Sequence record: OZ413489.1
DNA from: a phage
Length of the DNA stretch: 64,000 nucleotides
Reading direction: 5' to 3' (one strand)
Positions 1 to 64,000 of the stretch are shown here, piece after piece. The translations under genes were made by a program, and so were the position numbers. The notes beneath the pieces were generated by a model, which saw only the letters and a list, made by a program, of their open reading frames with translations, made no database searches and was not told where the DNA came from. Each line of letters begins with the position of its first letter. The stretch's first letter is position 1.

Positions 1-1119
1 AAAACAGCGCTGGATGCTACAATTTCCGATACCAATAAAGCCACTGTGGACCTTATCAACGGCACAGCGTCAGCTATTCGTCAAGAACTTGCTGTTGCTA
101 AGCAGGAGATCATTGATGATGTTGGGGATGTGTCTGAGATCAGGGCTGCAGTAGCTACAACATCTAAGGCTGTAACCGACTTAGAGGGTAAAGTAAATGC
201 TCAATGGGGCACAAAAATACAGGTAGACTCCGCAGGGAATAAATATGTTGCAGGTATTCAGTTGGGGATGGAAGGGTCTGGAGGCCAAGTTCAATCCTAC
301 TTCATGGTTAGCGCAAACAATTTTGCGGTATACAACCCTGGCAATGGAACAGCAACCCTTGCTTTCGCAATCAAGAACAACCAAGCGTTCTTGAAAGACG
401 CTTTTATAGAGAATGGCACGATCTCCTCTGCCAAGATTGCACAAGAAATTTCGTCAAACAACTACGATGGCAACGGGTACCATAAATACGGTTGGTATAT
501 TAACAAGAACGGGCACGCCCAATTTATGGATGTGTGGGTGAAAGGCAACATCAACGCCAGTTCTGGTAACTTCACAGGGGCAGTTAACGCCACTAGTGGT
601 ACCTTCCGTGGGGATGTTTATGCCAATAATGGTAGCTTTAGAGGCACCATAGATGCAACCGGAGGTACCTTCCGTGGTCGTGTAGAAGCTTCTGTTATCC
701 GCGCTAACCAGTTCGAAGGTGCAATTGTTGCACACAGGACTTACGGAGATTGTGCTCCAGTATATAACTCCCAGCAAAGGGTTTGCCGTTGGAGGTGGAG
801 ATACGTAGATAACGTTTCAGGTCAGGGTAAGAACGTAACATTCTTCTTTAAACTGAATGGTACTCTTGCCAGCTCCCAACTGAATGCATGGATAGCTGGT
901 CATCAGATCCTTGCTGGCAAGAAGTATTTTAACGACAACAACGGCATGTGCGCGGTAGGGATAACAGGTCTTGGTGAACAAACTATAGACATTGTTATCG
1001 AGATTTACACACCGTGGTCAACGTCGAGCGTGACAGGTGTCACAATTTCCTGTCCTACTGTGATAGTAAGTCGTTCAAACTCTAGCTTCCAGGGACCTTG
1101 GAACGAGTCTCACGACTAA
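1..1119 (+). CDS. Tail fibre / host-specificity protein, C-terminal part (5' end lies outside the window)
   Basis: Frame is open from position 1 to the stop at 1119. Contains a lambda J/side-fibre-like motif (SYFMVSANNFAVYNPGNG) and short G-x-F-x-G repeats (GNFTGAV, GTFRGDV, GSFRGTI, GTFRGRV). Terminator follows. Confidence 0.7.
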   Translation, partial: KTALDATISDTNKATVDLINGTASAIRQELAVAKQEIIDDVGDVSEIRAAVATTSKAVTDLEGKVNAQWGTKIQVDSAGNKYVAGIQLGMEGSGGQVQSYFMVSANNFAVYNPGNGTATLAFAIKNNQAFLKDAFIENGTISSAKIAQEISSNNYDGNGYHKYGWYINKNGHAQFMDVWVKGNINASSGNFTGAVNATSGTFRGDVYANNGSFRGTIDATGGTFRGRVEASVIRANQFEGAIVAHRTYGDCAPVYNSQQRVCRWRWRYVDNVSGQGKNVTFFFKLNGTLASSQLNAWIAGHQILAGKKYFNDNNGMCAVGITGLGEQTIDIVIEIYTPWSTSSVTGVTISCPTVIVSRSNSSFQGPWNESHD

Positions 1120-1127
1120 CCTTTAAA

Positions 1128-1154
1128 GCCCCGCTTCGGCGGGGTTTATTTTTA
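1128..1154 (+). terminator. Rho-independent terminator
   Basis: GC hairpin gccccgcttcggcgggg followed by tttattttta, directly after the stop at 1119. Confidence 0.7.
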
Positions 1155-1224
1155 TGCTCAGATTGACTATTGTTACAAAATTTGGTAAAATACCTTGTAG
1201 AGATTTTCATACCGGAGGAGTGAC

Positions 1225-2715
1225 GTGGCTAAGTATGGATTGACAGAGGCTGGTTTCGTTATACCAACCCTAAATGACCTAATCGTTGAAACTAAGCAAA
1301 GCCTGATCCGTGCTTTTGGCGAAAACTTCAACGTACAGAGTAACTCCGTTGCAGATAAGCTGACCACTATCTTCAACGAGCGAGAGTATCAACTTATTCT
1401 TATGGCAGCATCTGTATACGCATCACAGACGCTGTATGGGGCAGAAGGTATTTACCTAGATGAGCTTCTTGGAAGACAGGGTATTTACCGAAGAGGCCGT
1501 TCTAAATCATCAGGTACCTGCCAGTTGACAATCAACACAACTGTGCCGTACAATATGATTTATGATTCCAAAACTTATACACTGGATAGTGGCAACTTTG
1601 TTCTTAGCAATGATGTGCAGGTGGCAGGGAATCTTATTGCCCACAGAATAAATGCTCCAGACCTAAGGATTGGTAAATACAACTTTCAAATCACCAACCA
1701 GACAGATGGAAGTATCAAAACAAAAAGTCTGGTTTTAACAGATAAGTCTCTGGACTCTTCTGATCTGCCAAGCTTTTACGGAGAGATTAAGCAGTTCATT
1801 GTCGATAATACAACCCTGTTGAACGACGATTTGATTCAGATCGATATGTTGACAGGAACGTTGTGGATAGGGTACAATTCGAATCTTGATCAAGTTGGAC
1901 TTAATAGTAGGGTAGATTTCAGAGTATCCCCGATTGTAGGGGAAAGAACTATCACACTGGATGTTATCGCTAACGAGGCTGGTGAGCTGTCAAGAGAAGC
2001 AGAAACCGTGACAACAATGTCACCTACTCCTAGTGGATTTATCAAGCTTACCAACCGAGAAAGATTCAATGAGGGCAGGGATGTTGAGAAAGACTCAGAG
2101 TATCGCTTAAGAGCTTCCAGCACAAAACAGTTAACATCTAAGGCTACCCGTCCTGCAATCCTTAGCGCTGTAAGCGAGGTGAAAGGTGTTGAGAAAGTGA
2201 GAGTGTTCTCCAACAACACCGATAAAACTGATGCTAAAGGTATACCTCCTTACAAGTTCCAAGTGGTTGTGTTTGGTGGTGCAACGGAAGACATTTGCCA
2301 AGCACTTTACCAAACTATAGCCTGTACGAACAGGACTTATGGTAATATTTTCTACGATGTCACTACATCTGATGGTCAAACTGAAAGAATTTATTACTCC
2401 AAGGCAAATACCTACCGCCTAGATGTAAGAATTACCTACTCCGGTGCCGCACTTTCCACAACCGAAAAAGATGCCATTGTAGAGGCTCTTTTGCAGGTTG
2501 TTAACGGACTGGATGTTGCAGATACGTTGTATAATATCCAATTGGTCGGCGCTGCATCTGCTGCTGTATCAATAGGCAGATTTAATAGACTGGTAATTCA
2601 AGTTAAACCAGTAGGAGCTTCTGATGAAGCTTACACTACAAACGATATTGTTGCGAACATGACCGAGGTGTTTGACCTCGACGAAAGTAATATAACTTTC
2701 CAACAAACTATTTAA
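1225..2715 (+). CDS. Baseplate J-like protein (putative)
   Basis: 496 aa; RBS ggagg before the GTG start; N- and C-terminal residue patterns resemble P2 gpJ-type baseplate proteins; sits in a tail gene cluster. Confidence 0.5.
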   Translation: MAKYGLTEAGFVIPTLNDLIVETKQSLIRAFGENFNVQSNSVADKLTTIFNEREYQLILMAASVYASQTLYGAEGIYLDELLGRQGIYRRGRSKSSGTCQLTINTTVPYNMIYDSKTYTLDSGNFVLSNDVQVAGNLIAHRINAPDLRIGKYNFQITNQTDGSIKTKSLVLTDKSLDSSDLPSFYGEIKQFIVDNTTLLNDDLIQIDMLTGTLWIGYNSNLDQVGLNSRVDFRVSPIVGERTITLDVIANEAGELSREAETVTTMSPTPSGFIKLTNRERFNEGRDVEKDSEYRLRASSTKQLTSKATRPAILSAVSEVKGVEKVRVFSNNTDKTDAKGIPPYKFQVVVFGGATEDICQALYQTIACTNRTYGNIFYDVTTSDGQTERIYYSKANTYRLDVRITYSGAALSTTEKDAIVEALLQVVNGLDVADTLYNIQLVGAASAAVSIGRFNRLVIQVKPVGASDEAYTTNDIVANMTEVFDLDESNITFQQTI

Positions 2716-2726
2716 GGCGGCGAGAT

Positions 2727-3413
2727 ATGGCAGAGATTAAGTCGGATGTTAACCACATCCACACTCTGCCAGATTTTGTTCAGGGAGGTCTTGACTACCT
2801 GCCTGGAGATTTTCTGGCTGAGAAGGTTAATTTGGTCACATTCTTAACCGTGTACCTTAAAAGGTTGGAGGATGTTGATAAGATGCTGGTAGGTTTGGCT
2901 GAAGGAAGATTGCTTAACAATGCCAGCGGAAGATACCTTGACGAAGTTGGTAATCAACTTGGTATTCTTAGGAATGGACTTTCAGATGCTGATTTTCGTG
3001 CCACACTAATTATTCAGCAGGCCGCAGCATCAAGGGGCGGGACTCGCGAAGATGTCATCTCCACCTTGCGACAATTGTTCGGAAGAAACAATTTCGATAC
3101 GTGGAAAGGAGACAACTTCAGGTTTGACATAAATATTAGAAAAACTTGCTTTGACATATTGCAGTCTATCGATCAGATCTTAGATATGCTACCATTGCCT
3201 TGTCATTTGCGTCTTACAGAATCGCAAGGGCAAGCTTTTGGTTTTGAAGGGGACCATACAGCTCTTGGCTTCGGATCAGTGTGGGAAGAAAACCAATTCG
3301 GAGTTGGTGGGCTGGCTACTTTGCTGTATGTTCCTGACGTAAGACCTGATTGGGACACCACAACCATTTATTGTGAAAGTATTACAGTAAACGCAACTAG
3401 ACAGGAGGGTTAA
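2727..3413 (+). CDS. Baseplate/tail protein, gpI-like (putative)
   Basis: 228 aa; tightly coupled to flanking genes (stop/start overlap at 3413); position after the J-like gene. Confidence 0.4.
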   Translation: MAEIKSDVNHIHTLPDFVQGGLDYLPGDFLAEKVNLVTFLTVYLKRLEDVDKMLVGLAEGRLLNNASGRYLDEVGNQLGILRNGLSDADFRATLIIQQAAASRGGTREDVISTLRQLFGRNNFDTWKGDNFRFDINIRKTCFDILQSIDQILDMLPLPCHLRLTESQGQAFGFEGDHTALGFGSVWEENQFGVGGLATLLYVPDVRPDWDTTTIYCESITVNATRQEG

Positions 3414-5485
3414 TGGCAACAGCTATTTTTAAACCTTACCGTGATTACTCTACAATGGCTGCACGGTTTCATTACCGCACAGTTCAGGATACTGCAGTTC
3501 CTGGTAGGGATTATAATCATGTTGAGGGTGATGTAACTATCCCAATTGGGGCAACCAGTATTGAGATCCCAGTGGAAATTGTTGACAAATTACCCAACAG
3601 GTTGCCAAGAAGCTTCTTTATGGAGTTTTCATCAAAATCTCAAGGGGTGATGATTGGAACACAAAGGGCGAAATGTACAATAGTTTCAGATGAGAATCTT
3701 GACAGGATATCTTGGGATACTGTCGAGGAGAGAATGTTTCACCCAAGATATTGGGTTACATCTACCCAGCAGACTGAAAGCACCTGTATTGTTGCAGATA
3801 ATAACTGTTGTATTAACCGTTTAGTGTCAAGAACATATGGAGGTATGGCTGGGTGCATTTGGGAAACAGTTGACAAGTATGACCATTTCGGTATTGGGTT
3901 TGATGATCATTATGAGATGAGAAATACCAAGCTTTGGTTCAGAATGTCAATAACCAACGCCAGCAACTTCTCCACTCCTGAAAAGATGATTATGACTGTA
4001 GACCTTGTTGATGGCACAATCATCTATGTTCCTTTAGCTCAATATGCTGTCAGCATCTCAGAGGATAAGAATGTTGCAGAAATTCATATTGATTTCGAGG
4101 ACTGCGTCGGGATGGACCAGAACAACAATATGATGGGTGTTGATCCTCGACAGGTGAGAAGGATTTTAATACCGCTTATGCCTAAAGATTGGGTAAGCAA
4201 TAGCACAAACCCAAGAACGGAAAATGTAGAGTGTGAGTTGCGCCTAGATCTGCTTCAGCCAGACACAGGCTGGAAAATGATGCAACTTAACAATATTCAG
4301 GTGAAAGAACACGACGTTGGGATCTGCACAGCATATGACGATATGTGGAACGTGTCTCCTTTAAGGGTGTTGAACAATATCAAGCGTCTGGGCTATACCG
4401 GAACCATAAACCATTATGTTGGTATGAGTCATTATTATGACTACACATGGTCAGGAACTCAATGGTCTATAAACAGAACAGGAGCGCTAAACGCTGCAGC
4501 TTATAAATGGCATGATGATTTTATGTACAATGCCAAACGACATAACTTCGACGTTATGCAATCTGTAAGTTTTGAGCTTTTCAGCGATGCCTGCCCGTTG
4601 GAATGGACCCAAAGAGACTGGAACGATAACTACGCTAAAACAGGGTATACACCTTGTAGCTACCTCCTGTCTCCAACCATTGAAGAGGGTATGAATTTCC
4701 TTACTGCAGTATTTAAGAATTTTGCATCAGCCGCTATGAGAAACAACCTGCCAGTGATTATGCAGGTTGGTGAACCGTGGTGGTGGTACAATACCGATAC
4801 TCGTAGACCTTGTATTTATGATTACCCTACAAAGCAGGCGTTTTATGATGAGACAGGTGAGTATGCATTAGATATTGGGACTATTGACGATCCTAAAACT
4901 GGCGGTGTTTACGACAAGTATGTAGCATTTTGTCGTGGTAAGCTTGGCGCTCGTATTGCGGCTATTTCAAAGGCAATAAAGGCACACGCTGCATCAGCTC
5001 AGATGACAGCTCTACTGTTTTTCCCAACCATTATGGAAACCGAGCTTACGCAAAAGCTTAACCTTGCTGACCAATATAAAAAGGAAGCAGGTGCTCTTGA
5101 TTTCTTCTGCACCGAGTGCTACGATTGGGTGATGCAGGGAGGTATTGAAAAGGCAAAAGAGTCTGTAAACATACCTATCGTTAAGTTAGGTTGGCAACCG
5201 TCTGAAATACAATACCTTGCAGGGTTCGTTCCTAGTAAAGAGCTTGCTCCGGTATATGGTTACGACCCAACCAGGAATTACCAAGAATTTTTATGGAGAT
5301 GTATTTGCGGAAACATGGCAACTATAGAGTATAGATATCCTGAGGTAAAACAGTATGTGTGGGCATACCCGCAAGTAATGTCTGACAGCATCACTGTTAC
5401 CGCTAGAGATTCTACCGTGCTTCATATGGGGCAGGTTGCTCTGAAAGGGTATGTAGAAGATGTTGTCCCGCCAGACTTCTCATAA
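3413..5485 (+). CDS. Tail fibre / baseplate structural protein
   Basis: 690 aa ORF, start overlaps upstream stop (ATGG); within tail module; no recognisable enzymatic motif. Confidence 0.55.
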   Translation: MATAIFKPYRDYSTMAARFHYRTVQDTAVPGRDYNHVEGDVTIPIGATSIEIPVEIVDKLPNRLPRSFFMEFSSKSQGVMIGTQRAKCTIVSDENLDRISWDTVEERMFHPRYWVTSTQQTESTCIVADNNCCINRLVSRTYGGMAGCIWETVDKYDHFGIGFDDHYEMRNTKLWFRMSITNASNFSTPEKMIMTVDLVDGTIIYVPLAQYAVSISEDKNVAEIHIDFEDCVGMDQNNNMMGVDPRQVRRILIPLMPKDWVSNSTNPRTENVECELRLDLLQPDTGWKMMQLNNIQVKEHDVGICTAYDDMWNVSPLRVLNNIKRLGYTGTINHYVGMSHYYDYTWSGTQWSINRTGALNAAAYKWHDDFMYNAKRHNFDVMQSVSFELFSDACPLEWTQRDWNDNYAKTGYTPCSYLLSPTIEEGMNFLTAVFKNFASAAMRNNLPVIMQVGEPWWWYNTDTRRPCIYDYPTKQAFYDETGEYALDIGTIDDPKTGGVYDKYVAFCRGKLGARIAAISKAIKAHAASAQMTALLFFPTIMETELTQKLNLADQYKKEAGALDFFCTECYDWVMQGGIEKAKESVNIPIVKLGWQPSEIQYLAGFVPSKELAPVYGYDPTRNYQEFLWRCICGNMATIEYRYPEVKQYVWAYPQVMSDSITVTARDSTVLHMGQVALKGYVEDVVPPDFS

Positions 5486-5497
5486 TCAGGAGATAAA

Positions 5498-6538
5498 ATG
5501 TCAAAACCTAGTTTTCCATTAGAGATTTGGGCAGAGGAGGATCAGGTTCTGCCTAACACCCACAGACAGAACAGGCTACGCCCGATTGATGATTTGTGGA
5601 GAAAAGGTTGGGATCTTGGTCAAAAGCCCTCATGTGAAGAACTTAACTATATTTTCAATATGCTCGGGACTTGGGCAAAATACATCGCTGACGAGCAGAT
5701 CCCCGCTCAAGAAGGCCGTTATCTGGTACGTGATAATAACTTGAGTGATCTTTTGAACATTCCTGTTGCCCGTAGAAACCTTGGGATTATTACTAAGGAA
5801 GAGGCAGACGCCAGGTATGTAAAAGTTACAGGTGATACAATGACAGGCCCATTGGGTTTGCAACGTATCAACTTTAAAGCTGCCGAGTCAGATAAGGCTT
5901 GGATAGAGACAACTATTGGCCCAGATAAGACAACTCTCGACTTTGGGTTAAGTGATAATACCGGGTCGTTTGATGATGGTGGTACATCTACAGTGGATGC
6001 GTTCCGTTGGAGATTCCAGCCAACTCAGCCGGATATTAATCCAGAGTTCACTTTGATGTACCTTAACGCGATCACGGCTAACCGTGCGCTGTTGAAAGTG
6101 GTAGGCAATGTTGAAGTTGTCGATAACATGAGGTGCAATAACCTTACTATCAGCAATACAGCGACATTCACCAACTGTAATGTGGCTAGTCAGTTGACGG
6201 CTGGGTCAGTGTATGTTAATGGTGGTGCAAGTTGTGACAGTATGGTTGTAAGAAGCCAGCACTGTGTTGTCGGTAACAGAAATGTGGTTCGCTCTGTGAA
6301 CGGAGTGACGGCTAACGGTAACGGTGATGTAACGATCACTATCCCGCAGACAGGTGTGCAAGACATCAGAATCGGTGCAAGACTTGTTGACGGCGTTTCC
6401 GAATCTCCAATTCGCAACGGCTACGTTGTCACAGGCTGGCATTTCGGTGACAAAAAAGAGATGCGTGGTTCAACCTACTGGGCAGGACCTTTACAAAAAC
6501 TTGTAAACGGTCAATGGATCACTGTTAATTATGCATAG
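5498..6538 (+). CDS. Tail fibre protein (receptor-binding candidate), paralogue 1
   Basis: 346 aa; homologous over its full length to 7553-8596; shared C-terminus QKLVNGQWITVNYA; GDTMTGPLGLQRI motif common in tail fibres. Confidence 0.7.
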   Translation: MSKPSFPLEIWAEEDQVLPNTHRQNRLRPIDDLWRKGWDLGQKPSCEELNYIFNMLGTWAKYIADEQIPAQEGRYLVRDNNLSDLLNIPVARRNLGIITKEEADARYVKVTGDTMTGPLGLQRINFKAAESDKAWIETTIGPDKTTLDFGLSDNTGSFDDGGTSTVDAFRWRFQPTQPDINPEFTLMYLNAITANRALLKVVGNVEVVDNMRCNNLTISNTATFTNCNVASQLTAGSVYVNGGASCDSMVVRSQHCVVGNRNVVRSVNGVTANGNGDVTITIPQTGVQDIRIGARLVDGVSESPIRNGYVVTGWHFGDKKEMRGSTYWAGPLQKLVNGQWITVNYA

Positions 6539-6552
6539 ATCGGAGGACTAGC

Positions 6553-7137
6553 ATGAAAATACTTCAAGAGTTTAAACTTTACCAACCGGGATCTGGCGAA
6601 TACCACTCCAACAAGGAAACCAAGGAGCTGACCCCTCAAGAGGTTGAGGATTACACCGCATACACTGGGTATTTTTTACGTAATGATGATGGCGATTGGT
6701 ATGTGCAGTCACGAACATTACGACAAGAAAATCCGGGTTGTATCTTCCTACTTGTTGACGAGAAGGGAATTCTTAAGACATCTACAGAAGAACCTGATGC
6801 CTTATGGCCTGCTCCAGGTCTTCGTGTGGTTATCGCCAAAAAAGAAGAGGTACCAGAAAACATTATGCTTCACCACGACGCTTTGCGTTTAGTTGGTGAT
6901 GAATTTGTCACAGATAATGAATTCTTTGTTCAACAGGCAGAGGGTGTCATAGAGACAGAACTTGCTTGGGCTACTGCTAGAATTGGTGCCTATCAAGACA
7001 TGATTGACCTTGAATATGATCTTACTGATGACCAGAAACGTAACATCAGAGATTTGAAAATGTACAGGGTAAAACTTCTTGAAATAGATACATCTAAAGC
7101 CCCTGACATTTTCTTCCCGGAGCGACCTACCCTCTAA
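6553..7137 (+). CDS. Tail fibre assembly chaperone (Tfa-like)
   Basis: 194 aa; C-terminal motif MYRVKLLEIDTSKAPDIFFPERP matches the conserved Tfa C-terminus (YR..L..iD.S.APDI.WP..P). Confidence 0.75.
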   Translation: MKILQEFKLYQPGSGEYHSNKETKELTPQEVEDYTAYTGYFLRNDDGDWYVQSRTLRQENPGCIFLLVDEKGILKTSTEEPDALWPAPGLRVVIAKKEEVPENIMLHHDALRLVGDEFVTDNEFFVQQAEGVIETELAWATARIGAYQDMIDLEYDLTDDQKRNIRDLKMYRVKLLEIDTSKAPDIFFPERPTL

Positions 7138-7148
7138 GAGGAGGTGTT

Positions 7149-7463
7149 GTGGAGTTGGATTTGGCGGCATTGTACGGTATCTGCATGGGTACCGTTGTCC
7201 CGATCTGTGTATGGGCTTTCAACCAGTGGCACACCAAATGGAAAGGCATTTCCAAGAGGTTGGATGAACTGGAGAAAGACCTCATCTTAGTGAAAAACAG
7301 TATGGTTACAAAAGATAAACTTGATTCCGTTATCGAGACCCGGTTAAGCAAGCTAGAGGCCGATATTAACGACCTTAAGCAGGATGTCAGGACAGATGTC
7401 TCCGGCATCCGAGCTGATGTACAAAAGATTTTGCACATGCTCGTAGAGCATAGTAAAAGGTAA
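7149..7463 (+). CDS. Membrane-anchored coiled-coil protein
   Basis: 104 aa; RBS aagaggagg + GTG start; N-terminal hydrophobic helix (LAALYGICMGTVVPICVWAF) then a heptad-like charged region. Confidence 0.45.
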   Translation: MELDLAALYGICMGTVVPICVWAFNQWHTKWKGISKRLDELEKDLILVKNSMVTKDKLDSVIETRLSKLEADINDLKQDVRTDVSGIRADVQKILHMLVEHSKR

Positions 7464-7552
7464 ACAAAGGTCAGAACGGAAAGGACTCCGTTCTTGCATT
7501 TTGTTCTCTAAAGTGTTAAAATAGTCCTAAGGAATTTTCTCAGGAGAACGTG

Positions 7553-8596
7553 ATGACTAAACCAGTTATCCCTCTTGATATTTGGGCCAATCAGGATGTT
7601 GTGCTTGAAAATACGGGAGAGTTGAATAAATCTCAACCAAAAAAAGAAGAGAGATTGAAAGGTTGGGATATGACACAAAGAGTGGCATGTGAAGTTGTTA
7701 ACTTTGAACTCCACATGCTTTCTGCGTGGTTAAAGCATTTAACAGAAGATGTTGTCCCAGGATGGGATAATAGATTCTTAAGGGTCACTAATAATCTAGC
7801 AGACGTTCCAGACAAAGCTGCTGCACGTCAAGTTCTCAATGTATACTCGCCTGAAGAAATGGACGATCTGTATGTTGACAAGTCTGGAGACATAATGACT
7901 CAGACTCAAACTTTAGGCCTTCAAAGAATCGAGTTTGCATCTGCGTCAACAGACAATGCGGCAATATATACCACCATAACTCCAGACAAGACGACGATGG
8001 ATTTCTGGATTATGGACAACATCGGTGGTGCTGACGGCACAGACCTTGATGATCCTTCTCACCAAATAGACGGGTTCCGTTGGAGATTTCAACCTTCTGG
8101 TGGGCAGCCTGTGTTTTCGGCTATGAAGCTCAATGCTATAACTGCCAACCGTGCAAGACTGGCCATCCAAGGAAATCTTGAATGCAACGATGCAAAAAGT
8201 TCCTCTGCAAATGCCAATGCGGTCACGATACCAAGAGCCACTGTTAACGGACAACAATCCTGCGGAATCGCTCAAATAGGTGGAAGAGTTGATTGTAACG
8301 ATGAAACAGTCAGGGGTCAATATGCAACAGTTGGTGGAAGAAACGTGGTCCGCAGGGTAAATGGTAACGGCGCAGACAGTAGTGGTAACCTTACTATCCC
8401 TATGCCCAGCAGAGGGGTTGATGATGTAAGGATAGCAAACCGTTTCAAAACCACCTACAGAGAGTCAAGAGTCTACCCTGGACATGTGATGTGCTCTGGT
8501 AACTACGCTTATAAACACCCTTATCAAGGTGATTACTGGACAGGTGCTATCCAAAAACTTGTAAATGGTCAATGGATCACTATATCTTATGCTTAA
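7553..8596 (+). CDS. Tail fibre protein (receptor-binding candidate), paralogue 2
   Basis: About 347 aa from the ATG at 7553 (RBS caggag); homologous to 5498-6538; C-terminus QKLVNGQWITISYA. Confidence 0.7.
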   Translation: MTKPVIPLDIWANQDVVLENTGELNKSQPKKEERLKGWDMTQRVACEVVNFELHMLSAWLKHLTEDVVPGWDNRFLRVTNNLADVPDKAAARQVLNVYSPEEMDDLYVDKSGDIMTQTQTLGLQRIEFASASTDNAAIYTTITPDKTTMDFWIMDNIGGADGTDLDDPSHQIDGFRWRFQPSGGQPVFSAMKLNAITANRARLAIQGNLECNDAKSSSANANAVTIPRATVNGQQSCGIAQIGGRVDCNDETVRGQYATVGGRNVVRRVNGNGADSSGNLTIPMPSRGVDDVRIANRFKTTYRESRVYPGHVMCSGNYAYKHPYQGDYWTGAIQKLVNGQWITISYA

Positions 8597-8607
8597 AAAG
8601 AGGGTAA

Positions 8608-8874
8608 ATGAAACTAACTCAGTTTTTATGGGGACTGGTTGCGGCATCTGATGACCCTACGAAAGTGTCCCAAACTAAGCTATGGTCGAACATAGGCATG
8701 GCGGTGATGACTGGGGTGTTTATTCATATGGGGTATAATGATACGCTTCCTGAATGGTATGCGTGGATATACGCGCCTTCAGTAGCTTGCCCCCAGCTTA
8801 TTAGCAAATTCATCTCGCTCCGGTGGGGTTGCCAGCACCCTGACCACGTTAAAAACGAAGAGCAAAAAGCTTAA
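8608..8874 (+). CDS. Small membrane protein
   Basis: 88 aa; hydrophobic segment NIGMAVMTGVFIHMGY; RBS agagggtaa. Confidence 0.4.
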   Translation: MKLTQFLWGLVAASDDPTKVSQTKLWSNIGMAVMTGVFIHMGYNDTLPEWYAWIYAPSVACPQLISKFISLRWGCQHPDHVKNEEQKA

Positions 8875-8883
8875 GGAGAAATC

Positions 8884-10629
8884 ATGGCGCAAGACATGAC
8901 AAGCTTTGAGCAGGCGGTAGATCAAGTAATTGTTGATTCTGAACGTTTGCACCTGATTGTCAACGGTAACGCTGTGGATGAAGTTGTCGTAGAGGATGGG
9001 ACCACCATCCCTACGGTACGAAAAGCCATGCTTGACACCCTTTATTTTAAAACGCCACCGATCCCTTGGGCGTATGGTGCATCCACAACAGTTTTTAACC
9101 AGCTGTACGAGTTTAAAGGGGACACAGGCCCTCAGTGGTGGTACGCTCCCGCAGCATCAAAATCTAACCCGGTTAGAATGCCAGCAGATCCTTCACAATC
9201 TCCAAACTGGAGATTATATACCGATTCTGCAGTAATGGCAAAATACTACGCAAAACTTAACAGTCCGAGGTTCGAAGGTGACCCGCGAGTACCTACGCCT
9301 CCAATGGACGACAAATCCGAGTCTATAGCAAACACAGAGTTTGTTGTTGACTATGTGGATAGCATATTTGAAGCCATGGAGGGAATGAAAGTTACTGTAG
9401 GGTCTTTGGTGGTAAAAGGTCTTACAGAACTTGCTAACACTATAGTTGGTGGCACACTCACCTTACATGGGCCTGTTAATGGAGCAGATTCTACTGCACG
9501 CTTCAGGAACCTAATCCTCACGGCAAATACTTCTACACTTACTTTTGCGTGGAGTGATCCTAAGCATGCAGACTGGAGAAGCACAGAGCTGCAACCTCAT
9601 GAAGTGTCCACCCACAGGGTTATAGCTGACACTATAACTTCTGGGAAACCAGTGGCTAATAATAACGATGTGCATTTTGATGGTCTAGGTAATAACTTTT
9701 TTGACTACGTGTACATTCGTGGTAATGCCATGAAGGCAGCAACCGAACCGACATTGCAGGTAGATGGAACCACCAGGGTTAAGAACCTTGAGGTGACAGG
9801 CACTGTTACAGGGATAACCTACTCTGTCGATGGCACCATGATTTACCCTAGCTATATTGAAAGCACGGGGGACGCATTAATAAATGGTGATTTAGAAGTT
9901 GGCGGATCTGTAGTTATTCGAGGTACAGCCTCTATCCAAAACATAGCTCTGAATACCCTAAGAGTCAATGAGCGTGCAACTTTTGAAGGGGAAGGGCTTA
10001 CAGCCAACAAAGGTGTAATTACCGAGCTGACAACCACTACTTTAACTGCAACAACTGCAAACTCTGAAAACTGCAACGTTACCAGAAACTTGCAGGTAAA
10101 TGGAGATGTTAGTTTAAACGCAGCAGGGACGGGCACCACCTACCTTCACAACCTTGAAATATCCGGCACAGTGACTGGGTGGCTGCCAGACTTCTCTAAT
10201 GTCAACTTTGTTTGTAATGGCATTAACTCCAGTGGCAAGATAACCACCTCTCAAGAAATTGAGGCGGGTAAAACCATTACTGCCCCTACTTTCCACGCAG
10301 GAAAGGTAGATTTTGATTTAGAGGAGGTTGACGCGTCCAGTGGGACATGGACACCTAACGGGCAGGCCAGTATGTATGTTGTCCACGCGAAAGGGGATTT
10401 TACAATAGGACAATGGCCTGGTACATCAGCGGAAGATAAACCTTATCCATTCACTGCGGTTATCTATGTCATTCAGGATGCTGTAGGTCACAACGTGACT
10501 TTGCACGATAAGTATGCTATCCTGTCGGCAACGCCTGTTATTAATAACAAGGCTAATAGTGTTACCTTGCTGCAATTAACATATTGTGGTGTTGGTGATA
10601 TCGTAGACGTAGTAATTGCACAACGTTAA
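8884..10629 (+). CDS. Tail fibre / tailspike-like structural protein
   Basis: 581 aa; RBS aaggagaaatc; T/G/N-rich repetitive beta-type composition; terminator immediately downstream. Confidence 0.55.
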   Translation: MAQDMTSFEQAVDQVIVDSERLHLIVNGNAVDEVVVEDGTTIPTVRKAMLDTLYFKTPPIPWAYGASTTVFNQLYEFKGDTGPQWWYAPAASKSNPVRMPADPSQSPNWRLYTDSAVMAKYYAKLNSPRFEGDPRVPTPPMDDKSESIANTEFVVDYVDSIFEAMEGMKVTVGSLVVKGLTELANTIVGGTLTLHGPVNGADSTARFRNLILTANTSTLTFAWSDPKHADWRSTELQPHEVSTHRVIADTITSGKPVANNNDVHFDGLGNNFFDYVYIRGNAMKAATEPTLQVDGTTRVKNLEVTGTVTGITYSVDGTMIYPSYIESTGDALINGDLEVGGSVVIRGTASIQNIALNTLRVNERATFEGEGLTANKGVITELTTTTLTATTANSENCNVTRNLQVNGDVSLNAAGTGTTYLHNLEISGTVTGWLPDFSNVNFVCNGINSSGKITTSQEIEAGKTITAPTFHAGKVDFDLEEVDASSGTWTPNGQASMYVVHAKGDFTIGQWPGTSAEDKPYPFTAVIYVIQDAVGHNVTLHDKYAILSATPVINNKANSVTLLQLTYCGVGDIVDVVIAQR

Positions 10630-10638
10630 TATATATCT

Positions 10639-10668
10639 AACCGCTCCTGACGGGGCGGTTTTCTTATC
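10639..10668 (+). terminator. Rho-independent terminator
   Basis: Hairpin accgctcc-tgac-ggggcggt followed by tttcttatct. Confidence 0.65.
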
Positions 10669-10679
10669 TGGAGAACACA

Positions 10680-13600
10680 ATGCTTCCAATCCCTTTGCTA
10701 AAACTTGGTCGTCATTTCCTCGATAAGAGGGGTGGAATTAAGGAACTTGCTGTTCTGTCATACCCAATAGACAACAGTGATGGTACAAGCAACACAGTAT
10801 CCTATGTAAATAGCTTAGCTATACTTTTTGATGATGGTCAGCTTAATATTACTGGCTATAATAGGTTCGGAGAGTGTCGGACTGGAGATCTTGATACAAT
10901 AAACTATCCTAATGAGGCAGCTTGGAACGTAGACCATGTTTGGAGAGCTGACCGTGCATTTGTAATCCGCACATTCGATAATAAATTTTTCTATATTGGT
11001 TGCACAGCTGGTCTTATCGGATCGGAGGCAGCAGGTGGAAACGATGTTTGTGTCAGAGAGTGGACACCTTTGCCGGAACAGATCGTAACAGGGTTGCATT
11101 TGGACACCCATCCTGAGAGACTTGTTGAAGTAATGGGTGGCGTAAACAATACAGTGTGGGTAATTGCTGCACCAGAGGCTGATGGTATGCTTCACCTGTA
11201 CGGCTCTGGCAATAATACTTACGGCTCTCTTCATGTTGACAAAAGTCAACACGCTACTCCAGTTAAGATCGGTGAAACATCTGAAAGTCCAGAGACAGGT
11301 CCTTGGAAAAATCCAAGAATTAATTGTGAAGTTCATGACAACTCGGTTATTTTTGGTGGTCCTAACGGATTCTGGATTGCAGGTTACGATTTCTTAAGAA
11401 ATAACAGCAAAAACACACTAGTTTATCCAGCCGAGCATGTGACTCTTGACCAGTTTAAAGGCATCCCGGTGGGCGAGACATGGAAAGGGTTCATGTGTGG
11501 ACCTAATGGTGCAATTATAGCCACAGAAAGGATGCACAAACCTGATGACCAACAGCTTGTTAACGTATTCTACGGGCAAGACGTCTGGGGAGATGACACA
11601 TGGCGTTCCTTAAATATCACCTACACCCATGAGGTGATAATGGCTCGTGGATACGGCACAAGTGGCATTTTCTTCAATAATGGCACTAAACAGTATCGTG
11701 GATTCTCTCGCAACTTGTGTAATGATATTGGTGCACAATCTGCAAACAATAGCCCTAGGGCTAATTTTATCCACTATCAGGCTCTTGCTACAGCTAAATA
11801 TGTTGAGCAACGCCTGCCAGTTAGCTGGACAGAGAGTGTTTATTTCCAAGGCATCCACAGGGAAGGTTTCTTAGGAACCTTTACTGTTGTTAATGGCAAA
11901 CTTTGGTGGTCAGGCATCCCAAGGGGGAGTTTTGCAGGATCTAACAACCTCTTTGGCGGCAGACTTAACAGCCAAGGGTTCACAGAGATTCCGGAGAATT
12001 GGTATAAAAATGTCCCGGTAGATAGCTGGGGTATCGAAGACATCTTTGATGTCAATGGTGTGAGCAATGTTAGCAACATTTACATCGGAGATACTGTCAA
12101 GATGAAATTGAAACCTCAGCCGGAGGGTGCTACGTTCATTATTGACAAGATTGAGTTGGTAAATGCTGCAGGCACTGTTGTTACAGATGCAAACTATCAG
12201 TTCTCCACTAACTGGAACCATGGTGGTGCTAACGAAGTTGTGGTCACCCAGTATAACCGTAACATCAACAGACGTGGTTTGTATTCTATCAAGATCACCT
12301 ACCATGACAAGCATGGCACTGGAAGAACCTGTACGACAAGGACTTTGAACTGGAACACTATAGTTCCTGCGTATCCGTCCAACGGCAAGTGGCATACCGT
12401 TGGTAGAAACAAGCAGTTCCATGTTAACGATACTGTATACTTTGGGCTGAATGGGACCCAGCCTGCAGTAGAAGGGGATACATCGTATATGGTCAGACTC
12501 CACAGAATGGATGCTGGATCAGTCACTTATGATGTGACCCAAGAGATCTACGATCAAAGACGCGCCACGTATGACAATATTGTGAAAACACAAGCCTTGT
12601 GGAAGTTCAATCCTAATGGCAAGGGTGGTAAAATGTTGCAGGTTAATGAGCAGAACGGAACGTCGTTGACTGTTCACGAACACCCAGACCCTTGGCCTGA
12701 TCCTGGAAAACCTCACCCGGGAGCTCGTACACTGAAAATTGTCAGCCATGATGCAGGGTATTTCGGAATACGCTGGGAAGCTACAGTAAGATATGTCGAC
12801 GGGACAACAAACAACATAGGGATTACACTTGGCGGCACTAGTGAAGATAACTCGCTGAAAATTGCCTACACGCCTAGAGGTATCTCTATTGATAATATGG
12901 ATGTTGTTCGCAATGGTTACGGCGATGTGAATGTCAAAGTTACTCTTGGCGAACATCTTGGTGGGGAAAGGATCATCATGTATGCCTTTGATCATGATCC
13001 ACGCACCAATGGAACTTATGCAAATCAGGCATGGAGTTACCTGATAAATGCACCTGAGCCGAATACTAAAGAGTTCTACTATGGTATGAAGCGAGATGTG
13101 TGCAAGAAAACAGGAACACATGACTGGATTGCTATCTGCGTTAAAGATGAGCGCACAGCTTGGGATGAGCCTGTTAACAGATGGTTCATAGGTATTCCTA
13201 CCAGAAGTGATAAGTATGTCGCAGAATATATTGTATGCATGGGCGGTACCAACCTAAACATGTGTTGGAACGAAGATGTAAACAAATACTCTGATTATGA
13301 CTATATGAGGGATTACTCTTGTAATTTGTGGTTTAACCAAACTACAGGTTACCCTCCGCGTCAGGCAAGGGTAAATCCTGCAATCTTTACAGATACGCAG
13401 GTTTTCTTGACAAAACAGGCCAACGAGGTTCAGACCTTCAAGAATAACTATGACCCTAACAAGTGGTTCTACAACTGTTACGGCGCATTTTTCTGGGGAC
13501 CTGGTGAGTTACCTGGTGGAGGATCTTGCTTGAATGAGGCAACTTACGCCAGTGACTACATCATGGGGCAGGTCAAGAAGTATAAGATAATCCCCGGTCC

Positions 13601-16316
13601 TGAGACTCTGGGCAATGCCGTTGACCCTTATATCATCATGACTGCACTGAGATCAAACATGGACGGGACATCCATGTCTATGCAAATTCCGGTAACAAAC
13701 GGGTACAAACGTGTTGTGATGATCATTAAGTGCGATCTGATCGGGAAGCAAGTTCTTGCAGAAAACGGGACATCCACACATCCTTTTGAGATCGCTCTGC
13801 ACTATCAGTTTGCTGACTCACCTTTTGCAGGGGATAAGAGAATATCTGATACAGACGCACAGCGTTGTAAGAAAGTATTGTTGGGTGCAGGTTGGTGGTG
13901 GTATGAGTTTGATTTAACAGACAAATTCACCGACACGTCTAAAGTTGTAACAGGACTTCGTCTAGACCTTGGCGAGAACATGCACAAAGCTGTTTGTGAT
14001 GGCACCTATGGTGACCCTACAATATACCTAAAATATGTTTCTTTTGAGCATCCGGAAGATGTTGTCTACGGTCCAAAACTGAGATTGTTTGGCAGCTGGA
14101 TTGCAAAAGATAGGGTAGGCATGGGTAAGAAGGTAAGAGGGCTCTTGGTTGATGCAGGAACAGAAGACATGCTGGTTAATGCAGTGTGGCCTGAATTACC
14201 TGGGACTCAGTGGGACAACTCAGCCAAATCTATAAACTGGTTTAACATTCATAGGGCCATGTGGACCACTAACTGCTACTTGTGGAGAGAGCTTAACGAT
14301 CAGGCCTTTGGATTCAGCGATGGTAGAAGGATGGCGATCATTTGCTGGACAACACTGCAAAGATGTTATGACCATGACTATGAGATTGGGGGCAGGGCAT
14401 GGAAAAATATCAGGGATAGAATCATAACCAATTTTGCAGACGACAACGGTGGTGGAGCACATAACTTTGGCACAAGCCGACTCATCCATTTGAACGGATC
14501 CTCAGCCTACAAGAAAGAAGGTTACTCTGGGTCTATGATCGAGTGGGGTCTGGTGAAAGATGCTCGCGTATTGATGGGCCAGCAACTTGCTGCCGCAATA
14601 GGTCCCAGCGCAGTGCAGTCGGTTAAACCAGCGTGGTTCGATATTCCATTGTGGTCACCCGGAACACCGGGAACTGCTGCAATCAACCCTACCACTGGGG
14701 ATCTAGAAATCTCCTGGGAGGACTTGAAGCAGGTCGGTGGTTGGGACAAAACAGGGTACCAGGTTCAGTGGTGGAGAGCTGATGGATCTTTAGCTGCTGA
14801 TGAGTTTGTTAAGGACAATTTCTACACTATGTCCTCTGCAAAAGCACAGCAATTATTTGGTCAGGCAACTCCGTCAACGATCACCATGTCTATGTGCTGT
14901 AAAGACAACAGGACTGGAGCTTTGGGGCCAAGGGTTGCTAAAGTTTTCTCAGGTATTAAATGGAATCTACCTGTCCAAAGTATTTCATGGAAGCAAATAG
15001 GTGATAACAAGCTGCTGGTTACCCCTGCCTGTCAGTTCAACGCAACTCTTAACGTTGATCCTGCTGTTGCGGCAAACTCAGCTAAAGCTTCTGACTTCTC
15101 TGTGTCTAACACTGCTATGGCAGATGTGAGGAAGATTGACACGCTGAACGCCAGAATTACCTGTAAAAACACTTATGGCACATTCCAGATCATCAACAAC
15201 TTCACAGATGCTGATTCTAAGGTAGTGAGGACAGCAAGCCAGACTTTGAGTTTAGGAACTCTGGCCTATGCGGCCCTGATCACTGAACAGTCGGCAACAC
15301 TCCAAGGAGGTGGTGTAGGCAAGTCCATTACAACACCTGTGTGGAAGCCAAATGAGTGGGTTGTGTTTGATTTGACTGTGGACTTCTCCAGCGATAATAA
15401 CTGGACATGGGTAAGGAATTGTTTGTCACAGTTGATGGGCGGTCCAAGCTCCGTTAGTGATAGTCACGACTCTACTGACCCGAGTGTGTTCCAGGTAGGT
15501 AAAACTCACCCAGAGACTGGAGAAACGTTGCCTGACAGGAAGTATGCTTTGGTTTGCATCTCTTACGGGAAGGCAGATGTCACCTTCTCAGGGACACACA
15601 CTTATAACGGAACCTACAACTTCTCAAGGAAGTATAGTCTCAAAGCAGGGAACATTATAGACGAGGTTGGTGTGCTGTATAATCCGGGCAACGGCATAGG
15701 GATTGTTGGTGGTAAACTGCAGATGCAGGAACCTTCTATTACCCCTTCCAACGTATCCGGGATTAGAAAGACTTGGGAAAGTAGTAATACCAACATTGCA
15801 ACAGTGGATGCCACCACAGGACTGGTAACATTTAAAGCTACTGGGAATGTCACCATAAAGTTTGTAGTTACAGATGATGCAGGGCGCAAAACGTCTTCAA
15901 CATCTTTTACTGTCAAACAGATGGCACCACAGTGGAGAATGTGGATAGGTACAGCAACAAACGGGGCATACCCTAATCCGGCAGGTACTTCTGGTATGAA
16001 GACTTTCTCTACAAGCAAACCGATGGAGTACGGCAGCGGTCCTAAGGTAGGGCAGATGGTGTACTTTGGTGCGTATATTCCTGAAATTATAGGGCTTCCG
16101 AGAAGTCAGCTTCAGTTGCTGTTTGGGGCTGGTGTTGACGATCTTGCCACTTTCGGGTATAGCGACAACATCGAGGCTGCAAGGAGTTCAGGATGGGTAG
16201 GGTTCAGAATGGAGTCTGGAAAGGAAGGCAGGATTCTAGGGACAGCCTCTATAGGTGTTATGTTCCCTGGTGACCAGCAGTATCGTCTAGAAGCCTACGC
16301 AACCTTTTCTCGTTAA
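10680..16316 (+). CDS. Large virion-associated protein with bacterial Ig-like (Big_2-type) repeat
   Basis: 1878 aa single ORF; near the C-terminus a segment (SNVSGIRKTWESSNTNIATVDATTGLVTFKATGNVTIKFVVTDDAGRKT) has the Big_2 pattern; last gene of the late block. Confidence 0.65.
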   Translation: MLPIPLLKLGRHFLDKRGGIKELAVLSYPIDNSDGTSNTVSYVNSLAILFDDGQLNITGYNRFGECRTGDLDTINYPNEAAWNVDHVWRADRAFVIRTFDNKFFYIGCTAGLIGSEAAGGNDVCVREWTPLPEQIVTGLHLDTHPERLVEVMGGVNNTVWVIAAPEADGMLHLYGSGNNTYGSLHVDKSQHATPVKIGETSESPETGPWKNPRINCEVHDNSVIFGGPNGFWIAGYDFLRNNSKNTLVYPAEHVTLDQFKGIPVGETWKGFMCGPNGAIIATERMHKPDDQQLVNVFYGQDVWGDDTWRSLNITYTHEVIMARGYGTSGIFFNNGTKQYRGFSRNLCNDIGAQSANNSPRANFIHYQALATAKYVEQRLPVSWTESVYFQGIHREGFLGTFTVVNGKLWWSGIPRGSFAGSNNLFGGRLNSQGFTEIPENWYKNVPVDSWGIEDIFDVNGVSNVSNIYIGDTVKMKLKPQPEGATFIIDKIELVNAAGTVVTDANYQFSTNWNHGGANEVVVTQYNRNINRRGLYSIKITYHDKHGTGRTCTTRTLNWNTIVPAYPSNGKWHTVGRNKQFHVNDTVYFGLNGTQPAVEGDTSYMVRLHRMDAGSVTYDVTQEIYDQRRATYDNIVKTQALWKFNPNGKGGKMLQVNEQNGTSLTVHEHPDPWPDPGKPHPGARTLKIVSHDAGYFGIRWEATVRYVDGTTNNIGITLGGTSEDNSLKIAYTPRGISIDNMDVVRNGYGDVNVKVTLGEHLGGERIIMYAFDHDPRTNGTYANQAWSYLINAPEPNTKEFYYGMKRDVCKKTGTHDWIAICVKDERTAWDEPVNRWFIGIPTRSDKYVAEYIVCMGGTNLNMCWNEDVNKYSDYDYMRDYSCNLWFNQTTGYPPRQARVNPAIFTDTQVFLTKQANEVQTFKNNYDPNKWFYNCYGAFFWGPGELPGGGSCLNEATYASDYIMGQVKKYKIIPGPETLGNAVDPYIIMTALRSNMDGTSMSMQIPVTNGYKRVVMIIKCDLIGKQVLAENGTSTHPFEIALHYQFADSPFAGDKRISDTDAQRCKKVLLGAGWWWYEFDLTDKFTDTSKVVTGLRLDLGENMHKAVCDGTYGDPTIYLKYVSFEHPEDVVYGPKLRLFGSWIAKDRVGMGKKVRGLLVDAGTEDMLVNAVWPELPGTQWDNSAKSINWFNIHRAMWTTNCYLWRELNDQAFGFSDGRRMAIICWTTLQRCYDHDYEIGGRAWKNIRDRIITNFADDNGGGAHNFGTSRLIHLNGSSAYKKEGYSGSMIEWGLVKDARVLMGQQLAAAIGPSAVQSVKPAWFDIPLWSPGTPGTAAINPTTGDLEISWEDLKQVGGWDKTGYQVQWWRADGSLAADEFVKDNFYTMSSAKAQQLFGQATPSTITMSMCCKDNRTGALGPRVAKVFSGIKWNLPVQSISWKQIGDNKLLVTPACQFNATLNVDPAVAANSAKASDFSVSNTAMADVRKIDTLNARITCKNTYGTFQIINNFTDADSKVVRTASQTLSLGTLAYAALITEQSATLQGGGVGKSITTPVWKPNEWVVFDLTVDFSSDNNWTWVRNCLSQLMGGPSSVSDSHDSTDPSVFQVGKTHPETGETLPDRKYALVCISYGKADVTFSGTHTYNGTYNFSRKYSLKAGNIIDEVGVLYNPGNGIGIVGGKLQMQEPSITPSNVSGIRKTWESSNTNIATVDATTGLVTFKATGNVTIKFVVTDDAGRKTSSTSFTVKQMAPQWRMWIGTATNGAYPNPAGTSGMKTFSTSKPMEYGSGPKVGQMVYFGAYIPEIIGLPRSQLQLLFGAGVDDLATFGYSDNIEAARSSGWVGFRMESGKEGRILGTASIGVMFPGDQQYRLEAYATFSR

Positions 16317-16328
16317 CAAGGGGGTAAA

Positions 16329-16360
16329 TAAAAAGGGGCCAAACGGCCCCTTTCTTTTTA
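16329..16360. terminator. Bidirectional rho-independent terminator
   Basis: aaaaa-ggggcc-aaac-ggcccc-tttcttttta: hairpin flanked by A-tract and T-tract, between convergent genes ending at 16316 (+) and 16364 (-). Confidence 0.75.
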
Positions 16361-16363
16361 TAG

Positions 16364-16564
16364 TTAGTAATACTCCCAACATGCCCCATCTTCAGACGGC
16401 TTGACGCGCTTACCTTTATGGTCAACATAGGTATAGCCACAACCTTCACAAATAACAGGTGCTGCATAACCTTCCTTCCACTGCTTCTCCGTGATCAATC
16501 CTTTCAGATCTCCGCAGTCACGACCAAACAACTCTTCAGAACAGTCTTTACAAAAATCAGCCAT
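16364..16564 (-). CDS. Small zinc-ribbon protein
   Basis: 66 aa with CxxC ... CxxC pairs (CKDC, CEGC). Confidence 0.5.
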   Translation of the reverse strand: MADFCKDCSEELFGRDCGDLKGLITEKQWKEGYAAPVICEGCGYTYVDHKGKRVKPSEDGACWEYY

Positions 16565-16633
16565 CTCTATCAGTCTCCATATTTAACCAATCTATATTAC
16601 ATATTGCCGAAGAAACAGTATTTCATTTCATTA

Positions 16634-16852
16634 TCACAGATCTCCAACAACTTCCCAAATACCCCAGTGAGCATCTATATCCTTGATAAAGTATCTTTCT
16701 CCACGGTTTGTCCACACACCTATCCCAACTTTACCATCTATCCCATTGTATACATCTGCCTCATACTCTTTGCCCGGTGTAAAGTGTACACCCATCATAA
16801 GGGCTGTTATTCCATTAGGATTTTTAAATTTAACAAATTTTACTTTGCTCAT
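16634..16852 (-). CDS. Hypothetical protein
   Basis: 72 aa ORF; adjacent to the next gene (stop/start 1 bp apart). Confidence 0.45.
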   Translation of the reverse strand: MSKVKFVKFKNPNGITALMMGVHFTPGKEYEADVYNGIDGKVGIGVWTNRGERYFIKDIDAHWGIWEVVGDL

Positions 16853-16853
16853 A

Positions 16854-17183
16854 TTACTTAATCCTTGCAGTTACAGTAGCGCTATACCCCATGTAGTTAT
16901 GAGACATAAAGAATGTAAGCCCTTTAAGTTCAGGATTCTTTCTAAGAAATCGTTTCAATTTTCGAATGCAATTAACACCATGATCATAGTTTGAGAAATT
17001 AAATTTAATACCCTGCTCCATCATAGTGCACACTTCTTCATGGGTATGCCATTGTCTATCGTGGTCACAAAACCAGTAACCAATACCTTCTTTTTCTTGG
17101 ATATGCAATCCCCAAAATACTTTATGCATTGGATATTTTGGTTTTCTACCATGATAATGTAGTTTAATATTCACATGTGCCAT
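16854..17183 (-). CDS. Hypothetical protein (His-rich)
   Basis: 109 aa ORF in a co-directional array. Confidence 0.45.
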   Translation of the reverse strand: MAHVNIKLHYHGRKPKYPMHKVFWGLHIQEKEGIGYWFCDHDRQWHTHEEVCTMMEQGIKFNFSNYDHGVNCIRKLKRFLRKNPELKGLTFFMSHNYMGYSATVTARIK

Positions 17184-17351
17184 TTTTTGTTACTCCGTTC
17201 TGTATCTGTGATAATGAGAATAGCAAACTGGGGTGTGTGCTGTCAACAACATTTTTAAGCGTTTTGGGGAAGTTTTTTGAAAGGTGGGTGTAATCACAAG
17301 AGAGGGTGGAGTTATTGAAGGCACAGGCCTCTTTTGAGGCCTTAAAGTCGA

Positions 17352-17732
17352 TTATGACACTTTGACGTAGCGCTCTGACAGAGCTGGAAAGCCAAAAGCA
17401 GTACCTATACTACCGTATGCTACCCACCATTGAAGTTCATCGTGACACCATTTTCCGATCAGGAAGGTGCTGGGGTAGCGGGTCAGTATTTTGGCATAAG
17501 CTTTAGGGTCTGCATCTTCTGGGATAATGATACTTGGAACATCTTTGTTATGGCCACAGCAGCAGTTTAGAGTTTTCAATCCTGCCGCCCATAGACTCAT
17601 GATAGGCTTAGCCATGCACTTATCAAGGCACACACGTTTTTTGCCGTCACGGAGCTTTTTAGGCACATCAACGATAACATTTTGATGCTTGGCACCTTTC
17701 ACTTTCCAATTATAGGATTTACACTTGCACAT
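17352..17732 (-). CDS. Hypothetical Cys-rich protein
   Basis: 126 aa; several Cys clusters (CKC, CLDKC, CCCGHN) suggest metal binding; function not assignable. Confidence 0.45.
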   Translation of the reverse strand: MCKCKSYNWKVKGAKHQNVIVDVPKKLRDGKKRVCLDKCMAKPIMSLWAAGLKTLNCCCGHNKDVPSIIIPEDADPKAYAKILTRYPSTFLIGKWCHDELQWWVAYGSIGTAFGFPALSERYVKVS

Positions 17733-17762
17733 TTAATCAGTCTCCATCTAGAAAGCAATACT

Positions 17763-17933
17763 TTACTTAAAATCTTTGTCACCTATTACGATTGCACGAA
17801 TCCACTCATTGTGATGTTCAATGGCGGTAAGGTGTAACATAATGCAGTGATTGTCATTACCAAACACGGTGCGGTAAGCTTTAGCAGCACCATGATATAA
17901 CTTCCACATCAGGTAATGATATCTTCGCCTCAT
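17763..17933 (-). CDS. Small hypothetical protein (56 aa)
   Basis: Not in the >=60 aa track; ATG overlaps the upstream TGA stop (ATGA coupling) of the HAD gene. Confidence 0.35.
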   Translation of the reverse strand: MRRRYHYLMWKLYHGAAKAYRTVFGNDNHCIMLHLTAIEHHNEWIRAIVIGDKDFK

Positions 17934-18409
17934 GGCTCTTTCTCCGGTTCAGGATCTGGGTAATCTTCAATAATAAAGGGCCATCCGTTCCGCTTAGCCT
18001 CAGACTTGTACTCAATCTCCTTCATTGCAAACTCTAACTGATTTTTAGCCGGAATACATGCCGGAGAATCATCAACCCAGATATCTGGGTAGATATCAAA
18101 CTGCGCCAGGTAGGCTGCCTTCTGAACACCGCCAGTATAAAACACACCAACATCGAGCTCCTTGCGCCAATACTCAATGTCCACATTGTCTTGAGTAATG
18201 AATCGGAAAGTCACAAGGTATACTGTCCACCCCTCCTTCTTCAGGTCCCTGATCAGGCGGGAGAAGATGAAAGGGCTCGCATTAAACGTTCCATCAAAGT
18301 CAATGGCAATGATGTGCGTGCCGTGGCGAGTCTCATATGGATTGCTTGTGGTAAGATTGCTGTAGTTAAAAGGGACCTCTTCCCCGCAGTAGCTGTAGTC
18401 CATATTCAC
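17930..18409 (-). CDS. HAD-superfamily phosphatase (candidate nucleotidase)
   Basis: 159 aa; HAD motif I IAIDFDGTF (DxDGT) near the N-terminus. Confidence 0.65.
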   Translation of the reverse strand: MNMDYSYCGEEVPFNYSNLTTSNPYETRHGTHIIAIDFDGTFNASPFIFSRLIRDLKKEGWTVYLVTFRFITQDNVDIEYWRKELDVGVFYTGGVQKAAYLAQFDIYPDIWVDDSPACIPAKNQLEFAMKEIEYKSEAKRNGWPFIIEDYPDPEPEKEP

Positions 18410-18681
18410 ACCTTCTCGTTGATAAATTTACGGGCGGTTTGGTGAGTTGTTTCTGCTGTCTTCAGAATAATATTAATTTTATCGTCAAGATCATTCATCT
18501 CAGCAGTTAATTCAGGAATCTCTCCGGCATGCATAGTGAAATCATACATAGACATGCCAAGAATCTCATTGATTCGGCGGTTGCATTCTGCAGCACGCTG
18601 GTTCATTTTCCAAGCTAACACCAGAGCCTCTTGCGTAGCCTCCAGTGCAAAGTCTAATACGTCAGCTTCTTCTTTCGTCAT
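18406..18681 (-). CDS. Hypothetical protein (helical)
   Basis: 91 aa ORF, stop overlaps the next start. Confidence 0.45.
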   Translation of the reverse strand: MTKEEADVLDFALEATQEALVLAWKMNQRAAECNRRINEILGMSMYDFTMHAGEIPELTAEMNDLDDKINIILKTAETTHQTARKFINEKV

Positions 18682-18736
18682 CTCAGTCTCTCTTGTTGTA
18701 TTGTTGGTAGGTGCATGAACACCTTATATCTCACTT

Positions 18737-19303
18737 TTATTCAAACTGCAATAGTAAGTCCACCACCGCGCTAGGTCTGTCAACAAATTCCCCAGGTCCA
18801 CATGCCCACAGAGGGTATCCGTCTACATACCGCCAAATCCAACCTGCGGTGTGGAGTTCGAGCAGGGCAGTGCCGTCCTTACTGTCAACCACTCTTTCCC
18901 ACAGTGTCGGGCAGCGAAGCTTGAGGATCGGATCCCCTCCCTTATACCCATCCATGTAGATACCCATTGCAAAGTTCAGCATCATCTTTTTGTGCACTGA
19001 TCTTTTACTGAGGGTACTCATCACTTCCTCTTTGTGAATGTTTGTAAGCTTCTCCTTGGCTACCCGCAGATCGTTGCAACCATTGTTCAGCAGATCTTCC
19101 AGACACTTGATCCGAAGGTCGTGAATGTCTTTGTCGTGTACCGTTGGCACAGGGTCGTAGCGGTATAGCACTGTTGATACAAGGTTGCTCGGGTGTGGGT
19201 CTGACAGCAACCCATAACCCCAATACTCTTCTGTATCTGAAAGGACAAGACACCCAATGTCTCTGTCAAGCTTTCCTGTGTTGTAAGCCACATTGACCGC
19301 CAT
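18737..19303 (-). CDS. Hypothetical protein
   Basis: 188 aa ORF in the co-directional array. Confidence 0.5.
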   Translation of the reverse strand: MAVNVAYNTGKLDRDIGCLVLSDTEEYWGYGLLSDPHPSNLVSTVLYRYDPVPTVHDKDIHDLRIKCLEDLLNNGCNDLRVAKEKLTNIHKEEVMSTLSKRSVHKKMMLNFAMGIYMDGYKGGDPILKLRCPTLWERVVDSKDGTALLELHTAGWIWRYVDGYPLWACGPGEFVDRPSAVVDLLLQFE

Positions 19304-19305
19304 GA

Positions 19306-19551
19306 CTATAGCTCCACTAGCAAAGTGCTTTCAAAGTGCCGTTCATGCAAACCGTTGTAAGGGACCACTTCTACAACGCCATCACGGACATATGGGGCCA
19401 TCATGGTGGTATAATCTCCAAACGGGTTGGTATTGTCACTAACCACAACCACCTTCTGCCCTTCCTTGGCAGAGTGCCAAATAGATCTGCACTTCATCAG
19501 GTGTTCGAGAGCTCCAGGTAAAATTTTGTTACGTTCTTTACGGGTCTTCAT
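19306..19551 (-). CDS. Hypothetical protein
   Basis: 81 aa ORF, tightly packed. Confidence 0.45.
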   Translation of the reverse strand: MKTRKERNKILPGALEHLMKCRSIWHSAKEGQKVVVVSDNTNPFGDYTTMMAPYVRDGVVEVVPYNGLHERHFESTLLVEL

Positions 19552-19997
19552 AACAGATATAGCTCCTTATGAAAGTGGTCTTTTAATTTCTCACTGAGAA
19601 ACTTCTTGATACCTTCCTCTAAAGTGTTTTCGATGTAGTCCAGCTTAACTGCTTCGATGGACATATCATAGATTGCCAGCTCTAAGCTGTCAAGTCCCAT
19701 CATAGCATGAACCATAAGATTTTCATCTTCAGATACATTCAGGGGACTTCCTATAACATCTGGAGGCAGAATAGTTTCCCAATTATTCTGGGTGGTAGTT
19801 CTCCCGCCATCTACTTTACGGCGCAGTTCGAATGTGTTCTTAGTGTAGAACACTTCATAAGAAACGATACGACTGTCACTCTCATAATAAACGAAGTTCA
19901 GGTAGGAGCCTAGCCGCAGTCGGCAAACTTCCACCCCAAACCATTGTTTCTTATAAGAATTCAGGCTAATGCTGTCGCATTCACGTTTGCTCAACAC
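19548..19997 (-). CDS. Hypothetical protein
   Basis: 149 aa ORF; start overlaps the downstream gene (ATGA). Confidence 0.5.
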   Translation of the reverse strand: MLSKRECDSISLNSYKKQWFGVEVCRLRLGSYLNFVYYESDSRIVSYEVFYTKNTFELRRKVDGGRTTTQNNWETILPPDVIGSPLNVSEDENLMVHAMMGLDSLELAIYDMSIEAVKLDYIENTLEEGIKKFLSEKLKDHFHKELYLL

Positions 19998-20013
19998 GGC
20001 TATCTCCTTTTTG

Positions 20014-20247
20014 TTAATCTTCGTAAATCAGGATTTCTGCTTTAGGTTTTCGTGCTTTCAGATCCAGCTCTATCCAATGCACCATGGCTGTTTCAAGAAA
20101 AACAGCCTGGATGCATCCGTCCTCAGCGTGCCCTACCAACATAACAAGATCTTCACCTTCGTCATCTGCATCACGAACATACAGAATCTCTCCAGATTCA
20201 AAGTCTTTCACAACCTGATTGCTGGATAATTTACGAATTTTTGCCAT
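20014..20247 (-). CDS. Hypothetical small protein
   Basis: 77 aa ORF. Confidence 0.45.
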   Translation of the reverse strand: MAKIRKLSSNQVVKDFESGEILYVRDADDEGEDLVMLVGHAEDGCIQAVFLETAMVHWIELDLKARKPKAEILIYED

Positions 20248-20248
20248 A

Positions 20249-20512
20249 TCAGAAACCCTCTAAAAAGCTCTTGTAGAAAACAATCTCAGTATCCACACCA
20301 GTCACAATCTTGTCGTTCCTGATTTCATCAGTAAGATAGGTGTCAAAACGCAGAACCTGTGTGGTATTGTCGCACATCCACTCAGCTGTGACCATGGCGA
20401 AAATCTTAGCATCCTCATTATCTGGTGTAAATGTTACCACCTCACCACATTTAAATTTTTCGATAGGTTGCGTGTTAGCTTTCGGTTCTGCAATAGTGAT
20501 TTTCGTGGTCAT
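20249..20512 (-). CDS. Hypothetical small protein
   Basis: 87 aa ORF, adjacent to neighbours. Confidence 0.45.
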   Translation of the reverse strand: MTTKITIAEPKANTQPIEKFKCGEVVTFTPDNEDAKIFAMVTAEWMCDNTTQVLRFDTYLTDEIRNDKIVTGVDTEIVFYKSFLEGF

Positions 20513-20769
20513 TACTCTTCCTCCATAGTTTCACCAAATACTTCGATACGAGCATCGAGCTCTGTTGCTTTCAGCTCCCCAACAAAATCTTTTAGTTCTT
20601 TCTCGTCCAGATCGTAAGCCCACACACAAGAAGAACATGCAGATTTCACAATCAGCAGCGTAGATACACGGCCTGACTCTGTGATCATGCTCACAATGGT
20701 TCCCACAGGGAACGTGTTGATAGCTTTTTTAACTGGGCGTTCAGATTTGATTACTACTTCTGTTGCCAT
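20512..20769 (-). CDS. Hypothetical small protein
   Basis: 85 aa ORF. Confidence 0.45.
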   Translation of the reverse strand: MATEVVIKSERPVKKAINTFPVGTIVSMITESGRVSTLLIVKSACSSCVWAYDLDEKELKDFVGELKATELDARIEVFGETMEEE

Positions 20770-20784
20770 AAATAACGTCCTCTC

Positions 20785-22266
20785 TTACTTAGCGTACTCG
20801 ATTAATTCCACAGTTTTCCCAAAGCTCGGGATATAATTTTTATTATACCCTTCGGTGAGAACCCATAAAGTATCGTACTTTTTCCACTTGTTGTCAACAG
20901 CCTTTTGTTCAAAGTTATGCTCAAAGTATAGGTCGGTCAGGACGATGACATCTTTTGCATTTGGTATGTTGGCATCCAGATACTCGAACACGCAAGCAGC
21001 TGTTGTGCCCCATGTTGAGTGGACCTCATAGTTAATCATCTCATCGATGTTACCGCGAGTGTATACTTTAACCTCTCCAACCTCCGTTGACCAACAGAAC
21101 ATAGTAACCTTAAACTCTTTATACAAATTGCACAACCCGGTGATCTCATTGAACATTTTCTTTAAAGTTCTTTGTGAGATCGACCCAGAAACGTCTAAAG
21201 CCACTACAATATCTATAGTGTTTTCCGGATTACGACCAGGAACAATAACGTGTTGATTCTTGTTTATAGCTCCAACTTTTCGCATTGTGGTGGTCAAAGA
21301 CCCAGATCGGCGACCAGGTTTTCTGTAGGTTAACTCAGCCTTTCTTTTAGATAACATACGTTGCTTAATAATATCTATATAATTGATTACAGGCTTGCCT
21401 CTGTTTTTGACAAACTCGCGCACCGCCTCGGGGCAACGACCTCCTGAAGCTTGCATTGCTGCTTCCAACATGTCACCAGAGTCCTGCATGGCCTGATCTT
21501 TGTCAGATTGACTGATTACTGGTTGCGGCTGATCATACCCCATAGCCTTTCCAAGATCATCACTAGTGCCACCGTTCCCGCTCATGTGATCATCGGTTTG
21601 TCGTTTATCTCCTTGGGAGTTCTCACCTTTACCGTTCTTACTTTTACCGTTATTCTGATCTCTTTGCTTATCAAGAACTGCATAGACGTTCTCAGCAATC
21701 CATCCATGAAACCTCATGTCGCAGTAGCAATTAGCTAAGAAGCCAAAAGGCTTACCTTTTACGAACTCAGTGCTTTTCCCCTTCGGGAAGAAAACACAAG
21801 GAGGCTTACTAAAGTCAACCACAAGACCTGTGTTGATAACGTGATCACAAGCAATATTGAACAGTTCCGGCTCAAAGCTTTTACCACGGACCAGATGATC
21901 ACAGATAATATGCCCCACCTCATGTGACAGAAGAAAGGCCACCTCTTTCACAGATTTTGGGGAATAGAAAACCTCAGCCATCTCAAACTGCTTGTCAGTC
22001 AGAGATGCTTTAAGAATGGTTTTACGCTCATCCGCCAACCCCATAATGAACTCAGGGCTGTAGTAGATGCGTTTATGGTCGGTTGCCATGGTGGAGCACC
22101 ATGTGTGGTTTTCTACGAACTGCAACCCTGACAGTAGTGTGCCATAAAACGGCAGCTTTTCAAGGAGATACATACGTGCAGCCTGCAACATTCTCAGGGC
22201 ATCATCTTTCTGTGAGGCAATGATTTCTGAACTTCTGCTATCCATTAAAACTCCAGAAGGGGCCAT
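20785..22266 (-). CDS. VWA-domain protein with N-terminal metallopeptidase-like domain
   Basis: 493 aa; zincin-like motif HEVGHIICDH in the N-terminal half; MIDAS-like VVALDVSGSIS (DxSxS) in the C-terminal half. Confidence 0.7.
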   Translation of the reverse strand: MAPSGVLMDSRSSEIIASQKDDALRMLQAARMYLLEKLPFYGTLLSGLQFVENHTWCSTMATDHKRIYYSPEFIMGLADERKTILKASLTDKQFEMAEVFYSPKSVKEVAFLLSHEVGHIICDHLVRGKSFEPELFNIACDHVINTGLVVDFSKPPCVFFPKGKSTEFVKGKPFGFLANCYCDMRFHGWIAENVYAVLDKQRDQNNGKSKNGKGENSQGDKRQTDDHMSGNGGTSDDLGKAMGYDQPQPVISQSDKDQAMQDSGDMLEAAMQASGGRCPEAVREFVKNRGKPVINYIDIIKQRMLSKRKAELTYRKPGRRSGSLTTTMRKVGAINKNQHVIVPGRNPENTIDIVVALDVSGSISQRTLKKMFNEITGLCNLYKEFKVTMFCWSTEVGEVKVYTRGNIDEMINYEVHSTWGTTAACVFEYLDANIPNAKDVIVLTDLYFEHNFEQKAVDNKWKKYDTLWVLTEGYNKNYIPSFGKTVELIEYAK

Positions 22267-22278
22267 TGGCCCCTGTCA

Positions 22279-23256
22279 TTATTTAACGTGTTTGAAAATA
22301 CCTGCCAACTCGGTCATTGTCATGCGGGTGGTCTTCATAAGATCTGTCATAGCTTTCTCCATAATTGGAGATACTACCATAAAGTTTCCTTTAGTGAAAC
22401 CTTTATTCCAGTCGGTCACCAACAGTGGTTTAAGTCCAGCTCTGAGACGTTCACCAGTTAAAGCACAGCATTTGCGAATATACGAACTCTTAAATTGGCT
22501 GAACGACAGATCAACTTTCATACCTGCATCGTAGAACGTTTGACAATAGAAAGTGTAAGCCTTAGCAATCTCAACATCATCAGGCAGTGCAGGAACCTCT
22601 TCTGCAATCCCCTCTTCGACCTCCTGAGGCTCTTTTTCCTCTTCAGAGTTCTGTTCTTCAACTTCTTCTGTCACAGTCTCGTTCACGATGTCTGAAATGT
22701 GTTTGTTGGCTGCACGATCAGCCATGAAATTTTTAAAGTCCTGCATTGGTGACATATCTTCTTCCTCTTCGTCAAATAGTGCTAGTTTATCTTCTTCTGT
22801 CCCGTATTGCAAGATGAAATCTTCAAAAGTATAATAACCTTTCAATTTCTCCATACGCTCTTCGCTCAGGTGGAGCATCATCTGCTGGACAATTTTTCGA
22901 TCAGTTTTGTCTTTAATCAGGATTGCAGTCTTTTTATCTACCAGACAGTCTTTCAGAGCATTGCACCTCAACCCTACCACACAACAATTGTCAATTGCGT
23001 AAGGACCTTCATCATCTATACGCTCCAAAGATGGGTAGAAAGGATTCCCCAGCCCGTTTTCATCTGTGTGCATGTCAAAAGGTATAAGGGTATAGTCGCA
23101 TACTCCATCTCCTAAAAGTTTTTTACCAAATAGGAGGTATTCTTCCCATGACAGGTCGAACTCTATATCTCGTTTCCGTGCGTTATTCTGTTTGCGTCTA
23201 TATTTTTTGAGCAAGCGCTCTAACTCTTCTGGTGTATAATATTTTTCAAGATTCAT
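22279..23256 (-). CDS. Hypothetical protein with possible HNH-like motif and acidic linker
   Basis: Track ORF runs to 23322, but a minus-strand promoter sits inside its first 60 nt, so the start is more likely the Met of MNLEKYY (about 23256). Segment ERIDDEGPYAIDNCCVVGLRCNALK resembles an HNH core; long E-rich stretch. Confidence 0.45.
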   Translation of the reverse strand: MNLEKYYTPEELERLLKKYRRKQNNARKRDIEFDLSWEEYLLFGKKLLGDGVCDYTLIPFDMHTDENGLGNPFYPSLERIDDEGPYAIDNCCVVGLRCNALKDCLVDKKTAILIKDKTDRKIVQQMMLHLSEERMEKLKGYYTFEDFILQYGTEEDKLALFDEEEEDMSPMQDFKNFMADRAANKHISDIVNETVTEEVEEQNSEEEKEPQEVEEGIAEEVPALPDDVEIAKAYTFYCQTFYDAGMKVDLSFSQFKSSYIRKCCALTGERLRAGLKPLLVTDWNKGFTKGNFMVVSPIMEKAMTDLMKTTRMTMTELAGIFKHVK

Positions 23257-23287
23257 GAGTCGTCTCTCGTGCTCTGTAAGTGAAGAA

Positions 23288-23316
23288 ATCGTATCAATTG
23301 TCTCAACAGATGTCAA
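23288..23316 (-). promoter_or_regulatory. sigma70-type promoter (minus strand)
   Basis: Minus-strand reading TTGACA-17 bp-TACGAT, heading the minus block. Confidence 0.45.
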
Positions 23317-23329
23317 CATCAAAAACGTG

Positions 23330-23358
23330 TTGACTTTACTCTAACTCTACAATATAGT
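23330..23358 (+). promoter_or_regulatory. sigma70-type promoter (plus strand)
   Basis: TTGACT-17 bp-TATAGT, about 40 bp before the ATG at 23399; back-to-back with the minus promoter. Confidence 0.55.
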
Positions 23359-23398
23359 GCACCCATTCGAAAGAAAACTAACATAGGAGCACTTACTT

Positions 23399-24298
23399 AT
23401 GGCAAATCTTAACAGTTTTAGTACGCGGTGGAAACAGGACATAACAACCAATCTTTCAGCTGGGGACATCCTTTCTGCAATTTACGAGGCTTTAGATGAT
23501 AAAGCTACTTCAAAAGCGGTTTGTACCAACCCGCTAATTCCTGTAGTGATGAAGGTTATTGAGCGTAGATTGGTATCTGGGTCTGATAAGTGGACATATT
23601 TAGATAATGAAGGACACACCTATTCCAATGGGTACGTCGATATAAAAGTAGAATACGCGGTATCATACCGCCGGAGCGGTTCTGTAACTTTCAACTTCTC
23701 TGGAGGTTTTCGATCTCTGGCTACCTCACCTTTTGTTTCCTCAGAGGAGAAGTATGAGCTGCCATTTCTTTGGATGATGGCTAACGCGACAGGAAAAACC
23801 CCCGTTAGCATCCGAGTAAAATACAACTACAACGGATCTAGTAAGATCTATGCCGAAAGTGTCTCAGCAAGTTTTTATTTTGTGATGGGGGATGGAATCC
23901 TCAAACATATAAAGATGTGCGATATGCATGATGTTATAAATGAAGTGACTGATAAGAATGTTCTAGTGAAAGACCTCAACAATTTTTATACACCCGGAGA
24001 CTATTACGTCAGCCGTCCACTGTGCATCTTTAATGCCGCACACCCTCTAGGTGAGTATTTGATCGCCAATAGCGATATTGCCAATAACCGCTTCGAGGTA
24101 GCAAGAGTTCAGAATGAGGTATTGACATCTTGCAAGAGCGGTGATAAGTTTACCGAAGAAGAGATGGGTGTTTTAGAAATGATGGGATATAAGTGTAGCC
24201 TTTGGGTAGATGAGGTGTTTAATGATTGCATCTATGGACAGGATATTTACCCATTAAAGAAGTATACTGATACAAGTTTAATTTATGCAAGGGTTTGA
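23399..24298 (+). CDS. Hypothetical protein
   Basis: 299 aa; RBS ataggag; first gene after the divergent promoters. Confidence 0.55.
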   Translation: MANLNSFSTRWKQDITTNLSAGDILSAIYEALDDKATSKAVCTNPLIPVVMKVIERRLVSGSDKWTYLDNEGHTYSNGYVDIKVEYAVSYRRSGSVTFNFSGGFRSLATSPFVSSEEKYELPFLWMMANATGKTPVSIRVKYNYNGSSKIYAESVSASFYFVMGDGILKHIKMCDMHDVINEVTDKNVLVKDLNNFYTPGDYYVSRPLCIFNAAHPLGEYLIANSDIANNRFEVARVQNEVLTSCKSGDKFTEEEMGVLEMMGYKCSLWVDEVFNDCIYGQDIYPLKKYTDTSLIYARV

Positions 24299-24573
24299 CT
24301 ATGATGAAGGCATGTGGTAATGTATATTACGTCGGTGAACATGTTCAGGCAGACAGTGTGTGGAAATCTATTAAGTCCACCACTGACGATGCCTTTCTGA
24401 GTGGACTATGTTTCCCCAATCCGGGAGACATCCTCCCTCATCCTGGAGATTTTGTTGTCAACAAGATGGACGGTTATACCGTGTGCCTGATGGTTGAAAA
24501 AATCTTTTTAGACACTAGACACAATCACCGTCTTGTGTTAAAATTTCAAGAATGTAAAATGACAATTGCCTAA
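24295..24573 (+). CDS. Hypothetical protein
   Basis: 92 aa; start overlaps upstream stop (ATGA). Confidence 0.45.
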   Translation: MTMMKACGNVYYVGEHVQADSVWKSIKSTTDDAFLSGLCFPNPGDILPHPGDFVVNKMDGYTVCLMVEKIFLDTRHNHRLVLKFQECKMTIA

Positions 24574-24586
24574 GGAGACCTTACCG

Positions 24587-24943
24587 ATGTCTAAAGTTAC
24601 TTATCGTGCAGCTATTTACTGCAATGAACACCCAATCAACAATGATGGTCACTGCCTTTTTAAAGAAAATCAGTTGGGATGTATTGTCCTCCCTGATGAA
24701 GGGAAAGGTTATCTGATTGCATTGACAGGGTTTGAACCTGAAGCTCTGGAAGCCAATCTGGACTACCTGGTAGAAGAGGGTGCTGCAGACCTGGTTGCCA
24801 ATGGCTTCTCCATAAGCCTTGACGAAGTGGAGCGCTTCATGGGCAATTACCGTGTAGTGCGTGAGTTTACTATCGAGGTGGAAACTCCAGAGTGGGGTAG
24901 CCATGAAACTAATGCCGAAGAAAAAGAAGAGGAGGTAGAATAA
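24587..24943 (+). CDS. Hypothetical acidic protein
   Basis: Track ORF from 24566; the ATG at 24587 is preceded by RBS aaggag. Confidence 0.45.
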   Translation: MSKVTYRAAIYCNEHPINNDGHCLFKENQLGCIVLPDEGKGYLIALTGFEPEALEANLDYLVEEGAADLVANGFSISLDEVERFMGNYRVVREFTIEVETPEWGSHETNAEEKEEEVE

Positions 24944-25200
24944 TGAAAGTGCAGATCTTGACTAATGCCGAGAAGATGTTTATTGAAGATACACCTTTTG
25001 AAGCTGGTGAGCTCCAGTTCATTTATTTTGTTGACTTAGATAAGGTGTTCCCTGCACTGAATCTTGGTCTGGATGAAGTTCCTCATAAGGTTTTGTGCCA
25101 AGTTGTTCGTGCATTAGCGGCAGATGGGGAGTTCCACACCCTTGAAGATGTCCAGACCTACGGGTATCTTGAACTACAACGAGAAGAAGAGGTGGACTGA
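24943..25200 (+). CDS. Hypothetical protein
   Basis: 85 aa; coupled start (ATGA). Confidence 0.45.
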   Translation: MKVQILTNAEKMFIEDTPFEAGELQFIYFVDLDKVFPALNLGLDEVPHKVLCQVVRALAADGEFHTLEDVQTYGYLELQREEEVD

Positions 25201-25202
25201 TA

Positions 25203-25583
25203 ATGGCCCGGTGGAAGACAACAGTTGACCTTCATGATCAGTGGTTAGGACGCATCACTGAAGACGGGAAGCTAGTGGAGTGGGACAATAAGCATGTTAG
25301 CGAGTTGGCAAGTATTGTGGCTGGCAAGTTACGCTCCAAGTTCCCTGAACAACTGGATCCTGATAGTTCAAAGTTCGATCCTGAGTTGGAGGATGTTGTA
25401 TACTACTTCGACACCGTTGATGACTACGACGCGTGGTTTGCAGCACGGGAGCTTTACCCACAAGGCTCTGCTATGCGTCAGATGGAAGAAGATTATCCTC
25501 CGTGTGAGCAATTCAATAGTGCAATGACTTGCCTCTATGATTGGGCAGATAAGAACCTTGTCTGGATTCGGACTGCATTTTAG
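25203..25583 (+). CDS. Hypothetical protein
   Basis: 126 aa ORF. Confidence 0.45.
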   Translation: MARWKTTVDLHDQWLGRITEDGKLVEWDNKHVSELASIVAGKLRSKFPEQLDPDSSKFDPELEDVVYYFDTVDDYDAWFAARELYPQGSAMRQMEEDYPPCEQFNSAMTCLYDWADKNLVWIRTAF

Positions 25584-25627
25584 TGGGCAGGAATGGCGGC
25601 AAGGATGCTGCTTAAGGAGTAGTAGAG

Positions 25628-25897
25628 ATGTTATACCAGCAATATGAACTTCGTGCAGAAAAAGAGTTAAATTTTGACAAAGATATTCACAGATATTATT
25701 ATGGGAAAGTTAGAGGGCAAGCAAGAAAGTGTACTCCAACACTCTTTTATGCCAGCAGACGACTAGCGCCAGAAGAGGCAACAGCAGAAAGGGTTGCGTA
25801 CAACTGGAGAGTCACGTATGATATTGACAGATCCGATGTGATATCTGTTTTGGAAAACTTTGAAAACACTTACACACAAGTAGAGGACTTTTACTAA
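25628..25897 (+). CDS. Hypothetical protein
   Basis: 89 aa; stop overlaps the ATPase start. Confidence 0.45.
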   Translation: MLYQQYELRAEKELNFDKDIHRYYYGKVRGQARKCTPTLFYASRRLAPEEATAERVAYNWRVTYDIDRSDVISVLENFENTYTQVEDFY

Positions 25898-27081
25898 TGT
25901 CAAGAAACGTATTCGAAAGTGGTCAAATCACTGTCCGTGAGTTGCCAGCTATTATTCAGTTTGCCCAACGTCATAGCCGATCTGTCCTAATTTTGGGACC
26001 AATGGGTGTGGGTAAAAGTCAGGTGATGAAGCAGATCGCTGATAATATGTTCGGTGAGCGAGATGACAACCTTGTTGACGTGCGACTGTCAGATAAAGAT
26101 CCTGCCGACTTATCTGGGCTACCTATCCCTGTAGAGGCGGATGGAACTACACGTACAGTGTTTGCAATTCCAGAATTTTGGCCTGCGGATCCTGACTGGA
26201 GCGGAATTATCTTTCTGGATGAGCTCACTCATGCAGATAACTACCTGCAAAAGGTTGCAATGCAAATTATGCTTGACCACAAGTGCGGTACCTATGCATT
26301 CCCTAAGGGTTCTGTTTTTGTGGCTGCTGGTAACCGTTCTACAGATGGTGCGGTTCTTTCGGCGCTCGAAGCCCCTCTGGCTAACCGTTTTATCATTGTA
26401 GAGGTTACAAGCAATGCAGAGGTGTTTATTGAGGACTACGCATTCCTTAATGGGGTGCACTCCTCTGTAATTGGATATCTGAAAAGAGTTCCATCAGCTA
26501 TCGATAATTATGAGGCCATGGCTGAGATTAATTGTCCATCTTTTGCCACACCGCGATCTTGGGTTGCTGCATCTGATATCTTGCACGATTTTGACAGCGG
26601 TATTATTTCTGACGCTATGGCCCGTGTTCTTCTGCAAGGTGCTATTGGTCACACTGCAGCGGTAGAGATCTGGACATACCACACCAAGAAACGCAATTTA
26701 CCTGAAATCGGTCGGATTATGGCAGGTGGTTGCAAAGAATACGTAGGTCCTAAGCAGCCAGACATTTTGTGGATTCTTGGATCTGAAGGTTGTATCGCTA
26801 TTCGTAATATGATGGAAAATGCAAGTATCTCAGACGAAGATCTTGTCAGCTGCGTGGCAAACTTCCTCGATTTCCTTTGGGAAAACTTCAAGGACGAGAA
26901 CCGAGATTTTGTATTCTCAGTCTTTATGGCGATGATGAAACCTAATGCCTTAGGAAATGCCTTGCTTATCGGCAAAGGGCGTGACAAGATTGTTGCTCAG
27001 CTGATCAAAGCATACCCAAACCTGATGAAGATTGTAAAAGAGTTTGGTGAAGAGTTTAGCGCCATTTTGGCTAAAGCTTAA
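25897..27081 (+). CDS. MoxR-like AAA+ ATPase
   Basis: 394 aa; Walker A LILGPMGVGKSQ, Walker B IIFLDELTHA, and the short single-AAA architecture typical of MoxR/CbbQ-type ATPases. Confidence 0.75.
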   Translation: MSRNVFESGQITVRELPAIIQFAQRHSRSVLILGPMGVGKSQVMKQIADNMFGERDDNLVDVRLSDKDPADLSGLPIPVEADGTTRTVFAIPEFWPADPDWSGIIFLDELTHADNYLQKVAMQIMLDHKCGTYAFPKGSVFVAAGNRSTDGAVLSALEAPLANRFIIVEVTSNAEVFIEDYAFLNGVHSSVIGYLKRVPSAIDNYEAMAEINCPSFATPRSWVAASDILHDFDSGIISDAMARVLLQGAIGHTAAVEIWTYHTKKRNLPEIGRIMAGGCKEYVGPKQPDILWILGSEGCIAIRNMMENASISDEDLVSCVANFLDFLWENFKDENRDFVFSVFMAMMKPNALGNALLIGKGRDKIVAQLIKAYPNLMKIVKEFGEEFSAILAKA

Positions 27082-27090
27082 GGGGGTTGT

Positions 27091-27471
27091 ATGGCTAAAG
27101 TAGGTAAGCGGGGAAACTGCCTGGTGGTATTGACCGAGGAGCCGGAGAAGGAGTACGAATGCAGCTCCACTTGCGTGATCGATATCCGAGAAAAAGATGT
27201 AGATGAAATCTGGTTTAAAATATTGGACGCTTGCGACAGCAGTGATTATTTCTTCATCTATGTCAACGATAAGGCTGGGTTCTTCCATGACGACGGAGAG
27301 TTGCCGTATGAAATCTATGAACTTGTAGAGGCTTGCCATCGTGGAGATGCGGAGTTGTTTGGCTTACGGCTGAAAAGCGGTAAATTCTTCTATCAAGATG
27401 AGTGCATGAATCTTCATAACTTTGTAGAGGGAACTTGCAACGATGGAGAGATTTTGGCACACTATGATTAA
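27091..27471 (+). CDS. Hypothetical protein
   Basis: 126 aa; followed by a terminator. Confidence 0.45.
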   Translation: MAKVGKRGNCLVVLTEEPEKEYECSSTCVIDIREKDVDEIWFKILDACDSSDYFFIYVNDKAGFFHDDGELPYEIYELVEACHRGDAELFGLRLKSGKFFYQDECMNLHNFVEGTCNDGEILAHYD

Positions 27472-27477
27472 TTTCTA

Positions 27478-27512
27478 AGACCTCCCCCGCTTCGGCGGGG
27501 ATTTTCTATTTG
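27478..27512 (+). terminator. Rho-independent terminator
   Basis: Hairpin cccccgcttcggcgggg followed by attttctattt. Confidence 0.7.
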
Positions 27513-27520
27513 GAGTTATT

Positions 27521-28021
27521 GTGAAAATTAAGATCTTTGCTATTATTTTGAGCGCATTTTTATCGCTGCCTGTTGTTGCAGCACCAAAACAAAAAGTATA
27601 CCATACTTGCAAGCCATCAGATACTAAGGAAAACATTCTAGCATGCAATATCTACAGGGAAGCTAGAGGGGATGGCACGATGGGTATGCTGGCATCTGGG
27701 TTTGCCACCCTAAACAGGAAATCTCACCCCAAATACCCAGACACCATAAGAAAGATTGTCTACCAACCTAACCAGTTTTCGTGGACAAACCACGGCAAAA
27801 CTTTTAAGGTGACAGAAAAAGATTCATGGGATCACGCTAAAAGTCTTGCAAAGATGCTTCTAAAGGTCTATAATAACAACCATGTTGCATACATGGCTAT
27901 GGACATAACAGGTGGAGCAACACACTACCATACAACCAAAGTACGACCGAAATGGGCAAAAAAGATGCAGAGGACAGCTCAATTCGGGAGTCATATCTAC
28001 TACAAGGAGCGCAATAAATGA
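27521..28021 (+). CDS. Secreted SleB-like cell-wall hydrolase (candidate lysin)
   Basis: 166 aa; GTG start after RBS tggag; N-terminal signal-like peptide MKIKIFAIILSAFLSLPVVAAP; core residue pattern (YREARGDG ... NQFSW) resembles the SleB/Hydrolase_2 family. Confidence 0.6.
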   Translation: MKIKIFAIILSAFLSLPVVAAPKQKVYHTCKPSDTKENILACNIYREARGDGTMGMLASGFATLNRKSHPKYPDTIRKIVYQPNQFSWTNHGKTFKVTEKDSWDHAKSLAKMLLKVYNNNHVAYMAMDITGGATHYHTTKVRPKWAKKMQRTAQFGSHIYYKERNK

Positions 28022-28563
28022 TTGTAAACAGTAATGAAACTAAAGCAGTACTAACCGGAAATATGGAGGTCACCAGGGGCTCAATTTCTCTGAACAAAGA
28101 GACTTTTGGGCTAATCATTAAAGGGATTTACGAAGATAAGGTGCTGGCAAGCTGCCGTGAACCAATCTTCAATGCTGTGGACTCTCATGTTGAGTCTGGA
28201 CGGGGTGATGTACCGATCATCATTCACTCCCCTACAGACCTTGAACCATACTTCTTTGTGCAGGACGTTGGATTGGGTATGTCAGAAGAGATGGTCCGCA
28301 ACACTTTCATGAACCTCGGGGAGTCAACCAAGCGCAACAGCAACGCTCTGGTAGGTAATAAAGGTGTAGGTTCAAAGGCCCCGTTCAGCATGGTTGACCC
28401 TGCAGATGTGGTTAGTGTGCCATACCAACACAATAGCGCCAAGTGCCGTGCATGCCGCTATGAGATTGTGGTAGCTCCGGAAGCACGCAAAGATGGAGAC
28501 CCTATTGAATATGTAGTTGATCGTGACGGTAACACTATCGACATTCTTTACGAGGAGGCGTAA
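28018..28563 (+). CDS. Short GHKL-superfamily ATPase-domain protein
   Basis: 181 aa; Bergerat-fold motifs: N-box EPIFNAVDS, G1 box VQDVGLGM, G2-like GNKGVGSKAPF; too short to carry a transducer or dimerisation domain. Confidence 0.6.
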   Translation: MIVNSNETKAVLTGNMEVTRGSISLNKETFGLIIKGIYEDKVLASCREPIFNAVDSHVESGRGDVPIIIHSPTDLEPYFFVQDVGLGMSEEMVRNTFMNLGESTKRNSNALVGNKGVGSKAPFSMVDPADVVSVPYQHNSAKCRACRYEIVVAPEARKDGDPIEYVVDRDGNTIDILYEEA

Positions 28564-29933
28564 TGGAAAAAGGGCAGTATGATGTAGGCACAGATGCTGC
28601 CCTCGTTGCAATCATGAGCGGTGAGAATGTCTTCGTTTCAGGACCTGCAGGTTGTGGGAAGACGTATCTCATCAACATGATCCAGTCGATGTATGGAGAC
28701 TCTTGCATAACGGTTGCCCCGACAGGGGTAGCCGCTTTAAACGTTAATGGAGCAACAGCACACCGAACCTTCGATCTTGCAGCAGGTGTGAGCATGGAGT
28801 CAGACTGGACCGCAATAAGGGCAAAAACAGCAAAGCCTTTGAAAAGCAAGGCATTTACCATCCTAATTATCGATGAAATCTCTATGATCCGTGCTGATAA
28901 GTTTATAGAGATGGATAGGAAACTCCGCTTCCTTCGAAAAAATGACAAACCTTTCGGAGGCATACAGGTCATATTGTTTGGCGATTTTTACCAGGCACCT
29001 CCTGTTGTCTCTTCTATGGAGAAGGAAGCCTACTTCAACTTCTACCATACGGACCTGTGTTGCTATACCGAATCTTGGAAAGAGCTTGACCTCCACAACA
29101 TAGCCCTAATAGATCAGTTCCGACAGGAGTCTATTCGATTTGCCACAATGCTCAACTGTGTTCGTGAGGGTCGTCGCATAAAAGAGGTTGTAGCAGAACT
29201 TAATGCTCGCTGTTACAAAGGAGGTGTACCAACAGATGCTCTCACAATTTGCGCCACCAACAAACAAGCAGAGGAAGTGAACAGAAGGTTCTATGATGCC
29301 ATCAACGCCCCAGAGAAGGTATACACTGGTGAAATGAAGGGTAAGTTTCCCTCCACCCTGCCAGTTGAGCAGGAGATGAAGTTGAAAATTGGCATGAAAG
29401 TTATGATAACCGCCAACGATGTTGACCCGACGCACAAAGTACCTTATTATGTTAACGGAACACGTGCCACAATTGTTAAATTTAAGAACAAGGCGGTGGT
29501 GGTAGAGCTTGAAGATGGAACACAGGTTGACATAGAGCAGAGGTTGTGGGAGAATAACGAGTATAAGCCATCTCAGAGATACAACATTGCAGAAAGGAAG
29601 ATGGAGAAGTTTATAGAGAGGGTAGTGATTGGGTCATACAGGCAACTTCCTCTGAAATCTGGGTATGCCGTAACATCTCATAAAAGTCAAGGACTTACGC
29701 TAGATTGTTACAACCTGGACCTTGGAAAGAACGGAGCTTTCTCTCCTGGGATGACGTATGTTGCTTTGAGTCGGGTTAAGACAATACAAGGAATAAACTT
29801 GTTGCGTCCACTAAGAGAAGTTGACATTATTGTTGACCCGCGAGTCGTAGAGTTTTACAATACAACATTCCCTGACTTAGACAAAATTGTCAGGAAAGAT
29901 TTTGAAACCAGAGCCGAAGAGGGGGACGTATGA
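28563..29933 (+). CDS. Dda/RecD/Pif1-like SF1 DNA helicase
   Basis: 456 aa; Walker A GPAGCGKT, Walker B ILIIDEISM, C-terminal SH3-like fold motifs (YAVTSHKSQGLT). Confidence 0.8.
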   Translation: MEKGQYDVGTDAALVAIMSGENVFVSGPAGCGKTYLINMIQSMYGDSCITVAPTGVAALNVNGATAHRTFDLAAGVSMESDWTAIRAKTAKPLKSKAFTILIIDEISMIRADKFIEMDRKLRFLRKNDKPFGGIQVILFGDFYQAPPVVSSMEKEAYFNFYHTDLCCYTESWKELDLHNIALIDQFRQESIRFATMLNCVREGRRIKEVVAELNARCYKGGVPTDALTICATNKQAEEVNRRFYDAINAPEKVYTGEMKGKFPSTLPVEQEMKLKIGMKVMITANDVDPTHKVPYYVNGTRATIVKFKNKAVVVELEDGTQVDIEQRLWENNEYKPSQRYNIAERKMEKFIERVVIGSYRQLPLKSGYAVTSHKSQGLTLDCYNLDLGKNGAFSPGMTYVALSRVKTIQGINLLRPLREVDIIVDPRVVEFYNTTFPDLDKIVRKDFETRAEEGDV

Positions 29934-30271
29934 GTTTGTGGAGAAATATCGTTAACTACGTGTGCGGCAATCCAACTCCTGAAGAGAAGGATGTTGTGAT
30001 TCACGATTTTACTAAAAGATCTCGTGAAAAAGATCTACTGCTAACAAAGGTGACTGATAAAGATCCTGCAGTAGGGGACTGGGCAGGTTTTGCGTTTACA
30101 TCGGACAAATACACCTTTAACAAAGGTGACTACCTTGTTGTGGATTTTAACGAAGACATTGAGGGTGCTGAACCTTACTATCAAACCCTTATTGTTGCAG
30201 GGTGTGTTGATCTCTCTGCAGGCATGCACAGTTTGATTCTTTTTGAGCTTGACTCTGAAGACCTTGAGTAG
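29930..30271 (+). CDS. Hypothetical protein
   Basis: 113 aa; ATGA overlap with the helicase stop. Confidence 0.45.
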   Translation: MSLWRNIVNYVCGNPTPEEKDVVIHDFTKRSREKDLLLTKVTDKDPAVGDWAGFAFTSDKYTFNKGDYLVVDFNEDIEGAEPYYQTLIVAGCVDLSAGMHSLILFELDSEDLE

Positions 30272-30331
30272 TAAGATGTGAGTATAAAGGGGAGGCACTC
30301 CTCCCCACAAAAACTAAGGAAGCACTAAACG

Positions 30332-30634
30332 ATGAAACGTTATAAACCATACACTTTTGAAATCGATTTCGAACTTGACGATATGTTTACTGTGGAAGCT
30401 CAGGCAGTAGTTCAGTTGCCAGATCCGGAGTGCCGGGATTCTGATGTTGACTGTTACGGATTTAGACAAATCACCGATGTGCATGTTTACCACAACGGTG
30501 AAGAGGTGGACTTCCACCAACTGCCAAACGATATGCGCCACTCAATTTACAAACGTGCAGCCCGTGAACTAGAGTCCTATCTGGATGCAGCGACGACAGC
30601 AGCTGCATTTGCTGAAGAAGTGGGAGGTTTCTGA
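30332..30634 (+). CDS. Hypothetical protein
   Basis: 100 aa; RBS aaggaag. Confidence 0.45.
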   Translation: MKRYKPYTFEIDFELDDMFTVEAQAVVQLPDPECRDSDVDCYGFRQITDVHVYHNGEEVDFHQLPNDMRHSIYKRAARELESYLDAATTAAAFAEEVGGF

Positions 30635-31029
30635 TGATTACAGGTGTGAAGATTATCCAATACCACTTAACCAAATTGGAAGATGCTGAAAAAGAGCTTG
30701 CAGAAGTTCTGAATAGTGGATATACTTTACTATCATGCGCCTGCTCAGACACATACGCTGTGTGGACACTTATCCGGAAGGAAGAGCCTGCGTGGATCTT
30801 GGTGCCAAACCCTAAGATCATTAGTGAGGTGGATGACTACGCTCAGGACGGCCTGCCAGAAGGCTGGGAAGTATGGGAAGGTGGTGAAAACCCTGCACCA
30901 GGTAAGTGGGTAAAATACAAACTACGTAGCGGTGCACAGTACGCTGACTACTCTGATGACCTGGACTGGAGTCATTCTTCACCAGGATCATCTGCAAGTT
31001 CATATGATATCGTAGCTTTTCAGGAATAA
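30634..31029 (+). CDS. Hypothetical protein
   Basis: 131 aa; coupled start. Confidence 0.45.
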   Translation: MITGVKIIQYHLTKLEDAEKELAEVLNSGYTLLSCACSDTYAVWTLIRKEEPAWILVPNPKIISEVDDYAQDGLPEGWEVWEGGENPAPGKWVKYKLRSGAQYADYSDDLDWSHSSPGSSASSYDIVAFQE

Positions 31030-31041
31030 GGAGAAGAAGGT

Positions 31042-31524
31042 ATGTCAGATTTTATGTGGAAAGTAGGTTACGCAACCCCTGAAATGTGTGAGGCTTGCTT
31101 TGTTAAAATAGGCCGCGAGGATATCGACAAAGTGATCCTTAAGTTTCGTGATGTGGCTGTAATCGGCAACCGAGTGCTTAAGCACTTAAAGAATCTGAAG
31201 CTCACCAAAAAGAAGTTCTTTGGACTTTTCGAAGAGAAGGTTGATGCTTGGACCCATTGCATTCAGGAAGCTAAATCTCACTACAGTGCCATCGTTACTC
31301 CAGAACGGGTAGCAAAGATGGAAGGATTCATCAACAGCACAGAATTTGAGTGCCTAAAGGCTGCCCTTGATAGCTATCCAAAGTGCCTCAAACACCTTGA
31401 CAAGTATGCAGAAAAGGATGGTGAAATGTATCTCACCCTGGACGCATATTATGAGATGCAAGAAATTTTAAATTTAGATTTGACATTGGTATCCACCGAG
31501 TATACAATAGGTATCCGGGTTTAA
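31042..31524 (+). CDS. Hypothetical protein
   Basis: 160 aa; RBS aaggagaag; terminator follows. Confidence 0.5.
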   Translation: MSDFMWKVGYATPEMCEACFVKIGREDIDKVILKFRDVAVIGNRVLKHLKNLKLTKKKFFGLFEEKVDAWTHCIQEAKSHYSAIVTPERVAKMEGFINSTEFECLKAALDSYPKCLKHLDKYAEKDGEMYLTLDAYYEMQEILNLDLTLVSTEYTIGIRV

Positions 31525-31530
31525 CACTAG

Positions 31531-31557
31531 GCCCTGCCCGAAAGGGTGGGGCTTTTT
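31531..31557 (+). terminator. Rho-independent terminator (repeated hairpin, copy 1)
   Basis: gccctgcccgaaagggtggggc + ttttt; the same hairpin recurs at 42528. Confidence 0.65.
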
Positions 31558-32340
31558 GCATTAGGAGACAGCAAATTGAAATTTATCTACAAAGAACACT
31601 ACCACAAAGGTGTTGTGTGGAGTCTATTTGACGGGTCTGGTGGTGCAGTCATTGACTGGGCAAAAGCTGGGTACCTGTGCCTGTGCTTTAATGCAGAAGG
31701 TGCTGATCACGGCAGTTATGCAGAGGTTATAACCGATCATCCCAACATTCACTATGTGGATTATTGGATTGACCCATGGTTCCCTCAGGAAACTTTTTGC
31801 ATGTACCCAGCTCCAGACTTTATTCTTGCATTTCCTCCGTGCACGCATTTAGCGGTATCAGGTGCTGCACATTTTAAGAAAAAGCTGGCTAAGGACCCCA
31901 TGATCCAAATTAATGCTGTAAAGGATGCTCGGGTTGCGGAAGAGCTGGGAGAGATTTACGATTGCCCGTGGCATGTAGAGAATCCTGTGGGTGTTATGTC
32001 CACACTGTGGCGTAAACCTGATTACCGTTTTCATCCTTCTGACTATGGTGGGTATTTACCGGAGGATGATGTAAACCCTTGGTTTCCTGAATTTATAGCT
32101 CCACGTGATGCCTATCCAAAAATAACTTGCGGCTGGATAGGTAATGGATTTATAATCCCGCCCACAAAACCTGTCCCGCAAATAGTTGACGCGGTTAGCG
32201 GGTATTCCATGCAACACGCCAAGCTGGGTGGAAAGAGTGCAAGAACGAAGATGATTCGAAGCCTCACACCACGTGGCTGGGCAAAAGCCGTATTCTTAGC
32301 AAACGAGCCTGTAGTAAGGAGCAGAATTAATGGGAAGTAA
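31546..32340 (+). CDS. DNA (cytosine-5)-methyltransferase
   Basis: About 260 aa; motif I LFDGSGG, motif IV FPPC (catalytic PC), motif VI HVENPVG (ENV). Track start at 31546 lies in the terminator hairpin; a TTG at 31576 after RBS aggaga is the more likely start. Confidence 0.7.
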   Translation: MGLFALGDSKLKFIYKEHYHKGVVWSLFDGSGGAVIDWAKAGYLCLCFNAEGADHGSYAEVITDHPNIHYVDYWIDPWFPQETFCMYPAPDFILAFPPCTHLAVSGAAHFKKKLAKDPMIQINAVKDARVAEELGEIYDCPWHVENPVGVMSTLWRKPDYRFHPSDYGGYLPEDDVNPWFPEFIAPRDAYPKITCGWIGNGFIIPPTKPVPQIVDAVSGYSMQHAKLGGKSARTKMIRSLTPRGWAKAVFLANEPVVRSRINGK

Positions 32341-34408
32341 ATTTATGGCATCTGCATACAACCGTTTCGGTGAGCCAAACCCGAAAGCAACTAAGTATAA
32401 AAGTGGGGGAAGTGTGAAACGAGACTATCGTGATGAAAAAGAGATTGAAACTGTAGAGACTGTTTTAGAAAATACTAAAATCGTCCCTGTCCCACAACAA
32501 AATATCGGTCTGATGGCTGCACAATATTTTGGTGTGCGATCAGCATTGTCCCAAGAAGACGGTGTGACAGTTACTGCAACATATTTCCCATATTACGACC
32601 GCTACGGGAATCTGTCCGGTTTCAAAAAGCGTGACTGGACGATTCCTAAAGAGCAAAGGGGCCATTTCTCCGTTGTTGGCATAGTAAAGGCCAACTCCCA
32701 GATGTTTGGTCAAAAGCTGTGTGCATCTTCCAACAACCGTAAGCAGATTAACGTTTGTGAGGGGGAAGGTGATGTTATTGCAGCATGGCAGGCTGCATAT
32801 CAGATACAAGTAAAAGGGATTCTCACCAACGCTAAAGCCCCGGCAAAGGTGAAGCAGTGGGCTAAAGAAGTCCAGGACGGGATCGATGCAGTTATCAACG
32901 GTGGTGATCTGGCAGGAAAACCATGCCTGCCTTTTGTTGGAATTAACTGTGGATGTGCAAACGCAGTAGATACTTTTGCAAACAATGAGAAGTTTATCCG
33001 TAGCTATGGAACAGTTGTGCTGGCAATGGATAACGATGCAGCTAACGAGGTAGAGAAGCAAAAACACGTCATTAAAGGTGTTGAGGCCACGCACAATATC
33101 GCAGCATTTTTGATGGCTGATAACGTTTACCACGTAGAATACCCTGGTGAAGTAAACGACCCTGACGGTGTAAAAGATATCCGAGACATGCTGAAGGCTA
33201 AAAAGCTGGAAGATATTGTCAACATGTTCCGGCATCCTGTTAAATATGTGCCTGATGCGGTGTCGGATTTAGAAGACTTCTCTATCGAGTCTTTGCGGAA
33301 AAAGACTTCCAACGGGGTAGATATCAGCGCAGAGTTCCCAAAACTGCAAAAAATGCTAAAAGGCTTGCACAAAGGGACACTCGTAATGCTTACAGGTCCA
33401 TCAGGTGGCGGTAAAACAACCGTAGCTAAAAAACTGGAACACTGTATTGCAAGATACCTAATGGACCCGACATGCCCGAAGGCTGATGACTATGAAGAGG
33501 ATGATCGTCTATGTATGATCCATCTTGAGGAGGACCCAGAGGAAGCAATTAACTCCTTGTATGCAAACCAGTTAGGGTTTGATGTTAAAGAGTTTGTTGA
33601 AGATCCTAGCCAGTTTTTAACTGATCAAGAACACGCAGAGATTCACCAATCATGGGCAAAAGCTGGAAAAATCAAAGTGTTCAAACATTTCGGGTCTATT
33701 CCGGTGGATGAGTTGATTACCAAGCTTAAGCAAATGGTTTGCCTGTACCATTGCCGTTATATTGTGCTGGATCACCTGTCCATGGTAATTTCAGGGCTTA
33801 ATGTTAAGGATGAGCGAAAAGAACTGGACATGGCTATGACTCAGCTGGCTGCGTTTTGTAAGCAGTTTAACGTGTTTATCTTGGTGATCGCTCACCTCAA
33901 ACGTACAGAGATTGTGCCTCCTAAGGACAAGGATGGTAACCCGTTACCTTTCTGGTATCCTGTGCGAAAAGAGAATTTGCGAGGATCGGCGGGGCTTGAA
34001 CAGTTGAGTTGGGTAGTCATAGGTGTCGAGGCCGAAGAAATGGTGGATCGTTCTCGTGGACGTGTCCGTCTGGTAGGTCTTAAAAACCGTCCAGCAAAAA
34101 CTCTAGGTATTGCTGACACTTTGGTTATGGACCCGCACACAGGTAAGTTCCATGATGCCAGTAATTGGTACTGGGACAAAGAAATGCAGATGTTTACAGA
34201 CGGAGAAGGTGGGGAGGTTGTTTGGAGACCTCAGGCCATGTTTGAGGACCAAGAGCATGCAGTTGTAGAAACACCTATGGGCAAGGTTGTAGCCGATAAG
34301 GTTGTAACTCCTACTATTAAGCCTGTTGACACGCAGGAAGACCTCCAGTACGATGATCCATCCTCTGATCCGGTCCCCGGTTTTGAGGATGATGAAACAC
34401 CTTTTTAA
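32330..34408 (+). CDS. Primase-helicase (TOPRIM + DnaB-like)
   Basis: 692 aa; TOPRIM-like VLAMDNDAANE; Walker A LTGPSGGGKTT; Walker B-like VLDHLS in the C-terminal half. Confidence 0.8.
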   Translation: MGSKFMASAYNRFGEPNPKATKYKSGGSVKRDYRDEKEIETVETVLENTKIVPVPQQNIGLMAAQYFGVRSALSQEDGVTVTATYFPYYDRYGNLSGFKKRDWTIPKEQRGHFSVVGIVKANSQMFGQKLCASSNNRKQINVCEGEGDVIAAWQAAYQIQVKGILTNAKAPAKVKQWAKEVQDGIDAVINGGDLAGKPCLPFVGINCGCANAVDTFANNEKFIRSYGTVVLAMDNDAANEVEKQKHVIKGVEATHNIAAFLMADNVYHVEYPGEVNDPDGVKDIRDMLKAKKLEDIVNMFRHPVKYVPDAVSDLEDFSIESLRKKTSNGVDISAEFPKLQKMLKGLHKGTLVMLTGPSGGGKTTVAKKLEHCIARYLMDPTCPKADDYEEDDRLCMIHLEEDPEEAINSLYANQLGFDVKEFVEDPSQFLTDQEHAEIHQSWAKAGKIKVFKHFGSIPVDELITKLKQMVCLYHCRYIVLDHLSMVISGLNVKDERKELDMAMTQLAAFCKQFNVFILVIAHLKRTEIVPPKDKDGNPLPFWYPVRKENLRGSAGLEQLSWVVIGVEAEEMVDRSRGRVRLVGLKNRPAKTLGIADTLVMDPHTGKFHDASNWYWDKEMQMFTDGEGGEVVWRPQAMFEDQEHAVVETPMGKVVADKVVTPTIKPVDTQEDLQYDDPSSDPVPGFEDDETPF

Positions 34409-34423
34409 TGTTTAACAAAGAGT

Positions 34424-34452
34424 GGGAGGGGTAGTACAACCGCCTCCCCTTT
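34424..34452 (+). terminator. Possible weak terminator / hairpin
   Basis: gggagg...cctccc hairpin followed by a short T run; weak. Confidence 0.3.
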
Positions 34453-34466
34453 AAGGAGAACTGTAT

Positions 34467-36896
34467 ATGAGCATGTGGTCGTTCGACTTTGAGTCATCCG
34501 GTTTGCTGGAAGACCCAGATCTTTATTATCACTGCGGCCTGTTTAAAGAGCTGAATAAGAACCGTTTTATGCTGTTCCTTCCTCTAAATGACCGCACACA
34601 CTACTCCGAGGAGGATATAGAAAAGGCTAAGAACTTCATTCTGGCAAAGAAAACTCTTTATAAAGATTTTGAAGTTCGCATAGCAGATTTTTCAGAGTTG
34701 GAAGGTTGGCTTACAGGAAATTCTGACTGGTCACCAACAGCTTTGAACTGCCATAACTGCTACAGTTATGACTTTATGCTGATGGAAAGATTATCTGGTA
34801 TTCATTTTGATATGTTCCGTGATCCTAAATGTATGGGGACTATCAACGATCACCAGGTTAACCTGTTTGATACGTTGGCGATGAGCCGAATCTTGTGGCC
34901 TGATCGCCCTTTACCAAAAGGTTGTCCGGACTCTGTATTCAACCCGGTTACTAAGAAAATGCAGCCTGTTGGTCCTCACGGCCTTATGGCATGGGGCTAC
35001 GCCCTTGGTAACCAGAAAGTTCAAATTGATGACTGGCGCGATCTTCCGTTGTGGAAGTATGTGGATCGTGTATTCGAGGACGTTATCATCCAGGAGCTGC
35101 TCTGGAAAGAGCTGGTAGCGGAATCAAAAGGTGTATTCTACGGCAAATCTGACATGCAGAACTTTATGTACGATCCGGCCAAAGAGAAGCCGAAAGGGTT
35201 CAAGAAGATCACCTGGAAGAACGCATTACGTCGAGGCATGCTGCAGCACTTCCTGATGGAGCTGCAGGCCCGTCAGGGTGTATACTTCGACATAGATGGA
35301 GCTATTGCTTTACGTGACCGTTGCGATGCGTGGATGAAAGAAATCGCTGATCGTGTTGAACCACAACTACCTTTAAAAGAGCTGTCAATGTCTCAGCGGC
35401 CCAAGTTCCCTGAAAAGCCGTTTAACCAAGACGGGACAATCTCTAATAATGGTTGGAAATGGTTAAAAGATAAGCTTGGCTATCCTGTAGACATGAGTGC
35501 TTTAGAGTTCAAAGCCCTGCCTAAGCGAGCATTTACCTCTACAGGAGATGTCAGCAAGATGGGGATAAAATGGTGTGAAGAGATGGGCTGCAAAGACCCC
35601 GATAAGATGGCTGATTTCTTGAGAGGCTATATTAAGGGCACCTCCACACCACAACCCTTACCTAAAGAGCTGATGGATCAGGCAATAAGTGATCTGCAGC
35701 AGAAGCGAATGCCTGACTGCAAGATACCTATGAAAATCAGCAATCAGGACGACATCAAGCGATACCTAATCAGTGCTGGTTGGCTCCCAACAATGTGGAG
35801 AACTAAAGATGTAACTAAAGACAGCAAGAAGAAAGCTTTACCTGATGCAGATGTTGATGCACGAGTATATGCATATATGGACGAGCTTTTGGAGTCAGAG
35901 TATTGTGACCTAATTATCAACTTCTGGAACAAAACTGATGCTAAGTTCCAGACAACCGTGCACAAGTTCCGAAGCTTTCCTAACTCCGAAAGGATTAAAA
36001 AGGAAGTATTCGGGAAAATACGTAGAAAAGCCAGGGCACTTATTACTTCTCCGCAACTGAAAGATACGTTTGGACACCTATGCCCAAATCTTGAAAAATT
36101 GAACGGAGAGATGGCTAAAGATATCGTCTTGTGGTTATCATTGCGAAACCGCAGATCGGTCCTTGATCCAATCAAGGAGGATAAGGTTGATACTGGTCTT
36201 CTTAATCACCCACGTTTGAAGATTGACCATAAGCTTCCTGCTAAAAGCTCTGGATTAACAAACACTTCCAGACAGAAACACAGTATTTGTGCAAACATGC
36301 CTAAACCATCTCCTAAAGTAGTTATGGGTAAAGAGATGCGTAGTCTGTGGGGTGTTCCTCCAGGATACTTTGAGATCGGTATTGACGGGTCCAACTTAGA
36401 GCAGCTCATCGGGGCTTGGGGTGCCTTTGAGTTCGACAACGGCTTGTATTATGATGTTGTAAGTAACGGAGACGCACACCAAAACAATGCTGAGGCATAT
36501 ACAAAAGTGGCAGGCAGAGAGGTGTCCCGTAACGACGGTAAACCTATCACGTATGGGGTTATGTACGGGGCACAAAAAGATAAAGTTGCAGATATGCTGG
36601 ACATCTCCCCAGAGTTGGGACAAAGGGTAATCGATGCACTCTGGGATGCCAACCCAGGTCTTAAGGGGCGCAAAGAGGATCTGGAGAAATTCTGGGAAGC
36701 AACAGGTAAGAAGTTTATCTACTCTTTTGATGGTCATGCTATCTGGACCCGATCTAAACACTCTTTACTTAATGCATACCAACAAAATGGCGGTGCATCG
36801 TTGTGTGACTTAGTTGGAATACTCATGCACCACCAGATGGTGAAGCGTGGGTGGTACGATGAAGGTGTTCGTCGTATTATTTATTACCATAAATAA
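34467..36896 (+). CDS. Family A DNA polymerase
   Basis: 809 aa; RBS aaggagaac; exonuclease-like segment (LFDTLAMSR); palm motifs DGSNLEQL (motif A-like) and KPITYGVMYG (motif B-like). Confidence 0.8.
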   Translation: MSMWSFDFESSGLLEDPDLYYHCGLFKELNKNRFMLFLPLNDRTHYSEEDIEKAKNFILAKKTLYKDFEVRIADFSELEGWLTGNSDWSPTALNCHNCYSYDFMLMERLSGIHFDMFRDPKCMGTINDHQVNLFDTLAMSRILWPDRPLPKGCPDSVFNPVTKKMQPVGPHGLMAWGYALGNQKVQIDDWRDLPLWKYVDRVFEDVIIQELLWKELVAESKGVFYGKSDMQNFMYDPAKEKPKGFKKITWKNALRRGMLQHFLMELQARQGVYFDIDGAIALRDRCDAWMKEIADRVEPQLPLKELSMSQRPKFPEKPFNQDGTISNNGWKWLKDKLGYPVDMSALEFKALPKRAFTSTGDVSKMGIKWCEEMGCKDPDKMADFLRGYIKGTSTPQPLPKELMDQAISDLQQKRMPDCKIPMKISNQDDIKRYLISAGWLPTMWRTKDVTKDSKKKALPDADVDARVYAYMDELLESEYCDLIINFWNKTDAKFQTTVHKFRSFPNSERIKKEVFGKIRRKARALITSPQLKDTFGHLCPNLEKLNGEMAKDIVLWLSLRNRRSVLDPIKEDKVDTGLLNHPRLKIDHKLPAKSSGLTNTSRQKHSICANMPKPSPKVVMGKEMRSLWGVPPGYFEIGIDGSNLEQLIGAWGAFEFDNGLYYDVVSNGDAHQNNAEAYTKVAGREVSRNDGKPITYGVMYGAQKDKVADMLDISPELGQRVIDALWDANPGLKGRKEDLEKFWEATGKKFIYSFDGHAIWTRSKHSLLNAYQQNGGASLCDLVGILMHHQMVKRGWYDEGVRRIIYYHK

Positions 36897-37163
36897 CATT
36901 GTGGCTTCATAGAGTAATCTATGTCGAATAACCTCTTTAACTGCGGGAAGCCTAAACCTTATGGCAAGGTAATCCGCAACGAAGCGCTCAAAAGAGCGAA
37001 CGCTCAGAGGCCATTCCGAAAGGAAGTAGACCAGCAAGTGCGGTCGAAATGGGAGGATTCCTGTGGTTGCTTATCATAGGAATATGAGATGGTCCGATCC
37101 TACGTGAAAACGTATGGCTATGCACGTAATGGTGCGGGGTAGCTTAACGACCTACCTGAACTA

Positions 37164-37520
37164 TTGGATGAGTACCAACTTCAAGTGCCTGACACACCGA
37201 AGTATAAGACTGTGTACACCTTCGACACAATTGAAGAACTGGAAGCATTTAAGGCAGAGCAGGAAGCCAAACTTCATGTGTTCGACGGTCATAAGTACAA
37301 AAAGGCACGCAAGGATGAGGACGGAAACGAAGTGGTTGACAGAGACGGAAACACGGTGTACGATCCTATCCTGAACGATGACGGAAAGCTTGAACTTATC
37401 TGGAGCCCTGTGGGTGAAATGGTGGTACATTGCTTCTGGCAAGCTTCTAAAATGATGGGAGTCCCGTTCCAGATCACAGGTGAATACTTGTGTGGTCGTA
37501 ATTGGGGTGATTGTCACTAA
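37164..37520 (+). CDS. Hypothetical acidic protein
   Basis: 118 aa; TTG start in the track with a weak RBS, start uncertain; preferred over the overlapping 37114-37374 frame on composition. Confidence 0.4.
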   Translation: MDEYQLQVPDTPKYKTVYTFDTIEELEAFKAEQEAKLHVFDGHKYKKARKDEDGNEVVDRDGNTVYDPILNDDGKLELIWSPVGEMVVHCFWQASKMMGVPFQITGEYLCGRNWGDCH

Positions 37521-37569
37521 TGTAAACTATCAACACATGGAAGTGTTGTTGAGCAAAGAGGAGACTTTT

Positions 37570-37854
37570 ATGGTAGTAGAACCAACAAAAACATTTACAT
37601 CCATGACTATCCCTGTTATTATGCAGGTGGAGTGTGTTCAGGTATCTCAAGTGTGGCCTGGCACCAAAATCCCAACAGGGCCTGATTTCTTTCAGGTTGG
37701 GAAAGTGTACAATGTCTGGAAGGCACCAGATTGTTACCCTTTCATTAAAGATGACCGTGGGATGCTGTGGTACCTTGGAAATGACTTGACACTGCACCTT
37801 GGGAATACTATTATTGCAGTATTCAGACTTAACAAGAAGGAGACCGATCAATGA
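37570..37854 (+). CDS. Small protein, KDD-G-x-W paralogue family
   Basis: Track ORF from 37480; strong RBS aagaggag before the in-frame ATG at 37570; motif FIKDDRGMLWYL. Confidence 0.5.
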   Translation: MVVEPTKTFTSMTIPVIMQVECVQVSQVWPGTKIPTGPDFFQVGKVYNVWKAPDCYPFIKDDRGMLWYLGNDLTLHLGNTIIAVFRLNKKETDQ

Positions 37855-38078
37855 CGACTTTGGTTAAAGCTACCTTTGTAGAAGAAAAGATGACAGACCT
37901 GTCATTCTTTAAAGAAGGAAAGACCTACGAGGTTTATTACGATAAAGCTCGTGCAAACAAAATGATTAAAGACGAGGAAGGGGTTGCCTGGTATATCTCT
38001 CACCTGGCAAACGGTGAGTATCATATCTACGGAACCACTTTGCTTGCCAAGTTTGTAGTTGTTGAAGAGGACCTATGA
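37851..38078 (+). CDS. Small protein, KDD-G-x-W paralogue family
   Basis: 75 aa; motif IKDEEGVAWYI; ATGA overlap. Confidence 0.5.
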   Translation: MTTLVKATFVEEKMTDLSFFKEGKTYEVYYDKARANKMIKDEEGVAWYISHLANGEYHIYGTTLLAKFVVVEEDL

Positions 38079-38269
38079 AAGTAAAGTATCTTGCTGAAGG
38101 TATGAATAGGTATTTTACCCTTGGTGAAGAATATTGGCCCTTTACAAACAACGGCGATGTCTACGTGAAAGATAATTTCGGCACGCCGTGGTTTCTGCAC
38201 TCTAATGGGCTGGGATACTCCATTTACTGCGGTGCAGTGAACAACACAACTCTTGCAGAGTTCGTTTAG
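38075..38269 (+). CDS. Small protein, KDD-G-x-W paralogue family
   Basis: 64 aa; motif VKDNFGTPWFL; ATGA overlap. Confidence 0.5.
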   Translation: MKVKYLAEGMNRYFTLGEEYWPFTNNGDVYVKDNFGTPWFLHSNGLGYSIYCGAVNNTTLAEFV

Positions 38270-38279
38270 AGGAGGTAGG

Positions 38280-38651
38280 ATGTTAGTAAAAGGTACCCAC
38301 ACAGTCAAACAACGTATTGAAGTTGAGATTGATGATTGTGAGCTGAAGCATATTTTACGGTCATGCTCCAACGTTTTGCTCCTTAGTATTCTTCAGGAGC
38401 GAGCGGAGAACGAGTTCTTAAATGCATTGGCAGGCCGTCCCGGTGACTTCTGTGTGCGTAAGCGTGGTGACAACAAGTCGTGGTTGTGGGAGATCGATGC
38501 CGACTGGGATTACCACAAAAATGAGGGTATAGATGAGCCTATTCGTGAACTGACGGACAAAGAGATTCAGATGTACAATGAAGTTTGTCATTGGGCAACA
38601 CGCCAACAAATTTACCTAGACCCTGTGTGGCTGATTGAAAATAGTCGTTGA
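38280..38651 (+). CDS. Hypothetical protein
   Basis: Track ORF from 38253; ATG at 38280 after RBS agaggaggtagg. Confidence 0.5.
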   Translation: MLVKGTHTVKQRIEVEIDDCELKHILRSCSNVLLLSILQERAENEFLNALAGRPGDFCVRKRGDNKSWLWEIDADWDYHKNEGIDEPIRELTDKEIQMYNEVCHWATRQQIYLDPVWLIENSR

Positions 38652-38676
38652 CAAGAAGTAAGGCTAGATGTAAGAT
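38648..38676 (+). promoter_or_regulatory. sigma70-type promoter
   Basis: TTGACA-17 bp-TAAGAT upstream of 38728. Confidence 0.55.
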
Positions 38677-38727
38677 ACTCCCCACAAACAGAGTATTGAT
38701 TGTTAAATAATTAAGGAGACCTCTAAG

Positions 38728-38982
38728 ATGAAAATCATGTTGAAACCAGAATGCGTTGCAAACGACCGAGCTTTTAAAGATTGCACACTTGGCGCTACTT
38801 ATGAAGCAGAGTTTTGTGAGAACCCTTTGGTAAAAGCCCTTTTGGAAGAAGGGGCCCCTCTATCACAAGAAGAGCTTGATGAGCTGGAAAACTCAGCACA
38901 GTGCCTTACCTTTAAAGATGATGAAGGAGACTCTGTCTGGTGCACTGTTAATGAAGTAGTTTTTGTAAAACCTGAACATTAA
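38728..38982 (+). CDS. Small protein, KDD-G-x-W paralogue family
   Basis: 84 aa; RBS taaggagac; motif FKDDEGDSVWC. Confidence 0.5.
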   Translation: MKIMLKPECVANDRAFKDCTLGATYEAEFCENPLVKALLEEGAPLSQEELDELENSAQCLTFKDDEGDSVWCTVNEVVFVKPEH

Positions 38983-38985
38983 TAC

Positions 38986-39014
38986 TTGACAACAGTGATG
39001 GGGCCTAATATAAT
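38986..39014 (+). promoter_or_regulatory. sigma70-type promoter
   Basis: TTGACA-17 bp-TATAAT; falls inside the track ORF 38986-39306, which argues for a downstream start. Confidence 0.55.
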
Positions 39015-39045
39015 GGCCCTATCAAAACGAAAGGGGACCACAGCA

Positions 39046-39306
39046 ATGACCAAACAATATCAACGAATTAAAGCCAAGGTTAAGCCAGACTATCTGGAGA
39101 AAGACTCTGCTTTTCGGGACTGCACAGCCGACAAAGTTTACACAGGGGCTGTCCTGTTGAACGATAAACTTGAAGTAGATGTGCTGGGTAAAGAGGCCGT
39201 TATCGAGGATGACAACGGTGACTGGGTTTTCTGCACCACACGAGAGCTAGAAGTCTTAGAATATTTCGGTGAAATCTTCAACTCCTTAGACGACGAGGAA
39301 GCGTGA
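39046..39306 (+). CDS. Small protein, KDD-G-x-W paralogue family
   Basis: ATG at 39046 with RBS aaagggga; motif IEDDNGDWVFC; homologous to 38728-38982. Confidence 0.5.
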   Translation: MTKQYQRIKAKVKPDYLEKDSAFRDCTADKVYTGAVLLNDKLEVDVLGKEAVIEDDNGDWVFCTTRELEVLEYFGEIFNSLDDEEA

Positions 39307-39695
39307 TGAAAAATATTTGGGATATCGATATCTTTGAAGCCTCTAAGCTTGACGGTGCTGATGGAGTGATTATGGTGTCTGATGGCAAGGCAACACTAAC
39401 TTCCGGAGATATCATCTATGCCTTGGACGAGCTGGCGCTTCTGAAATCTACCGGTAACACTTTGGAGGAGCGTCTTCAAGGATTCGCTTTCAAAGAAGGT
39501 ACAAATACAGCCATGATGTGCACCACACGGACAGTTCAGGTTGGTAACGGTGTCTATATGATTATTGCTGTGTGTCCTAAATTCAGCAACGTCAACAAAG
39601 ATGATGCTGACGCGGTCAACGATGTGGTTGTTCTCTTCGTGGGTGACGCTATGGCAGATCTGATGAATGCAGGAGAAGCAGCAAATGAAGACTGA
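39303..39695 (+). CDS. Hypothetical protein
   Basis: 130 aa; ATGA overlap. Confidence 0.45.
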   Translation: MMKNIWDIDIFEASKLDGADGVIMVSDGKATLTSGDIIYALDELALLKSTGNTLEERLQGFAFKEGTNTAMMCTTRTVQVGNGVYMIIAVCPKFSNVNKDDADAVNDVVVLFVGDAMADLMNAGEAANED

Positions 39696-39987
39696 AAACA
39701 TCACCCCAGCAGGGTTCTTAAAAGTATACCGTGAACTGCTATATACTACAGAGGACAGTGTTCTAGAGTATCCAGAATATCTTTTGCTGTATAAGTATCT
39801 GCAGGAGGCTGGTGAAAATCTGCCAGTTAGTGCAGAAGGTGGTCCAAACTGGATATACAGCGCATGGAGAAAGGTTGACATTCTCCCAGACCCAGGTAAA
39901 GATATGGTAGTTTGGCAGCTTATCAACAACATCGGGATTCCAATCTTTGATGAAGCTGTTAAAATCTATTTTGAACTTGACGATTAA
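39685..39987 (+). CDS. Hypothetical protein
   Basis: Track ORF from 39667; ATG at 39685 follows RBS aggagaag. Confidence 0.45.
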   Translation: MKTENITPAGFLKVYRELLYTTEDSVLEYPEYLLLYKYLQEAGENLPVSAEGGPNWIYSAWRKVDILPDPGKDMVVWQLINNIGIPIFDEAVKIYFELDD

Positions 39988-40004
39988 TATCAGGAGACCT
40001 TAAG

Positions 40005-40250
40005 ATGACTGAAGCAGTTGCTCGCGCAGGACAGAAAGTACGTTGTGTTGAAGTAGGTTTTGGTGGCAAAGGGTGTCAAAACTTGACTCAAGGTAAGGAA
40101 TACGCTGTTATCTCTGGGGGTGGAGACGAAAGTATTGTGTTCGAGGGCCACATCCTGGATGCTGAAAACTTTGAAATCTTTGACGACGATGGGGACCCGA
40201 TCACCTGCCTGCTGGACGGGAATTGGGGAACTTTCGAAGTGATTGGCTAA
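40005..40250 (+). CDS. Small protein, KDD-G-x-W paralogue family
   Basis: 81 aa; RBS caggagac; motif FDDDGDPITC. Confidence 0.5.
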   Translation: MTEAVARAGQKVRCVEVGFGGKGCQNLTQGKEYAVISGGGDESIVFEGHILDAENFEIFDDDGDPITCLLDGNWGTFEVIG

Positions 40251-40333
40251 CAAATACCTATTGTAATTTACAGAAGGGGATGCTAAAATAGTGTCTCCTT
40301 CTATGTTGTTCAAATAAAATCGGAGATTCCATA

Positions 40334-40699
40334 ATGGAACAAATGAACGATCAAGCGTCGGTTGCGATGAACGAGCAAGAACAACCTCAAGAATTTTTCT
40401 TAGGGTTAAGTAAAGATCAAGTGTCTCTTCTGCTAGTGCTTTCTTCTTTCATGGGAAGACTTCAGGAGCTTACACAACAGCCAGAGGCTGAACAATTATT
40501 CCAGGCTCTGCGTGAAGAAGAAAAATATCGTCGTTTGGACTATGCCTTAGGTTGGGTAGCTCAACAACGAGATATGCTGATGGCCCTCTCTGGGACCACA
40601 AGTTTTGCAATGGGCCTGTTGGCTCAAGTTCAGGACAAATTAATTCAAGCAGGGTTTGCACACACGGCAAACACTAACGAAGAACAAGGAGATAAATAA
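40334..40699 (+). CDS. Hypothetical helical protein
   Basis: 121 aa; RBS ggagatt; stop overlaps the next ATG. Confidence 0.45.
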   Translation: MEQMNDQASVAMNEQEQPQEFFLGLSKDQVSLLLVLSSFMGRLQELTQQPEAEQLFQALREEEKYRRLDYALGWVAQQRDMLMALSGTTSFAMGLLAQVQDKLIQAGFAHTANTNEEQGDK

Positions 40700-41925
40700 T
40701 GAGCGTTATTCAACAATTCGCTAACCCGATGAATCCGCGTGAAACTGTTTTACTAGCTCACGGCATGATTAAACGTGTCAGCATCAAGCCTATCAAAGGT
40801 GCTGATCCTACAACAGGTATTAAAACCACTGTGTGGCAAGGTAAGAAAATTGAATCCAGCCACACCATCTCTTTACTGATTTCTGAACTGGATTCCTCTG
40901 ATAACCTACTTCAAGGTGGTGAAGAAGTTTGGATCAGTATGGGCGATAAGCTGCTTAAACCAGGTCATCAAGACTCTGTCTCTGTTAAAATTGATGACAA
41001 GTGGGAAACCGTAACGCCAGGATGGATCGTAAATATCCCTTTGAAGGCAAACGAGCATAACGGTAAGACCTACTACAAAGGCTCACTGGCTAAGATGGTT
41101 AAGCTGGGTGCAGGAGAGGCTCCAGCAGCGACTCAGCAGCAAAAACAGCAACAAGGTGCACAATCACAAGGCCAGAAGCAGAAACCTCAGCAGAATGCCA
41201 ATCAGGACGTTTTACGCATCTATGGTGATGTGACTCAGATTGTTGGCAACGTGGTTACTGTTAATGACCACAAGATTGGCGAAGGTGCTATGGTTGTCAC
41301 TGATGAGCAGCTTAAAGACCTGGTGGTAGGTGGTCGTGTTGCAGCCATTGTTGACAAAGACACCGGAAACATTATCAGTGGCTTCAAGGCCTATCCTCCT
41401 AAGGCAGAGAACGGCACTCAAGGCTCTGGTGGCAAGCGTAAATCCTCTTACGACCCTATCGGTGTGGAGACGGGACATAGCATCAATGCGTTGCAGATCA
41501 TCCTGGATCGCGGGTTTAAGGTGGACGACCCACTAGGCGTGGCTAAAACACTGCACGTAGTCACCATTGAGCTTAAGAAAGAGTATGCTCAAGCCACCAA
41601 CCGAACTGAAGATGAAGTAGGTGCCAGTGTCGGCAATGCGGTGTTGAACGCTTGTCGCCGTATTGACAAGAAAACGAAAGTTGATGATTTTGCAGCGGCA
41701 ATTACTGCAGAAGCAAAAGATGTCTTGACTAATCTGGCTGAGCCGTTGTACGATTGGATCAAGAACGGTGCTGGGTCCACTGACCATCAAGAACCTCAAG
41801 CTGCCAAACAGGAAGCAGCTCCACAGCAAAACACTGTAGACGCTCCTCCTGTAAATGACGAGGAAGATGACCCGATGGATCAGAATCCAGCACAGTATGA
41901 GTTCGATGACTCGATCCCTTTCTGA
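40699..41925 (+). CDS. Single-stranded DNA-binding protein-like
   Basis: 408 aa; Q-rich low-complexity linker (QQQKQQQGAQSQGQKQKPQQ) and an acidic C-terminal tip ...YEFDDSIPF resembling the SSB C-terminal interaction motif (DDDIPF). Confidence 0.55.
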   Translation: MSVIQQFANPMNPRETVLLAHGMIKRVSIKPIKGADPTTGIKTTVWQGKKIESSHTISLLISELDSSDNLLQGGEEVWISMGDKLLKPGHQDSVSVKIDDKWETVTPGWIVNIPLKANEHNGKTYYKGSLAKMVKLGAGEAPAATQQQKQQQGAQSQGQKQKPQQNANQDVLRIYGDVTQIVGNVVTVNDHKIGEGAMVVTDEQLKDLVVGGRVAAIVDKDTGNIISGFKAYPPKAENGTQGSGGKRKSSYDPIGVETGHSINALQIILDRGFKVDDPLGVAKTLHVVTIELKKEYAQATNRTEDEVGASVGNAVLNACRRIDKKTKVDDFAAAITAEAKDVLTNLAEPLYDWIKNGAGSTDHQEPQAAKQEAAPQQNTVDAPPVNDEEDDPMDQNPAQYEFDDSIPF

Positions 41926-41933
41926 GGTCAGTT

Positions 41934-42512
41934 ATGAAATGCAAACGTTGTGGAGAGGACAAGGAGGCCTCCGACTTCTACACCAGTAACAAATCAACGT
42001 GCAAAGAGTGTTGCAAGAAGGCCAGCAGGGAGGCTGACCAATTTGCTAAAGACTCTTCAGAAAAAGGTGTAATACGTGTGTTGTACAAGGCTCAAAAGTG
42101 CAACAGCAAGCAAAGAGGTCACCCTCCTCCGACTTACACCAAAAAAGAGTTTAAGGAGTGGCTATACCTTAACGGTTACAAAGAGTTGTATGATCAGTGG
42201 GTAGCCAGCGGATACGACAAAAGGAAAAAGCCTTCTTGTGACAGGATAGATGATTTCAAAGGGTACTCTTTTGATAATATCCGTTTAACGACTTGGGGAG
42301 AAAATAAAGACAAGCAGACAGAGGATATTCTGTTACATAGAAGCACCAGCGGTAGACGGTGCAAAAATGTAAGGAGGTTGGACATGAATGGTAACGTTCT
42401 TAAAGAATGGGTATCTCACAACTCTTGTAGCAGAGAAACCGGAATATATATTGGTTACTACATTCATGAAAAAATTCCAGCTCCAGATGGATACTTATAC
42501 GAATACTTTTAA
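41934..42512 (+). CDS. HNH-family homing endonuclease
   Basis: 192 aa; N-terminal CxxC...F...CxxCC zinc motif (KCKRCGEDKEASDFY...CKECCK) and an HNH-like core (SCDRIDDFKGYSFDNIRLTTWGEN). Confidence 0.6.
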   Translation: MKCKRCGEDKEASDFYTSNKSTCKECCKKASREADQFAKDSSEKGVIRVLYKAQKCNSKQRGHPPPTYTKKEFKEWLYLNGYKELYDQWVASGYDKRKKPSCDRIDDFKGYSFDNIRLTTWGENKDKQTEDILLHRSTSGRRCKNVRRLDMNGNVLKEWVSHNSCSRETGIYIGYYIHEKIPAPDGYLYEYF

Positions 42513-42527
42513 CACATAACTAACATA

Positions 42528-42556
42528 GCCCTGCCCGAAAGGGTGGGGCATTTTTG
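42528..42556 (+). terminator. Rho-independent terminator (repeated hairpin, copy 2)
   Basis: gccctgcccgaaagggtggggc + atttttgtat; same hairpin as at 31531. Confidence 0.65.
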
Positions 42557-42574
42557 TATAAGGAGATCTGAAAA

Positions 42575-42991
42575 ATGACATTAGAAGATATCATTGTTAA
42601 ACCTGAGAACTATGACCAATACAACCTGTCAACTCAATCTGTAGACCTTGGATGCGCCACAGTTAGTGCGTGGCTGGTTAATGGAAAAGAGCTGGACAAG
42701 TGCTTAGAAGCTCACATGTCTGTTAACAAGTTTCTGGATGAAAATACTCACTGGCTTGAGGGTGCTGGAGTATATGCTTCATGGTTGGAGAGCATGGGCT
42801 TTGACTATCAATCTGATGAAGGGTGGTGGAGCTATCTGGCTATCTGTCCAGAAACACTGCAATGCTTCATGAAATACTCTGAAGATCTTGAGTACCGAGC
42901 GGTGGTTGATAGTGCTATTGCCCGTTATAGCCGTAAACCTTTTTCCCATGACATTAAAACTGTGGAAGAATTTGTTGAAGTTTTCTGTTGA
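42575..42991 (+). CDS. Hypothetical protein
   Basis: 138 aa; RBS taaggagatc. Confidence 0.5.
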   Translation: MTLEDIIVKPENYDQYNLSTQSVDLGCATVSAWLVNGKELDKCLEAHMSVNKFLDENTHWLEGAGVYASWLESMGFDYQSDEGWWSYLAICPETLQCFMKYSEDLEYRAVVDSAIARYSRKPFSHDIKTVEEFVEVFC

Positions 42992-43087
42992 CACAGGTTG
43001 AAAGGTGTGCAATTATAACTTCATAAAACGGGAGGACGCGATGAACGAAGAAAACTGGGATGTATAACTAACAGGAGACCACTGCCC

Positions 43088-43285
43088 ATGATTTATCGAA
43101 TCCGTGTAAGAGAAGATGCACCAGGCTGTTACTTTGACTGGCGTGGGTGGTGGTTTCTCCACCCGATGGATGGACTCACAGATAGAATGCTGGATGCTGC
43201 CCTTTATACAGATACCGACATAGAATATAATCTTTATCTGAAGGACGGTATAGATAACGGCCTATTTGAAGCAATTCCTGTGTAA
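43088..43285 (+). CDS. Hypothetical small protein
   Basis: 65 aa; RBS caggagacc. Confidence 0.45.
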   Translation: MIYRIRVREDAPGCYFDWRGWWFLHPMDGLTDRMLDAALYTDTDIEYNLYLKDGIDNGLFEAIPV

Positions 43286-43353
43286 GAGACTGCGATAGCC
43301 ATGTTTTATGATCTTCCTGTAGCACCACCACCTATTGAACCCGGAGAACCAAG

Positions 43354-43773
43354 ATGATCTATGAAATGCCAAAATTGATCCGTGACGATGCCCAAAACCA
43401 CACCATTATTATGGGTAAACGCATGAATATCCTTTGCCGTAACGATTTCTGTGGTGGAGAATACGTTGCAGACTACTTCGGTGAGAATGGTAAACACCCT
43501 GTTCAGTTCTTCCTTGACCATGAGGATAACATTATCTGGGAGTTTGAAACTGAAGATATCCGCAACCTCTTCATCTTCCTCGGTGTCAAGGTTAAGGCCA
43601 ATTTCGCAGAAGGTGAGTGCGACGATTGTGGATTTTATGAGGTGACAGACTTTTATCTCCCGAGTGGCAAGAACCTTTACTATGAGAGTCACTTCGGAAA
43701 CACCAACATGCCTCAAAGCTGGGAAGAATTTTTCAGTATCGTAGAAGAGGAGCTGGCATACCGTGATTATTGA
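43354..43773 (+). CDS. Hypothetical Cys-containing protein (coupled to macro-domain gene)
   Basis: 139 aa; RBS ggagaacc; Cys pairs (CRNDFC, CDDC); 3' end overlaps the macro-domain start. Confidence 0.5.
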   Translation: MIYEMPKLIRDDAQNHTIIMGKRMNILCRNDFCGGEYVADYFGENGKHPVQFFLDHEDNIIWEFETEDIRNLFIFLGVKVKANFAEGECDDCGFYEVTDFYLPSGKNLYYESHFGNTNMPQSWEEFFSIVEEELAYRDY

Positions 43774-44221
43774 TACTGTAAAGGGAGATTTAATCTCCCT
43801 TTTTAAGAGCGGTGCTGGTCACCTGATCCACGGTTGTAACTGCTTCCACACAATGGGTAAAGGTATAGCAAAACAGATTGCCCGTGAGTTCCCTCAAGCA
43901 TTGGCAGCCGACAAAGAGACGAGACACGGTTGCCTAAGTAAACTGGGTGCGTTCTCCCGATGGGAGCACTTATCTCCGATAGGTATTGTCTACGGAATCA
44001 ATCTGTATACTCAGTTCTACCCAGGGCCTAATGCTGAATATTTCTCAATCCTGAAAGGCTTTGAGCTAGTCAATGAGGTATTCAAGGGATCGACTTTACC
44101 ATTCTACATCCCTAAGATCGGGTGCGGCATAGGCGGTTTGAAGTGGGAGCACGTAGAGGACGTTATTAACCTCGCCACTTTTGATATAGATATTATCGTG
44201 GTGGAGTACAAAGAGTGTTGA
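43763..44221 (+). CDS. Macro-domain (ADP-ribose-binding/processing) protein
   Basis: 152 aa; GTG start overlapping the upstream gene; macro signatures HGCNCFHTMGKGIA and IPKIGCGIGGL. Confidence 0.65.
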   Translation: MIIDTVKGDLISLFKSGAGHLIHGCNCFHTMGKGIAKQIAREFPQALAADKETRHGCLSKLGAFSRWEHLSPIGIVYGINLYTQFYPGPNAEYFSILKGFELVNEVFKGSTLPFYIPKIGCGIGGLKWEHVEDVINLATFDIDIIVVEYKEC

Positions 44222-44246
44222 CAGCTGGCTTTTGAGATGGTATAGT
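44218..44246 (+). promoter_or_regulatory. sigma70-type promoter
   Basis: TTGACA-17 bp-TATAGT overlapping the macro gene stop. Confidence 0.5.
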
Positions 44247-44274
44247 CACCACAACGATTGAGAGAGGGAGCACT

Positions 44275-44475
44275 ATGGAGACTAAAATCTTAATTCTGGC
44301 TGTGATAGATACGACCGAAGGGGCCGTGTTCGAATCTGCAGGAGGGTATTTCTACCTGCCCTACGGAAAAAGAACTTCCGAACCGAGTAAAGATTCAATC
44401 CTTAAAGTGTTCCCTTGTGCTTTCTGGCTGGAGATTCTGGTAGAAGATTGCAGAGGATTGGGGAGAGAATTATGA
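44275..44475 (+). CDS. Hypothetical small protein
   Basis: 66 aa; RBS gagggag. Confidence 0.45.
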   Translation: METKILILAVIDTTEGAVFESAGGYFYLPYGKRTSEPSKDSILKVFPCAFWLEILVEDCRGLGREL

Positions 44476-44666
44476 GAAACAAGAAAGAGCTTTACTCTGG
44501 CGAGTGGATCAACGATCAACAGGTCGGAGAGGTAACCTGCTTCCGATGTTTTACCAGGTACAATCTTAAAACTGCACCAAAAAGTGTTCCAAAGACTGAT
44601 GGTTATTATATAAAAGAACCTCATTGCCCAAAATGTAAATGCCGATTGTACTGGAGCAATCTGTAA
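44472..44666 (+). CDS. Small zinc-ribbon protein
   Basis: Track ORF from 44415; ATG at 44472 with RBS ggggagag and ATGA coupling; CxxC...CxxC (CFRC, CPKC). Confidence 0.45.
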   Translation: MRNKKELYSGEWINDQQVGEVTCFRCFTRYNLKTAPKSVPKTDGYYIKEPHCPKCKCRLYWSNL

Positions 44667-44670
44667 GAGG

Positions 44671-44698
44671 TTGACATCTGAAAACTGCAGTGTATAAT
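44671..44698 (+). promoter_or_regulatory. sigma70-type promoter (extended -10)
   Basis: TTGACA-16 bp-TGtTATAAT. Confidence 0.55.
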
Positions 44699-44729
44699 AT
44701 ACGCATAAACTAACAGAGAGCGATGTATT

Positions 44730-44921
44730 ATGGTAATTTTTAACCGGGATGGTATCATAGTTAGACAGCACCCGTTCCTTGAATACTATCAAATTGAGCA
44801 ATGGTGCTACGGGGATTGCAGTCACTCCTATGGGCAAAGTTGGGGATACCGTACAGTTTTTGAATCCACAGACCTTGACAAAGTAAGACAGAAAGTTTTA
44901 GAACTTATTAACAACAAGTGA
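44730..44921 (+). CDS. Hypothetical small protein
   Basis: 63 aa ORF downstream of the promoter. Confidence 0.4.
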   Translation: MVIFNRDGIIVRQHPFLEYYQIEQWCYGDCSHSYGQSWGYRTVFESTDLDKVRQKVLELINNK

Positions 44922-44928
44922 GTATGAT

Positions 44929-45261
44929 ATGGTAACATTAGAAAGACGTAAAGCTATTGCCGCCACACTGGCAGACATCTTTTGGGATTGTAATTTAAAA
45001 TCTACCCGAAATTGTGGCGCATCTGTAGATGTATTATTCCCACGGCCTACTATTGTTGCAATGGGCAACCTTCTTGATGTGGTATATGGAGCATGGGACA
45101 AGGAAGGTGGATTCTATATCTGGCAACCTGACTACGGGACTTGGAAAGAGGTTAGTGGTTCTACGGACTTCACTCCTGCAGTGGCTAAAATGGATGGCTG
45201 GAAAATCTATGTCGGTAACGACATGGAACTGAAAGGCGAAATTGTTTACTGGTTACCTTAA
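44929..45261 (+). CDS. Hypothetical protein
   Basis: 110 aa. Confidence 0.45.
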   Translation: MVTLERRKAIAATLADIFWDCNLKSTRNCGASVDVLFPRPTIVAMGNLLDVVYGAWDKEGGFYIWQPDYGTWKEVSGSTDFTPAVAKMDGWKIYVGNDMELKGEIVYWLP

Positions 45262-45282
45262 GAGAATGCAGGAGATAAAGTT

Positions 45283-45528
45283 ATGAACAAAGGGTGGACA
45301 TTTGTAGACGGCGTTAAAAACATGCCTCTAGGAAAGTATATTGTAGCCATGGCTGATGAGGATGGCAATGTGGATTTCGGAGCTTGCGAGGTTGTTCTTG
45401 CAGGATCTGGTAACTATGTGGACAAAACCGGGATAATTAACGGTCAGTTCTACTTTGATCACAACCCTGTTGTAGCGTATATGGCTATGCCAGAGTTTAA
45501 GTTCCCAAAGGATGGTGCTGATGTTTAA
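45283..45528 (+). CDS. Hypothetical protein
   Basis: 81 aa; RBS caggagat. Confidence 0.45.
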   Translation: MNKGWTFVDGVKNMPLGKYIVAMADEDGNVDFGACEVVLAGSGNYVDKTGIINGQFYFDHNPVVAYMAMPEFKFPKDGADV

Positions 45529-45718
45529 GCTTAAATCCGCATGGAGCATTGCTGTGGGTGATGAGATCCGTATCCCCGGTGGGAAGACCATTATGAAGAT
45601 ATCTCGTATTGAGTACGAAGGTGACCGTGTATTCCACATCTTCGCAGAAGATGGTCGAGAAATTTATATACAGGCAGGTTCTCACATTTATATCCGTAAG
45701 AAAGGGGACGACAAATGA
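45512..45718 (+). CDS. Hypothetical small protein
   Basis: 68 aa; overlaps neighbours at both ends. Confidence 0.4.
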   Translation: MVLMFKLKSAWSIAVGDEIRIPGGKTIMKISRIEYEGDRVFHIFAEDGREIYIQAGSHIYIRKKGDDK

Positions 45719-46044
45719 CAGAAATCATCATTTCAACTGCAGGGTATGTGTTCCTGACAATCATTGCACTGACTATTTTGGTGACAGTGTATGGGTTTGT
45801 TATCCTTCCTATCCTTGAGACATTTAGTTTGTGTCGGTGTTGGAGAAAAGCTTACGGTCCACAACCATGGAAGGACTGGCCCCACCTGGTGCGCTTAGCG
45901 TTCTCTTATGCTTACGATCACTCCAGTAGTGCATGCATAACCGGATACCACGCCCACAACTGGAGCTGGGAAGGGTTGAGGAAATGGAATGTTACAAAGA
46001 CCATACCTCTGCGCATGTACAAACCTAAAAACAAAGACAACTGA
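45715..46044 (+). CDS. Membrane protein
   Basis: 109 aa; N-terminal hydrophobic helix (GYVFLTIIALTILVTVYGFVILPIL). Confidence 0.5.
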   Translation: MTEIIISTAGYVFLTIIALTILVTVYGFVILPILETFSLCRCWRKAYGPQPWKDWPHLVRLAFSYAYDHSSSACITGYHAHNWSWEGLRKWNVTKTIPLRMYKPKNKDN

Positions 46045-46079
46045 TACTTGAAAATTCTTGGCATATCAAGTATAAGGGG

Positions 46080-46560
46080 GATTTCTAAAATGGATTTCCT
46101 CCTTTTGATATTTCACCGGGCCGGATATTTTAAAATTCTTAGAAAATCAGAAAATGGATCGAAAACTAAAATGGATTTTTCAGAGTAGGCGCGACAAGCT
46201 GAATAACTCATCCTATCGTTTGCACCATATTCCAGGCCACCATTATAGATTTCCCACACATGCTAACCTCCCTCTACTAGAACTTCCTCCACTTACCCTT
46301 GACCTTCTATGGTAACAATCTAACCGCTATCTTGAAGTTGCTGTGCAGCTTTCCAGGTACTCGATCTACTTTTCATTTCAGGGCTTGGATTTTCTGAAAA
46401 TTTTTCTCGATAAATTTCTCAGTACTCGATCTGTTTTTCGTTTTCTGAATCGGATTTTCTGGAAATCGTTCCGGCTCTCGACCTGAAATTTTTGGGGACG
46501 AAATCGATTTTTCGTTTTCAGAAATGGATTTTTAAAATTTCTATATGGGAATATTTTATG
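46080..46560. repeat. Iteron-rich AT-rich non-coding region (candidate origin / protein-binding array)
   Basis: Repeated words: aaaatggat(t/c) x4, gtactcgatct x2, ggattttctg(a/g)aaat x2, tttcgttttc x2; no convincing ORF. Confidence 0.5.
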
Positions 46561-46646
46561 GGATACTGTTTTATAGGAAATTGTTACGGAGGGTAATTAG
46601 CGTGCTAATTAAATTTATTAAATGCGAGGAGTTCTCATTTAGAATT

Positions 46647-46665
46647 TTGAATGATAATCATTCTC
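46647..46665. promoter_or_regulatory. Fur-box-like operator, copy A
   Basis: ttgAATGATAATCATTcTC: 15/19 to the Fur consensus GATAATGATAATCATTATC (15/16 over the core). Confidence 0.5.
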
Positions 46666-46677
46666 GTTTGCAGAATA

Positions 46678-46722
46678 ACGGGCAGGCCCGGTGATTGTCT
46701 CCCGGCCCCTACTGCCCCGGCT
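46678..46722 (+). other. Conserved hairpin element, copy A (core ggcaggcccggtgattgtctccc)
   Basis: GGGCAG-GCCCGG-loop-CCGGCCC-CTGCCC hairpin followed by ttgttatt; the 23-nt core recurs at 46822 and, inverted, at 54121. Confidence 0.4.
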
Positions 46723-46782
46723 TGTTATTATAGTATCACACAGGACAAAGAAAGCAAGGATTTTTTGCATAAATTTTTAAAT

Positions 46783-46801
46783 GATAATGATAACCGTTCT
46801 C
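46783..46801. promoter_or_regulatory. Fur-box-like operator, copy B
   Basis: GATAATGATAAcCgTTcTC: 16/19 to the Fur consensus; TTGCAT lies 16 bp upstream. Confidence 0.5.
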
Positions 46802-46807
46802 ATTTTA

Positions 46808-46858
46808 TGCAGCGCCCATCCCCGGTGGTTGTCTCCCCCGTCACCGGTGCCTGCCGTC
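46808..46858 (+). other. Conserved hairpin element, copy B (core ccggtggttgtctccc)
   Basis: CCGGTG...CACCGG stem around the loop gttgtctccccc; same core motif as copy A. Confidence 0.4.
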
Positions 46859-47060
46859 CTTTCGATAGGTATATCGTGCCACCTGGCGGGGCCGCTGTCA
46901 ACACTTTTCAAAAAATTTTTCTAACCTGATGCGCTAACCGCTGCAACCTGGCGGGGTCAGCCTGGCAGGACCTAACTGACCGGGTAGGAGAGAATGAAGG
47001 CTTGTAAACCTGGTGGGCCTATGCTACAGGATAGGTAACAATTGAAGAGGAGGTACAAAA

Positions 47061-47228
47061 ATGAAAGGTAATATGATCCCCCTAGAAAATGTAGCTATTA
47101 ATGACGCTGAGGCTATCGCCCTGGTTGAAAAGGCTATGGCGGGAGCGTTGGAACATAAAGAAGAGTACGAAAAATGGTGGTTAACCTGGCGGGGGCGGCA
47201 GGTGGATTCTATCATAAAAATAATTTAA
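47061..47228 (+). CDS. Small hypothetical protein (55 aa)
   Basis: Strong RBS gaagaggaggt, 7 nt before the ATG; not in the >=60 aa track. Confidence 0.45.
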   Translation: MKGNMIPLENVAINDAEAIALVEKAMAGALEHKEEYEKWWLTWRGRQVDSIIKII

Positions 47229-47235
47229 AATAGTC

Positions 47236-47265
47236 GTTGACAACAAGGTTAATCATGGTATTATT
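47236..47265 (+). promoter_or_regulatory. sigma70-type promoter
   Basis: TTGACA-17 bp-ATTATT (or TATTAT at an 18-bp spacer). Confidence 0.5.
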
Positions 47266-47314
47266 ACCCTACAAGGTGAACAACACCGCACTAACCAGTA
47301 AAGAGGATAAATTT

Positions 47315-47512
47315 ATGAACGCATACGGGATCAAAGTACGTCGCAACACTCGCCAGGTGGTCACCAATCAAGTGATTTGCCGGGTGGATGTAACCATCAA
47401 CAACGGGCAAGGCCTTTATAAATTTCGTCGCGGTCATAGCTATACCCTGCAACAGCTTAATCGTTGCGCCCTGACAAAAGGTCAGATCAACCATTGGTTT
47501 AATAAAAAATAA
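47315..47512 (+). CDS. Hypothetical small basic protein
   Basis: Track ORF 47237-47512 begins inside the promoter; ATG at 47315 with RBS aaagaggat. Confidence 0.45.
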   Translation: MNAYGIKVRRNTRQVVTNQVICRVDVTINNGQGLYKFRRGHSYTLQQLNRCALTKGQINHWFNKK

Positions 47513-47515
47513 GTA

Positions 47516-47544
47516 TTGACATACAGTCCGACACCAAATACACT
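47516..47544 (+). promoter_or_regulatory. sigma70-type promoter
   Basis: TTGACA-17 bp-TACACT. Confidence 0.5.
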
Positions 47545-47576
47545 AAAAGCACAAAAGACACTAAGAGGATAAAATC

Positions 47577-47975
47577 ATGAAAACCACTACCTTTAATTTT
47601 GATAATGCAGACTTTTCTTTTTCTGATGTCAAGAACTGCCGCCGTGATCGTGGATTTTACAAGGCTTATAATCTGGTGGGCCTGGACGATGACAATAATT
47701 TGCACGAAGTAGCTGAGATCCGGTATTATGCCGCCGCCAGCGGTAACACTAACTACTGCGTTTTTTGGATACACGACAACAAGAACAATAAGTACGGTTA
47801 TACTGGTGGCAAGGCTAGCGGTCACGGTTATGATAAAGCCAACGCTGCACTTGAAAGCGCATTAAATGCCATGGGAATCACTGCCGACGGCTGGATCTAT
47901 GAAGAAGAGTTTTTGGCGGCACTTGCTGCCCACCTGGGCTATAAAAAGCACATTGTAACATGCGCCCACGAATAA
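47577..47975 (+). CDS. Hypothetical protein
   Basis: 132 aa; RBS taagaggat. Confidence 0.5.
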   Translation: MKTTTFNFDNADFSFSDVKNCRRDRGFYKAYNLVGLDDDNNLHEVAEIRYYAAASGNTNYCVFWIHDNKNNKYGYTGGKASGHGYDKANAALESALNAMGITADGWIYEEEFLAALAAHLGYKKHIVTCAHE

Positions 47976-47986
47976 AAAAAAAATTA

Positions 47987-48014
47987 TTGACACGCTGCAA
48001 AATTCAAGTAAACT
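47987..48014 (+). promoter_or_regulatory. sigma70-type promoter
   Basis: TTGACA-16 bp-TAAACT, followed by a 5'-UTR hairpin. Confidence 0.5.
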
Positions 48015-48024
48015 AGGCACAAAA

Positions 48025-48043
48025 GGCGGGAATGTTTCCCGCC
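48025..48043 (+). promoter_or_regulatory. 5'-UTR stem-loop
   Basis: ggcggg-aatgttt-cccgcc between the promoter and the RBS of 48063. Confidence 0.45.
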
Positions 48044-48062
48044 AACACGAAGGAAAAAGATC

Positions 48063-48458
48063 ATGAATAAAAACGTACGCCGCATCATGAACGAACTGGC
48101 AAACGATGAAAAAATTATTGATATGCATTTGGTCAACATTTGCCGCCGTTGTGTAACATATAACAACCGCGCCGCAAAAGCGCGTGAGATGAACGCAAAA
48201 GGCACCTTAAAGCCCTTTCAGGTGGTTGTAAAATCTATGACCAGTGCAGCAGGCCAGGCGCATGACCACAACAACGGGAGCACTAATATTGATCCATCTT
48301 ACGTAATGAAACGGATCCGGACTTGCAAGAATAAAGAGCAGGTGTATAACGTCATAGATTGGCTGGACTCCCTGGGTGACGTGGTTTACAATAGGTTTTC
48401 TGCAGCTATTGAAATTCAGTTAGACAGGTTGGACGGGAAAGTACTGAAAACTTACTGA
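48063..48458 (+). CDS. Hypothetical protein
   Basis: 131 aa; RBS aaggaaaaag. Confidence 0.5.
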   Translation: MNKNVRRIMNELANDEKIIDMHLVNICRRCVTYNNRAAKAREMNAKGTLKPFQVVVKSMTSAAGQAHDHNNGSTNIDPSYVMKRIRTCKNKEQVYNVIDWLDSLGDVVYNRFSAAIEIQLDRLDGKVLKTY

Positions 48459-48460
48459 GT

Positions 48461-48506
48461 TTATTTTTAGATGGCCTTGACTCCAGGGCCATCAATAAAG
48501 TAAACT
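48461..48506 (+). promoter_or_regulatory. Repeated 46-bp promoter/palindrome element, copy 1
   Basis: ttatttttaGATGGCCttgactccaGGGCCATCaataaagtaaact: a TTGACT -35 inside an inverted repeat, TAAACT at -10 spacing; near-identical copies at 49089 and 52803. Confidence 0.5.
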
Positions 48507-48538
48507 AATCCCAGTTAAGCGAAAAAGGAGGCTTGAAG

Positions 48539-48658
48539 ATGAGCACTACACGCCAGCACACAAAGGTAACTATTATCGTTTGCATCATTGGTTATATCCT
48601 GGCGCAAATGTTGATGGGTAGCGCTAACGGTGTCGCAAAATTTTTCTTAAACTTTTAA
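48539..48658 (+). CDS. Small hydrophobic peptide (39 aa)
   Basis: RBS aaaggagg, 8 nt before the ATG; one predicted TM helix (TIIVCIIGYILAQMLMG). Confidence 0.45.
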   Translation: MSTTRQHTKVTIIVCIIGYILAQMLMGSANGVAKFFLNF

Positions 48659-48686
48659 TTGACAAGCTAACTTAGATCAGTATACT
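48659..48686 (+). promoter_or_regulatory. sigma70-type promoter
   Basis: TTGACA-16 bp-TATACT. Confidence 0.55.
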
Positions 48687-48698
48687 AAACACATAAAC

Positions 48699-48711
48699 GG
48701 GAAAACTTCCC
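48699..48711 (+). promoter_or_regulatory. 5'-UTR stem-loop
   Basis: ggg-aaaactt-ccc between the promoter and RBS aaaggagaaaac. Confidence 0.4.
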
Positions 48712-48735
48712 AGAACACCAAAAGGAGAAAACATT

Positions 48736-49086
48736 ATGAATACTTCCATCACTATGACCGCCGAAGAAAAAGCCCTGCAGATCGCCGCTCTGAAAAAACA
48801 GATTGCAGAACTTGAAGACAAGATCGACAATTTTGAAATCGACGAAGACAAATACGACGATAAATATGATGAATGGTTGGACGAGATCTACGGCGAAATT
48901 ATGATCGGAAACATTTCTTTTCTTCCGTCGCGTATCCTCAAGGAGCTAGATCCTATCGCTTACCGCTGCGGATTTAGCGACTACATCGACAGCCTGGATA
49001 TTGAGGACGATGAAGAATACCAGGAATTGCAGACAGAGCTTGAAGAAGTGAAAGAAGAGCTTGCAGAACTGGAAGAAAACGAGTAA
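48736..49086 (+). CDS. Hypothetical acidic coiled-coil protein
   Basis: 116 aa; heptad-like N and C termini; very acidic. Confidence 0.5.
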   Translation: MNTSITMTAEEKALQIAALKKQIAELEDKIDNFEIDEDKYDDKYDEWLDEIYGEIMIGNISFLPSRILKELDPIAYRCGFSDYIDSLDIEDDEEYQELQTELEEVKEELAELEENE

Positions 49087-49088
49087 GA

Positions 49089-49134
49089 TTATTTTTAGAT
49101 GGCCTTGACTCCAGGGCCATCAATAAAGTAAACT
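49089..49134 (+). promoter_or_regulatory. Repeated 46-bp promoter/palindrome element, copy 2
   Basis: Identical core to copy 1, directly after the stop at 49086. Confidence 0.5.
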
Positions 49135-49175
49135 TTATACTGTTAACACTGAACTAATGCATAGGAGTTAAAACC

Positions 49176-49421
49176 ATGGCAGCACTAATCACCAAATATT
49201 ATGCCCCTACCAACACCAAAAGCGCCCGTATCATGGTAAAAGGCTTCGGACGTAAAAAGGTTTACACTTGGGATTATTCCCTAGACATGGAAGACAACTA
49301 CACCAACGCGATGACCGATTTTATTAATGAACTAAATAAGCAGATCTTAACCAATTATAAGGTGACCGACATCGCCTATGTTGGGGAAGGTGGGATCTGT
49401 TTTGTCGGTATTGTCAAATAA
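49176..49421 (+). CDS. Hypothetical protein
   Basis: 81 aa; RBS ataggagtt. Confidence 0.5.
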   Translation: MAALITKYYAPTNTKSARIMVKGFGRKKVYTWDYSLDMEDNYTNAMTDFINELNKQILTNYKVTDIAYVGEGGICFVGIVK

Positions 49422-49496
49422 GCTGTTTTTTCGGTGGTCCTGGTGGCAGGGCCATCTATAAAGATAGTTTATTAACACCATGAAAGGAGAAAGTAC

Positions 49497-49850
49497 ATGA
49501 TCAGCGGGGCTAGTTTTATTATTGGCGCTATTGCTACAGCTTTAATTGTAAACAAGATCCAGGATAAAAAGGAAAGAGGAAGTACCGCCCTTGCAGAATA
49601 TCCATTTTGGACATTCAACGATAACGAAGATTATATTATAAAGTATAAAAATAAAGAAGGTGACCAAGTAACACCGCGACCGATCCCGGCTTACAAGATG
49701 CAGGAAACACTATACCGCTTGGAGGCAGGGGGCGCAAAAATTGTGGACTTTTGGGGATACGATCACACAGATCAGGAAGTTATAAAGCGCCGTATCCGGG
49801 CTATTCAGGCCAATATTGAAGTTAGCAAGGGGGGAATATATGAAGATTAA
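49497..49850 (+). CDS. Hypothetical protein with N-terminal hydrophobic segment
   Basis: 117 aa; RBS aaaggagaaag; N-terminal TM-like helix. Confidence 0.5.
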   Translation: MISGASFIIGAIATALIVNKIQDKKERGSTALAEYPFWTFNDNEDYIIKYKNKEGDQVTPRPIPAYKMQETLYRLEAGGAKIVDFWGYDHTDQEVIKRRIRAIQANIEVSKGGIYED

Positions 49851-50037
49851 TTTTGAGAAAATTGTAAAGCGATCTCATGATTCCGAAGAGCTGCCGGAAC
49901 GCCGCCAGCGTAACAATAAACTGAATAAGCCAAAAAGATTTGGGAAGATCTGGCGGAATCATTATGATCGTAAATTGCCGGGCCTCCTTTTGGAACGTGA
50001 ACGGCAGGCGGAACGATACCGCCACAAAGGCAACTAA
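49840..50037 (+). CDS. Hypothetical small basic protein
   Basis: Track ORF from 49816; ATG at 49840 after RBS aagggggg. Confidence 0.4.
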   Translation: MKINFEKIVKRSHDSEELPERRQRNNKLNKPKRFGKIWRNHYDRKLPGLLLERERQAERYRHKGN

Positions 50038-50044
50038 CAACCAA

Positions 50045-50073
50045 CGCCCCGCCATCGTGCGGGGCTTTTTATT
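50045..50073 (+). terminator. Rho-independent terminator
   Basis: gccccgc-catcgt-gcggggc + tttttattt. Confidence 0.75.
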
Positions 50074-50195
50074 TCTACCCTACGAATAGCGCCCCTGGTT
50101 GGCCCCACAACGCCCTAAAAGCCCCCTACCCATGCAATCCCATTTCTTAACCTGAAAACATCGTCAAAGGCTGTTTTAAAGCGTTAAAAATATTG

Positions 50196-50223
50196 TTGAC
50201 ATCTAAAATATTCTAGATATACT
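50196..50223 (+). promoter_or_regulatory. sigma70-type promoter
   Basis: TTGACA-16 bp-TATACT. Confidence 0.55.
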
Positions 50224-50258
50224 AATCACATCAAAGCGAGAAGTAAGGAGTAAACGCC

Positions 50259-50519
50259 ATGCGTAAATTAAAAAATTTTGATAAAGTTGATATTGTCCTG
50301 AATAATTTTTACTACTGCAATAACAAGGCCGTTTGGTGGCGTGATAGTTCCACCGATAAAGTCAAGGCGCGCTTTCTCCAGGGGCACTGGCAAGGCCGCC
50401 CAGTGATTAAAATCATGGGGCAATTGGTAGCGTTTAAAAATTGCCGCCGTGTTGATGACGTTGAAGAGATTTTAAACATTTTGCGCCACAATAATTTAAA
50501 AAATAGTGTTGACAAGTAA
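50259..50519 (+). CDS. Hypothetical protein
   Basis: 86 aa; RBS taaggagtaaac. Confidence 0.5.
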   Translation: MRKLKNFDKVDIVLNNFYYCNNKAVWWRDSSTDKVKARFLQGHWQGRPVIKIMGQLVAFKNCRRVDDVEEILNILRHNNLKNSVDK

Positions 50520-50536
50520 ATCTCAATAAGTATAAT
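50509..50536 (+). promoter_or_regulatory. sigma70-type promoter
   Basis: TTGACA-16 bp-TATAAT overlapping the stop of 50259-50519. Confidence 0.6.
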
Positions 50537-50546
50537 TAAAAACACA

Positions 50547-50565
50547 GGCGGGAAAACTTCCCGCC
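50547..50565 (+). promoter_or_regulatory. 5'-UTR stem-loop
   Basis: ggcggg-aaaactt-cccgcc, then RBS acaggagaaaat. Confidence 0.45.
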
Positions 50566-50593
50566 ACTAACAAAGAAAACAGGAGAAAATATC

Positions 50594-51217
50594 ATGACCA
50601 CCGTTAACATTACCACAGGTTACAATTTATCTTTCGACGTGCTGACCGACGAACAAAAAGAAAAAGCCGTGGAAATGGTCCGCGAAAGAGAAGAACACAG
50701 CGGGGATAACTTTTTTGCAGAAAGTGTAATTGAGTACTATAAAGAATATGTTTTTCCAGAGTACGGCCTTGAAGATACCGATGTACATTGGTCAGGCTTT
50801 TGGTGCCAGGGTGACGGCGCGTCAATCAGTGCGGAAAACGTGGATTTAGAAAAATTCTTGCGTAAAGTCAAGTCTCTGACTAAATTCCGCTCAATTCGTC
50901 ACTTGTTCGGCACAATGCACGATGGCGAGTTATCCGCAAGTGTTGAGCGTGATCCATATAGCCGCTATAGTCACGAAAACACTGTAAACGGATACATCGA
51001 TACTACATGGCTAGACCTGACCACCAAACAAGAAAACAAAGTGGAAGATCTGGAAGAGCTGATCACCGAGACGGTACGGGAGTTATCCCGCAAGGTTTAC
51101 GTAGACCTGGAGGAGGCCTATCTTGAACAATTCACCGCCGAAAACTTGATCGGCCTTATCGAGGCCAATGATTGGCGGTTTGATGTCGATGAACACGGTA
51201 AGATGACTTTTTCATAA
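50594..51217 (+). CDS. Hypothetical protein
   Basis: 207 aa. Confidence 0.55.
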   Translation: MTTVNITTGYNLSFDVLTDEQKEKAVEMVREREEHSGDNFFAESVIEYYKEYVFPEYGLEDTDVHWSGFWCQGDGASISAENVDLEKFLRKVKSLTKFRSIRHLFGTMHDGELSASVERDPYSRYSHENTVNGYIDTTWLDLTTKQENKVEDLEELITETVRELSRKVYVDLEEAYLEQFTAENLIGLIEANDWRFDVDEHGKMTFS

Positions 51218-51225
51218 ATAAAGTG

Positions 51226-51253
51226 TTGCAATAACCTAAAAACCTGCTATATT
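51226..51253 (+). promoter_or_regulatory. sigma70-type promoter
   Basis: TTGCAA-16 bp-TATATT, followed by a 5'-UTR hairpin. Confidence 0.45.
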
Positions 51254-51262
51254 AAAACTCAA

Positions 51263-51281
51263 GGGGCAAGACGTTTGCCCC
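51263..51281 (+). promoter_or_regulatory. 5'-UTR stem-loop
   Basis: ggggcaa-gacgt-ttgcccc, then RBS aaagaggtaaac. Confidence 0.45.
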
Positions 51282-51305
51282 ACACAAAACAAAGAGGTAA
51301 ACATT

Positions 51306-51686
51306 ATGAAAAACACTACTAAAGCTATTGACACCGTTATGTTTAACCTGGTTACATTCCGTGAAGATATGAAAGATCTTCCACGTGAAACAGTGTGCGA
51401 TCACATTGAAAACTATCGCAAACTAATCAAAGAGTTGCCTTTAAAACGTGACCAGTATGCGGCTAACGCTATGCTTAACGCCATGATCAAAAAGATGATT
51501 CAGTGTGATTTAACTCTGGCCTATGATTATGCAGGTGGTCGTTTTGCAGTATACAATCAGCCCGTGCCTGGTATGAGCACCACCGAAGAATTGCACGCGT
51601 TAAATCTGAAACAAGATGTATGGGATAACATGCCCCGCGTGGTGGTGTGGGCAGAAAGCGGAAAGATTTACGGCGATAATTTTTAA
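51306..51686 (+). CDS. Hypothetical protein
   Basis: 126 aa. Confidence 0.5.
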   Translation: MKNTTKAIDTVMFNLVTFREDMKDLPRETVCDHIENYRKLIKELPLKRDQYAANAMLNAMIKKMIQCDLTLAYDYAGGRFAVYNQPVPGMSTTEELHALNLKQDVWDNMPRVVVWAESGKIYGDNF

Positions 51687-51696
51687 TCAGGTAACA

Positions 51697-51722
51697 GGCG
51701 GCATATTTGCCGCCTTATTGTT
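51697..51722 (+). terminator. Rho-independent terminator
   Basis: ggcggc-atattt-gccgcc + ttattg. Confidence 0.55.
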
Positions 51723-51750
51723 AAACAGAACTGCAAAAGAGGTACATAGA

Positions 51751-52122
51751 ATGGAATTTATTATTTTGGCTGTAGTAGTTGCCTTGTTCAACGCCTGGAT
51801 CGCTGGCAAGATAGGTAGATCCGCTTTTCTATGGTTTGTTATATCTATTTTCCTGGGAGTGGTTGCAACTATTGTATTGGTTATCCTTGCAATTGTTGAC
51901 AAGGGCGATAATAGAAAGGGTAAAGTGTTTTCCGACCTGTATGACGCACAAACGTTTGTCAACGCCTATTATAGTGATCTTCCAGTCTCCCTACGCTGCA
52001 GCCTGGCACAACAGGTTTTTGATGAGGCTAAAACCAGAGACCAAGCCCATGAGATATGTTTAACTGAAGCGGATCGCCTATTTGAGAGGAATAGAAAATA
52101 TGTGGACCAGCCGTTTAAATAA
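51751..52122 (+). CDS. Membrane protein (two predicted TM helices)
   Basis: Track ORF from 51616 overlaps the upstream gene and terminator; ATG at 51751 follows RBS aaaagaggtac; begins MEFIILAVVVALFNAWIAG. Confidence 0.5.
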   Translation: MEFIILAVVVALFNAWIAGKIGRSAFLWFVISIFLGVVATIVLVILAIVDKGDNRKGKVFSDLYDAQTFVNAYYSDLPVSLRCSLAQQVFDEAKTRDQAHEICLTEADRLFERNRKYVDQPFK

Positions 52123-52321
52123 CGCCACGTTAATTAATCCCTTTAGTGAAGATTTGAAGCCAGCCGCCTGGCGTGACGGATTCAATAACGAACGCTTTAT
52201 TTTCAGGCCTGATCTTGAGGAATTTTATAACAATGGATCGAACAACAGCGGAGATAATTTTTCTTGTGGTGTGCGTGGTGATAGGACTCCTGGGGGCCAT
52301 TGTAAACCACGTCACTACTAA
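52100..52321 (+). CDS. Hypothetical small protein (uncertain frame)
   Basis: ATG with RBS gagaggaa; overlaps an alternative-frame peptide (52233-52358) that has a clear TM helix, so one of the two is probably spurious. Confidence 0.3.
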   Translation: MWTSRLNNATLINPFSEDLKPAAWRDGFNNERFIFRPDLEEFYNNGSNNSGDNFSCGVRGDRTPGGHCKPRHY

Positions 52322-52341
52322 CAGGAGGGAAGGGGGAGACG

Positions 52342-52461
52342 ATGACAACCAAAGATAAGCCATGCGCTGATAAGGTGCGCCGTGTTATGGTATGGCTTGA
52401 GATTATCGCCCTTGAAATATTGTTAGGCGTAGGGATGTACTTTATCGCTGTAAGTAACTAA
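52342..52461 (+). CDS. Small hydrophobic peptide (39 aa)
   Basis: RBS gggggaga before the ATG; TM helix VMVWLEIIALEILLGVGMYFIAV; terminator follows. Confidence 0.45.
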   Translation: MTTKDKPCADKVRRVMVWLEIIALEILLGVGMYFIAVSN

Positions 52462-52463
52462 GA

Positions 52464-52496
52464 GCGGCCCCCGATCATGGGGGCCTATCTTTTAAA
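52464..52496 (+). terminator. Rho-independent terminator
   Basis: ggccccc-gatcat-gggggcc + tatcttttaaaaaattttt. Confidence 0.65.
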
Positions 52497-52515
52497 AAAT
52501 TTTTCTTCCGGGGTG

Positions 52516-52544
52516 TTGCAATCCGGTCCGGAATGTGGATAATA
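52516..52544 (+). promoter_or_regulatory. sigma70-type promoter
   Basis: TTGCAA-17 bp-ATAATA; the -10 region contains TGTGGATAA. Confidence 0.5.
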
Positions 52545-52599
52545 ACAATCAACGGGGAGCTAATCCCCACCACCACAAAAACCAGAAAGGAGAAACAAA

Positions 52600-52800
52600 A
52601 TGAGCAACAATATCCGCGTTATTAACTTCAAAAAAGAAGAAAAAATTGCCGTGCTGATTGACGGTCAAGAAATCTTCAAGGGCGACTATGAAGATCATCA
52701 AACGGCGATTAGTATCACTCGCGTGATTGGTTATCATAATTTCTACCCCCAAGGCGCTGAGGCAGCAGTTAAACGAATCAAAGAGATTGTAGGCCTGTAA
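52600..52800 (+). CDS. Hypothetical small protein
   Basis: 66 aa; RBS aaaggagaaac. Confidence 0.5.
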   Translation: MSNNIRVINFKKEEKIAVLIDGQEIFKGDYEDHQTAISITRVIGYHNFYPQGAEAAVKRIKEIVGL

Positions 52801-52802
52801 AA

Positions 52803-52848
52803 TTTATTTTTAGATGGCCTTGACTTCAGGGCCATCGATAAAGTAAAT
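52803..52848 (+). promoter_or_regulatory. Repeated 46-bp promoter/palindrome element, copy 3
   Basis: aatttatttttagatggccttgacttcagggccatcgataaagtaaatt; two substitutions relative to copies 1 and 2. Confidence 0.5.
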
Positions 52849-52893
52849 TTAAACCCTGTTAAAATACCACGCAGTTAACAAGGAGTGATAGAC

Positions 52894-53193
52894 ATGTTTA
52901 TCCAGGCTAATAATCTTTATTTCTTTGATGGTCAGATCGTAGATGGTGTGGAAGTGGAGATCACCGGGTGCCCTGGCGGTCAGGCTATGACTTTTCGGAA
53001 TAATGCCTTTGATGATTCTCATATCGTTATAAGAATGGAAGTTACGAAGCTGGACGACAAGAAAACACTTATTGACTATTCTGTGAAAGATCATCCAGAC
53101 TACCGCATGATCCATGGTGATTTGTGCATTGTTGACCGTGACAAGGTGGGCGGCATTGTGATCGCTATTGTGAACGATGTTTTCTCAAACTAA
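52894..53193 (+). CDS. Hypothetical protein
   Basis: Track ORF from 52885; in-frame ATG about 9 nt in, after RBS aacaaggagtg. Confidence 0.5.
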   Translation: MFIQANNLYFFDGQIVDGVEVEITGCPGGQAMTFRNNAFDDSHIVIRMEVTKLDDKKTLIDYSVKDHPDYRMIHGDLCIVDRDKVGGIVIAIVNDVFSN

Positions 53194-53210
53194 TTTCAGC
53201 AGGCGATTTT

Positions 53211-53561
53211 ATGAAAGTCAAACTATATTACCTTAATGAGCTTAACCCCCTTGCCCAGGTCCGCGCCCTAGCTAATACCTTGATTTGTGAGAAATCTGTA
53301 TATTGTGTTGAGCTTAACGCCATGCGTGAACGTCTCAAAGGTGGTTACTTTGACATCCATGCTGCAATCAACGGCCTGAATATGGAATTTATACGCTTAC
53401 GTAACAGCCGCCGGAATCTGGCAAGAATGGAACAAGATCCGGCCCACCTTCGTAAACTGGTTATTGAAAATCATCTGATGTTTAATGCCGAGGGGGATTA
53501 TTACCATTTTCACCGCAAACGCTGGTACCGTGGCGGCAATACAGGCAAGAATGCAAAATAA
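53211..53561 (+). CDS. Hypothetical basic protein
   Basis: 116 aa ORF. Confidence 0.5.
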   Translation: MKVKLYYLNELNPLAQVRALANTLICEKSVYCVELNAMRERLKGGYFDIHAAINGLNMEFIRLRNSRRNLARMEQDPAHLRKLVIENHLMFNAEGDYYHFHRKRWYRGGNTGKNAK

Positions 53562-53597
53562 GGCCCCTAGCAGGGCCTGCAGCAATATAATCACATA

Positions 53598-53631
53598 AAG
53601 GCCATGCGGTTGCATGGCCTTTATTATTTTG
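53598..53631 (+). terminator. Rho-independent terminator
   Basis: aaaggccatgc-ggtt-gcatggccttt + attatttt. Confidence 0.7.
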
Positions 53632-53678
53632 GCGTTACAACGGCATACGGGGCGCTTAAAAAATTTTTAAAGAAGTAC

Positions 53679-53707
53679 TTGCATCATTCCCGACAATATG
53701 GATAATA
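53679..53707 (+). promoter_or_regulatory. sigma70-type promoter
   Basis: TTGCAT-17 bp-ATAATA; same -10 context (tgGATAATAa) as the promoter at 52516. Confidence 0.5.
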
Positions 53708-53770
53708 AGAGTTGTCGAGGGGGAGGCCCCCAATCGTTGACCAGATAGATAGGAGTTAAAATCATGGCTA

Positions 53771-54034
53771 TTGTTACCGCTGGCTATCTTCAAAGATGCG
53801 GAAGCAAAACAACGCCGGATCTCAATACATGAGATCATCAACCTTAACGCTGGAGGCACACCATACCGCCCAGGACCTGGCCGTGAGATGGACAATACGC
53901 TAGCGATCCTGAAGATACGCCGTAAACGGTCCTCCCTTACTCTGGACTCATTACACACAATGCAGCCTCCGTTCCAGGTGACCGGGAAACGGATCGCCAG
54001 GTCCTGGACAAAGGCCAATGATCGGACCGTATAA
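53771..54034 (+). CDS. Possible gene with aberrant start (candidate frameshifted gene or non-coding transcript)
   Basis: 87-codon ORF with only a TTG start; a well-placed RBS (taggagttaaaatc) precedes an ATG at about 53764 in another frame that stops after 22 codons. Confidence 0.25.
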   Translation: MLPLAIFKDAEAKQRRISIHEIINLNAGGTPYRPGPGREMDNTLAILKIRRKRSSLTLDSLHTMQPPFQVTGKRIARSWTKANDRTV

Positions 54035-54120
54035 ATAAAAGTGTTTTGGTACTGATTTTGGGGTTGACTTGTTCGGCCCCTTTTGCTATTCTTATTAAAC
54101 GGGCGGCACTTGGGAACAGG

Positions 54121-54143
54121 GGGAGACAATCACCGGGCCTGCC
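54121..54143 (-). other. Conserved hairpin-core motif, copy C (inverted)
   Basis: Minus-strand ggcaggcccggtgattgtctccc, identical over 23 nt to copy A at 46681. Confidence 0.4.
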
Positions 54144-54168
54144 TGTCATATAAGAACTATAAAAACCG

Positions 54169-54197
54169 TTGACATCTGCCATGGGGTGGGGTAACAT
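54169..54197 (+). promoter_or_regulatory. sigma70-type promoter
   Basis: TTGACA-17 bp-TAACAT upstream of 54252. Confidence 0.45.
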
Positions 54198-54251
54198 TTA
54201 TCTTGAAGGGGCAAAAGTGCCCACACAACAACCAAGAGAGAGGAAAACACT

Positions 54252-54524
54252 ATGTCAAACTGGATTAATCAAGAAGTCGAATCACGTTTTAATGCTATTT
54301 GGGATCTCATCGAAAAAGAAGACGGCACATCAAGCCCCTACCTCAACAATTTGGAATTCCATTTTGTGGAAGCGATGAACGCAGAACATGATCACGAAGG
54401 TGGCGCGGATGAGTTCGCTAAAGGTTATGGCTTTAACAATGCCAACGAAATGATCGAGGCGGTAGTACTCCAGGCTGAGGAAGATTATCAACTAAAAACG
54501 CTTGAATTCTGCCGCCGCAAGTAA
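54252..54524 (+). CDS. Hypothetical acidic protein
   Basis: 90 aa; RBS agagagaggaaaac. Confidence 0.5.
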   Translation: MSNWINQEVESRFNAIWDLIEKEDGTSSPYLNNLEFHFVEAMNAEHDHEGGADEFAKGYGFNNANEMIEAVVLQAEEDYQLKTLEFCRRK

Positions 54525-54530
54525 TAAGAT
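54502..54530 (+). promoter_or_regulatory. sigma70-type promoter
   Basis: TTGAAT-17 bp-TAAGAT at the end of the upstream gene; a 5'-UTR hairpin gggccaaaaggccc (about 54539-54552) follows. Confidence 0.45.
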
Positions 54531-54584
54531 AATGACACGGGCCAAAAGGCCCACTAATCAGAACCGCACAAAGAGGTAAACATC

Positions 54585-54848
54585 ATGAAACGTCTTGATC
54601 AGCTCAAATTAGTTCAATATATGGCTTATCGTGTTCTTGAAGTCCAGAAAGGTAGCAAAAAAGAGGTTTGCGAGAAAGCTTATAAGATCTTCACTCGCAA
54701 AAAAGATGACTGGATGCTACGCCAGACTAAAAAGGCTGACATCTTGGGGTACCTGGAAGAAGAGATCCGCCTTGAAGAGCAAGAAGAGATCCGCCGTAGT
54801 GAGGCAGATTATCAGGCAGCTTGGGAAAACTGGATGAGCAACAAATAA
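54585..54848 (+). CDS. Hypothetical protein
   Basis: 87 aa; RBS aaagaggtaaac; last plus-strand gene before the non-coding region. Confidence 0.5.
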   Translation: MKRLDQLKLVQYMAYRVLEVQKGSKKEVCEKAYKIFTRKKDDWMLRQTKKADILGYLEEEIRLEEQEEIRRSEADYQAAWENWMSNK

Positions 54849-54867
54849 TACAACAAGGTGCACGGTC

Positions 54868-54893
54868 AGGGGCTTAAAGCCCCTTTCTTTTTG
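54868..54893 (+). terminator. Rho-independent terminator
   Basis: aggggc-ttaa-agcccct + ttctttttgtct. Confidence 0.75.
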
Positions 54894-55770
54894 TCTCCTC
54901 TTTTCCTACCACAAATGGCCCCGCCTGGCAAATGGAATAATCAACAAGCCAGCAATTAACCCCACTGTACAAACATACATATAAAATAACTATTGCATAA
55001 TTTTTCATTGTGTGGTAGCAGTGCCATTTTTACACGTTTTTCCTTCCAAAATTGCACGTAATGCAGCATTTGCACAAAATTTAACCTGATGCATATCTTC
55101 AATAGCTTGTCAACAACTAAAAATCTTTATAAGTCATACACTTACATAACTACAAAAACGTTTTCTACGTGAAAAATCGAGTATAACTATAGCCGCCAGA
55201 TCTCAGAATTTACGTACGCTCGCCATTCTATAGCCTGCTAAGCATTTATTCCAACCATAGAATAACGGAATAGTCAATACCTGCATAAAATAATTATTCG
55301 TGTAAACTGCATAACATAAATCGGCCCAGGTGTCAACATTTTTCGTAAACAGTCTGGAATTGTCACGTTAGGTTACCATAAGCAGAGAAATCTTTAGTCG
55401 TCTAATGTTTACTGTACATTACTATACTGACTGGAATCATTAGATGACTAAGAGAAAGATAAGAAATAATTAATAATGTAATTATTTTACCTGTAACAAT
55501 AAGGCAACTATGCAAACGAATGGCATGGCGCGACGGAGTCGCGACATAATATAAAAGCAGTAACCATCACCCCCGTGATAGTTTGTCTGCAAACTATTAA
55601 TCAGATCATAGTTGCCTTGTATTTAGTTAATCATGACATGACAAGCAAGGCAACTATAGATCTGCTAATAGTTGCCCTGCTTTTATATTATGTCATGCTA
55701 ATTATAATCAGTGCGATTATTGTCATGTATAATTATTGTCATGCAAACGAATGGCATGGCTGATTATCGG

Positions 55771-55860
55771 TGTGTAAACAGTCAATCATGTAAATGGTTA
55801 GCATGTGAACAATCAGGAATGTAAACAATCCAGTGTGTAAACTAATAGGTGTGTAAAAGT
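55771..55860. repeat. TGTAAAC-type iteron cluster
   Basis: gtgtaaaca, atgtaaatg, atgtaaaca, gtgtaaact, gtgtaaaag within about 90 bp. Confidence 0.45.
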
Positions 55861-56001
55861 GTCATGTTGTGTCAGTTAGGTCACATTATGTCAGACAAGT
55901 TTTTCTCCTCTTTGTCAAGTGCTGCATGAAAAATTTACAAGCTTGTATGGTAGCATTTTTGCGGCCCTGTTTACATTCAGTAATGTATGTATAATCCTTG
56001 T

Positions 56002-56165
56002 TGTGTGGGCGTTTAGACGTCTAGACGGTTGGAAGTCCACAGGTCAATATCTAATCTATCGGCTGCTAACTATATCCCACACATGTGTGGGCGTTTAGAC
56101 GTCTAGACGGTTGGAAGTCCACAGGTCAATATCTAATCTATCGGCTGCTAACTATATCCCACACA
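56002..56165. repeat. Perfect tandem duplication, 2 x 82 bp
   Basis: The unit tgtgtgggcgtttagacgtctagacggttggaagtccacaggtcaatatctaatctatcggctgctaactatatcccaca occurs twice head-to-tail with no mismatch seen; each copy contains the palindrome TAGACGTCTA; the junction forms CCCACACATGTGTGGG. Confidence 0.8.
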
Positions 56166-57461
56166 AATAGTAAGAAATATGATTGTTATATGCGTAAACT
56201 GTAACTCATGTTATCAATCCCTGTATGGATCGCCAGTGGTGCGCATAATAGGTATTATGTTAAATTGCCCGTAATGATAACAGTTCTCACAATGATAGGT
56301 ATTCTCATTCATCCACACAAAATAGGTTGCAAATGTTGTGCCACTGTGTGAACGGCCTGGCCTATTAATTTCTCTCACTGCCTCGATATTTGAGAATTGT
56401 TATAAGAATGAGAAGTATTCCCATTCCGTCCGCCTGGCAGCACTCCTGTAGGTCCTGCAAGGACTCTAGCTGAAAGCTAGACCCTTCGGGCCTCCCTGTA
56501 GGTCAGGTCAAAATCGTGGTAGAATTGGGCCTGTTCAGATATTTCTGGCTGACTCTTCAGGTCTGTGTGGGAAAAGCCAACCTCTCCGGCGGGGCAGGGG
56601 GTCATGACGGGAAAATTGCAGGTCAATTAAAAAATTTACGTGGTGTATGAAGCGCTCTTCAGGTAAGGCATGTATTATGGGATGAAACCCTCTTCAGGCA
56701 ATGATATTTGTGGGTGTGATATTTGCTGGAAAGCCAGATATGACGGGACTCCCGGCGGGGATGGGGTAGTACAGACAGGGAAAATATGAGAATGTAGTTG
56801 GGGAAATTGATCAGACAGGTAGAGTATGGAATATGTTACAAGTATGTTAAATATGGAGGTTGAATATCTGTAGGATTTGTGTGTAAAATCAAAGACTTAA
56901 GGGGTGTTGTGGTATTTTCTATAAATAATTCAAGTTTAATAGGCAATATTTGTCTCTATCCGCTTTGTGTGGTAAACAGATTCAGATTAGATTGGTTTAC
57001 AAGTGTATACATAATATACAAATTAAAGATACAAGAAACCCCCCTCCCCCTTCGGCTACCATTCACCTTTTCCTCTGACTGGTACTTAAACACTTATTCA
57101 GACTCTTCAGGTTATCACCCATATATCATATGGCAGTGACTGGTGTCCTCCGGCCCCTCTTTCGTCACCCGTCCGCTTCGCCATGCTAATGCCATAGCCA
57201 ATGGTTCGGTTGTTCACTCTGTTCACTCAGGTGTATCTCCATACCCCTTCAAACCGAAGAGAACAGAAAACCCGAATTACTCGGTAAAAGAAAAGAGAAG
57301 AACTTAATTTTATCAGGATAGGCAAGAATGTCAAGGCATGACTGCTCACTAAACAAGCAAACAGTCATGTGTGGAAGGTAAGTGATTGTGGTGGTGGGAA
57401 ATTTAGTTGAAAGATGTGTTATAGGTGCTCCCAGCACTTTAGCCGGGTAGCTAATTGTGTG

Positions 57462-57743
57462 TCAGTCCAGTGGTTCATCACCTACTTCACTGAAATCAAT
57501 GTTCATGGTCTCCTCCCAACCATCAATCTCAGCACCAGAGTAGAGATCTTTAGGACTTACTCCCAAAGCATCAGCAACAGAGTCCATATTTAACACCTCT
57601 GGCAGGTATGATTCATCGAATTCAAGGTAAATCAGGCCACGAGTGTTGTCAGCTCCACCAAATATTTCTATCTTCATGAAATCTCCTCTGGGAATGAGAG
57701 TGTGAACAGGGTTTATACGTTCCAATGCGCTGGAATTATGCAC
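57462..57743 (-). CDS. Hypothetical acidic protein
   Basis: 93-aa track ORF; possible true start at the internal Met (MKIEIFGG). Confidence 0.45.
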   Translation of the reverse strand: MHNSSALERINPVHTLIPRGDFMKIEIFGGADNTRGLIYLEFDESYLPEVLNMDSVADALGVSPKDLYSGAEIDGWEETMNIDFSEVGDEPLD

Positions 57744-57797
57744 GTTTGCCTCTTCAGGCCATGCTTCAGCATGAGGAACCTGTGTGGGCTCGGTGCT

Positions 57798-58010
57798 TCA
57801 TAGTCTACCACCCCTGAACTCTTCGTGCTCAGGCATAATAGAGAACCAGATATCTACGATGTCTTCCCACGTCAGGTCATCAGCCTCAGGATCTACCTGG
57901 AGCGAAGATGAAGAATCTTCAGAATCGAAGTTTTCCTCTTGCACTGGCTCAGTCAAGGGACATATAGTCACTCCTTTGGATGTCTCTTCAGATGCATGTG
58001 TGTTTATCAT
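57798..58010 (-). CDS. Hypothetical acidic protein
   Basis: 70 aa; ATG overlaps the stop of the upstream micro-ORF. Confidence 0.45.
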   Translation of the reverse strand: MINTHASEETSKGVTICPLTEPVQEENFDSEDSSSSLQVDPEADDLTWEDIVDIWFSIMPEHEEFRGGRL

Positions 58011-58096
58011 GTTCCACCCGTGAGTATTCCGGCAACAGCTGCTATGGACGTAATGATCATCAGGATCACCACTAAAACTTCGGACAATGTTCTCAT
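58007..58096 (-). CDS. Small hydrophobic peptide (29 aa)
   Basis: Minus-strand ATG after RBS tggag; MRTLSEVLVVILMIITSIAAVAGILTGGT; sits downstream of the minus-strand promoter at 58129-58158. Confidence 0.4.
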   Translation of the reverse strand: MRTLSEVLVVILMIITSIAAVAGILTGGT

Positions 58097-58128
58097 TGTG
58101 TACTCCATATTCTACAAACTATGTGTGG

Positions 58129-58158
58129 ATACTATCACTGGATCGGTAATGTGTCAAC
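58129..58158 (-). promoter_or_regulatory. sigma70-type promoter (minus strand)
   Basis: Minus-strand reading TTGACA-17 bp-TAGTAT. Confidence 0.5.
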
Positions 58159-58312
58159 AGAAACGCCGCGAGGGTTTGGTTAAAATCCGAGCGTATGGTG
58201 ATTTGGGTCAAAACGGACGTGCGTTCTCGCTACGCTCGAAATATGGAGTTGTTTGTAGGGAGCTCTTAAACGCTCTGTAATGAAATTAACTACCCAAGGT
58301 ATGCAATCGTGC

Positions 58313-58346
58313 ACCAGACAAAGAAAAGGACGCCACAGAGCGTCCT
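58313..58346 (-). terminator. Rho-independent terminator (minus strand)
   Basis: Minus-strand hairpin ggacgctctgtggcgtcc followed by ttttctttgtct, downstream of the gene ending at 58371. Confidence 0.65.
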
Positions 58347-58370
58347 AGGTGTCTTAAATTTGATATTTTG

Positions 58371-58682
58371 CTATACCCACGAGGGCTTATCAAGGTTGGA
58401 GTAGCTGAAAGGTGTCAAAAGGTGACTGTCAAAATCTCTCAAACTATCCAAATCTTTTTCCTCGTCCTGACACCATCTGTGCCTACATTTGTTGTTGTAG
58501 TGCATGGAATGCATAGCGTTCTGCAACTTAACAGGCACAAGTGATTCAGGAGTAGATAGTATTGTTGGGTATGCCAGAACCACCTCAAACAGTGGAAACA
58601 CATCGAAACTAAAGTCTACCTCTGCAGAGGTTGATGGCATATAGGAGTATTTAGCCGCCTTTGTAGACATAATCCACCTCAC
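58371..58682 (-). CDS. Hypothetical protein
   Basis: 103 aa; start overlaps the upstream stop. Confidence 0.5.
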   Translation of the reverse strand: MRWIMSTKAAKYSYMPSTSAEVDFSFDVFPLFEVVLAYPTILSTPESLVPVKLQNAMHSMHYNNKCRHRWCQDEEKDLDSLRDFDSHLLTPFSYSNLDKPSWV

Positions 58683-59011
58683 ACAGGTTTGATAATACCT
58701 TCACCGAATAGCTCTTCGTATCTAATCTTGTCCGGATCCCACTCCTGTATAATTTCGAAGACAATATCCAACCCAGGAACAATCACTTCTCCAGTGTCAA
58801 GCTTAGCAAGAACAAAACCGGAAGGTTGAATGGTTTCCCAGTTACGGCGATCAGAATAAAATACTTCGAAAATATCACCAACCTCAATCCGTTTCTGTTG
58901 CTCAAGATGCTGAAGGTTCTCTTTCATACGGATGCAGCGTATTTTTCGTGCAGGCCATAGACCACCTGCATCACGTTCATTCAATTCTTTTACAGTGATC
59001 GGTATACCCAT
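58679..59011 (-). CDS. Hypothetical protein
   Basis: 110 aa; RBS gaaggagac. Confidence 0.5.
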   Translation of the reverse strand: MGIPITVKELNERDAGGLWPARKIRCIRMKENLQHLEQQKRIEVGDIFEVFYSDRRNWETIQPSGFVLAKLDTGEVIVPGLDIVFEIIQEWDPDKIRYEELFGEGIIKPV

Positions 59012-59023
59012 CTCAAGTCTCCT

Positions 59024-59056
59024 TCATGGATAGTAAAAAGAGGGGCCTAAGCCCCC
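59024..59056. terminator. Hairpin terminator (functional on minus strand, possibly bidirectional)
   Basis: agaggggcctaagcccccctct flanked by aaaa / ttt tracts; lies after the minus gene ending at 59067. Confidence 0.55.
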
Positions 59057-59066
59057 CTCTTTGTCA

Positions 59067-59372
59067 TTATTCTACAGAGCGTTTGAACAGAATGTCTGCC
59101 TCAGACATGTGCTCAACCTCTTCTTCGATTTTAGCTCGACGTTTTTCAGCCTCATATCGAATATCGAACTCGGTAGCCACCAGAGATTTGATGAATTTAG
59201 GAGAATACAGATGATCCTGCTTCTCAACAAGAATGATATCCTTGATGGCATCTTTCAAATCTTTAATCTGAAGCTGGAGTTCCACCAGTTCTTCAATTGT
59301 TTTGCGAAGGCGATCACGTTCTGCAGTGTCAGAAGGAAGAGAGGTGAACAGTTCAACTTTAGATTTAGCCAT
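59067..59372 (-). CDS. Hypothetical coiled-coil protein
   Basis: 101 aa; RBS taaggagac; charged heptad-like sequence. Confidence 0.5.
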   Translation of the reverse strand: MAKSKVELFTSLPSDTAERDRLRKTIEELVELQLQIKDLKDAIKDIILVEKQDHLYSPKFIKSLVATEFDIRYEAEKRRAKIEEEVEHMSEADILFKRSVE

Positions 59373-59400
59373 AGTAAGAGTCTCCTTATGTTGTTTTAAA

Positions 59401-59652
59401 TTAACGTTCTACAAAAATACCGTTCAGTTCAATAACCAGGAATTTCTGGTCTTCACTATCGTCTCGTGCCAGCACCTCACAGACGTATCGGTCATCCCCA
59501 TCATCATCGCAGTCAAATACAAGACTGAGGACTTTATCATGGTAAACCTTCGCCACTACCGCCTCGTAAGTATTGCCGATTGTGAATCCAAGATAATCTC
59601 CGATGCATTTGACAACAACATGGTCTCCAGCATTTAAGTCAATCTTCGTCAT
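59401..59652 (-). CDS. Hypothetical protein
   Basis: Track ORF to 59718; RBS aaggag precedes the internal Met (MTKIDLNAGDHVV) at about 59652. Confidence 0.45.
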   Translation of the reverse strand: MTKIDLNAGDHVVVKCIGDYLGFTIGNTYEAVVAKVYHDKVLSLVFDCDDDGDDRYVCEVLARDDSEDQKFLVIELNGIFVER

Positions 59653-59779
59653 TACTGCGCTCCTTGGGTAATAATACTGTATGTAAAACTTTAACCAGAG
59701 ATGTGAATAACGCCCCAAAACACACCGATAGCGCTAAAACAGACAAGGCCATCATTAAAGCTTCAGTAAAATCCGTCAT
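59642..59779 (-). CDS. Small membrane peptide (45 aa)
   Basis: Minus-strand ATG after RBS gaggtgagga; TM helix ALMMALSVLALSVCFGALF; overlaps the next start. Confidence 0.4.
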
Positions 59780-59807
59780 TCCTCACCTCTTGTTAGTCAC
59801 TATACTA

Positions 59808-60071
59808 TCATTTATCCTTGTCGTCAAGAACTTTTTTAAATCTTTCAGGGATATCTCCCGTTCTTAGATAGTTCATGACCTCGCAAGGTTCCCACTTGAA
59901 TTTCTTACAGAGCAGGGCGGCTGAGATTGTTTCATTGCGAAAAGAAAGGATATTAATATCCCACTCTGAGAACCCCAACTTCCGAAGGGTAGCTACAGAA
60001 ATCCTCACCGCAACCCAGCAGCAAAAACATGCAACAAACGCCACTGCTACAACCCACATCAGGATGTTCAT
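59808..60071 (-). CDS. Membrane protein
   Basis: 87 aa; N-terminal TM helix ILMWVVAVAFVACFCCWVAV. Confidence 0.5.
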   Translation of the reverse strand: MNILMWVVAVAFVACFCCWVAVRISVATLRKLGFSEWDINILSFRNETISAALLCKKFKWEPCEVMNYLRTGDIPERFKKVLDDKDK

Positions 60072-60160
60072 ATAAGCACCTTACTGAAATACAAGACACA
60101 GTGTTAAGGTTACTGACCAGCAAATAATTAACAGTGCCGTTGCAACCTTGGCAAGATTTA

Positions 60161-60448
60161 TCATAGTGCCTCTAAGATTTCATATCCTTCGGGTCGGAAT
60201 ACAAGCCACTCCGTGGCTCCGTTTGGTCGATACGCTTTATACAGAACAACCTGATCTCGGCACATGCACATGGCTACATAGTTTTCATCCACACCTGCAG
60301 CCTGCATTGCATCTTCTTCTCCGGCAACCGCTTTGCTTACAACTTCCTTGGTAGGCAGGTGTGCGATCAGCTCGTCACCATCATTAATTCCAAAATGGCT
60401 GAGTTCTCCATTGGTATCTTTGATCTTAATCTTAACCAGATCTTTCAT
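60161..60448 (-). CDS. Hypothetical protein
   Basis: 95 aa; start overlaps the upstream stop. Confidence 0.5.
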   Translation of the reverse strand: MKDLVKIKIKDTNGELSHFGINDGDELIAHLPTKEVVSKAVAGEEDAMQAAGVDENYVAMCMCRDQVVLYKAYRPNGATEWLVFRPEGYEILEAL

Positions 60449-60777
60449 TAGTCTTTCTCCAGGTTCAAAGGTCCTAAGATTTCATATGCCAGATTAGAAG
60501 TTACAAGAGGGTCTTCTGCGTCTTTAGTATTATACCACCCGTGAATAACCAGAGTCCCACTTTGTTTCATGTCCAACTGTAACTCTTCTGCCGTTTCCTC
60601 ATCCAGCTCCAAGATTTCCATAAGGTATTTGATGTTAGGGAGGTATGCAGCTGTTACAGTCCCCTCTACCAGACCTTCAGGCCAACCTACATCTGGATGA
60701 CAAGTAGGAACCAGGTTGGTCAGCTTAATGGTGTACGCTTTTTCTGCACGAGCCTTCAGTAACGGGTCAATCTTCAT
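60448..60777 (-). CDS. Hypothetical acidic protein
   Basis: 109 aa; ATGA coupling. Confidence 0.5.
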   Translation of the reverse strand: MKIDPLLKARAEKAYTIKLTNLVPTCHPDVGWPEGLVEGTVTAAYLPNIKYLMEILELDEETAEELQLDMKQSGTLVIHGWYNTKDAEDPLVTSNLAYEILGPLNLEKD

Positions 60778-61127
60778 TATTCGTCCTCCTCTTCGGTACC
60801 TGCTTCCAGTAATAAGTTAAGAATATCTTCTGCACAAGGCTCATAGAACTCTTGGCCTTCATTATCGATGATTTTATAGTCATCTCCACGAATAATCAGG
60901 GGATCACTCTCAAAATTATCGAGACCTTTAACAACGACAACACGATCGATTGCCATCATTGTAAGAACTTTATCGACATCTTCCTCTGCTACACCATACT
61001 GCAGCAGAATGTCTTTGGTAGGAGGAACAGCATCCACCACAACGCCGTTACCAAAACCTTCTGGAAGTTTAGCTAAAATATCTTCCGGAACCACATTCAC
61101 ATCAAAACCGGTAATTTCTACTTTCAT
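60777..61127 (-). CDS. Small acidic protein, tandem paralogue family
   Basis: 116 aa; begins MKVEITGF; Asp/Glu-rich; resembles 61128-61388 and 62552-62821 in start and composition. Confidence 0.5.
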   Translation of the reverse strand: MKVEITGFDVNVVPEDILAKLPEGFGNGVVVDAVPPTKDILLQYGVAEEDVDKVLTMMAIDRVVVVKGLDNFESDPLIIRGDDYKIIDNEGQEFYEPCAEDILNLLLEAGTEEEDE

Positions 61128-61388
61128 TTACAGCACCTCTTCGTCAACTACTTCATAAAAATGGCCTGGGATTGCAATAGCGTTCTCACCTTCACCTACA
61201 AACACAGTTCCGTCAAGAATCAACATCATAAGAATTTCTGTAATATCCTCTTCCGGAACGTTGCCAAAACCTTTAATCAGCTCGTAGGTTGGAATATTTA
61301 CCTCTAAGATGTCACCATCTTTAGAACGGAAATCAACACCGTCCTGAATCTCTGCCGTTTCAAGGTTTTTCAATTTAATCTTCATCAA
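61128..61388 (-). CDS. Small acidic protein, tandem paralogue family
   Basis: 86 aa; begins MMKIKLKNLETAEI. Confidence 0.5.
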   Translation of the reverse strand: MMKIKLKNLETAEIQDGVDFRSKDGDILEVNIPTYELIKGFGNVPEEDITEILMMLILDGTVFVGEGENAIAIPGHFYEVVDEEVL

Positions 61389-61464
61389 TCGGTCTCCTGT
61401 CTTGTTAAGATGAAGGTATTATTTCACACAGGGTTGGCGTTGTCAACACCTGTGTGCAAGAAAA

Positions 61465-61860
61465 TTACTGAAACAGTGCGGATAAATTACCTTCTGGTGG
61501 GAACTTATCTGCCAAAAACGGTGTTAGCACAGTAGCCCTCTGAAGATCTGGGGTCCACTCGTTGTTCAGAACATCCCAGTAGTACGCAATGTTGCTGTGT
61601 GGGTGCCGCATTACGAACTTTTTCCCTTCGTAGTCATCTGAAACCTCTACAGAAGAAATAACAACAGAATCTTCAAGGGTTTCTTCATAGAAAGATCCAC
61701 CTTCAAATTTCCAACGAGATGCAAGAGCCCCTGCCTTGAACGCTGCAGATAACGGACTGTCGGCAAGAACATACATTTCTTGCACTCTGTCGCTGCGATC
61801 TTTGCTTCTTACGTTGTATACAGTATCTGAGCTATACTCAACACGGTATAGGCTTACCAT
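61465..61860 (-). CDS. Hypothetical protein (paralogue of 63667-64000)
   Basis: 131 aa; shares KKFVMRHPHSNIAYYWDVLNNEWTP with KVFVIVHPDSRVKHYWNARTKTWTP of the gene at 63667. Confidence 0.5.
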   Translation of the reverse strand: MVSLYRVEYSSDTVYNVRSKDRSDRVQEMYVLADSPLSAAFKAGALASRWKFEGGSFYEETLEDSVVISSVEVSDDYEGKKFVMRHPHSNIAYYWDVLNNEWTPDLQRATVLTPFLADKFPPEGNLSALFQ

Positions 61861-62192
61861 TACCGAACCTCCTCAATAACTTCCACATCTGAACCTACCA
61901 CAAATGCAAAAGGACAGGTTTCATGAAAGATATCCGGATCGCCGCCAAGCTTGCTAACAATTTCTCCACCACTAATAAACACAAGCTCACCGATATTCAT
62001 CAGATTGCTGAAATAGTACCCATAATGATTAAAGAATGCAGCAGGGTCAGGTAGACTAGTAGCCTCAAGCACTACATCGGTTGAGGTTACTTTCTTATCA
62101 TAACCTCTCGCCTTTTGAGATGCAAGATCTGCAGAATCCTCAGGCGACCGGAGATGCACAGGAATTGTTTCACCAATAAAGCGTACTTTCAT
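61860..62192 (-). CDS. Hypothetical protein
   Basis: Track ORF to 62219 overlaps the upstream gene by 22 nt; the internal Met (MKVRFIGE) at about 62192 is immediately after the upstream stop. Confidence 0.45.
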   Translation of the reverse strand: MKVRFIGETIPVHLRSPEDSADLASQKARGYDKKVTSTDVVLEATSLPDPAAFFNHYGYYFSNLMNIGELVFISGGEIVSKLGGDPDIFHETCPFAFVVGSDVEVIEEVR

Positions 62193-62196
62193 ATTA

Positions 62197-62460
62197 TCAC
62201 CCAACAACCATAGCTTCAAAAGGAGTCATGAACGAATAAACGGCATCATCATCTGCTTCAGGGAATGCTCCCAAAGACTTCATATCTGAGCCCTTGACAA
62301 ATACAAGGTTTTGATCAAAGGCTTCTTGGGGGTCAATCCGATACATATTTCGTAAAATATCGCTTACCTCCTCATCAAGAGGTGAGTATGCTGTGCACGT
62401 TTTTCCGATCAAGCTTTGAGAATCAGGGTATCCACCTGAAGTTTTAAAATAAACAATCAT
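62197..62460 (-). CDS. Hypothetical protein
   Basis: 87 aa. Confidence 0.45.
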   Translation of the reverse strand: MIVYFKTSGGYPDSQSLIGKTCTAYSPLDEEVSDILRNMYRIDPQEAFDQNLVFVKGSDMKSLGAFPEADDDAVYSFMTPFEAMVVG

Positions 62461-62551
62461 ATAGTATCACCTCTGGTAAGAGATTGGGACTCCTTTCCCA
62501 CAAATAATTACAAATCTTCCTTAGCGAGGAAGTATGCTAATCCAAGCAGGA

Positions 62552-62821
62552 TTATTCCTCTACAATCTCATACACATCAGGAGTTACAATCAACTCTTCT
62601 CCGTTACCCGGTGCAACAAACACCACCAAACCTTCAGGTGTGTGCTTTTTAGCCATCTCGATAACATCTTCTCGCAGAGCTGGCTCCATCAGATCAAAAC
62701 CTTCACCTAGGGCATCACGAACCACCTTCATATAGTCCACTGGTTGTGCTTCAACAATCATGCCTTCAACCAGTCCACAATTTTTGTCTGCCAGCTCAGT
62801 TTGGAATAATTTAATTTTCAT
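62552..62821 (-). CDS. Small acidic protein, tandem paralogue family
   Basis: 89 aa; begins MKIKLFQTELADK. Confidence 0.5.
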   Translation of the reverse strand: MKIKLFQTELADKNCGLVEGMIVEAQPVDYMKVVRDALGEGFDLMEPALREDVIEMAKKHTPEGLVVFVAPGNGEELIVTPDVYEIVEE

Positions 62822-62958
62822 TTAGAGGTCTCCTCAATTATTTGATATTAATAGCCGTAACCTAACACATTAACTACAACTGCGATTGCAAACATAATTT
62901 CAAAGCATGCAATCTCTACATTTGGGACTAATTTCTTAATCACACCCATTGTAGCACC

Positions 62959-63276
62959 TCATTCTCCAAAGTCAATCTTTACTTTGCCTTTCCCCTTACC
63001 TTTCTTTCCACCGCATTTAGCCAGCTGACGTGCTGCAACATCTACCATACGGTCAGTTGCCTCGTAAGCATCACTGCCTTTAGCCTTGGCAATAACTTCT
63101 TTTCCAGAATTGTCAAAAATGAACGCCATAACTTCCTGGTGATCATTTTCAACTTTTACACTCACACGTGCATAGTTGGCAGAGGGATGCAAACGCTCCA
63201 ACTTAGACATTTTGTGGGAAATGAAAGACACCATACCTTCAGTGATTTCTACGTTGCCAGTGATTTCAATTTGCAT
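62959..63276 (-). CDS. hpf: Ribosome hibernation promoting factor / RaiA-like (short HPF family)
   Basis: 105 aa; aligns along its length with short HPF/YfiA proteins (MQIEITGNVEITEG ... VSVKVE ... AKAKGSDAYEATDRMVDVAARQLAK); Lys/Gly-rich tail. Confidence 0.7.
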   Translation of the reverse strand: MQIEITGNVEITEGMVSFISHKMSKLERLHPSANYARVSVKVENDHQEVMAFIFDNSGKEVIAKAKGSDAYEATDRMVDVAARQLAKCGGKKGKGKGKVKIDFGE

Positions 63277-63323
63277 AACGTGTTCCTTTTAAAGAAGAGG
63301 GAACCGAACCCTCTTTGAAAACA

Positions 63324-63353
63324 ATGATACTAAATCTGAAGCGTTGTGTCAAC
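63324..63353 (-). promoter_or_regulatory. sigma70-type promoter for the HPF-like gene
   Basis: Minus-strand reading TTGACA-17 bp-TATCAT, then 5'-UTR hairpin agagggttcggttccctct and RBS aaaaggaac. Confidence 0.55.
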
Positions 63354-63358
63354 AGTTT

Positions 63359-63649
63359 TTACAGATTGTTGTCGATAGTTTTTAAAATATCCACAGCAAG
63401 ATCTGCCATTTTTCGAACATACTCTGCAAACTCAACAGGATCCTTGATCAAAGAATTCACAGGGTCGTACCCTAGAGCGTTCAAAATGGCTGCAGCATCT
63501 ACAACCTTCTCATCATTTGCGAAGATCTCTCCATCAAACTTGTAGGTCCATTTTGAGTCAATCTTGGCAGGGAATGATTGGTCAACGCTTGTTACACCAT
63601 CCTTTTTAAACGCTCCGGTGTTATCAGTGTCTAGAACTAAATCCATCAT
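63359..63649 (-). CDS. Hypothetical protein
   Basis: 96 aa. Confidence 0.5.
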   Translation of the reverse strand: MMDLVLDTDNTGAFKKDGVTSVDQSFPAKIDSKWTYKFDGEIFANDEKVVDAAAILNALGYDPVNSLIKDPVEFAEYVRKMADLAVDILKTIDNNL

Positions 63650-63666
63650 GTTAGTACCTCACCGTT

Positions 63667-64000
63667 TCAGTTTAGCTTTTCTTCAACAACCCCATAGCTC
63701 GGGACAGAGTCAAGAGCTTTCTGGTTTAAAAGTGGTGTAGCAGAATCTGCAAACGGTGTCCAAGTTTTTGTTCTGGCGTTCCAGTAATGCTTCACTCTGG
63801 AATCTGGATGCACTATAACAAAAACTTTTTCACTTGTCAACACATTAATTTCTTCCACACCCCTGCTGATAATTTCTCCGTCATATCCCCCGGTCTGGTA
63901 TCCTTCGTACCAGGTTCTTGCATAGGCATAGCCAGCCTGCCAGCATGCAGCCTCCTCCGAGGTGGAGACTACGTAGAAGTCTTTCTCAAATTCTGGGATA
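63667..64000 (-). CDS. Hypothetical protein, 5' end outside window (paralogue of 61465-61860)
   Basis: Minus-strand frame stays open to the window edge beyond the GTG the track used at 63858; conserved HYWNARTKTWTP segment. Confidence 0.45.
   Translation of the reverse strand, partial: IPEFEKDFYVVSTSEEAACWQAGYAYARTWYEGYQTGGYDGEIISRGVEEINVLTSEKVFVIVHPDSRVKHYWNARTKTWTPFADSATPLLNQKALDSVPSYGVVEEKLN

Follow-up and report, generated by a model that had tools for sequence, protein, structure and literature searches.

Predicted Fur operators beside a conserved sequence block in a gene-free region of rV5-like phages

Fur boxes are textbook bacterial operators, and the question raised by this locus is what sequences of this type may be doing in the early region of a strictly lytic phage. 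The window, which is the whole stretch of 64,000 nucleotides that was analysed, comes from the genome of a Vequintavirus, an rV5-like myovirus of about 137 kb. Its top match is Escherichia phage EdH4 at 98.5%. Seventeen GenBank records within MG065646-MG065690, titled 'Campylobacter phage' and carrying no annotation, are 93-99% identical to this Vequintavirus region. Their 'Campylobacter' host labels look doubtful. The locus itself is a 750-nt gap without genes (46316-47060), with small plus-strand early genes in blocks on both sides.

An earlier note on this DNA had described the region as gene-free and the open reading frames listed there as not genuine genes, and both points are supported. 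ORFs 46651-46929 (+) and 53937-54197 (-) do exist as open frames. In six close relatives, the first of these (92 codons) reaches a stop after 92, 92, 95, 40, 109, and 7 codons. It is also unannotated in Cronobacter phage CR3, Salmonella phage SSE121, and Pectobacterium phage phiTE. A coding reading of 46651-46929 was rejected because the frame is broken in these relatives. No tRNA genes were found. All ten genes downstream of the gap belong to PHROGs without known function and have no Pfam match at the curated cut-off, so no link to iron is visible in them. A group I intron is present elsewhere in the window, on the plus strand at 36881-37116 (Rfam RF00028, 64.7 bits, E 4e-14).

The two Fur-type boxes that drew attention to the gap are box 1, TTGAATGATAATCATTCTC at 46647-46665, and box 2, GATAATGATAACCGTTCTC at 46783-46801. 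They match the 19-bp consensus GATAATGATAATCATTATC at 15/19 and 16/19 positions in the E. coli register. These are the best two 19-bp sites on both strands of the 64 kb, the next being 14/19, which bears out the claim that two close matches to the consensus are present. In the 9-1-9 register, with AATGAKAATNATTMTCATT as the consensus, box 1 scores 17/18 (46650-46668) and box 2 scores 16/18 (46786-46804), so that the boxes span 46647-46668 and 46783-46804 when both registers are taken together. Membership as a Fur operator was judged with GATAATGATAATCATTATC for the 19-bp form and AATGATAATNATTATCATT for the 9-1-9 form. Six close relatives have box 1 without any change, and it holds a perfect 7-1-7 dyad, GAATGAT-A-ATCATTC. 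The dyad of box 2, AATGATAAC-C-GTTCTCATT, has 8/9 matches per arm. A second site (46780, 15/18) overlaps box 2 at an offset of 6 nt upstream, and a weak third Fur-type site (46621-46639, 14/18) lies inside an AT-rich stretch.

Sites of this quality are rare by chance. Five sites of at least 15/18 were observed in the 64-kb window, compared with 0.19 expected from Markov shuffles, and all five fall in two gene-free regions, this gap and 55.4-57.45 kb. The latter region, about 2 kb long, has further boxes within 56273-56425, at 56273 (14/18), 56291 (16/18), and 56407 (16/18). This gene-free stretch (55400-57450), holding the boxes at 56273-56309 and 56407-56425, is where plus- and minus-strand gene blocks converge. 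Directly after the box at 56291 comes TCATCCACA, which matches a DnaA box at 8/9 positions. Close by, 56002-56165 is a perfect tandem duplication of an 82-nt unit with AGACGTCTAGACG in each copy, a sequence resembling two tandem MetJ met-boxes (consensus AGACGTCT).

That the boxes are Fur-type operators by sequence, and thus predicted Fur sites, is well supported. The homologous site in CR3 and SSE121 is a perfect 9-1-9 palindrome, AATGAGAATCATTCTCATT, and in CR3, phiTE, and one further genome (L376), three to four boxes are stacked upstream, the number of further boxes being three in CR3 and phiTE. AATGAGAATCATTCTCATT has every letter in common with the Fur-box consensus that was derived by experiment from Fur-regulated Xanthomonas genes, and shares 84% identity with the consensus sequences for Shewanella and Bacillus (PMC1790865). 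The 17-mer of box 1 in the window, GAATGATAATCATTCTC, is found exactly in many bacterial genomes. Among neighbours picked by eye from a random sample of these, the genes beside the 17-mer encode siderophore-binding proteins (Peripla_BP_2, twice), a FecCD permease, a ZnuA-type binding protein, a Fur-family regulator, and an EntD-type transferase. In unrelated viral contigs that carry the site, the base that completes the 7-1-7 palindrome is present in 119 of 124 cases. The proposal that these are Fur-like operators is thus strengthened by the consensus match, the dyads, the perfect palindrome of the relatives, and the presence of the 17-mer before bacterial iron-uptake genes, all of which are properties of the sequence.

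The palindromes could also be operators for a repressor encoded by the phage itself, their likeness to Fur boxes being coincidental. Many small early proteins without known function are common to all rV5-like phages, and the phage sites systematically favour TTCTC over the TTATC of the E. coli consensus. However, the G/C variant is itself a published Fur consensus, and the box-1 17-mer stands before iron-uptake genes in bacteria. The same palindrome is also present in unrelated viruses such as T5-like phages and GC-rich contigs, often as tandem arrays, and a phage-specific repressor therefore appears very improbable.

The boxes can be compared with those at repressed bacterial promoters, such as E. 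coli iucA, fhuF, and ryhB and the Xanthomonas TonB-dependent receptor genes. They share with these the 19-bp consensus dyad, sites that overlap at a 6-nt offset (46780/46786), clustering, and, at box 1, a position over the -35/-10 spacer of a putative promoter (PMC2189734, PMC1790865). The sites in the window differ in belonging to a strictly lytic phage, where no iron gene follows them, and in being linked to a conserved 30-nt block and a putative opposing promoter; in addition, some copies are downstream of a promoter and not on one. Fur-regulated genes have been described on temperate phages and prophages, namely sitABCD (lambdoid) and nohA, ynaE, and ydfK (cryptic prophages) (PMC6969025, PMC2189734). 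These resemble the present case in having a host Fur box on phage-derived DNA. They differ in that they serve cargo or prophage genes in a lysogen, whereas the boxes described here belong to the core early region of a virulent phage and have been kept in several genera.

Next to the boxes is another conserved sequence. Its 16-nt core, CCGGTGATTGTCTCCC, is present at 46688 (+), 46822 (+, with one mismatch), and 54121 (-), which is three copies compared with 0.35 expected, and 0 of 100 shuffles reached three. When 20 family members were used to build a sequence model of the block, the model identified exactly these three copies in the window. Copy 1 (TAACGGGCAGGCCCGGTGATTGTCTCCC, with a variable distal arm) extends over 46676-46723 and scores 51.1 bits, with a predicted hairpin at 46680-46717. 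Copy 2, with the core CCGGTGGTTGTCTCCC at 46822-46837 and also a predicted hairpin, extends over 46811-46857 and scores 28.3 bits. The distance from box to core is 22 nt in copy 1 and 20 nt in copy 2. The invariant part is about 30 nt, TAgCGGGCAgg.cCGGTGWTTGTCTCC, and adjoins the Fur box. The distal arm varies by lineage, each version pairing with the block in some register.

Conservation is concentrated here. Positions 46647-46705 are the only part of the gap that aligns by blast (83-88%) in Cronobacter, Salmonella, Pectobacterium, Serratia, and Klebsiella phages. Among six Vequintavirus genomes, about 6% of the columns are variable in 46627-46866, compared with about 25% in the flanks. The module is kept in rV5-like phages from Escherichia to Shewanella.

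The earlier note had called the hairpins conserved, which was not borne out. Applied to 20 copies from at least six lineages, RNAalifold returned 0 pairs, with no consensus structure or covariation on either strand. In one relative (L096), GG is changed to CC at 46685-46686 in one stem arm without a compensating change. Minimum free energies of the hairpins are -17 to -22 kcal/mol, and with z of -0.25 to -2.07 the hairpins of the window are barely more stable than shuffled sequence. Mean folding z is -0.66 on the plus (gene) strand and -1.16 on the opposite strand, a weak and mixed strand preference. The conserved thing is the sequence block, not the hairpin structure. Covariance and conservation in relatives had been suggested as a check; the motif and block are kept in those relatives, and the hairpin has no consensus pairs.

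The GC hairpins could instead be bidirectional terminators that separate two early transcription units, a reading we consider quite improbable. In favour of it, a 'terminator' is annotated on the block in the phiTE record, opposed putative promoters flank the hairpins, and the minimum free energies are those given above. However, the terminator scan found no stem with a T-run after either hairpin on either strand, and the stability is near that of shuffled sequence. It is also the sequence and not the pairing that is conserved, and a separate canonical terminator is present upstream of copy 3. Since the hairpins lack a terminator, any discrete short RNA is hypothetical. A Fur-repressed small RNA of the RyhB or PrrF type is not supported either, as neither a conserved structure nor a match to a curated RNA family was found. 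In Rfam at E up to 5, nothing overlaps the boxes or hairpins of the window and none of the matches reaches its gathering score; the only matches in the gap are far below threshold, in the repeat region at 46419-46537. For the CR3 hairpin there is only a far-sub-threshold match to a microRNA precursor (18.5 bits against a gathering score of 70, E 4.3). A mimic of ToxI or pseudo-ToxI (tandem 36-nt repeats) was also rejected, as the phiTE escape locus is at 106,714-106,772, the element is at 39,566-39,624 of the phiTE genome, and only a 7-mer is common to them.

When viral contigs were scanned with the 15-nt core alone, mostly chance matches were returned. Two contigs, L068 (522-548 and 1810-1831) and L051 (697-728), have a sigma-70 promoter followed about 25 nt on by GGAGACAAWCACC. 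Of these, L068 carries the unit twice and lacks a Fur box. Neither contig has a DNA match in GenBank phages or a protein match to the loci compared. Because they carry this unit of promoter plus block, the block may be a portable promoter-proximal element.

Promoter-like sequences surround the block on both strands. On the plus strand, box 1 fills the spacer of a putative promoter that Fur would occlude, with the -35 TTGAAT (46647-46652), an 18-nt spacer, and the -10 CAGAAT (46671-46676). At 8/12 it is below the threshold of the consensus promoter scan. Ten phages from at least three genera, whose flanks cannot be aligned, all have the arrangement TTGAAT-N18-yAGAAT, the box occupying the spacer. 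Escherichia phage Av-05 shares this geometry, as do the Baltic Sea ice phages 1/4 and 1/40 of Shewanella. Conservation of CAGAAT may not mean that it functions as a -10, because it is kept in copies without a -35. Box 2 has no credible promoter on the plus strand.

On the opposite strand, a sigma-70-type promoter is present 20-35 nt from the block in every lineage. The promoter scan reported it in CR3 (1611>1583, TTGCAA-17-TATATT), in a Shewanella phage (1316>1289, TTGCAA-16-TATAAT), and in contig L027 (2851>2824, TTGACA-16-TATTAT), where it faces a Fur-overlapped TTTAAA-18-TATATT. Counterparts in the window are weaker than these scan-reported promoters of the relatives. The one facing copy 1 (46727-46757, minus strand) has the -35 TTGCTT at 46757-46752 and as -10 either TACTAT with a 16-nt spacer or TATAAT with a 19-nt spacer. 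It fails a simple consensus scan, whereas the orthologous promoters in relatives are strong. The one facing copy 2 (46873-46901, minus strand) has the -35 TTGACA at 46901-46896, a 17-nt GC-rich spacer, TGg, and the -10 CACGAT at 46878-46873. In the repeat analysis (I13) it was paired with the TGTTGACA promoter family. ACCTGGCGGGG is present at 46881, 46946, and 47184, three copies compared with 0.38 expected, with the variants CCTGGCAGG and CCTGGTGGG nearby. The minus-strand promoter at 46901-46873 has one copy of ACCTGGCGGGG as its GC-rich spacer, and the CR3 and phiTE promoters have similar spacers.

The suggestion that Fur-controlled promoters drive short structured RNAs from these sites can thus be kept in part. 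Box 1 does lie in a conserved promoter-like spacer. Box 2 has no promoter, and neither a terminator nor a conserved structure supports the RNA. As for the strand, the plus-strand geometry at box 1 is conserved, and the promoter that is present in every lineage is on the opposite one.

These features may together form a control module of rV5-like phages, situated where two blocks of small early genes leave a gap, and gated by host Fur through convergent promoters. This is the best-supported reading, and we put it at slightly less than an even chance. The motifs, their geometry, and their conservation are observed; Fur binding, promoter activity, and the outcome are predicted from them. Read on the GGAGACAAWCACC strand, the unit would consist of a sigma-70-type promoter, about 20-30 nt, the block of about 30 nt, a few bases, and the Fur box. 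As RNA the block would read GGAGACAAWCACCGG ... UGCCCGYUAUUC. In copy 1, the far end of the Fur box would be the -35 (TTGAAT) of a second, opposing promoter, and the block would supply its -10 (CAGAAT) and a GC-rich start region, so that two putative promoters face each other across about 50 nt. With iron present, Fe-Fur would sit on the boxes, the gene-sense promoter would be occluded, and the opposing transcripts would be blocked or truncated. With iron absent, Fur would leave, and the gene-sense promoter would fire toward the genes from 47061 onward and interfere with the antisense promoter. The arrangement suggests that the phage may read the iron status of its host.

Face-to-face promoters and cis-antisense switches are known from IS10 (RNA-IN/RNA-OUT) and from pR-pL of coliphage 186. 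As in those systems, the putative promoters here are opposed, their predicted starts are about 50 nt apart, and the overlap is predicted to be able to form a stem-loop. Unlike those systems, a host metal sensor would set the balance here. In addition, different genera have kept the sequence of the overlap, a constraint that would not be needed for cis-antisense pairing alone.

The third copy of the block shows which parts of the module can be separated. The earlier note had reported an inverted copy of the core about 7.4 kb away. It is present at 54121 (-) and extends to an inverted match of 29 nt at 93% (46675-46703 / 54121-54149). The full copy 3 (54102-54149, 36.2 bits) is inverted relative to copies 1 and 2, so that GGAGACAATCACC is on the gene-sense plus strand. 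It is preceded on the plus strand, at 54060-54092, by a terminator-like hairpin (54060-54080) whose loop provides the -35 of TTGACT-17-TATTCT (54064-54092; 9/12, TG). This promoter, which was reported by the scan, reads into copy 3. A 49-nt cassette of the same terminator-plus-promoter design is present in four copies in the window, at 48458, 49086, 49421, and 52801. It has a terminator-like hairpin (GATGGCC...GGCCATC) with a TTGACT -35 in the loop, followed by a -10-like box.

An inverted second copy about 7.3-7.4 kb off recurs in CR3 and in Klebsiella-type contigs. There it consists, in the gene sense, of a terminator, a promoter, the block, UGCCCGCUAUUC, and a Fur box. Copy 3 in the window has no Fur box, and the orthologous copies in CR3 and the Klebsiella-type phage retain one. 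Because copy 3 has lost its box, block and box appear to be separable. Pairing in trans between RNAs of copy 1 and copy 3 was rejected as a conserved feature. The 29-nt match holds in Vequintavirus, but the two CR3 copies differ (A vs T) and the Klebsiella-type loop is different (GGAGGAAAGTCACC).

The number and placing of the boxes also fit another use. They could be Fur decoys, with replicating phage DNA titrating Fur and derepressing the host iron regulon, the overlap with promoters being incidental. There are at least six Fur-type sites per 64 kb, all in non-coding DNA, and box 2 is conserved without a promoter. Tandem arrays are found in relatives and in uncultivated phages (four sites in L140 and three in L166, for example). 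In Fur titration assays, one box is enough when it is carried on a high-copy plasmid, whose copy number is similar to that of a phage burst. However, a pure decoy would not need to keep a fixed position relative to the promoter hexamers, and this position is strictly conserved from genus to genus. Fur is also abundant in the cell, the sites are few per genome, and the benefit to the phage is hypothetical. Titration as the function of the boxes is therefore considered distinctly unlikely.

A more serious rival comes from the left half of the gap. Three iteron-like direct repeats (CTCGATC ... TTTTCGTTT ... GGATTTT) were found by repeat analysis at 46347-46532 with a spacing of about 65-74 nt. 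An AT-rich stretch (46490-46646, GC 0.23-0.33) extends from the repeats to box 1. Direct repeats with an adjoining AT-rich region, as expected of an iteron-type origin, are thus present. Equivalent repeat sets are at the same position in CR3, phiTE, and SSE121, which share with the window the order of repeats, Fur boxes, and block. The gap could then be a replication origin or its control region, with minus-strand promoters sending activating or priming transcripts into it, and with Fur and the opposing promoter tying initiation to iron. Besides the repeats, the AT-rich stretch, and their conserved order, this reading has in its favour that the minus-strand promoters are aimed into the repeats. 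The density of DnaA boxes in viral contigs is about 4-fold higher within 150 nt of a Fur-type box (0.63 vs 0.16 per kb), and in T5-like phages a perfect Fur palindrome lies beside a repeat region rich in DnaA boxes. However, GC skew has no inversion at 46.5 kb, only a smaller magnitude, no initiator gene was identified, and there is no consensus DnaA box in the gap. The origin of rV5 has not been mapped (PMC3606486). An origin here is, on balance, unlikely. It is nevertheless a serious rival, because the module directly follows the repeats and AT-rich stretch in an order conserved across genera, and it is compatible with a Fur-gated module and not exclusive of it.

Fur-type boxes are not peculiar to this phage; Fur-type palindromes are also common in unrelated phages, including the terminal repeats of T5-like phages. 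Tandem arrays of two to four Fur-type boxes at a spacing of about 22-34 nt were observed in diverse uncultivated phages (L140, L141, L146, L166, L169, L219, L234, and L237), and pairs of the perfect TTATCCACA in L181, L368, L377, and L387. In T5-like phages (MF431730.1 at 9053-9314; L128 around 8088), the perfect Fur palindrome caAATGAGAATCATTCTCATTTGa is found in the left terminal repeat, at the edge of the non-coding repeat region of the injection stop, and more than 300 records match. This region of T5 (non-coding repeat region 3, the iss region) resembles the present gap in being large and gene-free and in having repeats, palindromes, and sites for host DNA-binding proteins. Within the left terminal repeat, its perfect Fur-type palindrome is found at about 9.05-9.3 kb. 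Unlike the rV5-type module, it belongs to an unrelated family without the 30-nt block. A preprint that catalogues the T5 palindromes treats DnaA boxes and makes no mention of Fur. The Fur-type site would offer a candidate identity for one unexplained palindrome in the T5 injection-stop region.

In the literature searched, Fur boxes were found reported only on prophage cargo and cryptic-prophage genes, and none for rV5-like or other virulent phages. The rV5 genome paper gives promoters and terminators and does not mention this element (PMC3606486). No earlier report was found of Fur boxes as conserved core regulatory elements of virulent phages. A general reading would be that rV5-like, T5-like, and many uncultivated phages place perfect Fur operators in key non-coding control or origin regions, often as arrays and near DnaA boxes. 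If so, early transcription or replication may be gated, or host iron uptake reprogrammed. That iron sensing through Fur boxes is a general and so far undescribed layer of lytic phage development is possible but doubtful. If Fur does bind, a family of E. coli phages of the type used in therapy would tune early expression or replication to iron. This could bear on the efficacy of phage therapy, because the iron available in laboratory media is very different from that in the gut or in infected tissue.

Another conserved element was observed just 3' of the Fur module in relatives. It is a non-coding element of about 110 nt, CTACCGGCGATCCACCTTCC...GTTAGCCCCGCCTTTTCGCCGTGGGGTGGCG, which is highly conserved across genera. 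It lies at 1640-1730 of L004, the CR3 locus, and has counterparts in phiTE, SSE121, and Klebsiella-type contigs. The window lacks it, and the second Fur box and block copy stand there instead. The element has possible pseudoknot-like complementarity between CGGCG and CGCCG and between CCACC and GGTGG.

Follow-up and report, generated by a model that had tools for sequence, protein, structure and literature searches.

PeSL-type promoter and stem-loop cassettes before small early genes of an rV5-like coliphage, with a hairpin that most likely caps the mRNA 5' end

PeSL (promoter-early stem-loop) cassettes have been described in the T4-like phages RB49, phi1, PST, and nt-1 (Arbiol et al. 2010, PMC2839356; Comeau et al. 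2014, PMC4122927). They are the closest known kind to the leaders analysed here in an rV5-like coliphage (Vequintavirus), which represent a variant with a downstream stem-loop. In both, an AT-rich stretch is followed by a sigma70 consensus promoter, a stem-loop with a G-run before a C-run, a Shine-Dalgarno (SD) sequence, and ATG; both are repeated before small genes without known function in a plastic region, and in both the indel junctions of close relatives coincide with cassettes. Furthermore, our window, that is, the whole 64-kb stretch of DNA analysed, also contains the PeSL subclass in which the stem-loop covers the -35 element. In contrast to the PeSL cassettes of Straboviridae, however, those described here belong to Vequintavirinae (and also to phi92-like and 121Q-like phages). 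Whereas the stem-loop of phi1 overlaps the promoter boxes or separates them, the stem-loop here lies 8-12 nt past the -10 and is predicted to be wholly transcribed, and whereas the PeSL authors read theirs as a terminator or attenuator, the hairpins here have no U-tracts.

Several other known systems share single features with these leaders. The 5'-terminal stem-loop stabilisers of E. coli, for example in the ompA and papA leaders (Emory, Bouvet and Belasco 1992, reviewed in PMC3997798), block RppH and 5'-end-dependent RNase E. Unlike these long structured leaders of single genes, the hairpins here are short, generic, and placed on many phage genes, and their stabilising effect is one that we infer. 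In the leader of T7 gene 10 (phi10), a 5' hairpin with the G-run first (GGGAGACC...GGTTTCCC) begins where the transcript starts, and unstructured sequence and a strong SD come after it; this leader is in wide use because mRNA is stabilised and expression raised. Gene 10 is a late gene whose phage promoter is read by T7 RNA polymerase, and it carries a U-rich enhancer, whereas the cassettes here have an A/C-rich spacer and a host-type promoter and serve early genes. Intrinsic (rho-independent) terminators have a similar GC-rich stem of 5-8 bp and a short loop, but the hairpins here lack a sense-strand U-tract and are located between promoter and ribosome-binding site (RBS). The boxB of lambdoid nut sites is likewise a small promoter-proximal hairpin of early phage transcripts, with a conserved 5-nt GNRA-like loop bound by N protein and with boxA as partner. 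In contrast, loops here differ in both length and sequence, every gene is served by a promoter of its own, and no boxA-like element was seen at the cassettes.

Nine clean cassettes are located at 47.2-54.6 kb and one at 30.2 kb, and the HPF-like gene is a partial member. The order in these early-region leaders is a sigma70-like promoter, a gap of 8-12 nt, a perfect stem (in the clean cassettes 4-8 bp long and enclosing 3-5 nt of loop), an A/C-rich spacer, SD, and ATG, and an AT-rich stretch lies upstream of each cassette promoter. The genes are small, have no assigned function, and belong to a plastic early region. The promoters are consensus predictions, six of which are also among those that the authors of the rV5 paper predicted independently (Table S4; P numbers below).

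47237-47317, plus strand: cassette 1; promoter TTGACA-16-TATTAT 47237-47264 (P195A), hairpin GGTG-aacaa-CACC 47275-47287 (the weakest; -4.8 kcal/mol, z -0.8), spacer, SD, ATG 47315.
47987-48065, plus strand: cassette 2; promoter TTGACA-16-TAAACT 47987-48014 (P194), hairpin GGCGGGAA-tgt-TTCCCGCC 48025-48043 (-14.6 kcal/mol, z -3.2), spacer aacacg, SD aagga, ATG 48063.
48659-48738, plus strand: cassette 3; promoter TTGACA-16-TATACT 48659-48686 (P192), hairpin GGGAA-aac-TTCCC 48699-48711 (-5.8 kcal/mol, z -1.5), A/C spacer, SD aaggag, ATG 48736.
50509-50596, plus strand: cassette 4; promoter TTGACA-16-TATAAT 50509-50536 (P185), hairpin GGCGGGAA-aac-TTCCCGCC 50547-50565 (-14.6 kcal/mol, z -4.7), A/C spacer, SD aggag, ATG 50594.
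51226-51308, plus strand: cassette 5; promoter TTGCAA-16-TATATT 51226-51253, hairpin GGGGCAA-gacgt-TTGCCCC 51263-51281 (-12.6 kcal/mol, z -3.2), spacer acacaaaacaa, SD agagg, ATG 51306.
52516-52602, plus strand: cassette 6; promoter TTGCAA-16-GATAAT 52516-52543, hairpin GGGGA-gctaa-TCCCC 52554-52568 (-9.5 kcal/mol), A/C spacer, SD aaggag, ATG 52600; canonical terminator upstream at 52466-52485.
53679-53766, plus strand: cassette 7; promoter TTGCAT-16-GATAAT 53679-53706, hairpin GGGGG-agg-CCCCC 53719-53731, spacer, SD aggag, ATG 53764; canonical terminator upstream at 53595-53624.
54169-54254, plus strand: cassette 8; promoter TTGACA-17-TAACAT 54169-54197 (P168), hairpin GGGCA-aaag-TGCCC 54209-54222 (-9.5 kcal/mol), spacer acacaacaaccaagaga, SD gagg, ATG 54252; terminator-like hairpin upstream at 54060-54080.
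54502-54587, plus strand: cassette 9; weak promoter TTGAAT-17-TAAGAT 54502-54530 (score only 8/12), hairpin GGGCC-aaaa-GGCCC 54539-54552 (-12.6 kcal/mol, z -3.0), spacer, SD agagg, ATG 54585.
30249-30334, plus strand: the 30-kb cassette, outside the range first noted; promoter TTGACT-17-TAAGAT 30249-30277, hairpin GGGGAGG-cact-CCTCCCC 30289-30306 (-14.1 kcal/mol, z -3.1), spacer acaaaaact, SD aagga, ATG 30332.
63274-63352, minus strand: partial member, the HPF-like gene; promoter TTGACA-17-TATCAT 63352-63324 (P144), hairpin AAGAGGG-ttcggtt-CCCTCTT 63315-63295 (leader fold -9.9 kcal/mol, z -0.9), U-rich cuuuaaaa after the hairpin, ATG 63276.

The preliminary description had assigned this layout to five leaders (ATG 48063, 48736, 50594, 51306, and 54585), and it was found in all of them. 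It called two of the hairpins nearly identical; those at 48025-48043 and 50547-50565 have the same 8-bp stem (GGCGGGAA/TTCCCGCC) and differ only in the 3-nt loop. Cassettes beyond its list are those with ATGs at 47315, 52600, 53764, 54252, and 30332. It had also given the HPF-like gene (product matching PF02482, E 1.8e-12) the same design, which is correct for promoter and hairpin but not for the A/C spacer, since U-rich CUUCUUUAAAA follows the hairpin instead. What it overlooked is the modular repetition of promoter/stem-loop/RBS cassettes of PeSL type (PMC2839356) and, in the same region, a second cassette class with the -35 within the hairpin loop.

Promoters scoring at least 9/12 in the window were paired with genes, and stems starting 7-13 nt past the -10 were counted. 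Perfect GC hairpins occupy this position in 10 of the 30 promoter-gene pairs, compared with 0.61 ± 0.75 (maximum 4) in 1000 dinucleotide shuffles. One of the ten, at 59011 on the minus strand, was rejected as a cassette and is an ordinary bidirectional terminator. The distance from -10 to stem is 10.3 ± 1.25 nt and that from stem to ATG is 27.1 ± 4.2 nt, and these standard deviations indicate that the hairpin is anchored to the promoter rather than to the RBS. Because the usual start is 6-8 nt past the -10, a hairpin starting 8-12 nt past it would be the first mRNA structure transcribed, at about +2 to +6, a position derived from consensus promoter prediction. Leaders behind hairpin-less promoters measure 28-36 nt, about 20 nt shorter than those with a hairpin (47-58 nt). 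The spacers (n=141) consist of 55% A, 27% C, 10% G, and 8% T, compared with 29/21/23/27 in the window (P=1e-8 for T depletion). When the predicted transcripts were folded as RNA, 2-6 nt separated the hairpin from the 5' end, the SD remained unpaired, and z was -2.9 or lower in 6 of 11 leaders. Individually weak are the hairpins at 47275, 48699, and 53719; for three weak hairpins z ranges from -0.8 to +0.25, and the whole-leader z-score of cassette 7 was not significant.

Leaders with a hairpin at the same position recur in other phages, namely KKE7M (12/19), 121Q (4/9), Murica (7/17), and Av-05 (3/12), with shuffle means of 0.4-0.6; in phi1, a stem-loop 6-14 nt past the -10 was found in none of 21 leaders. 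Cassette 3 is also present in the phi92-like phage KKE7M, and gene 50594 has an ortholog in Av-05 that preserves the layout but uses another stem (GGCG/CGCC). Among 12 Vequintavirus genomes, stems show pi 0.029 with 13% of columns variable, close to the -10 box (pi 0.027), whereas loops show pi 0.18 with 51% variable, and the remaining non-coding columns pi 0.10-0.12 (Fisher P = 1.7e-5; 3.6e-8 for G/C columns alone). The stems are thus under purifying selection while the loops drift.

The hairpins persist through loop replacement, stem extension, and re-registering. The loop of cassette 2 varies over an invariant stem, and in cassette 9 orthologs AAAA is replaced by GGGA on the same stem. The cassette 6 loop varies in size and sequence, and its stem is lengthened to GGGGAG/CTCCCC in relatives L013 and L026. 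The cassette 5 stem is re-registered via G·U pairs in L013, L014, and L015; the cassette 1 hairpin is retained in 9 orthologs, with U·G in L006, where cassette 4 also has a U·G variant; and one stem pair of cassette 7 is G:C in five genomes, G·U in four, and A:U in one. Non-Watson-Crick stem cells comprise 10 G·U (about 5 independent events) and 2 A·C (1 real event). This excess of G·U points to pairing maintained on the sense strand, although single-stranded DNA tolerates G·T as well, so that the wobble bias is no strict proof of RNA structure. Covariation in related phages, the check proposed in the preliminary description, is thin in the strict sense, the sole double-sided change being not significant against shuffles (242/500). 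In ECP32, the leader of the gene 54585 ortholog lacks the hairpin, which is thus dispensable for expression, and both ECP32 and Mangalyan carry an additional gene inside the cassette 9 spacer.

As originally read for PeSL, the stem-loop would halt or damp upstream transcription, so that each small gene is driven by its own promoter. A phi1 stem-loop placed between promoter and lacZ did cut expression like rrnB T1 (PMC2839356), the vB_Eco_Alma record annotates both GGCGGGAA hairpins (cassettes 2 and 4) as terminators, and six of nine cassettes have no other structure in the stretch that separates the upstream stop codon from the next gene. However, the phi1 stem-loop tested has TTATAATA behind it, so the result is not transferable. 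The first 8 nt behind each stem here contain no more than 0-3 T, compared with at least 5 in the canonical terminators of the region, and cassettes 6, 7, and 8 directly follow strong canonical terminators or, for cassette 8, a terminator-like hairpin. Missing U-tracts and this position of three cassettes make the hairpins poor sense terminators. Moreover, the cassette's own transcript would be aborted too, and the hairpins are absent from the results of the rV5 authors' terminator search. We therefore regard termination or attenuation as unlikely.

Alternatively, the conserved blocks of promoter, hairpin, and RBS could be recombination homology modules without an RNA function of their own, kept because they promote the gain, loss, and exchange of small genes as in PeSL-type modular shuffling, with the hairpin acting at the DNA level. 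ECP32 lacks window positions 48507-49074, exactly between two copies of a 49-nt hairpin/-35 repeat, and further indel junctions lie at the -35 of promoter 50196, in the spacer at 54561-54575, and in the terminator hairpin at 54866-54885. Within the region, modules of promoter, hairpin, and SD-ATG recur, and KKE7M has many near-identical cassettes, which it shares with 121Q. Yet most of the junctions involve the second cassette class, promoters, or terminators, and no junction between two 5'-UTR hairpins was found; selection acts on pairing (re-registered stems, G·U intermediates) and not on sequence identity; and the fixed 8-12 nt phasing and the sense-strand wobble bias are left unexplained. 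Such a role could coexist with the main explanation and does not compete with it, but as the explanation itself it is distinctly unlikely.

It is very unlikely that the element at +3 to +22 is recognised, as RNA hairpin or DNA palindrome, by a phage or host factor for early-gene shut-off or mRNA marking. The core GCGGGAA-N3-TTCCCGC is repeated after early promoters in Vequintavirus, KKE7M, and 121Q, and the G-run precedes the C-run in all members, compared with a window-wide ratio of 105:104 among hairpins. But stem sequence, stem length (4-8 bp), and loop (3-5 nt, no consensus) vary within one genome, the loops evolve fastest, the 14-base core is frequent as single copies in unrelated viral contigs, and cassette exchange or duplication can account for the common core. 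The chance is equally slim that the hairpin is a translation insulator or standby platform, separating an unstructured A/C-rich ribosome-landing region from upstream RNA and keeping the RBS open in both its own and read-through transcripts. The SD is unpaired in every predicted fold, the spacer is poor in G and U and hence has few pairing partners, and the same A/C-rich leader type occurs at hairpin-less promoters. This last point also speaks against an insulator, since leaders of the same composition without a hairpin show that RBS opening does not need one; furthermore, the hairpin is spaced loosely from the ATG (sd 4.2 nt) and tightly from the -10 (sd 1.25 nt). An antisense terminator role, in which the hairpin, read on the minus strand and followed there by T-rich sequence complementary to the A-rich start region, could stop convergent minus-strand transcripts, is extremely unlikely: a consensus scan flags five such sites on the minus strand (48043, 48712, 50565, 51281, and 52572), but half of the minus-strand tails are poor (e.g. 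TCGACAAC, CTTCAAGA, and GTGTCATT), plus-strand G·U variants correspond to A·C mismatches in minus-strand RNA, convergent units are already closed by strong terminators near 54.87 kb and 59.04 kb, and nine copies would be redundant.

The preliminary description took the hairpins for 5'-end stabilisers or RNase processing sites. The second role is not supported, as RNase III requires stems far longer than 4-8 bp, and RNase E prefers U-rich single strands, the opposite of the U-poor spacer. The first fits the promoter anchoring, the selection on stems, the sense-strand G·U pairs, and the absence of U-tracts, and is the best-supported mechanism: most likely, the mRNA 5' end is capped and protected by the hairpin. 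We put at about 0.5 the probability that these are modular PeSL-type early-gene expression cassettes whose 5'-terminal hairpin stabilises short mRNAs. RppH and RNase E both require single-stranded 5' ends, which accounts for the stabilising effect of 5' structures (PMC3997798). With the 5'-terminal hairpin in place, the unpaired 5' nucleotides would be too few for RppH to act or for RNase E to enter in its 5'-end-dependent mode. Promoter-linked hairpins unable to cap the 5' end, as in phi1 and in the second class here, suggest another or additional function. The hairpin may also be a 3' exonuclease barrier on read-through transcripts of the upstream gene. The U-poor single-stranded spacer would offer few RNase E sites while the SD stays open, and the short monocistronic early mRNAs of the phage would thereby be stabilised and translated well.

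A recurrent leader layout was found in the early region of this rV5-like coliphage (genus Vequintavirus), in which a sigma70-like promoter is followed by a short GC hairpin, an A/C-rich spacer, a Shine-Dalgarno (SD) sequence, and an ATG. The preliminary description had reported this layout at five genes, named here by their ATG positions (48063, 48736, 50594, 51306, and 54585), and both sequence reading and a strong-promoter scan bore it out at all five. The same layout precedes further ATGs in the same stretch (47315, 52600, 53764, and 54252; the nine are numbered as cassettes 1-9 by position) and one elsewhere (30332). The promoters score 8-12 out of 12 against the consensus with spacers of 16-17 nt, six of them having been predicted independently for rV5, and A- and T-runs lie immediately 5' of every cassette -35. 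An A-rich segment of 8-12 nt separates the -10 from a perfect 4-8-bp stem whose loop has 3-5 nt (hairpin MFE -4.8 to -14.6 kcal/mol). Next comes the spacer, which consists of 55% A, 27% C, 10% G, and 8% T (T depletion P=1e-8), before the SD and ATG. Two hairpins described as nearly identical are both built of GGCGGGAA/TTCCCGCC, their loops being the sole difference.

Across the whole window, a hairpin begins 7-13 nt past the -10 in 10 of 30 promoter-gene pairs, as compared to 0.61 ± 0.75 in dinucleotide shuffles of the same leaders (maximum 4 in 1000). Leaders with the hairpin are 47-58 nt long versus 28-36 nt for those lacking it, so that the hairpin resembles an insertion into a shared leader plan. 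The G-rich arm comes first in all 10 members, versus 105:104 across all hairpins of the window; this was rejected as strand evidence because an inverted repeat reads alike on both strands, and it shows only a preference for one hairpin type. A candidate at 59011 (minus strand) was dropped from the ten, being a bidirectional terminator that has a TTTTT tail and a weak promoter match upstream. The sequence AAAGAGGGG-N8-CCCCTCTTT at 59037-59062 has T-runs on each strand and makes a strong bidirectional terminator. The same design had also been claimed for the HPF-like gene (62959-63276, minus strand), which encodes a ribosome hibernation/S30AE-type protein (PF02482, E 1.8e-12). Its promoter and hairpin are present, but the A/C spacer is not, and the gene is only a partial match because its hairpin tail is U-rich. 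Judged by this arrangement, its own promoter, leader hairpin, and U-rich tract could constitute an attenuator.

More than 100 rV5-like coliphages (Vequintavirus) match the stretch from 47.5 to 55.2 kb at 93-97% identity, and 44-55 kb corresponds to where the long leftward unit of rV5 has its distal end. Kropinski et al. (PMC3606486) predicted many sigma70 promoters for that unit and did not describe leader hairpins. Small genes occupy the plus strand at 44-55 kb, with proteins of 66-207 aa downstream of the cassettes; all PHROG matches of the nine genes tested are of unknown function, and no Pfam domains were found in them. Several indels separate 93%-identical genomes in this early region. 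The ORF starting at 53764 ends after ~22 codons (53764-54034), and ~2.2 kb of phages Murica, inoa, and rV5_ev168 is absent from the window, with a junction at 53776-53784 that fuses the opening codons of one gene with an internal part of another. About 20 GenBank records named 'Campylobacter phage' (MG0656xx) show ~93% identity to this coliphage group (match to window 47200-55200), and copies of gene 51306 occur in an 'Enterococcus phage heks' record (77% identity) and an 'Acinetobacter phage' record (71%); the host labels or purity of these records look doubtful.

Leaders were compared among orthologs from Vequintavirus genomes and metagenome contigs with the nine cassettes pooled, and searches of IMG/VR and metagenomes for extra orthologous leaders yielded only six usable loci. 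Mean pairwise difference was 0.000 in the -35, 0.027 in the -10, 0.029 in the stems, and 0.057 in coding starts, and it was 0.18 in the loops and 0.10-0.12 in other non-coding parts; stems differed from neutral columns at P=1.7e-5 (Fisher), and at P=3.6e-8 with G/C columns only. Except for a few single-pair losses, the hairpin is kept in every ortholog. It is retained where loops are replaced (TGT to ACA, AAAA to GGGA) and where the stem of cassette 5 is re-registered, and one stem is extended from GGGGA/TCCCC to GGGGAG/CTCCCC. A single pair appears as G:C in five genomes, G·U in four, and A:U in one. Among non-Watson-Crick cells, 10 are G·U versus 2 A·C, representing ~5 independent wobble events versus one, and G·U stem variants pair on the sense strand only. 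The conserved feature is base pairing, not sequence. The covariation in related phages that had been proposed as a check was only partly seen: all cells are paired in the most variable family, but there is one double-sided change, not significant as compared to shuffles.

The distance from the -10 to the stem is tight (10.3 ± 1.25 nt) and that from the stem to the ATG is loose (27.1 ± 4.2 nt), and therefore the hairpin is tied to the promoter rather than to the ribosome-binding site. For E. coli RNA polymerase, the usual start is 6-8 nt past the -10. With such a predicted start, the first stem base would be at +2 to +6, leaving 1-6 unpaired 5' nucleotides, and folds of the predicted transcripts place the start of the stem at +2 to +6 with the SD free. 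Hairpins at the 5' end stabilise E. coli mRNAs, the accepted reason being that RppH and RNase E both require single-stranded 5' ends (PMC3997798). A 5'-terminal hairpin may likewise protect the short early mRNAs of this phage, and may in addition act as a 3' barrier on read-through transcripts of the upstream gene. Such 5'-terminal protection fits the phasing to the promoter, the evidence that pairing is selected, the bias towards sense-strand wobbles, the lack of U-tracts, and the U-poor spacer. With start sites being predicted, we put the probability that the leader hairpins cap 5' ends at about 0.5, and the 5'-end stabilisers envisaged in the preliminary description are plausible but unproven. 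Literature searches returned no mapped 5' ends or transcriptomes for rV5-like phages, and no data on hairpin loss shortening mRNA half-life via RppH or RNase E.

The layout also occurs in other phages. In phage Av-05 (Avunavirus), the ortholog of gene 50594 retains the promoter and the A/C spacer, with a gap of 11 nt and a hairpin of another sequence (GGCG/CGCC) in between. A hairpin lies 6-14 nt past the -10 in 12 of 19 leaders over 11 kb of the phi92-like phage KKE7M, many of these hairpins being GGCGGGAAA-tgg-TTTCCCGCC, and likewise in 4/9 leaders of 121Q, 7/17 of Murica, and 3/12 of Av-05 (shuffle means 0.4-0.6). A GCGGGAA-N3-TTCCCGC core is common to the rV5-like, phi92-like, and 121Q-like lineages. 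However, a pattern scan of IMG/VR for GCGGGAANNNTTCCCGC found single copies in at least 120 unrelated contigs, and thus the core is not a diagnostic signature. A short-query blastn search of phage genomes with one cassette gave matches in Vequintavirus only.

Cassettes of a similar kind have been described in T4-like phages as PeSLs (promoter-early stem-loops), which are repeated before ORFans in hyperplastic regions (Arbiol et al. 2010, PMC2839356; Comeau et al., PMC4122927), and whose stem-loops were proposed to terminate upstream transcription and to mediate modular shuffling (PMC2839356, PMC4122927). Like PeSLs, the window cassettes have an AT-rich stretch, a sigma70 promoter, and a G-run/C-run stem-loop, and they close with the SD and ATG of small genes that lie in a plastic region and have no known function. 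In the commonest PeSL subclasses, the stem-loop lies within or over the promoter boxes, and a 'downstream of the -10' subclass is also named (PMC2839356); the window stems, 8-12 nt past the -10, correspond only to this rarest one. In the scanned region of phi1, the type PeSL phage, stem-loops sit over the promoter boxes or between them and 0/21 leaders have one 6-14 nt past the -10, whereas rV5-like, phi92-like, and 121Q-like phages have the hairpin at a fixed place in the 5' UTR. The window cassettes thus differ from the known PeSL kind by placement and by phage group. Av-05 also has, at ~7340-7400 and 11580-11640, a -10 box in a hairpin loop (TATGCCGTG-atagaatg-CACGGCATA), which is another PeSL-like subclass.

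The window has a second class of promoter-linked hairpin, a 49-nt repeat, and some indel junctions lie at cassette or terminator elements:

48458-48506, 49086-49134, 52801-52849, and a diverged copy at 49421-49469: 49-nt repeat, directly after stop codons
50196-50201: indel junction in the TTGACA (-35) of promoter 50196; a metagenomic relative has 564 extra bp
54561-54575: indel junction in the spacer of cassette 9; an extra gene is inserted in phages ECP32 and Mangalyan
54866-54885: indel junction at the terminator hairpin AGGGGCTTAAAGCCCCT; ~540 bp of Murica is missing from the window

The 49-nt repeat forms a hairpin, GATGGCC-ttgactccag-GGCCATC, whose loop contains a -35-like TTGACT; TAAACT lies 18 nt later, and there is no U-tract. 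It resembles the PeSL subclass in which the stem-loop is placed over the -35, and two copies are annotated as terminators in the Murica record. ECP32 (locus L015, 1501-1561) lacks 568 bp of the window (48507-49074), comprising two genes and cassette 3, and since the junction falls exactly between two copies of the repeat, this is a cassette-to-cassette deletion or insertion. Modular shuffling of the PeSL kind is thus clear for the 49-nt repeat. None of the indel junctions found lies between two 5'-UTR hairpins, and those at 53776-53784 and 47013/47183 are away from cassettes. Hairpins linked to a promoter and unable to cap a 5' end exist, namely those of phi1 and the -35-loop class of the window, and part of the role of the hairpins may differ from capping, e.g. 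insulation or recombination.

The cassette hairpins do not look like sense intrinsic terminators, given the absent U-tract and the canonical terminators upstream. The sequences following the stems (AACACGAA, AGAACACC, ACTAACAA, ACACAAAA, ACCACCAC, and similar) contain 0-3 T per 8 nt; the canonical terminators of the region have T-rich tails, and some of them sit just 5' of cassettes 6, 7, and 8. This sequence context argues against a terminator or attenuator role of the 5'-UTR hairpins. A terminator scan called no cassette hairpin on the plus strand; read on the minus strand, five gave weak calls, but half of the tails there are poor and the G·U variants would be mismatches. Two cassette hairpins are labelled 'terminator' in the vB_Eco_Alma record, and the terminator search of the rV5 authors listed those canonical terminators and none of the cassette hairpins (PMC3606486). 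Separately, the terminator-like hairpin GGGGTTGACTTGTTCGGCCCC at 54060-54092 is followed by TTTTGC, and with TTGACT in its loop and TATTCT 17 nt later it looks like a composite terminator/promoter.

The suggestion of RNase processing sites was not supported: RNase III acts on long double-stranded stems of about two helical turns, for which stems of 4-8 bp are too short, and a U-poor single strand such as the spacer is a poor target for RNase E. No Rfam 15 family reached its gathering score in window 44000-64000, the single sub-threshold match, to RF03091 (33.5 bits versus 94.4 needed, E 0.42) being a chance one. T4 Srd stimulates RNase E. The window encodes, at 22279-23255 on the minus strand, a homolog of rV5 gp11 that is Srd-like according to the rV5 paper and has no Pfam match; its PHROG matches include 'decoy of host sigma70' (2.6e-12), and a link through Srd was rejected as too weak, its match reaching only 5e-9 as compared to 1.8e-109 for 'HNH endonuclease'. 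We consider it very improbable that early mRNAs of the three lineages share the hairpin, with its common core, as a 'self' tag, spread on mobile promoter cassettes and read by a host or phage factor that spares or times early transcripts during host mRNA destruction.

Capping of 5' ends by these hairpins is no surprise in principle, as 5' hairpin stabilisation and PeSL cassettes are both already known. If it is true, the sole published interpretation of such promoter-linked stem-loops, as terminators, would be revised, the public records that label some cassette hairpins terminators could be corrected, and PeSL-type cassettes would extend beyond T4-like phages. The cassettes would also be ready-made parts for E. 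coli expression design. Dozens of host-takeover genes of large lytic coliphages would then each carry a portable and compact unit, made up of a strong host promoter, a hairpin protecting the 5' end, a spacer that is nuclease-poor and ribosome-friendly, and a ribosome-binding site, which would help to explain strong early-gene expression from very short mRNAs.

Follow-up and report, generated by a model that had tools for sequence, protein, structure and literature searches.

Substrates of E. coli RNase III span about two helical turns, with a distal box (UA/UG) adjoining the tetraloop and a loop-to-cut distance of about 11 bp; internal loops limit cutting to one strand, which leaves protective 3' hairpins (PMC1540722; PMC3867540). 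One kind of repeated phage hairpin, the PeSL, combines a stem-loop with a promoter in cassettes found at indel borders (PMC2839356, PMC4122927). Here we describe a repeated hairpin in a Vequintavirus (rV5-like coliphage), based on a 64-kb window, that is, the whole stretch of 64,000 nucleotides analyzed from sequence record OZ413489.1. Like the T7 early RNase III sites, the element is intercistronic and lies on the sense strand of what would be a polycistronic early transcript made by the host RNA polymerase.

Copies of the element and their transcription units

A complete 135-kb genome contains only four copies, all inside 4.4 kb. In the window, copies A1 (48458-48506), A2 (49086-49134) and A3 (52800-52850) are near-identical, and copy B (49418-49472) is diverged. 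A sequence-only reading had reported a 46-bp repeat present three times, and this repeat is real: its 24-nt core, GATGGCCTTGACTCCAGGGCCATC, occurs at 48470, at 49098 and, with one mismatch, at 52813, and was found in 0 of 100 dinucleotide-preserving shuffles. The 46-mers at 48461 and 49089 show no differences. The third copy had been placed at 52803 with two substitutions; in register it starts at 52804 and differs at three positions, namely C>T in the loop, A>G just 3' of the upper stem, and C>T in AAACT>AAATT. The fourth site, noticed at about 49450, is also genuine, but it had been described as carrying only the core, whereas the whole two-tier hairpin is kept there, including its lower stem.

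All four copies start at a stop codon or no more than 3 nt from one (TGA 48456-48458 for A1, TAA 49084-49086 for A2, TAA 49419-49421 for B and TAA 52798-52800 for A3), and a start codon follows 24-46 nt downstream of each, which bears out the earlier description of copies directly after stop codons and upstream of genes. The upstream genes are early genes of the + strand.

Each A copy follows the first gene of a module composed of a promoter and a 5' hairpin. Upstream of A1, a scan detected a sigma-70-type promoter (TTGACA-16-TAAACT, 47987-48014, + strand, 10/12 matches) followed on the same transcript by a GC stem-loop in the 5'-UTR (48025-48043); this transcript would run through the 131-aa gene (48063-48458) into A1. 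No terminator-like site was found by the scan on the + strand between this module (47987..48043) and A1, nor was a terminator found between the other modules and their A copies. A second promoter with a 5'-UTR stem-loop (TTGACA-16-TATACT, 48659..48712, + strand), whose orthologue in rV5 is annotated as P192, would drive a transcript through the 116-aa gene (48736-49086) into A2, the 81-aa gene (49176-49421) and B, copy B overlapping the stop codon of the latter gene. The scan also revealed a promoter-like site with a 5'-UTR stem-loop (TTGCAA-16-GATAAT, 52516..52572, + strand), from which transcription would proceed through the 66-aa gene (52600-52800) into A3.

Downstream, the operon bearing A2 and B appears to be closed by an intrinsic-terminator-like hairpin with a U tract (50046..50065, + strand; scan), and a terminator is annotated at the orthologous place in phage EdH4. 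The operon bearing A3 would be closed by a 13-bp hairpin, AUAAAGGCCAUGC-GGUU-GCAUGGCCUUUAU followed by UAUUUUGG (53595..53624, + strand), found by the terminator scan. This last hairpin is terminator-like, yet it resembles the T7 RNase III consensus, scoring 22.0 bits over 53584-53638 with the T7 model described below; neither an internal loop nor a lower stem is predicted in its fold.

A conserved sense-strand hairpin resembling T7 RNase III sites

The four copies share one fold, present on the sense strand only: an AU-rich lower stem of 10-13 bp, an internal loop of 2 nt on one side and 3 nt on the other, a 10-bp upper stem and a tetraloop. In A1, the lower stem pairs 48458-48467 with 48497-48506, the upper stem pairs 48470-48479 with 48484-48493, the tetraloop ACUC occupies 48480-48483, and the internal loop consists of UA (48468-48469) and AAU (48494-48496); the predicted RNA fold has -25.1 kcal/mol (z -6.6). 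In A2, the upper stem and loop extend over 49098-49121 and the 3' internal loop over 49122-49124 (-21.1 kcal/mol, z -5.2). A3 has its upper stem and loop at 52813-52836, with the tetraloop ACUU and the 3' internal loop GAU at 52837-52839 (-24.7 kcal/mol, z -7.6). Copy B has the same dot-bracket as the A copies, with a 13-bp lower stem, an upper stem and loop at 49433-49456, the tetraloop GUGG, and internal loops UC (5') and UAU (3') as in T7 sites; it folds at -27.6 kcal/mol (z -7.4) on the + strand and at -9.2 on the minus strand. At one distal-box position it has C-G where the A copies have U.G, and it lacks the -35-like hexamer. Several pairs of the hairpin are G.U, and thus it forms only in + strand RNA.

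This structure is conserved among relatives. The 31 distinct variants collected across 11 genomes shared the + strand dot-bracket of the four copies (-17.6 to -29.5 kcal/mol); the minus-strand fold was worse in 30 of them and equal in one (the A2 copy of L162), and reached only -7 to -12 for B copies. In an alignment of 29 sequences, 98.3% of the cells were paired versus 35-56% with slid partners, four pairs were changed on both sides (26 cells), and none of 500 shuffles reached the observed covariation score. Pairing is maintained among copies by compensatory and G.U changes: the lower stem of A3 has A-U in place of a G-C of A1, and copy B differs from the A copies by compensatory changes. 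The tetraloop is the main place of variation among relatives, and four of six stem substitutions still give a standard pair (three become G.U and one restores C-G). Variable columns amount to 12% in the elements versus 16-32% in neighboring intergenic spacers. The A copies hardly vary across genomes at loop positions 1 and 2, in the internal loops and along the 3' arm AAUAAAGUAAACU.

Folding of the T7 sites R0.3, R0.5, R1, R1.1 and R1.3 gave a lower stem, a 2-nt loop, a 9-10-bp stem, a tetraloop and a 3-nt loop. We built a covariance model, R2, from these five early RNase III sites only; of their T7 coordinates, those of R1.1 alone were cross-checked, against the numbering in PMC1540722. When the whole window was searched on both strands without filters, A1 ranked first (29.6 bits, E 6.6e-6), A2 second (28.7 bits, E 1.2e-5), A3 third (22.3 bits, E 1.3e-3) and B fifth (19.3 bits, E 0.013), these E-values coming from a shortened calibration. 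All four alignments run end to end in one common register. The maximum reached in 839 kb of unrelated viral loci was 19.5 bits, about equal to the score of copy B, and the maximum in 50 kb of Salmonella phage PVP-SE1 was 12.3 bits. A model built from the rV5 element scored copy B at 69.3 bits and, searched against 6.3 kb of T7, ranked site R1 first, the upper stem of R1.1 second and R0.3 fourth.

The element and the T7 sites have in common a length of about two helical turns, an asymmetric 2-nt/3-nt internal loop with xAU on its 3' side, a 9-10-bp upper stem, a tetraloop, an AU-rich lower stem, and U-A then U.G adjoining the loop-closing pair. The proximal box matches in part, with U-A for the optimal G-C and G-C for the optimal A-U, and the natural T7 R1 site likewise has C-G at the latter position. 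In contrast, the rV5-like phage is an unrelated myovirus, the primary sequences are no more than about 45% identical, the upper stem reads GAUGGCC.../...GGCCAUC versus AAGGUC.../...UGGCCUU in T7, and the copies are near-identical repeats inside 4.4 kb in which RNase III cuts are predicted only. We propose, at a probability of roughly 0.6, that the elements are intercistronic RNase III processing and mRNA 3'-stabilizing signals of the T7 type, which would act as RNA and not as DNA.

Alternative readings of the element

An unlikely alternative, to which we nevertheless give some weight, is that RNase III leaves the hairpin uncut and that its role is a generic one in RNA stability or regulation, as either a REP-like internal barrier to 3' exonucleases after cleavage downstream or the site of a phage or host RNA-binding protein. 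A selected sense-strand structure does not by itself name the enzyme, and the A copies are conserved past structural need, in the 3' arm and internal loops as well as at the first two loop positions. Moreover, two-tier hairpins flank the homologue of the 81-aa gene in the Seuratvirus phages WildeMaa and SD04; these too begin at stop codons, and their 10-bp upper stem is joined through an internal loop to an AU-rich lower stem. Their 3' arm, AAUAAG(C/U)(A/C)AACU, is very similar to that of the element despite unrelated upper stems, which would fit a sequence-specific partner. Unlike the element, they have a 5-nt loop and internal loops of 3/2 or 2/1; the T7 model did not detect them, and no description of them was found in the literature searched. 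However, a generic element leaves unexplained the detailed match to T7, that is, the register, the 10-bp upper stem, UA/UG at the loop and the 2/3-nt internal loop with xAU. The REP/BIME repeats of E. coli are likewise hairpins between cistrons that lack a U tract and could shield upstream mRNA from 3' exonucleases, but they are host repeats with another consensus and a simple stem, whereas the element has an RNase III-type internal loop. It gave 0 matches among 5,426 E. coli genomes and is therefore no host REP-type repeat. The hairpin is also clear of the ribosome-binding site and start codon, and so is no obvious translational operator.

The sequence-only reading had offered an operator-controlled promoter as one of two interpretations, in which the A copies would be sigma-70 promoters (TTGACT, 18-bp spacer, TAAACT/TAAATT) of the small downstream genes, possibly under a repressor binding GATGGCC-N10-GGCCATC. 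The scan lists this match at all three A copies with 9/12 positions, the upstream flank is T-rich and UP element-like, PeSLs of T4-like phages include stem-loops overlapping the -35 (PMC2839356), and TTGAC is invariant in 22 aligned A-type sequences of Vequintavirus genomes, variation falling at the sixth, least critical position. Yet 9/12 is chance level (46 sites in the scan versus 29 +/- 6 expected), and the early promoters nearby score 10-12/12 with spacers of 16-17 bp. The -35 is missing from copy B, whose half-sites are off at two of seven positions, but the full hairpin is kept there, as it is in the A1 variant of L123, an IMG/VR relative with TTGATA in which indels have widened the distance between -35 and -10 to 20 bp. 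Furthermore, the C/T base of the "-10" changes together with the base it pairs with, about 46 nt upstream, the palindrome is imperfect as DNA owing to the G.U pairs and thus no symmetric operator, the element is absent from the rV5 promoter table and annotation, and there are only four copies per genome. We regard this promoter as improbable, although the A copies may have weak promoter activity. The suggestion that the hairpin is both an RNA 3'-end signal and a promoter survives in its first half, as a conserved sense-strand hairpin of T7-like architecture whose 3' ends would arise by cleavage and not by termination.

Least convincing is a primary role as a PeSL-like recombination module in DNA, selected for bounding gene cassettes and promoting their insertion, deletion and exchange, which we judge very improbable. 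Recombination depends on identical sequence and not on structure, and this role leaves the strand-specific G.U pairs and the compensatory changes of copy B unexplained. In phages ECP26 and ime, a single hybrid copy joins the left flank of A1 to the right flank of A2, and precisely the two intervening genes are missing; these phages have lost the cassette by recombination between the copies. Between A2 and B lies the 81-aa gene; its Seuratvirus homologues are also bounded by related hairpins, and its homologue in a T7-like Przondovirus has a T7-type RNase III site in front of it. Any direct repeat of 46-49 bp can recombine, however, and the deletion may be a by-product. Both the element and T4-like PeSLs (Arbiol et al. 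2010; Comeau et al. 2014) are intergenic motifs repeated among small early genes where the genome of a large myovirus is plastic, with an AT-rich flank, a stem-loop able to overlap a -35-like hexamer, and a flanked cassette deleted in some natural relatives. PeSLs nevertheless occur in dozens of copies and pair an effective terminator with a strong sigma-70 promoter. The element has four copies per genome, a weak promoter match (none in B) and no U tract, and is thus not a terminator of the PeSL kind; its conserved feature is a two-tier RNA helix.

Proposed processing by RNase III

According to the RNase III reading, the elements would be transcribed within polycistronic early mRNAs from strong sigma-70 promoters 400-470 nt upstream and, at the stop codon of a cistron, each would fold into a hairpin with two tiers and about 22 bp. 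The loop-closing pair of the A copies has the canonical distal box (U-A, then U.G) next to it, and in all four copies the upper and lower stems are parted by the internal loop, whose 5' strand is UA or UC and whose 3' strand is AAU, GAU or UAU. Host RNase III would then cut once, immediately 3' of the 3-nt loop, predicted at 48496/48497 (A1), 49124/49125 (A2), 49459/49460 (B) and 52839/52840 (A3). After the cut, the upstream cistron would keep a stable 10-bp 3' hairpin that may block 3' exonucleases; these cistrons already have a 5'-UTR hairpin, so both ends of the cut product would be protected. The cut would also free the downstream cistron as its own mRNA with an accessible ribosome-binding site, a site that the hairpin does not sequester downstream of any A copy. 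The -35-like TTGAC would be a by-product of this architecture: UU is the distal box (U-A and U.G pairs), G belongs to the loop-closing pair and AC are the first loop bases. Being near-identical direct repeats, the A copies are in addition substrates for homologous recombination, which removes the cassette between them.

Several observations speak against RNase III, among them the partial match of the proximal box. Four copies per genome, all within 4.4 kb, would be odd for a general processing signal, and copy B lacks the U.G distal-box pair and has an R2 score at the background maximum. A distal-box substitution like that of copy B lowers cleavage at least 5-fold in a model substrate (PMC1540722). 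No Vequintavirus transcript or cleavage data were found in the literature searched. The near-identity of the A copies, which includes loop positions 1-2 and the flanks, goes beyond what RNase III needs and may stem from gene conversion or from a further, sequence-specific partner. The outcome is not a new kind of system; it is a useful new annotation for rV5-like phages.

A repeated element between the early genes

The element is present as three near-identical copies, A1 (48458-48506), A2 (49086-49134) and A3 (52800-52850), and one diverged copy, B (49418-49472), all on the + strand. Its 24-nt core was found on the + strand at 48470, 49098 and 52813 (one mismatch at 52813) and did not occur in any of 100 shuffles. 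The repeat is thus not a product of chance. A repeat finder returned one group of four 49-nt copies at 48458, 49086, 49421 and 52801, and a covariance model built from the rV5-type element (hereafter the element model) detected exactly four copies in the window and four in a complete 135-kb genome. All of them lie within one 4.4-kb stretch, which is an unusual distribution. The sequence-only reading had described identical 46-mers at 48461 and 49089, and we confirmed this identity. A third copy with two substitutions had also been proposed; the copy is present, but in register its start is 52804, and it carries three differences. As claimed, the copies directly follow stop codons: each begins at, or no more than 3 nt from, the stop of a + strand ORF. 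The next start codon is located 24-46 nt downstream of every copy.

BLAST searches found the element in 121 phage records, all from Vequintavirus and mostly with three copies per record. IMG/VR contributed a single Vequintavirus contig (L123), and the other relatives were taken from GenBank records. The element is unmarked in the annotations of rV5, isim and EdH4, and it is not included among the 33 promoters and 20 terminators reported for rV5 in its genome paper, Table S4 included. Rfam revealed nothing useful between 44 and 58 kb, as the sole match overlapping any copy was the rhtB sRNA at A3 (23.1 bits vs a gathering score of 55, E = 4). Pfam searches with the seven flanking proteins returned sub-threshold coiled-coil-type matches only.

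The window comes from a Vequintavirus, an rV5-like coliphage: its region from 47 to 54 kb shares 92-98% identity with more than 100 Vequintavirus genomes and belongs to the long arm of small early genes. The intergenic spaces of this arm hold one of three features: a promoter with a stem-loop, an intrinsic terminator (50046, 51696, 52466 and 53595) or the element. Near-consensus sigma-70 promoters, each with a GC stem-loop downstream at about position +5 of the mRNA, are found at 47987-48043, 48659-48712, 50509-50565, 51226-51281 and 52516-52572. Each A copy comes after the first gene behind such a promoter and 5'-hairpin module, and B comes after the next gene. Given this intergenic layout, the element therefore lies inside operons, and the arrangement of genes, promoters and terminators implies that it would be read through on the sense strand between cistrons.

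We also observed that the GC-rich stem-loop is located within about 10 nt of the -10 box after each strong early promoter, as exemplified by GGGAAAACTTCCC, and that it would be placed at the extreme 5' end of the mRNA. This repeated module resembles both the PeSLs of T4-like phages and 5' stabiliser hairpins. Near 53785, the window is about 2.3 kb shorter than many Vequintavirus genomes: in OR062525, for instance, 9,319 bp correspond to 7,001 bp of the window, aligned as two pieces, and other relatives also diverge from the window at this point. At 56002-56165, a stretch without obvious genes, an 82-bp unit is duplicated in tandem with 100% identity; the unit starts with TGTGTGGG and ends with CCCACACA, which form a terminal inverted repeat of 8 bp. 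The segment 46347-46532, where only short ORFs occur, contains three degenerate direct repeats, each about 47-57 nt long (65-74 nt spacing, 70-74% identity), and the last one overlaps a long AT-rich hairpin at 46488-46525.

The sense-strand hairpin and T7 RNase III sites

The + strand RNA of all four copies folds into one shape: an AU-rich lower stem of 10-13 bp and a 10-bp upper stem, separated by an internal loop with 2 nt on the 5' side and 3 nt on the 3' side, and a tetraloop on top (energies, -21 to -28 kcal/mol; z-scores, -5.2 to -7.6). Owing to several G.U pairs, folding of the complementary strand is much poorer (copy B, -9.2 vs -27.6 kcal/mol). The same fold was obtained for every one of 40 copies (31 distinct) from 11 Vequintavirus genomes. 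When 29 distinct sequences were aligned, standard pairs filled 98.3% of the cells, vs 35-56% with the partners slid. Four lower-stem pairs changed on both sides (G-C/A-U, U-A/C-G, U-A/G.U/A-U/G-C and A-U/U-A), all of these changes fit the helix, and none of 500 shuffles reached the observed covariation score, with the double-sided changes mostly splitting A from B, or A1 from A3, and so representing few independent events. Furthermore, variation among orthologues is centred on the last two tetraloop bases, 4 of 6 stem substitutions keep a standard pair (three become G.U and one restores C-G), and variable alignment columns account for 12% of the elements vs 16-32% of the adjacent spacers. Therefore, fold, covariation and pattern of variation point to the sense-strand RNA helix as the selected object. 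On contig L123, a diverged A1 (5714-5771) retains the hairpin with a loop of 5 nt, AUAAC, and 4 nt in the 3' internal loop; in its lower stem, U.G is replaced by U-A and G-C by G.U.

The early RNase III sites of phage T7 were used for comparison, at five coordinates that we take to be those of Dunn and Studier 1983. The R1.1 sequence used fits the pair numbering U12:G27, C13:G26 and A9:U30 in PMC1540722. Upon folding, all five sites displayed a lower stem, a 2-nt loop, a 9-10-bp stem, a tetraloop and a 3-nt loop (UAU, AAU), which is the architecture of the element, and the R0.3, R1 and R1.1 sites folded with a 2/3 internal loop, as does every element copy. In these folded sites, the cut presumably falls at the final base of the 3-nt loop. 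When run on 6.3 kb of T7, the element model ranked the R1 site first, the upper stem of R1.1 second and R0.3 fourth.

A covariance model derived from only the five T7 sites (the T7 model) was run on both strands of all 64 kb with no filters. It ranked A1 first (29.6 bits, E 6.6e-6), followed by A2 (28.7 bits, E 1.2e-5), A3 (22.3 bits, E 1.3e-3), a hairpin at 53584-53638 (22.0 bits, E 1.7e-3) and B (19.3 bits, E 0.013), these E-values being rough as the model calibration was shortened. The five matches align end to end in one common register. The best score in 839 kb of unrelated viral loci was 19.5 bits, and copy B by itself is at background level. These loci came from an IMG/VR scan with the 14-base pattern GGGCCATCNATAAAG, which returned at least 120 unrelated chance loci and was uninformative on the element. 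In the first 50 kb of PVP-SE1, a Salmonella phage from another genus of the subfamily, an unfiltered search revealed no T7-type site (best score, 12.3 bits), and on the whole MaxTheCat genome the T7 model returned the same sites only. These controls support the specificity of the model. The hairpin at 53584-53638 has the form AAGGCCAUGC-GGUU-GCAUGGCCUU-UAU and resembles the T7 consensus. A fifth processing site at 53595-53624 was rejected, as its continuous 13-bp stem is followed by the U-rich UAUUUUGG; this hairpin is probably the operon terminator.

RNase III of E. coli requires about two helical turns, i.e. ~20 bp or more (Pertzev and Nicholson, PMC1540722), and all copies and 31 variants offer a 10-bp upper stem and a 10-13-bp lower stem. 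Internal loops limit cleavage to a single strand, so that protective 3' hairpins remain (PMC1540722, PMC3867540); each copy carries an asymmetric internal loop of 2 nt and 3 nt. In the distal box, U-A and then U.G stand beside the tetraloop, with about 11 bp from loop to cut (PMC1540722). The A copies have the closing G-C, U-A and U.G at the same positions as R1.1, hence the invariant 'TTG' and the conserved T.G mismatch of the DNA palindrome, and copy B departs from this box with C-G at the U.G position. The proximal box of the A copies (U-A, A-U, G-C and an A.A mismatch) partially matches the optimum of G-C, A-U/U-A, A-U and A-U/U-A (PMC1540722). Its position 2 is A-U, where G-C or C-G is strongly inhibitory, and its position 3 is G-C, where the natural T7 R1 site has C-G. 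RNase III would not call for the degree of uniformity seen among the A copies. Overall, the T7 model scores reveal similarity in sequence and structure to known T7 sites, and the four sites appear best read as unannotated signals of a known kind, namely RNase III-type processing.

Gene exchange, promoter, operator and terminator readings

ECP26 (L163, 6228-6279) and ime (L164, 7001-7051) each carry one hybrid copy, in which the left flank comes from A1 and the right flank from A2. Both phages are missing the 628 bp between A1 and A2, which contain a 39-aa gene, the 116-aa gene and one promoter (window 48461-49134). Judged from sequence, this deletion is the product expected from recombination between direct repeats. 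The hybrid copy and the precise gene loss therefore indicate that the repeats have been used as recombination substrates, like the PeSLs of T4-like phages. PeSLs combine a strong early promoter with a terminating stem-loop, and occur in many copies, in hyperplastic regions and at the borders of indels. In contrast, the promoter of the element is weak or absent, there is no terminator tail and a genome of 135 kb contains four copies. The element is thus not a PeSL and shares with PeSLs the indel-border feature alone.

Furthermore, homologues of the 81-aa gene located between A2 and B (49176-49421) occur in other phage families. In WildeMaa and SD04, which are Seuratvirus phages, two-tier hairpins that begin at stop codons lie on both sides of the homologue (2415-2473 and 2737-2793 of the WildeMaa locus, L172). 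These hairpins have the 3' arm AAUAAG.AAACU in common with the element, their upper stems are unrelated, and they scored 21.7 and 18.8 bits with the element model. In the T7-like Przondovirus K10PH82C1, a T7-type RNase III site (L171, 4221-4272; 44.6 bits with the T7 model) directly precedes the homologue, and no two-tier hairpin was found with the homologue of a Pseudomonas phage. Cassette loss and the related hairpins in other families suggest that mRNA-processing signals are linked to modular gene exchange. A stronger proposal, that the hairpins are borders of mobile early-gene cassettes and that the small gene moves with its flanking RNase III-type hairpins between Vequintavirus myoviruses, Seuratvirus siphoviruses and T7-like Przondovirus podoviruses, strikes us as improbable, and less likely than RNase III-type processing. 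If it were true, the hairpins would provide both transcript insulation in a new genome and homology for insertion and excision, and would act in RNA processing as a counterpart to the modular shuffling of PeSLs.

The sequence-only reading had proposed an operator-controlled promoter, with TTGACT embedded in an inverted repeat. As a sigma-70 promoter it found no support: the A copies carry TTGACT-18-TAAACT, whose 9/12 match is the chance level of the scan, compared to 10-12/12 and spacers of 16-17 bp for the phage's own promoters. Near-consensus hexamers with a 16-18-bp spacer do not recur in all copies. Copy B has no -35 and its half-sites are asymmetric, with all else kept, and in the A1 copy of L123 the loop and internal-loop lengths widen the -35/-10 spacing to 20 bp, again with the hairpin intact. 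The variable '-10' base covaries with the base it pairs with, some 46 nt upstream. Annotators should be wary of labelling TTGAC as a promoter. The palindrome likewise fails as a repressor operator: copy B has the asymmetric half-sites GGTGGTC and GGCCATC, three stem substitutions retain pairing solely through G.U in the + strand, and covariation occurs in the lower stem.

The same reading had also offered an RNA 3'-end signal. An intrinsic terminator was rejected since neither strand has a U tract, the hairpin being followed by AAUAAAGUAAAC, and a terminator scan of both strands listed none of the four elements. The 3'-end idea would thus survive as RNase III-type processing, and not as termination. 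A repeat of host origin was dismissed, as a search of 5,426 E. coli genomes did not return the element.

Proposed processing of early transcripts

Our literature search returned no Vequintavirus transcriptome or RNase III study. Under RNase III-type processing, the hairpin would fold at the end of a cistron in read-through early transcripts, and a single RNase III cut would fall after the 3-nt loop, at 48496/48497, 49124/49125, 49459/49460 and 52839/52840. The upstream mRNA would then end in the 10-bp hairpin, so that a 5'-UTR hairpin and a 3' hairpin would protect both of its ends, and the downstream cistron would be set free as an mRNA of its own, with its ribosome-binding site accessible.

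Therapy, biocontrol and typing all make wide use of rV5-like phages, whose approximately 75 small early genes are almost wholly unannotated. The covariance model derived from T7 can be used to find such sites in other phages. If the four sites are RNase III signals, the enzyme would divide early operons into mRNAs of one or two cistrons, capped by hairpins. Such processing would represent the strategy of T7 in an unrelated myovirus that relies on the host RNA polymerase, and would provide concrete transcript boundaries for its early genes.
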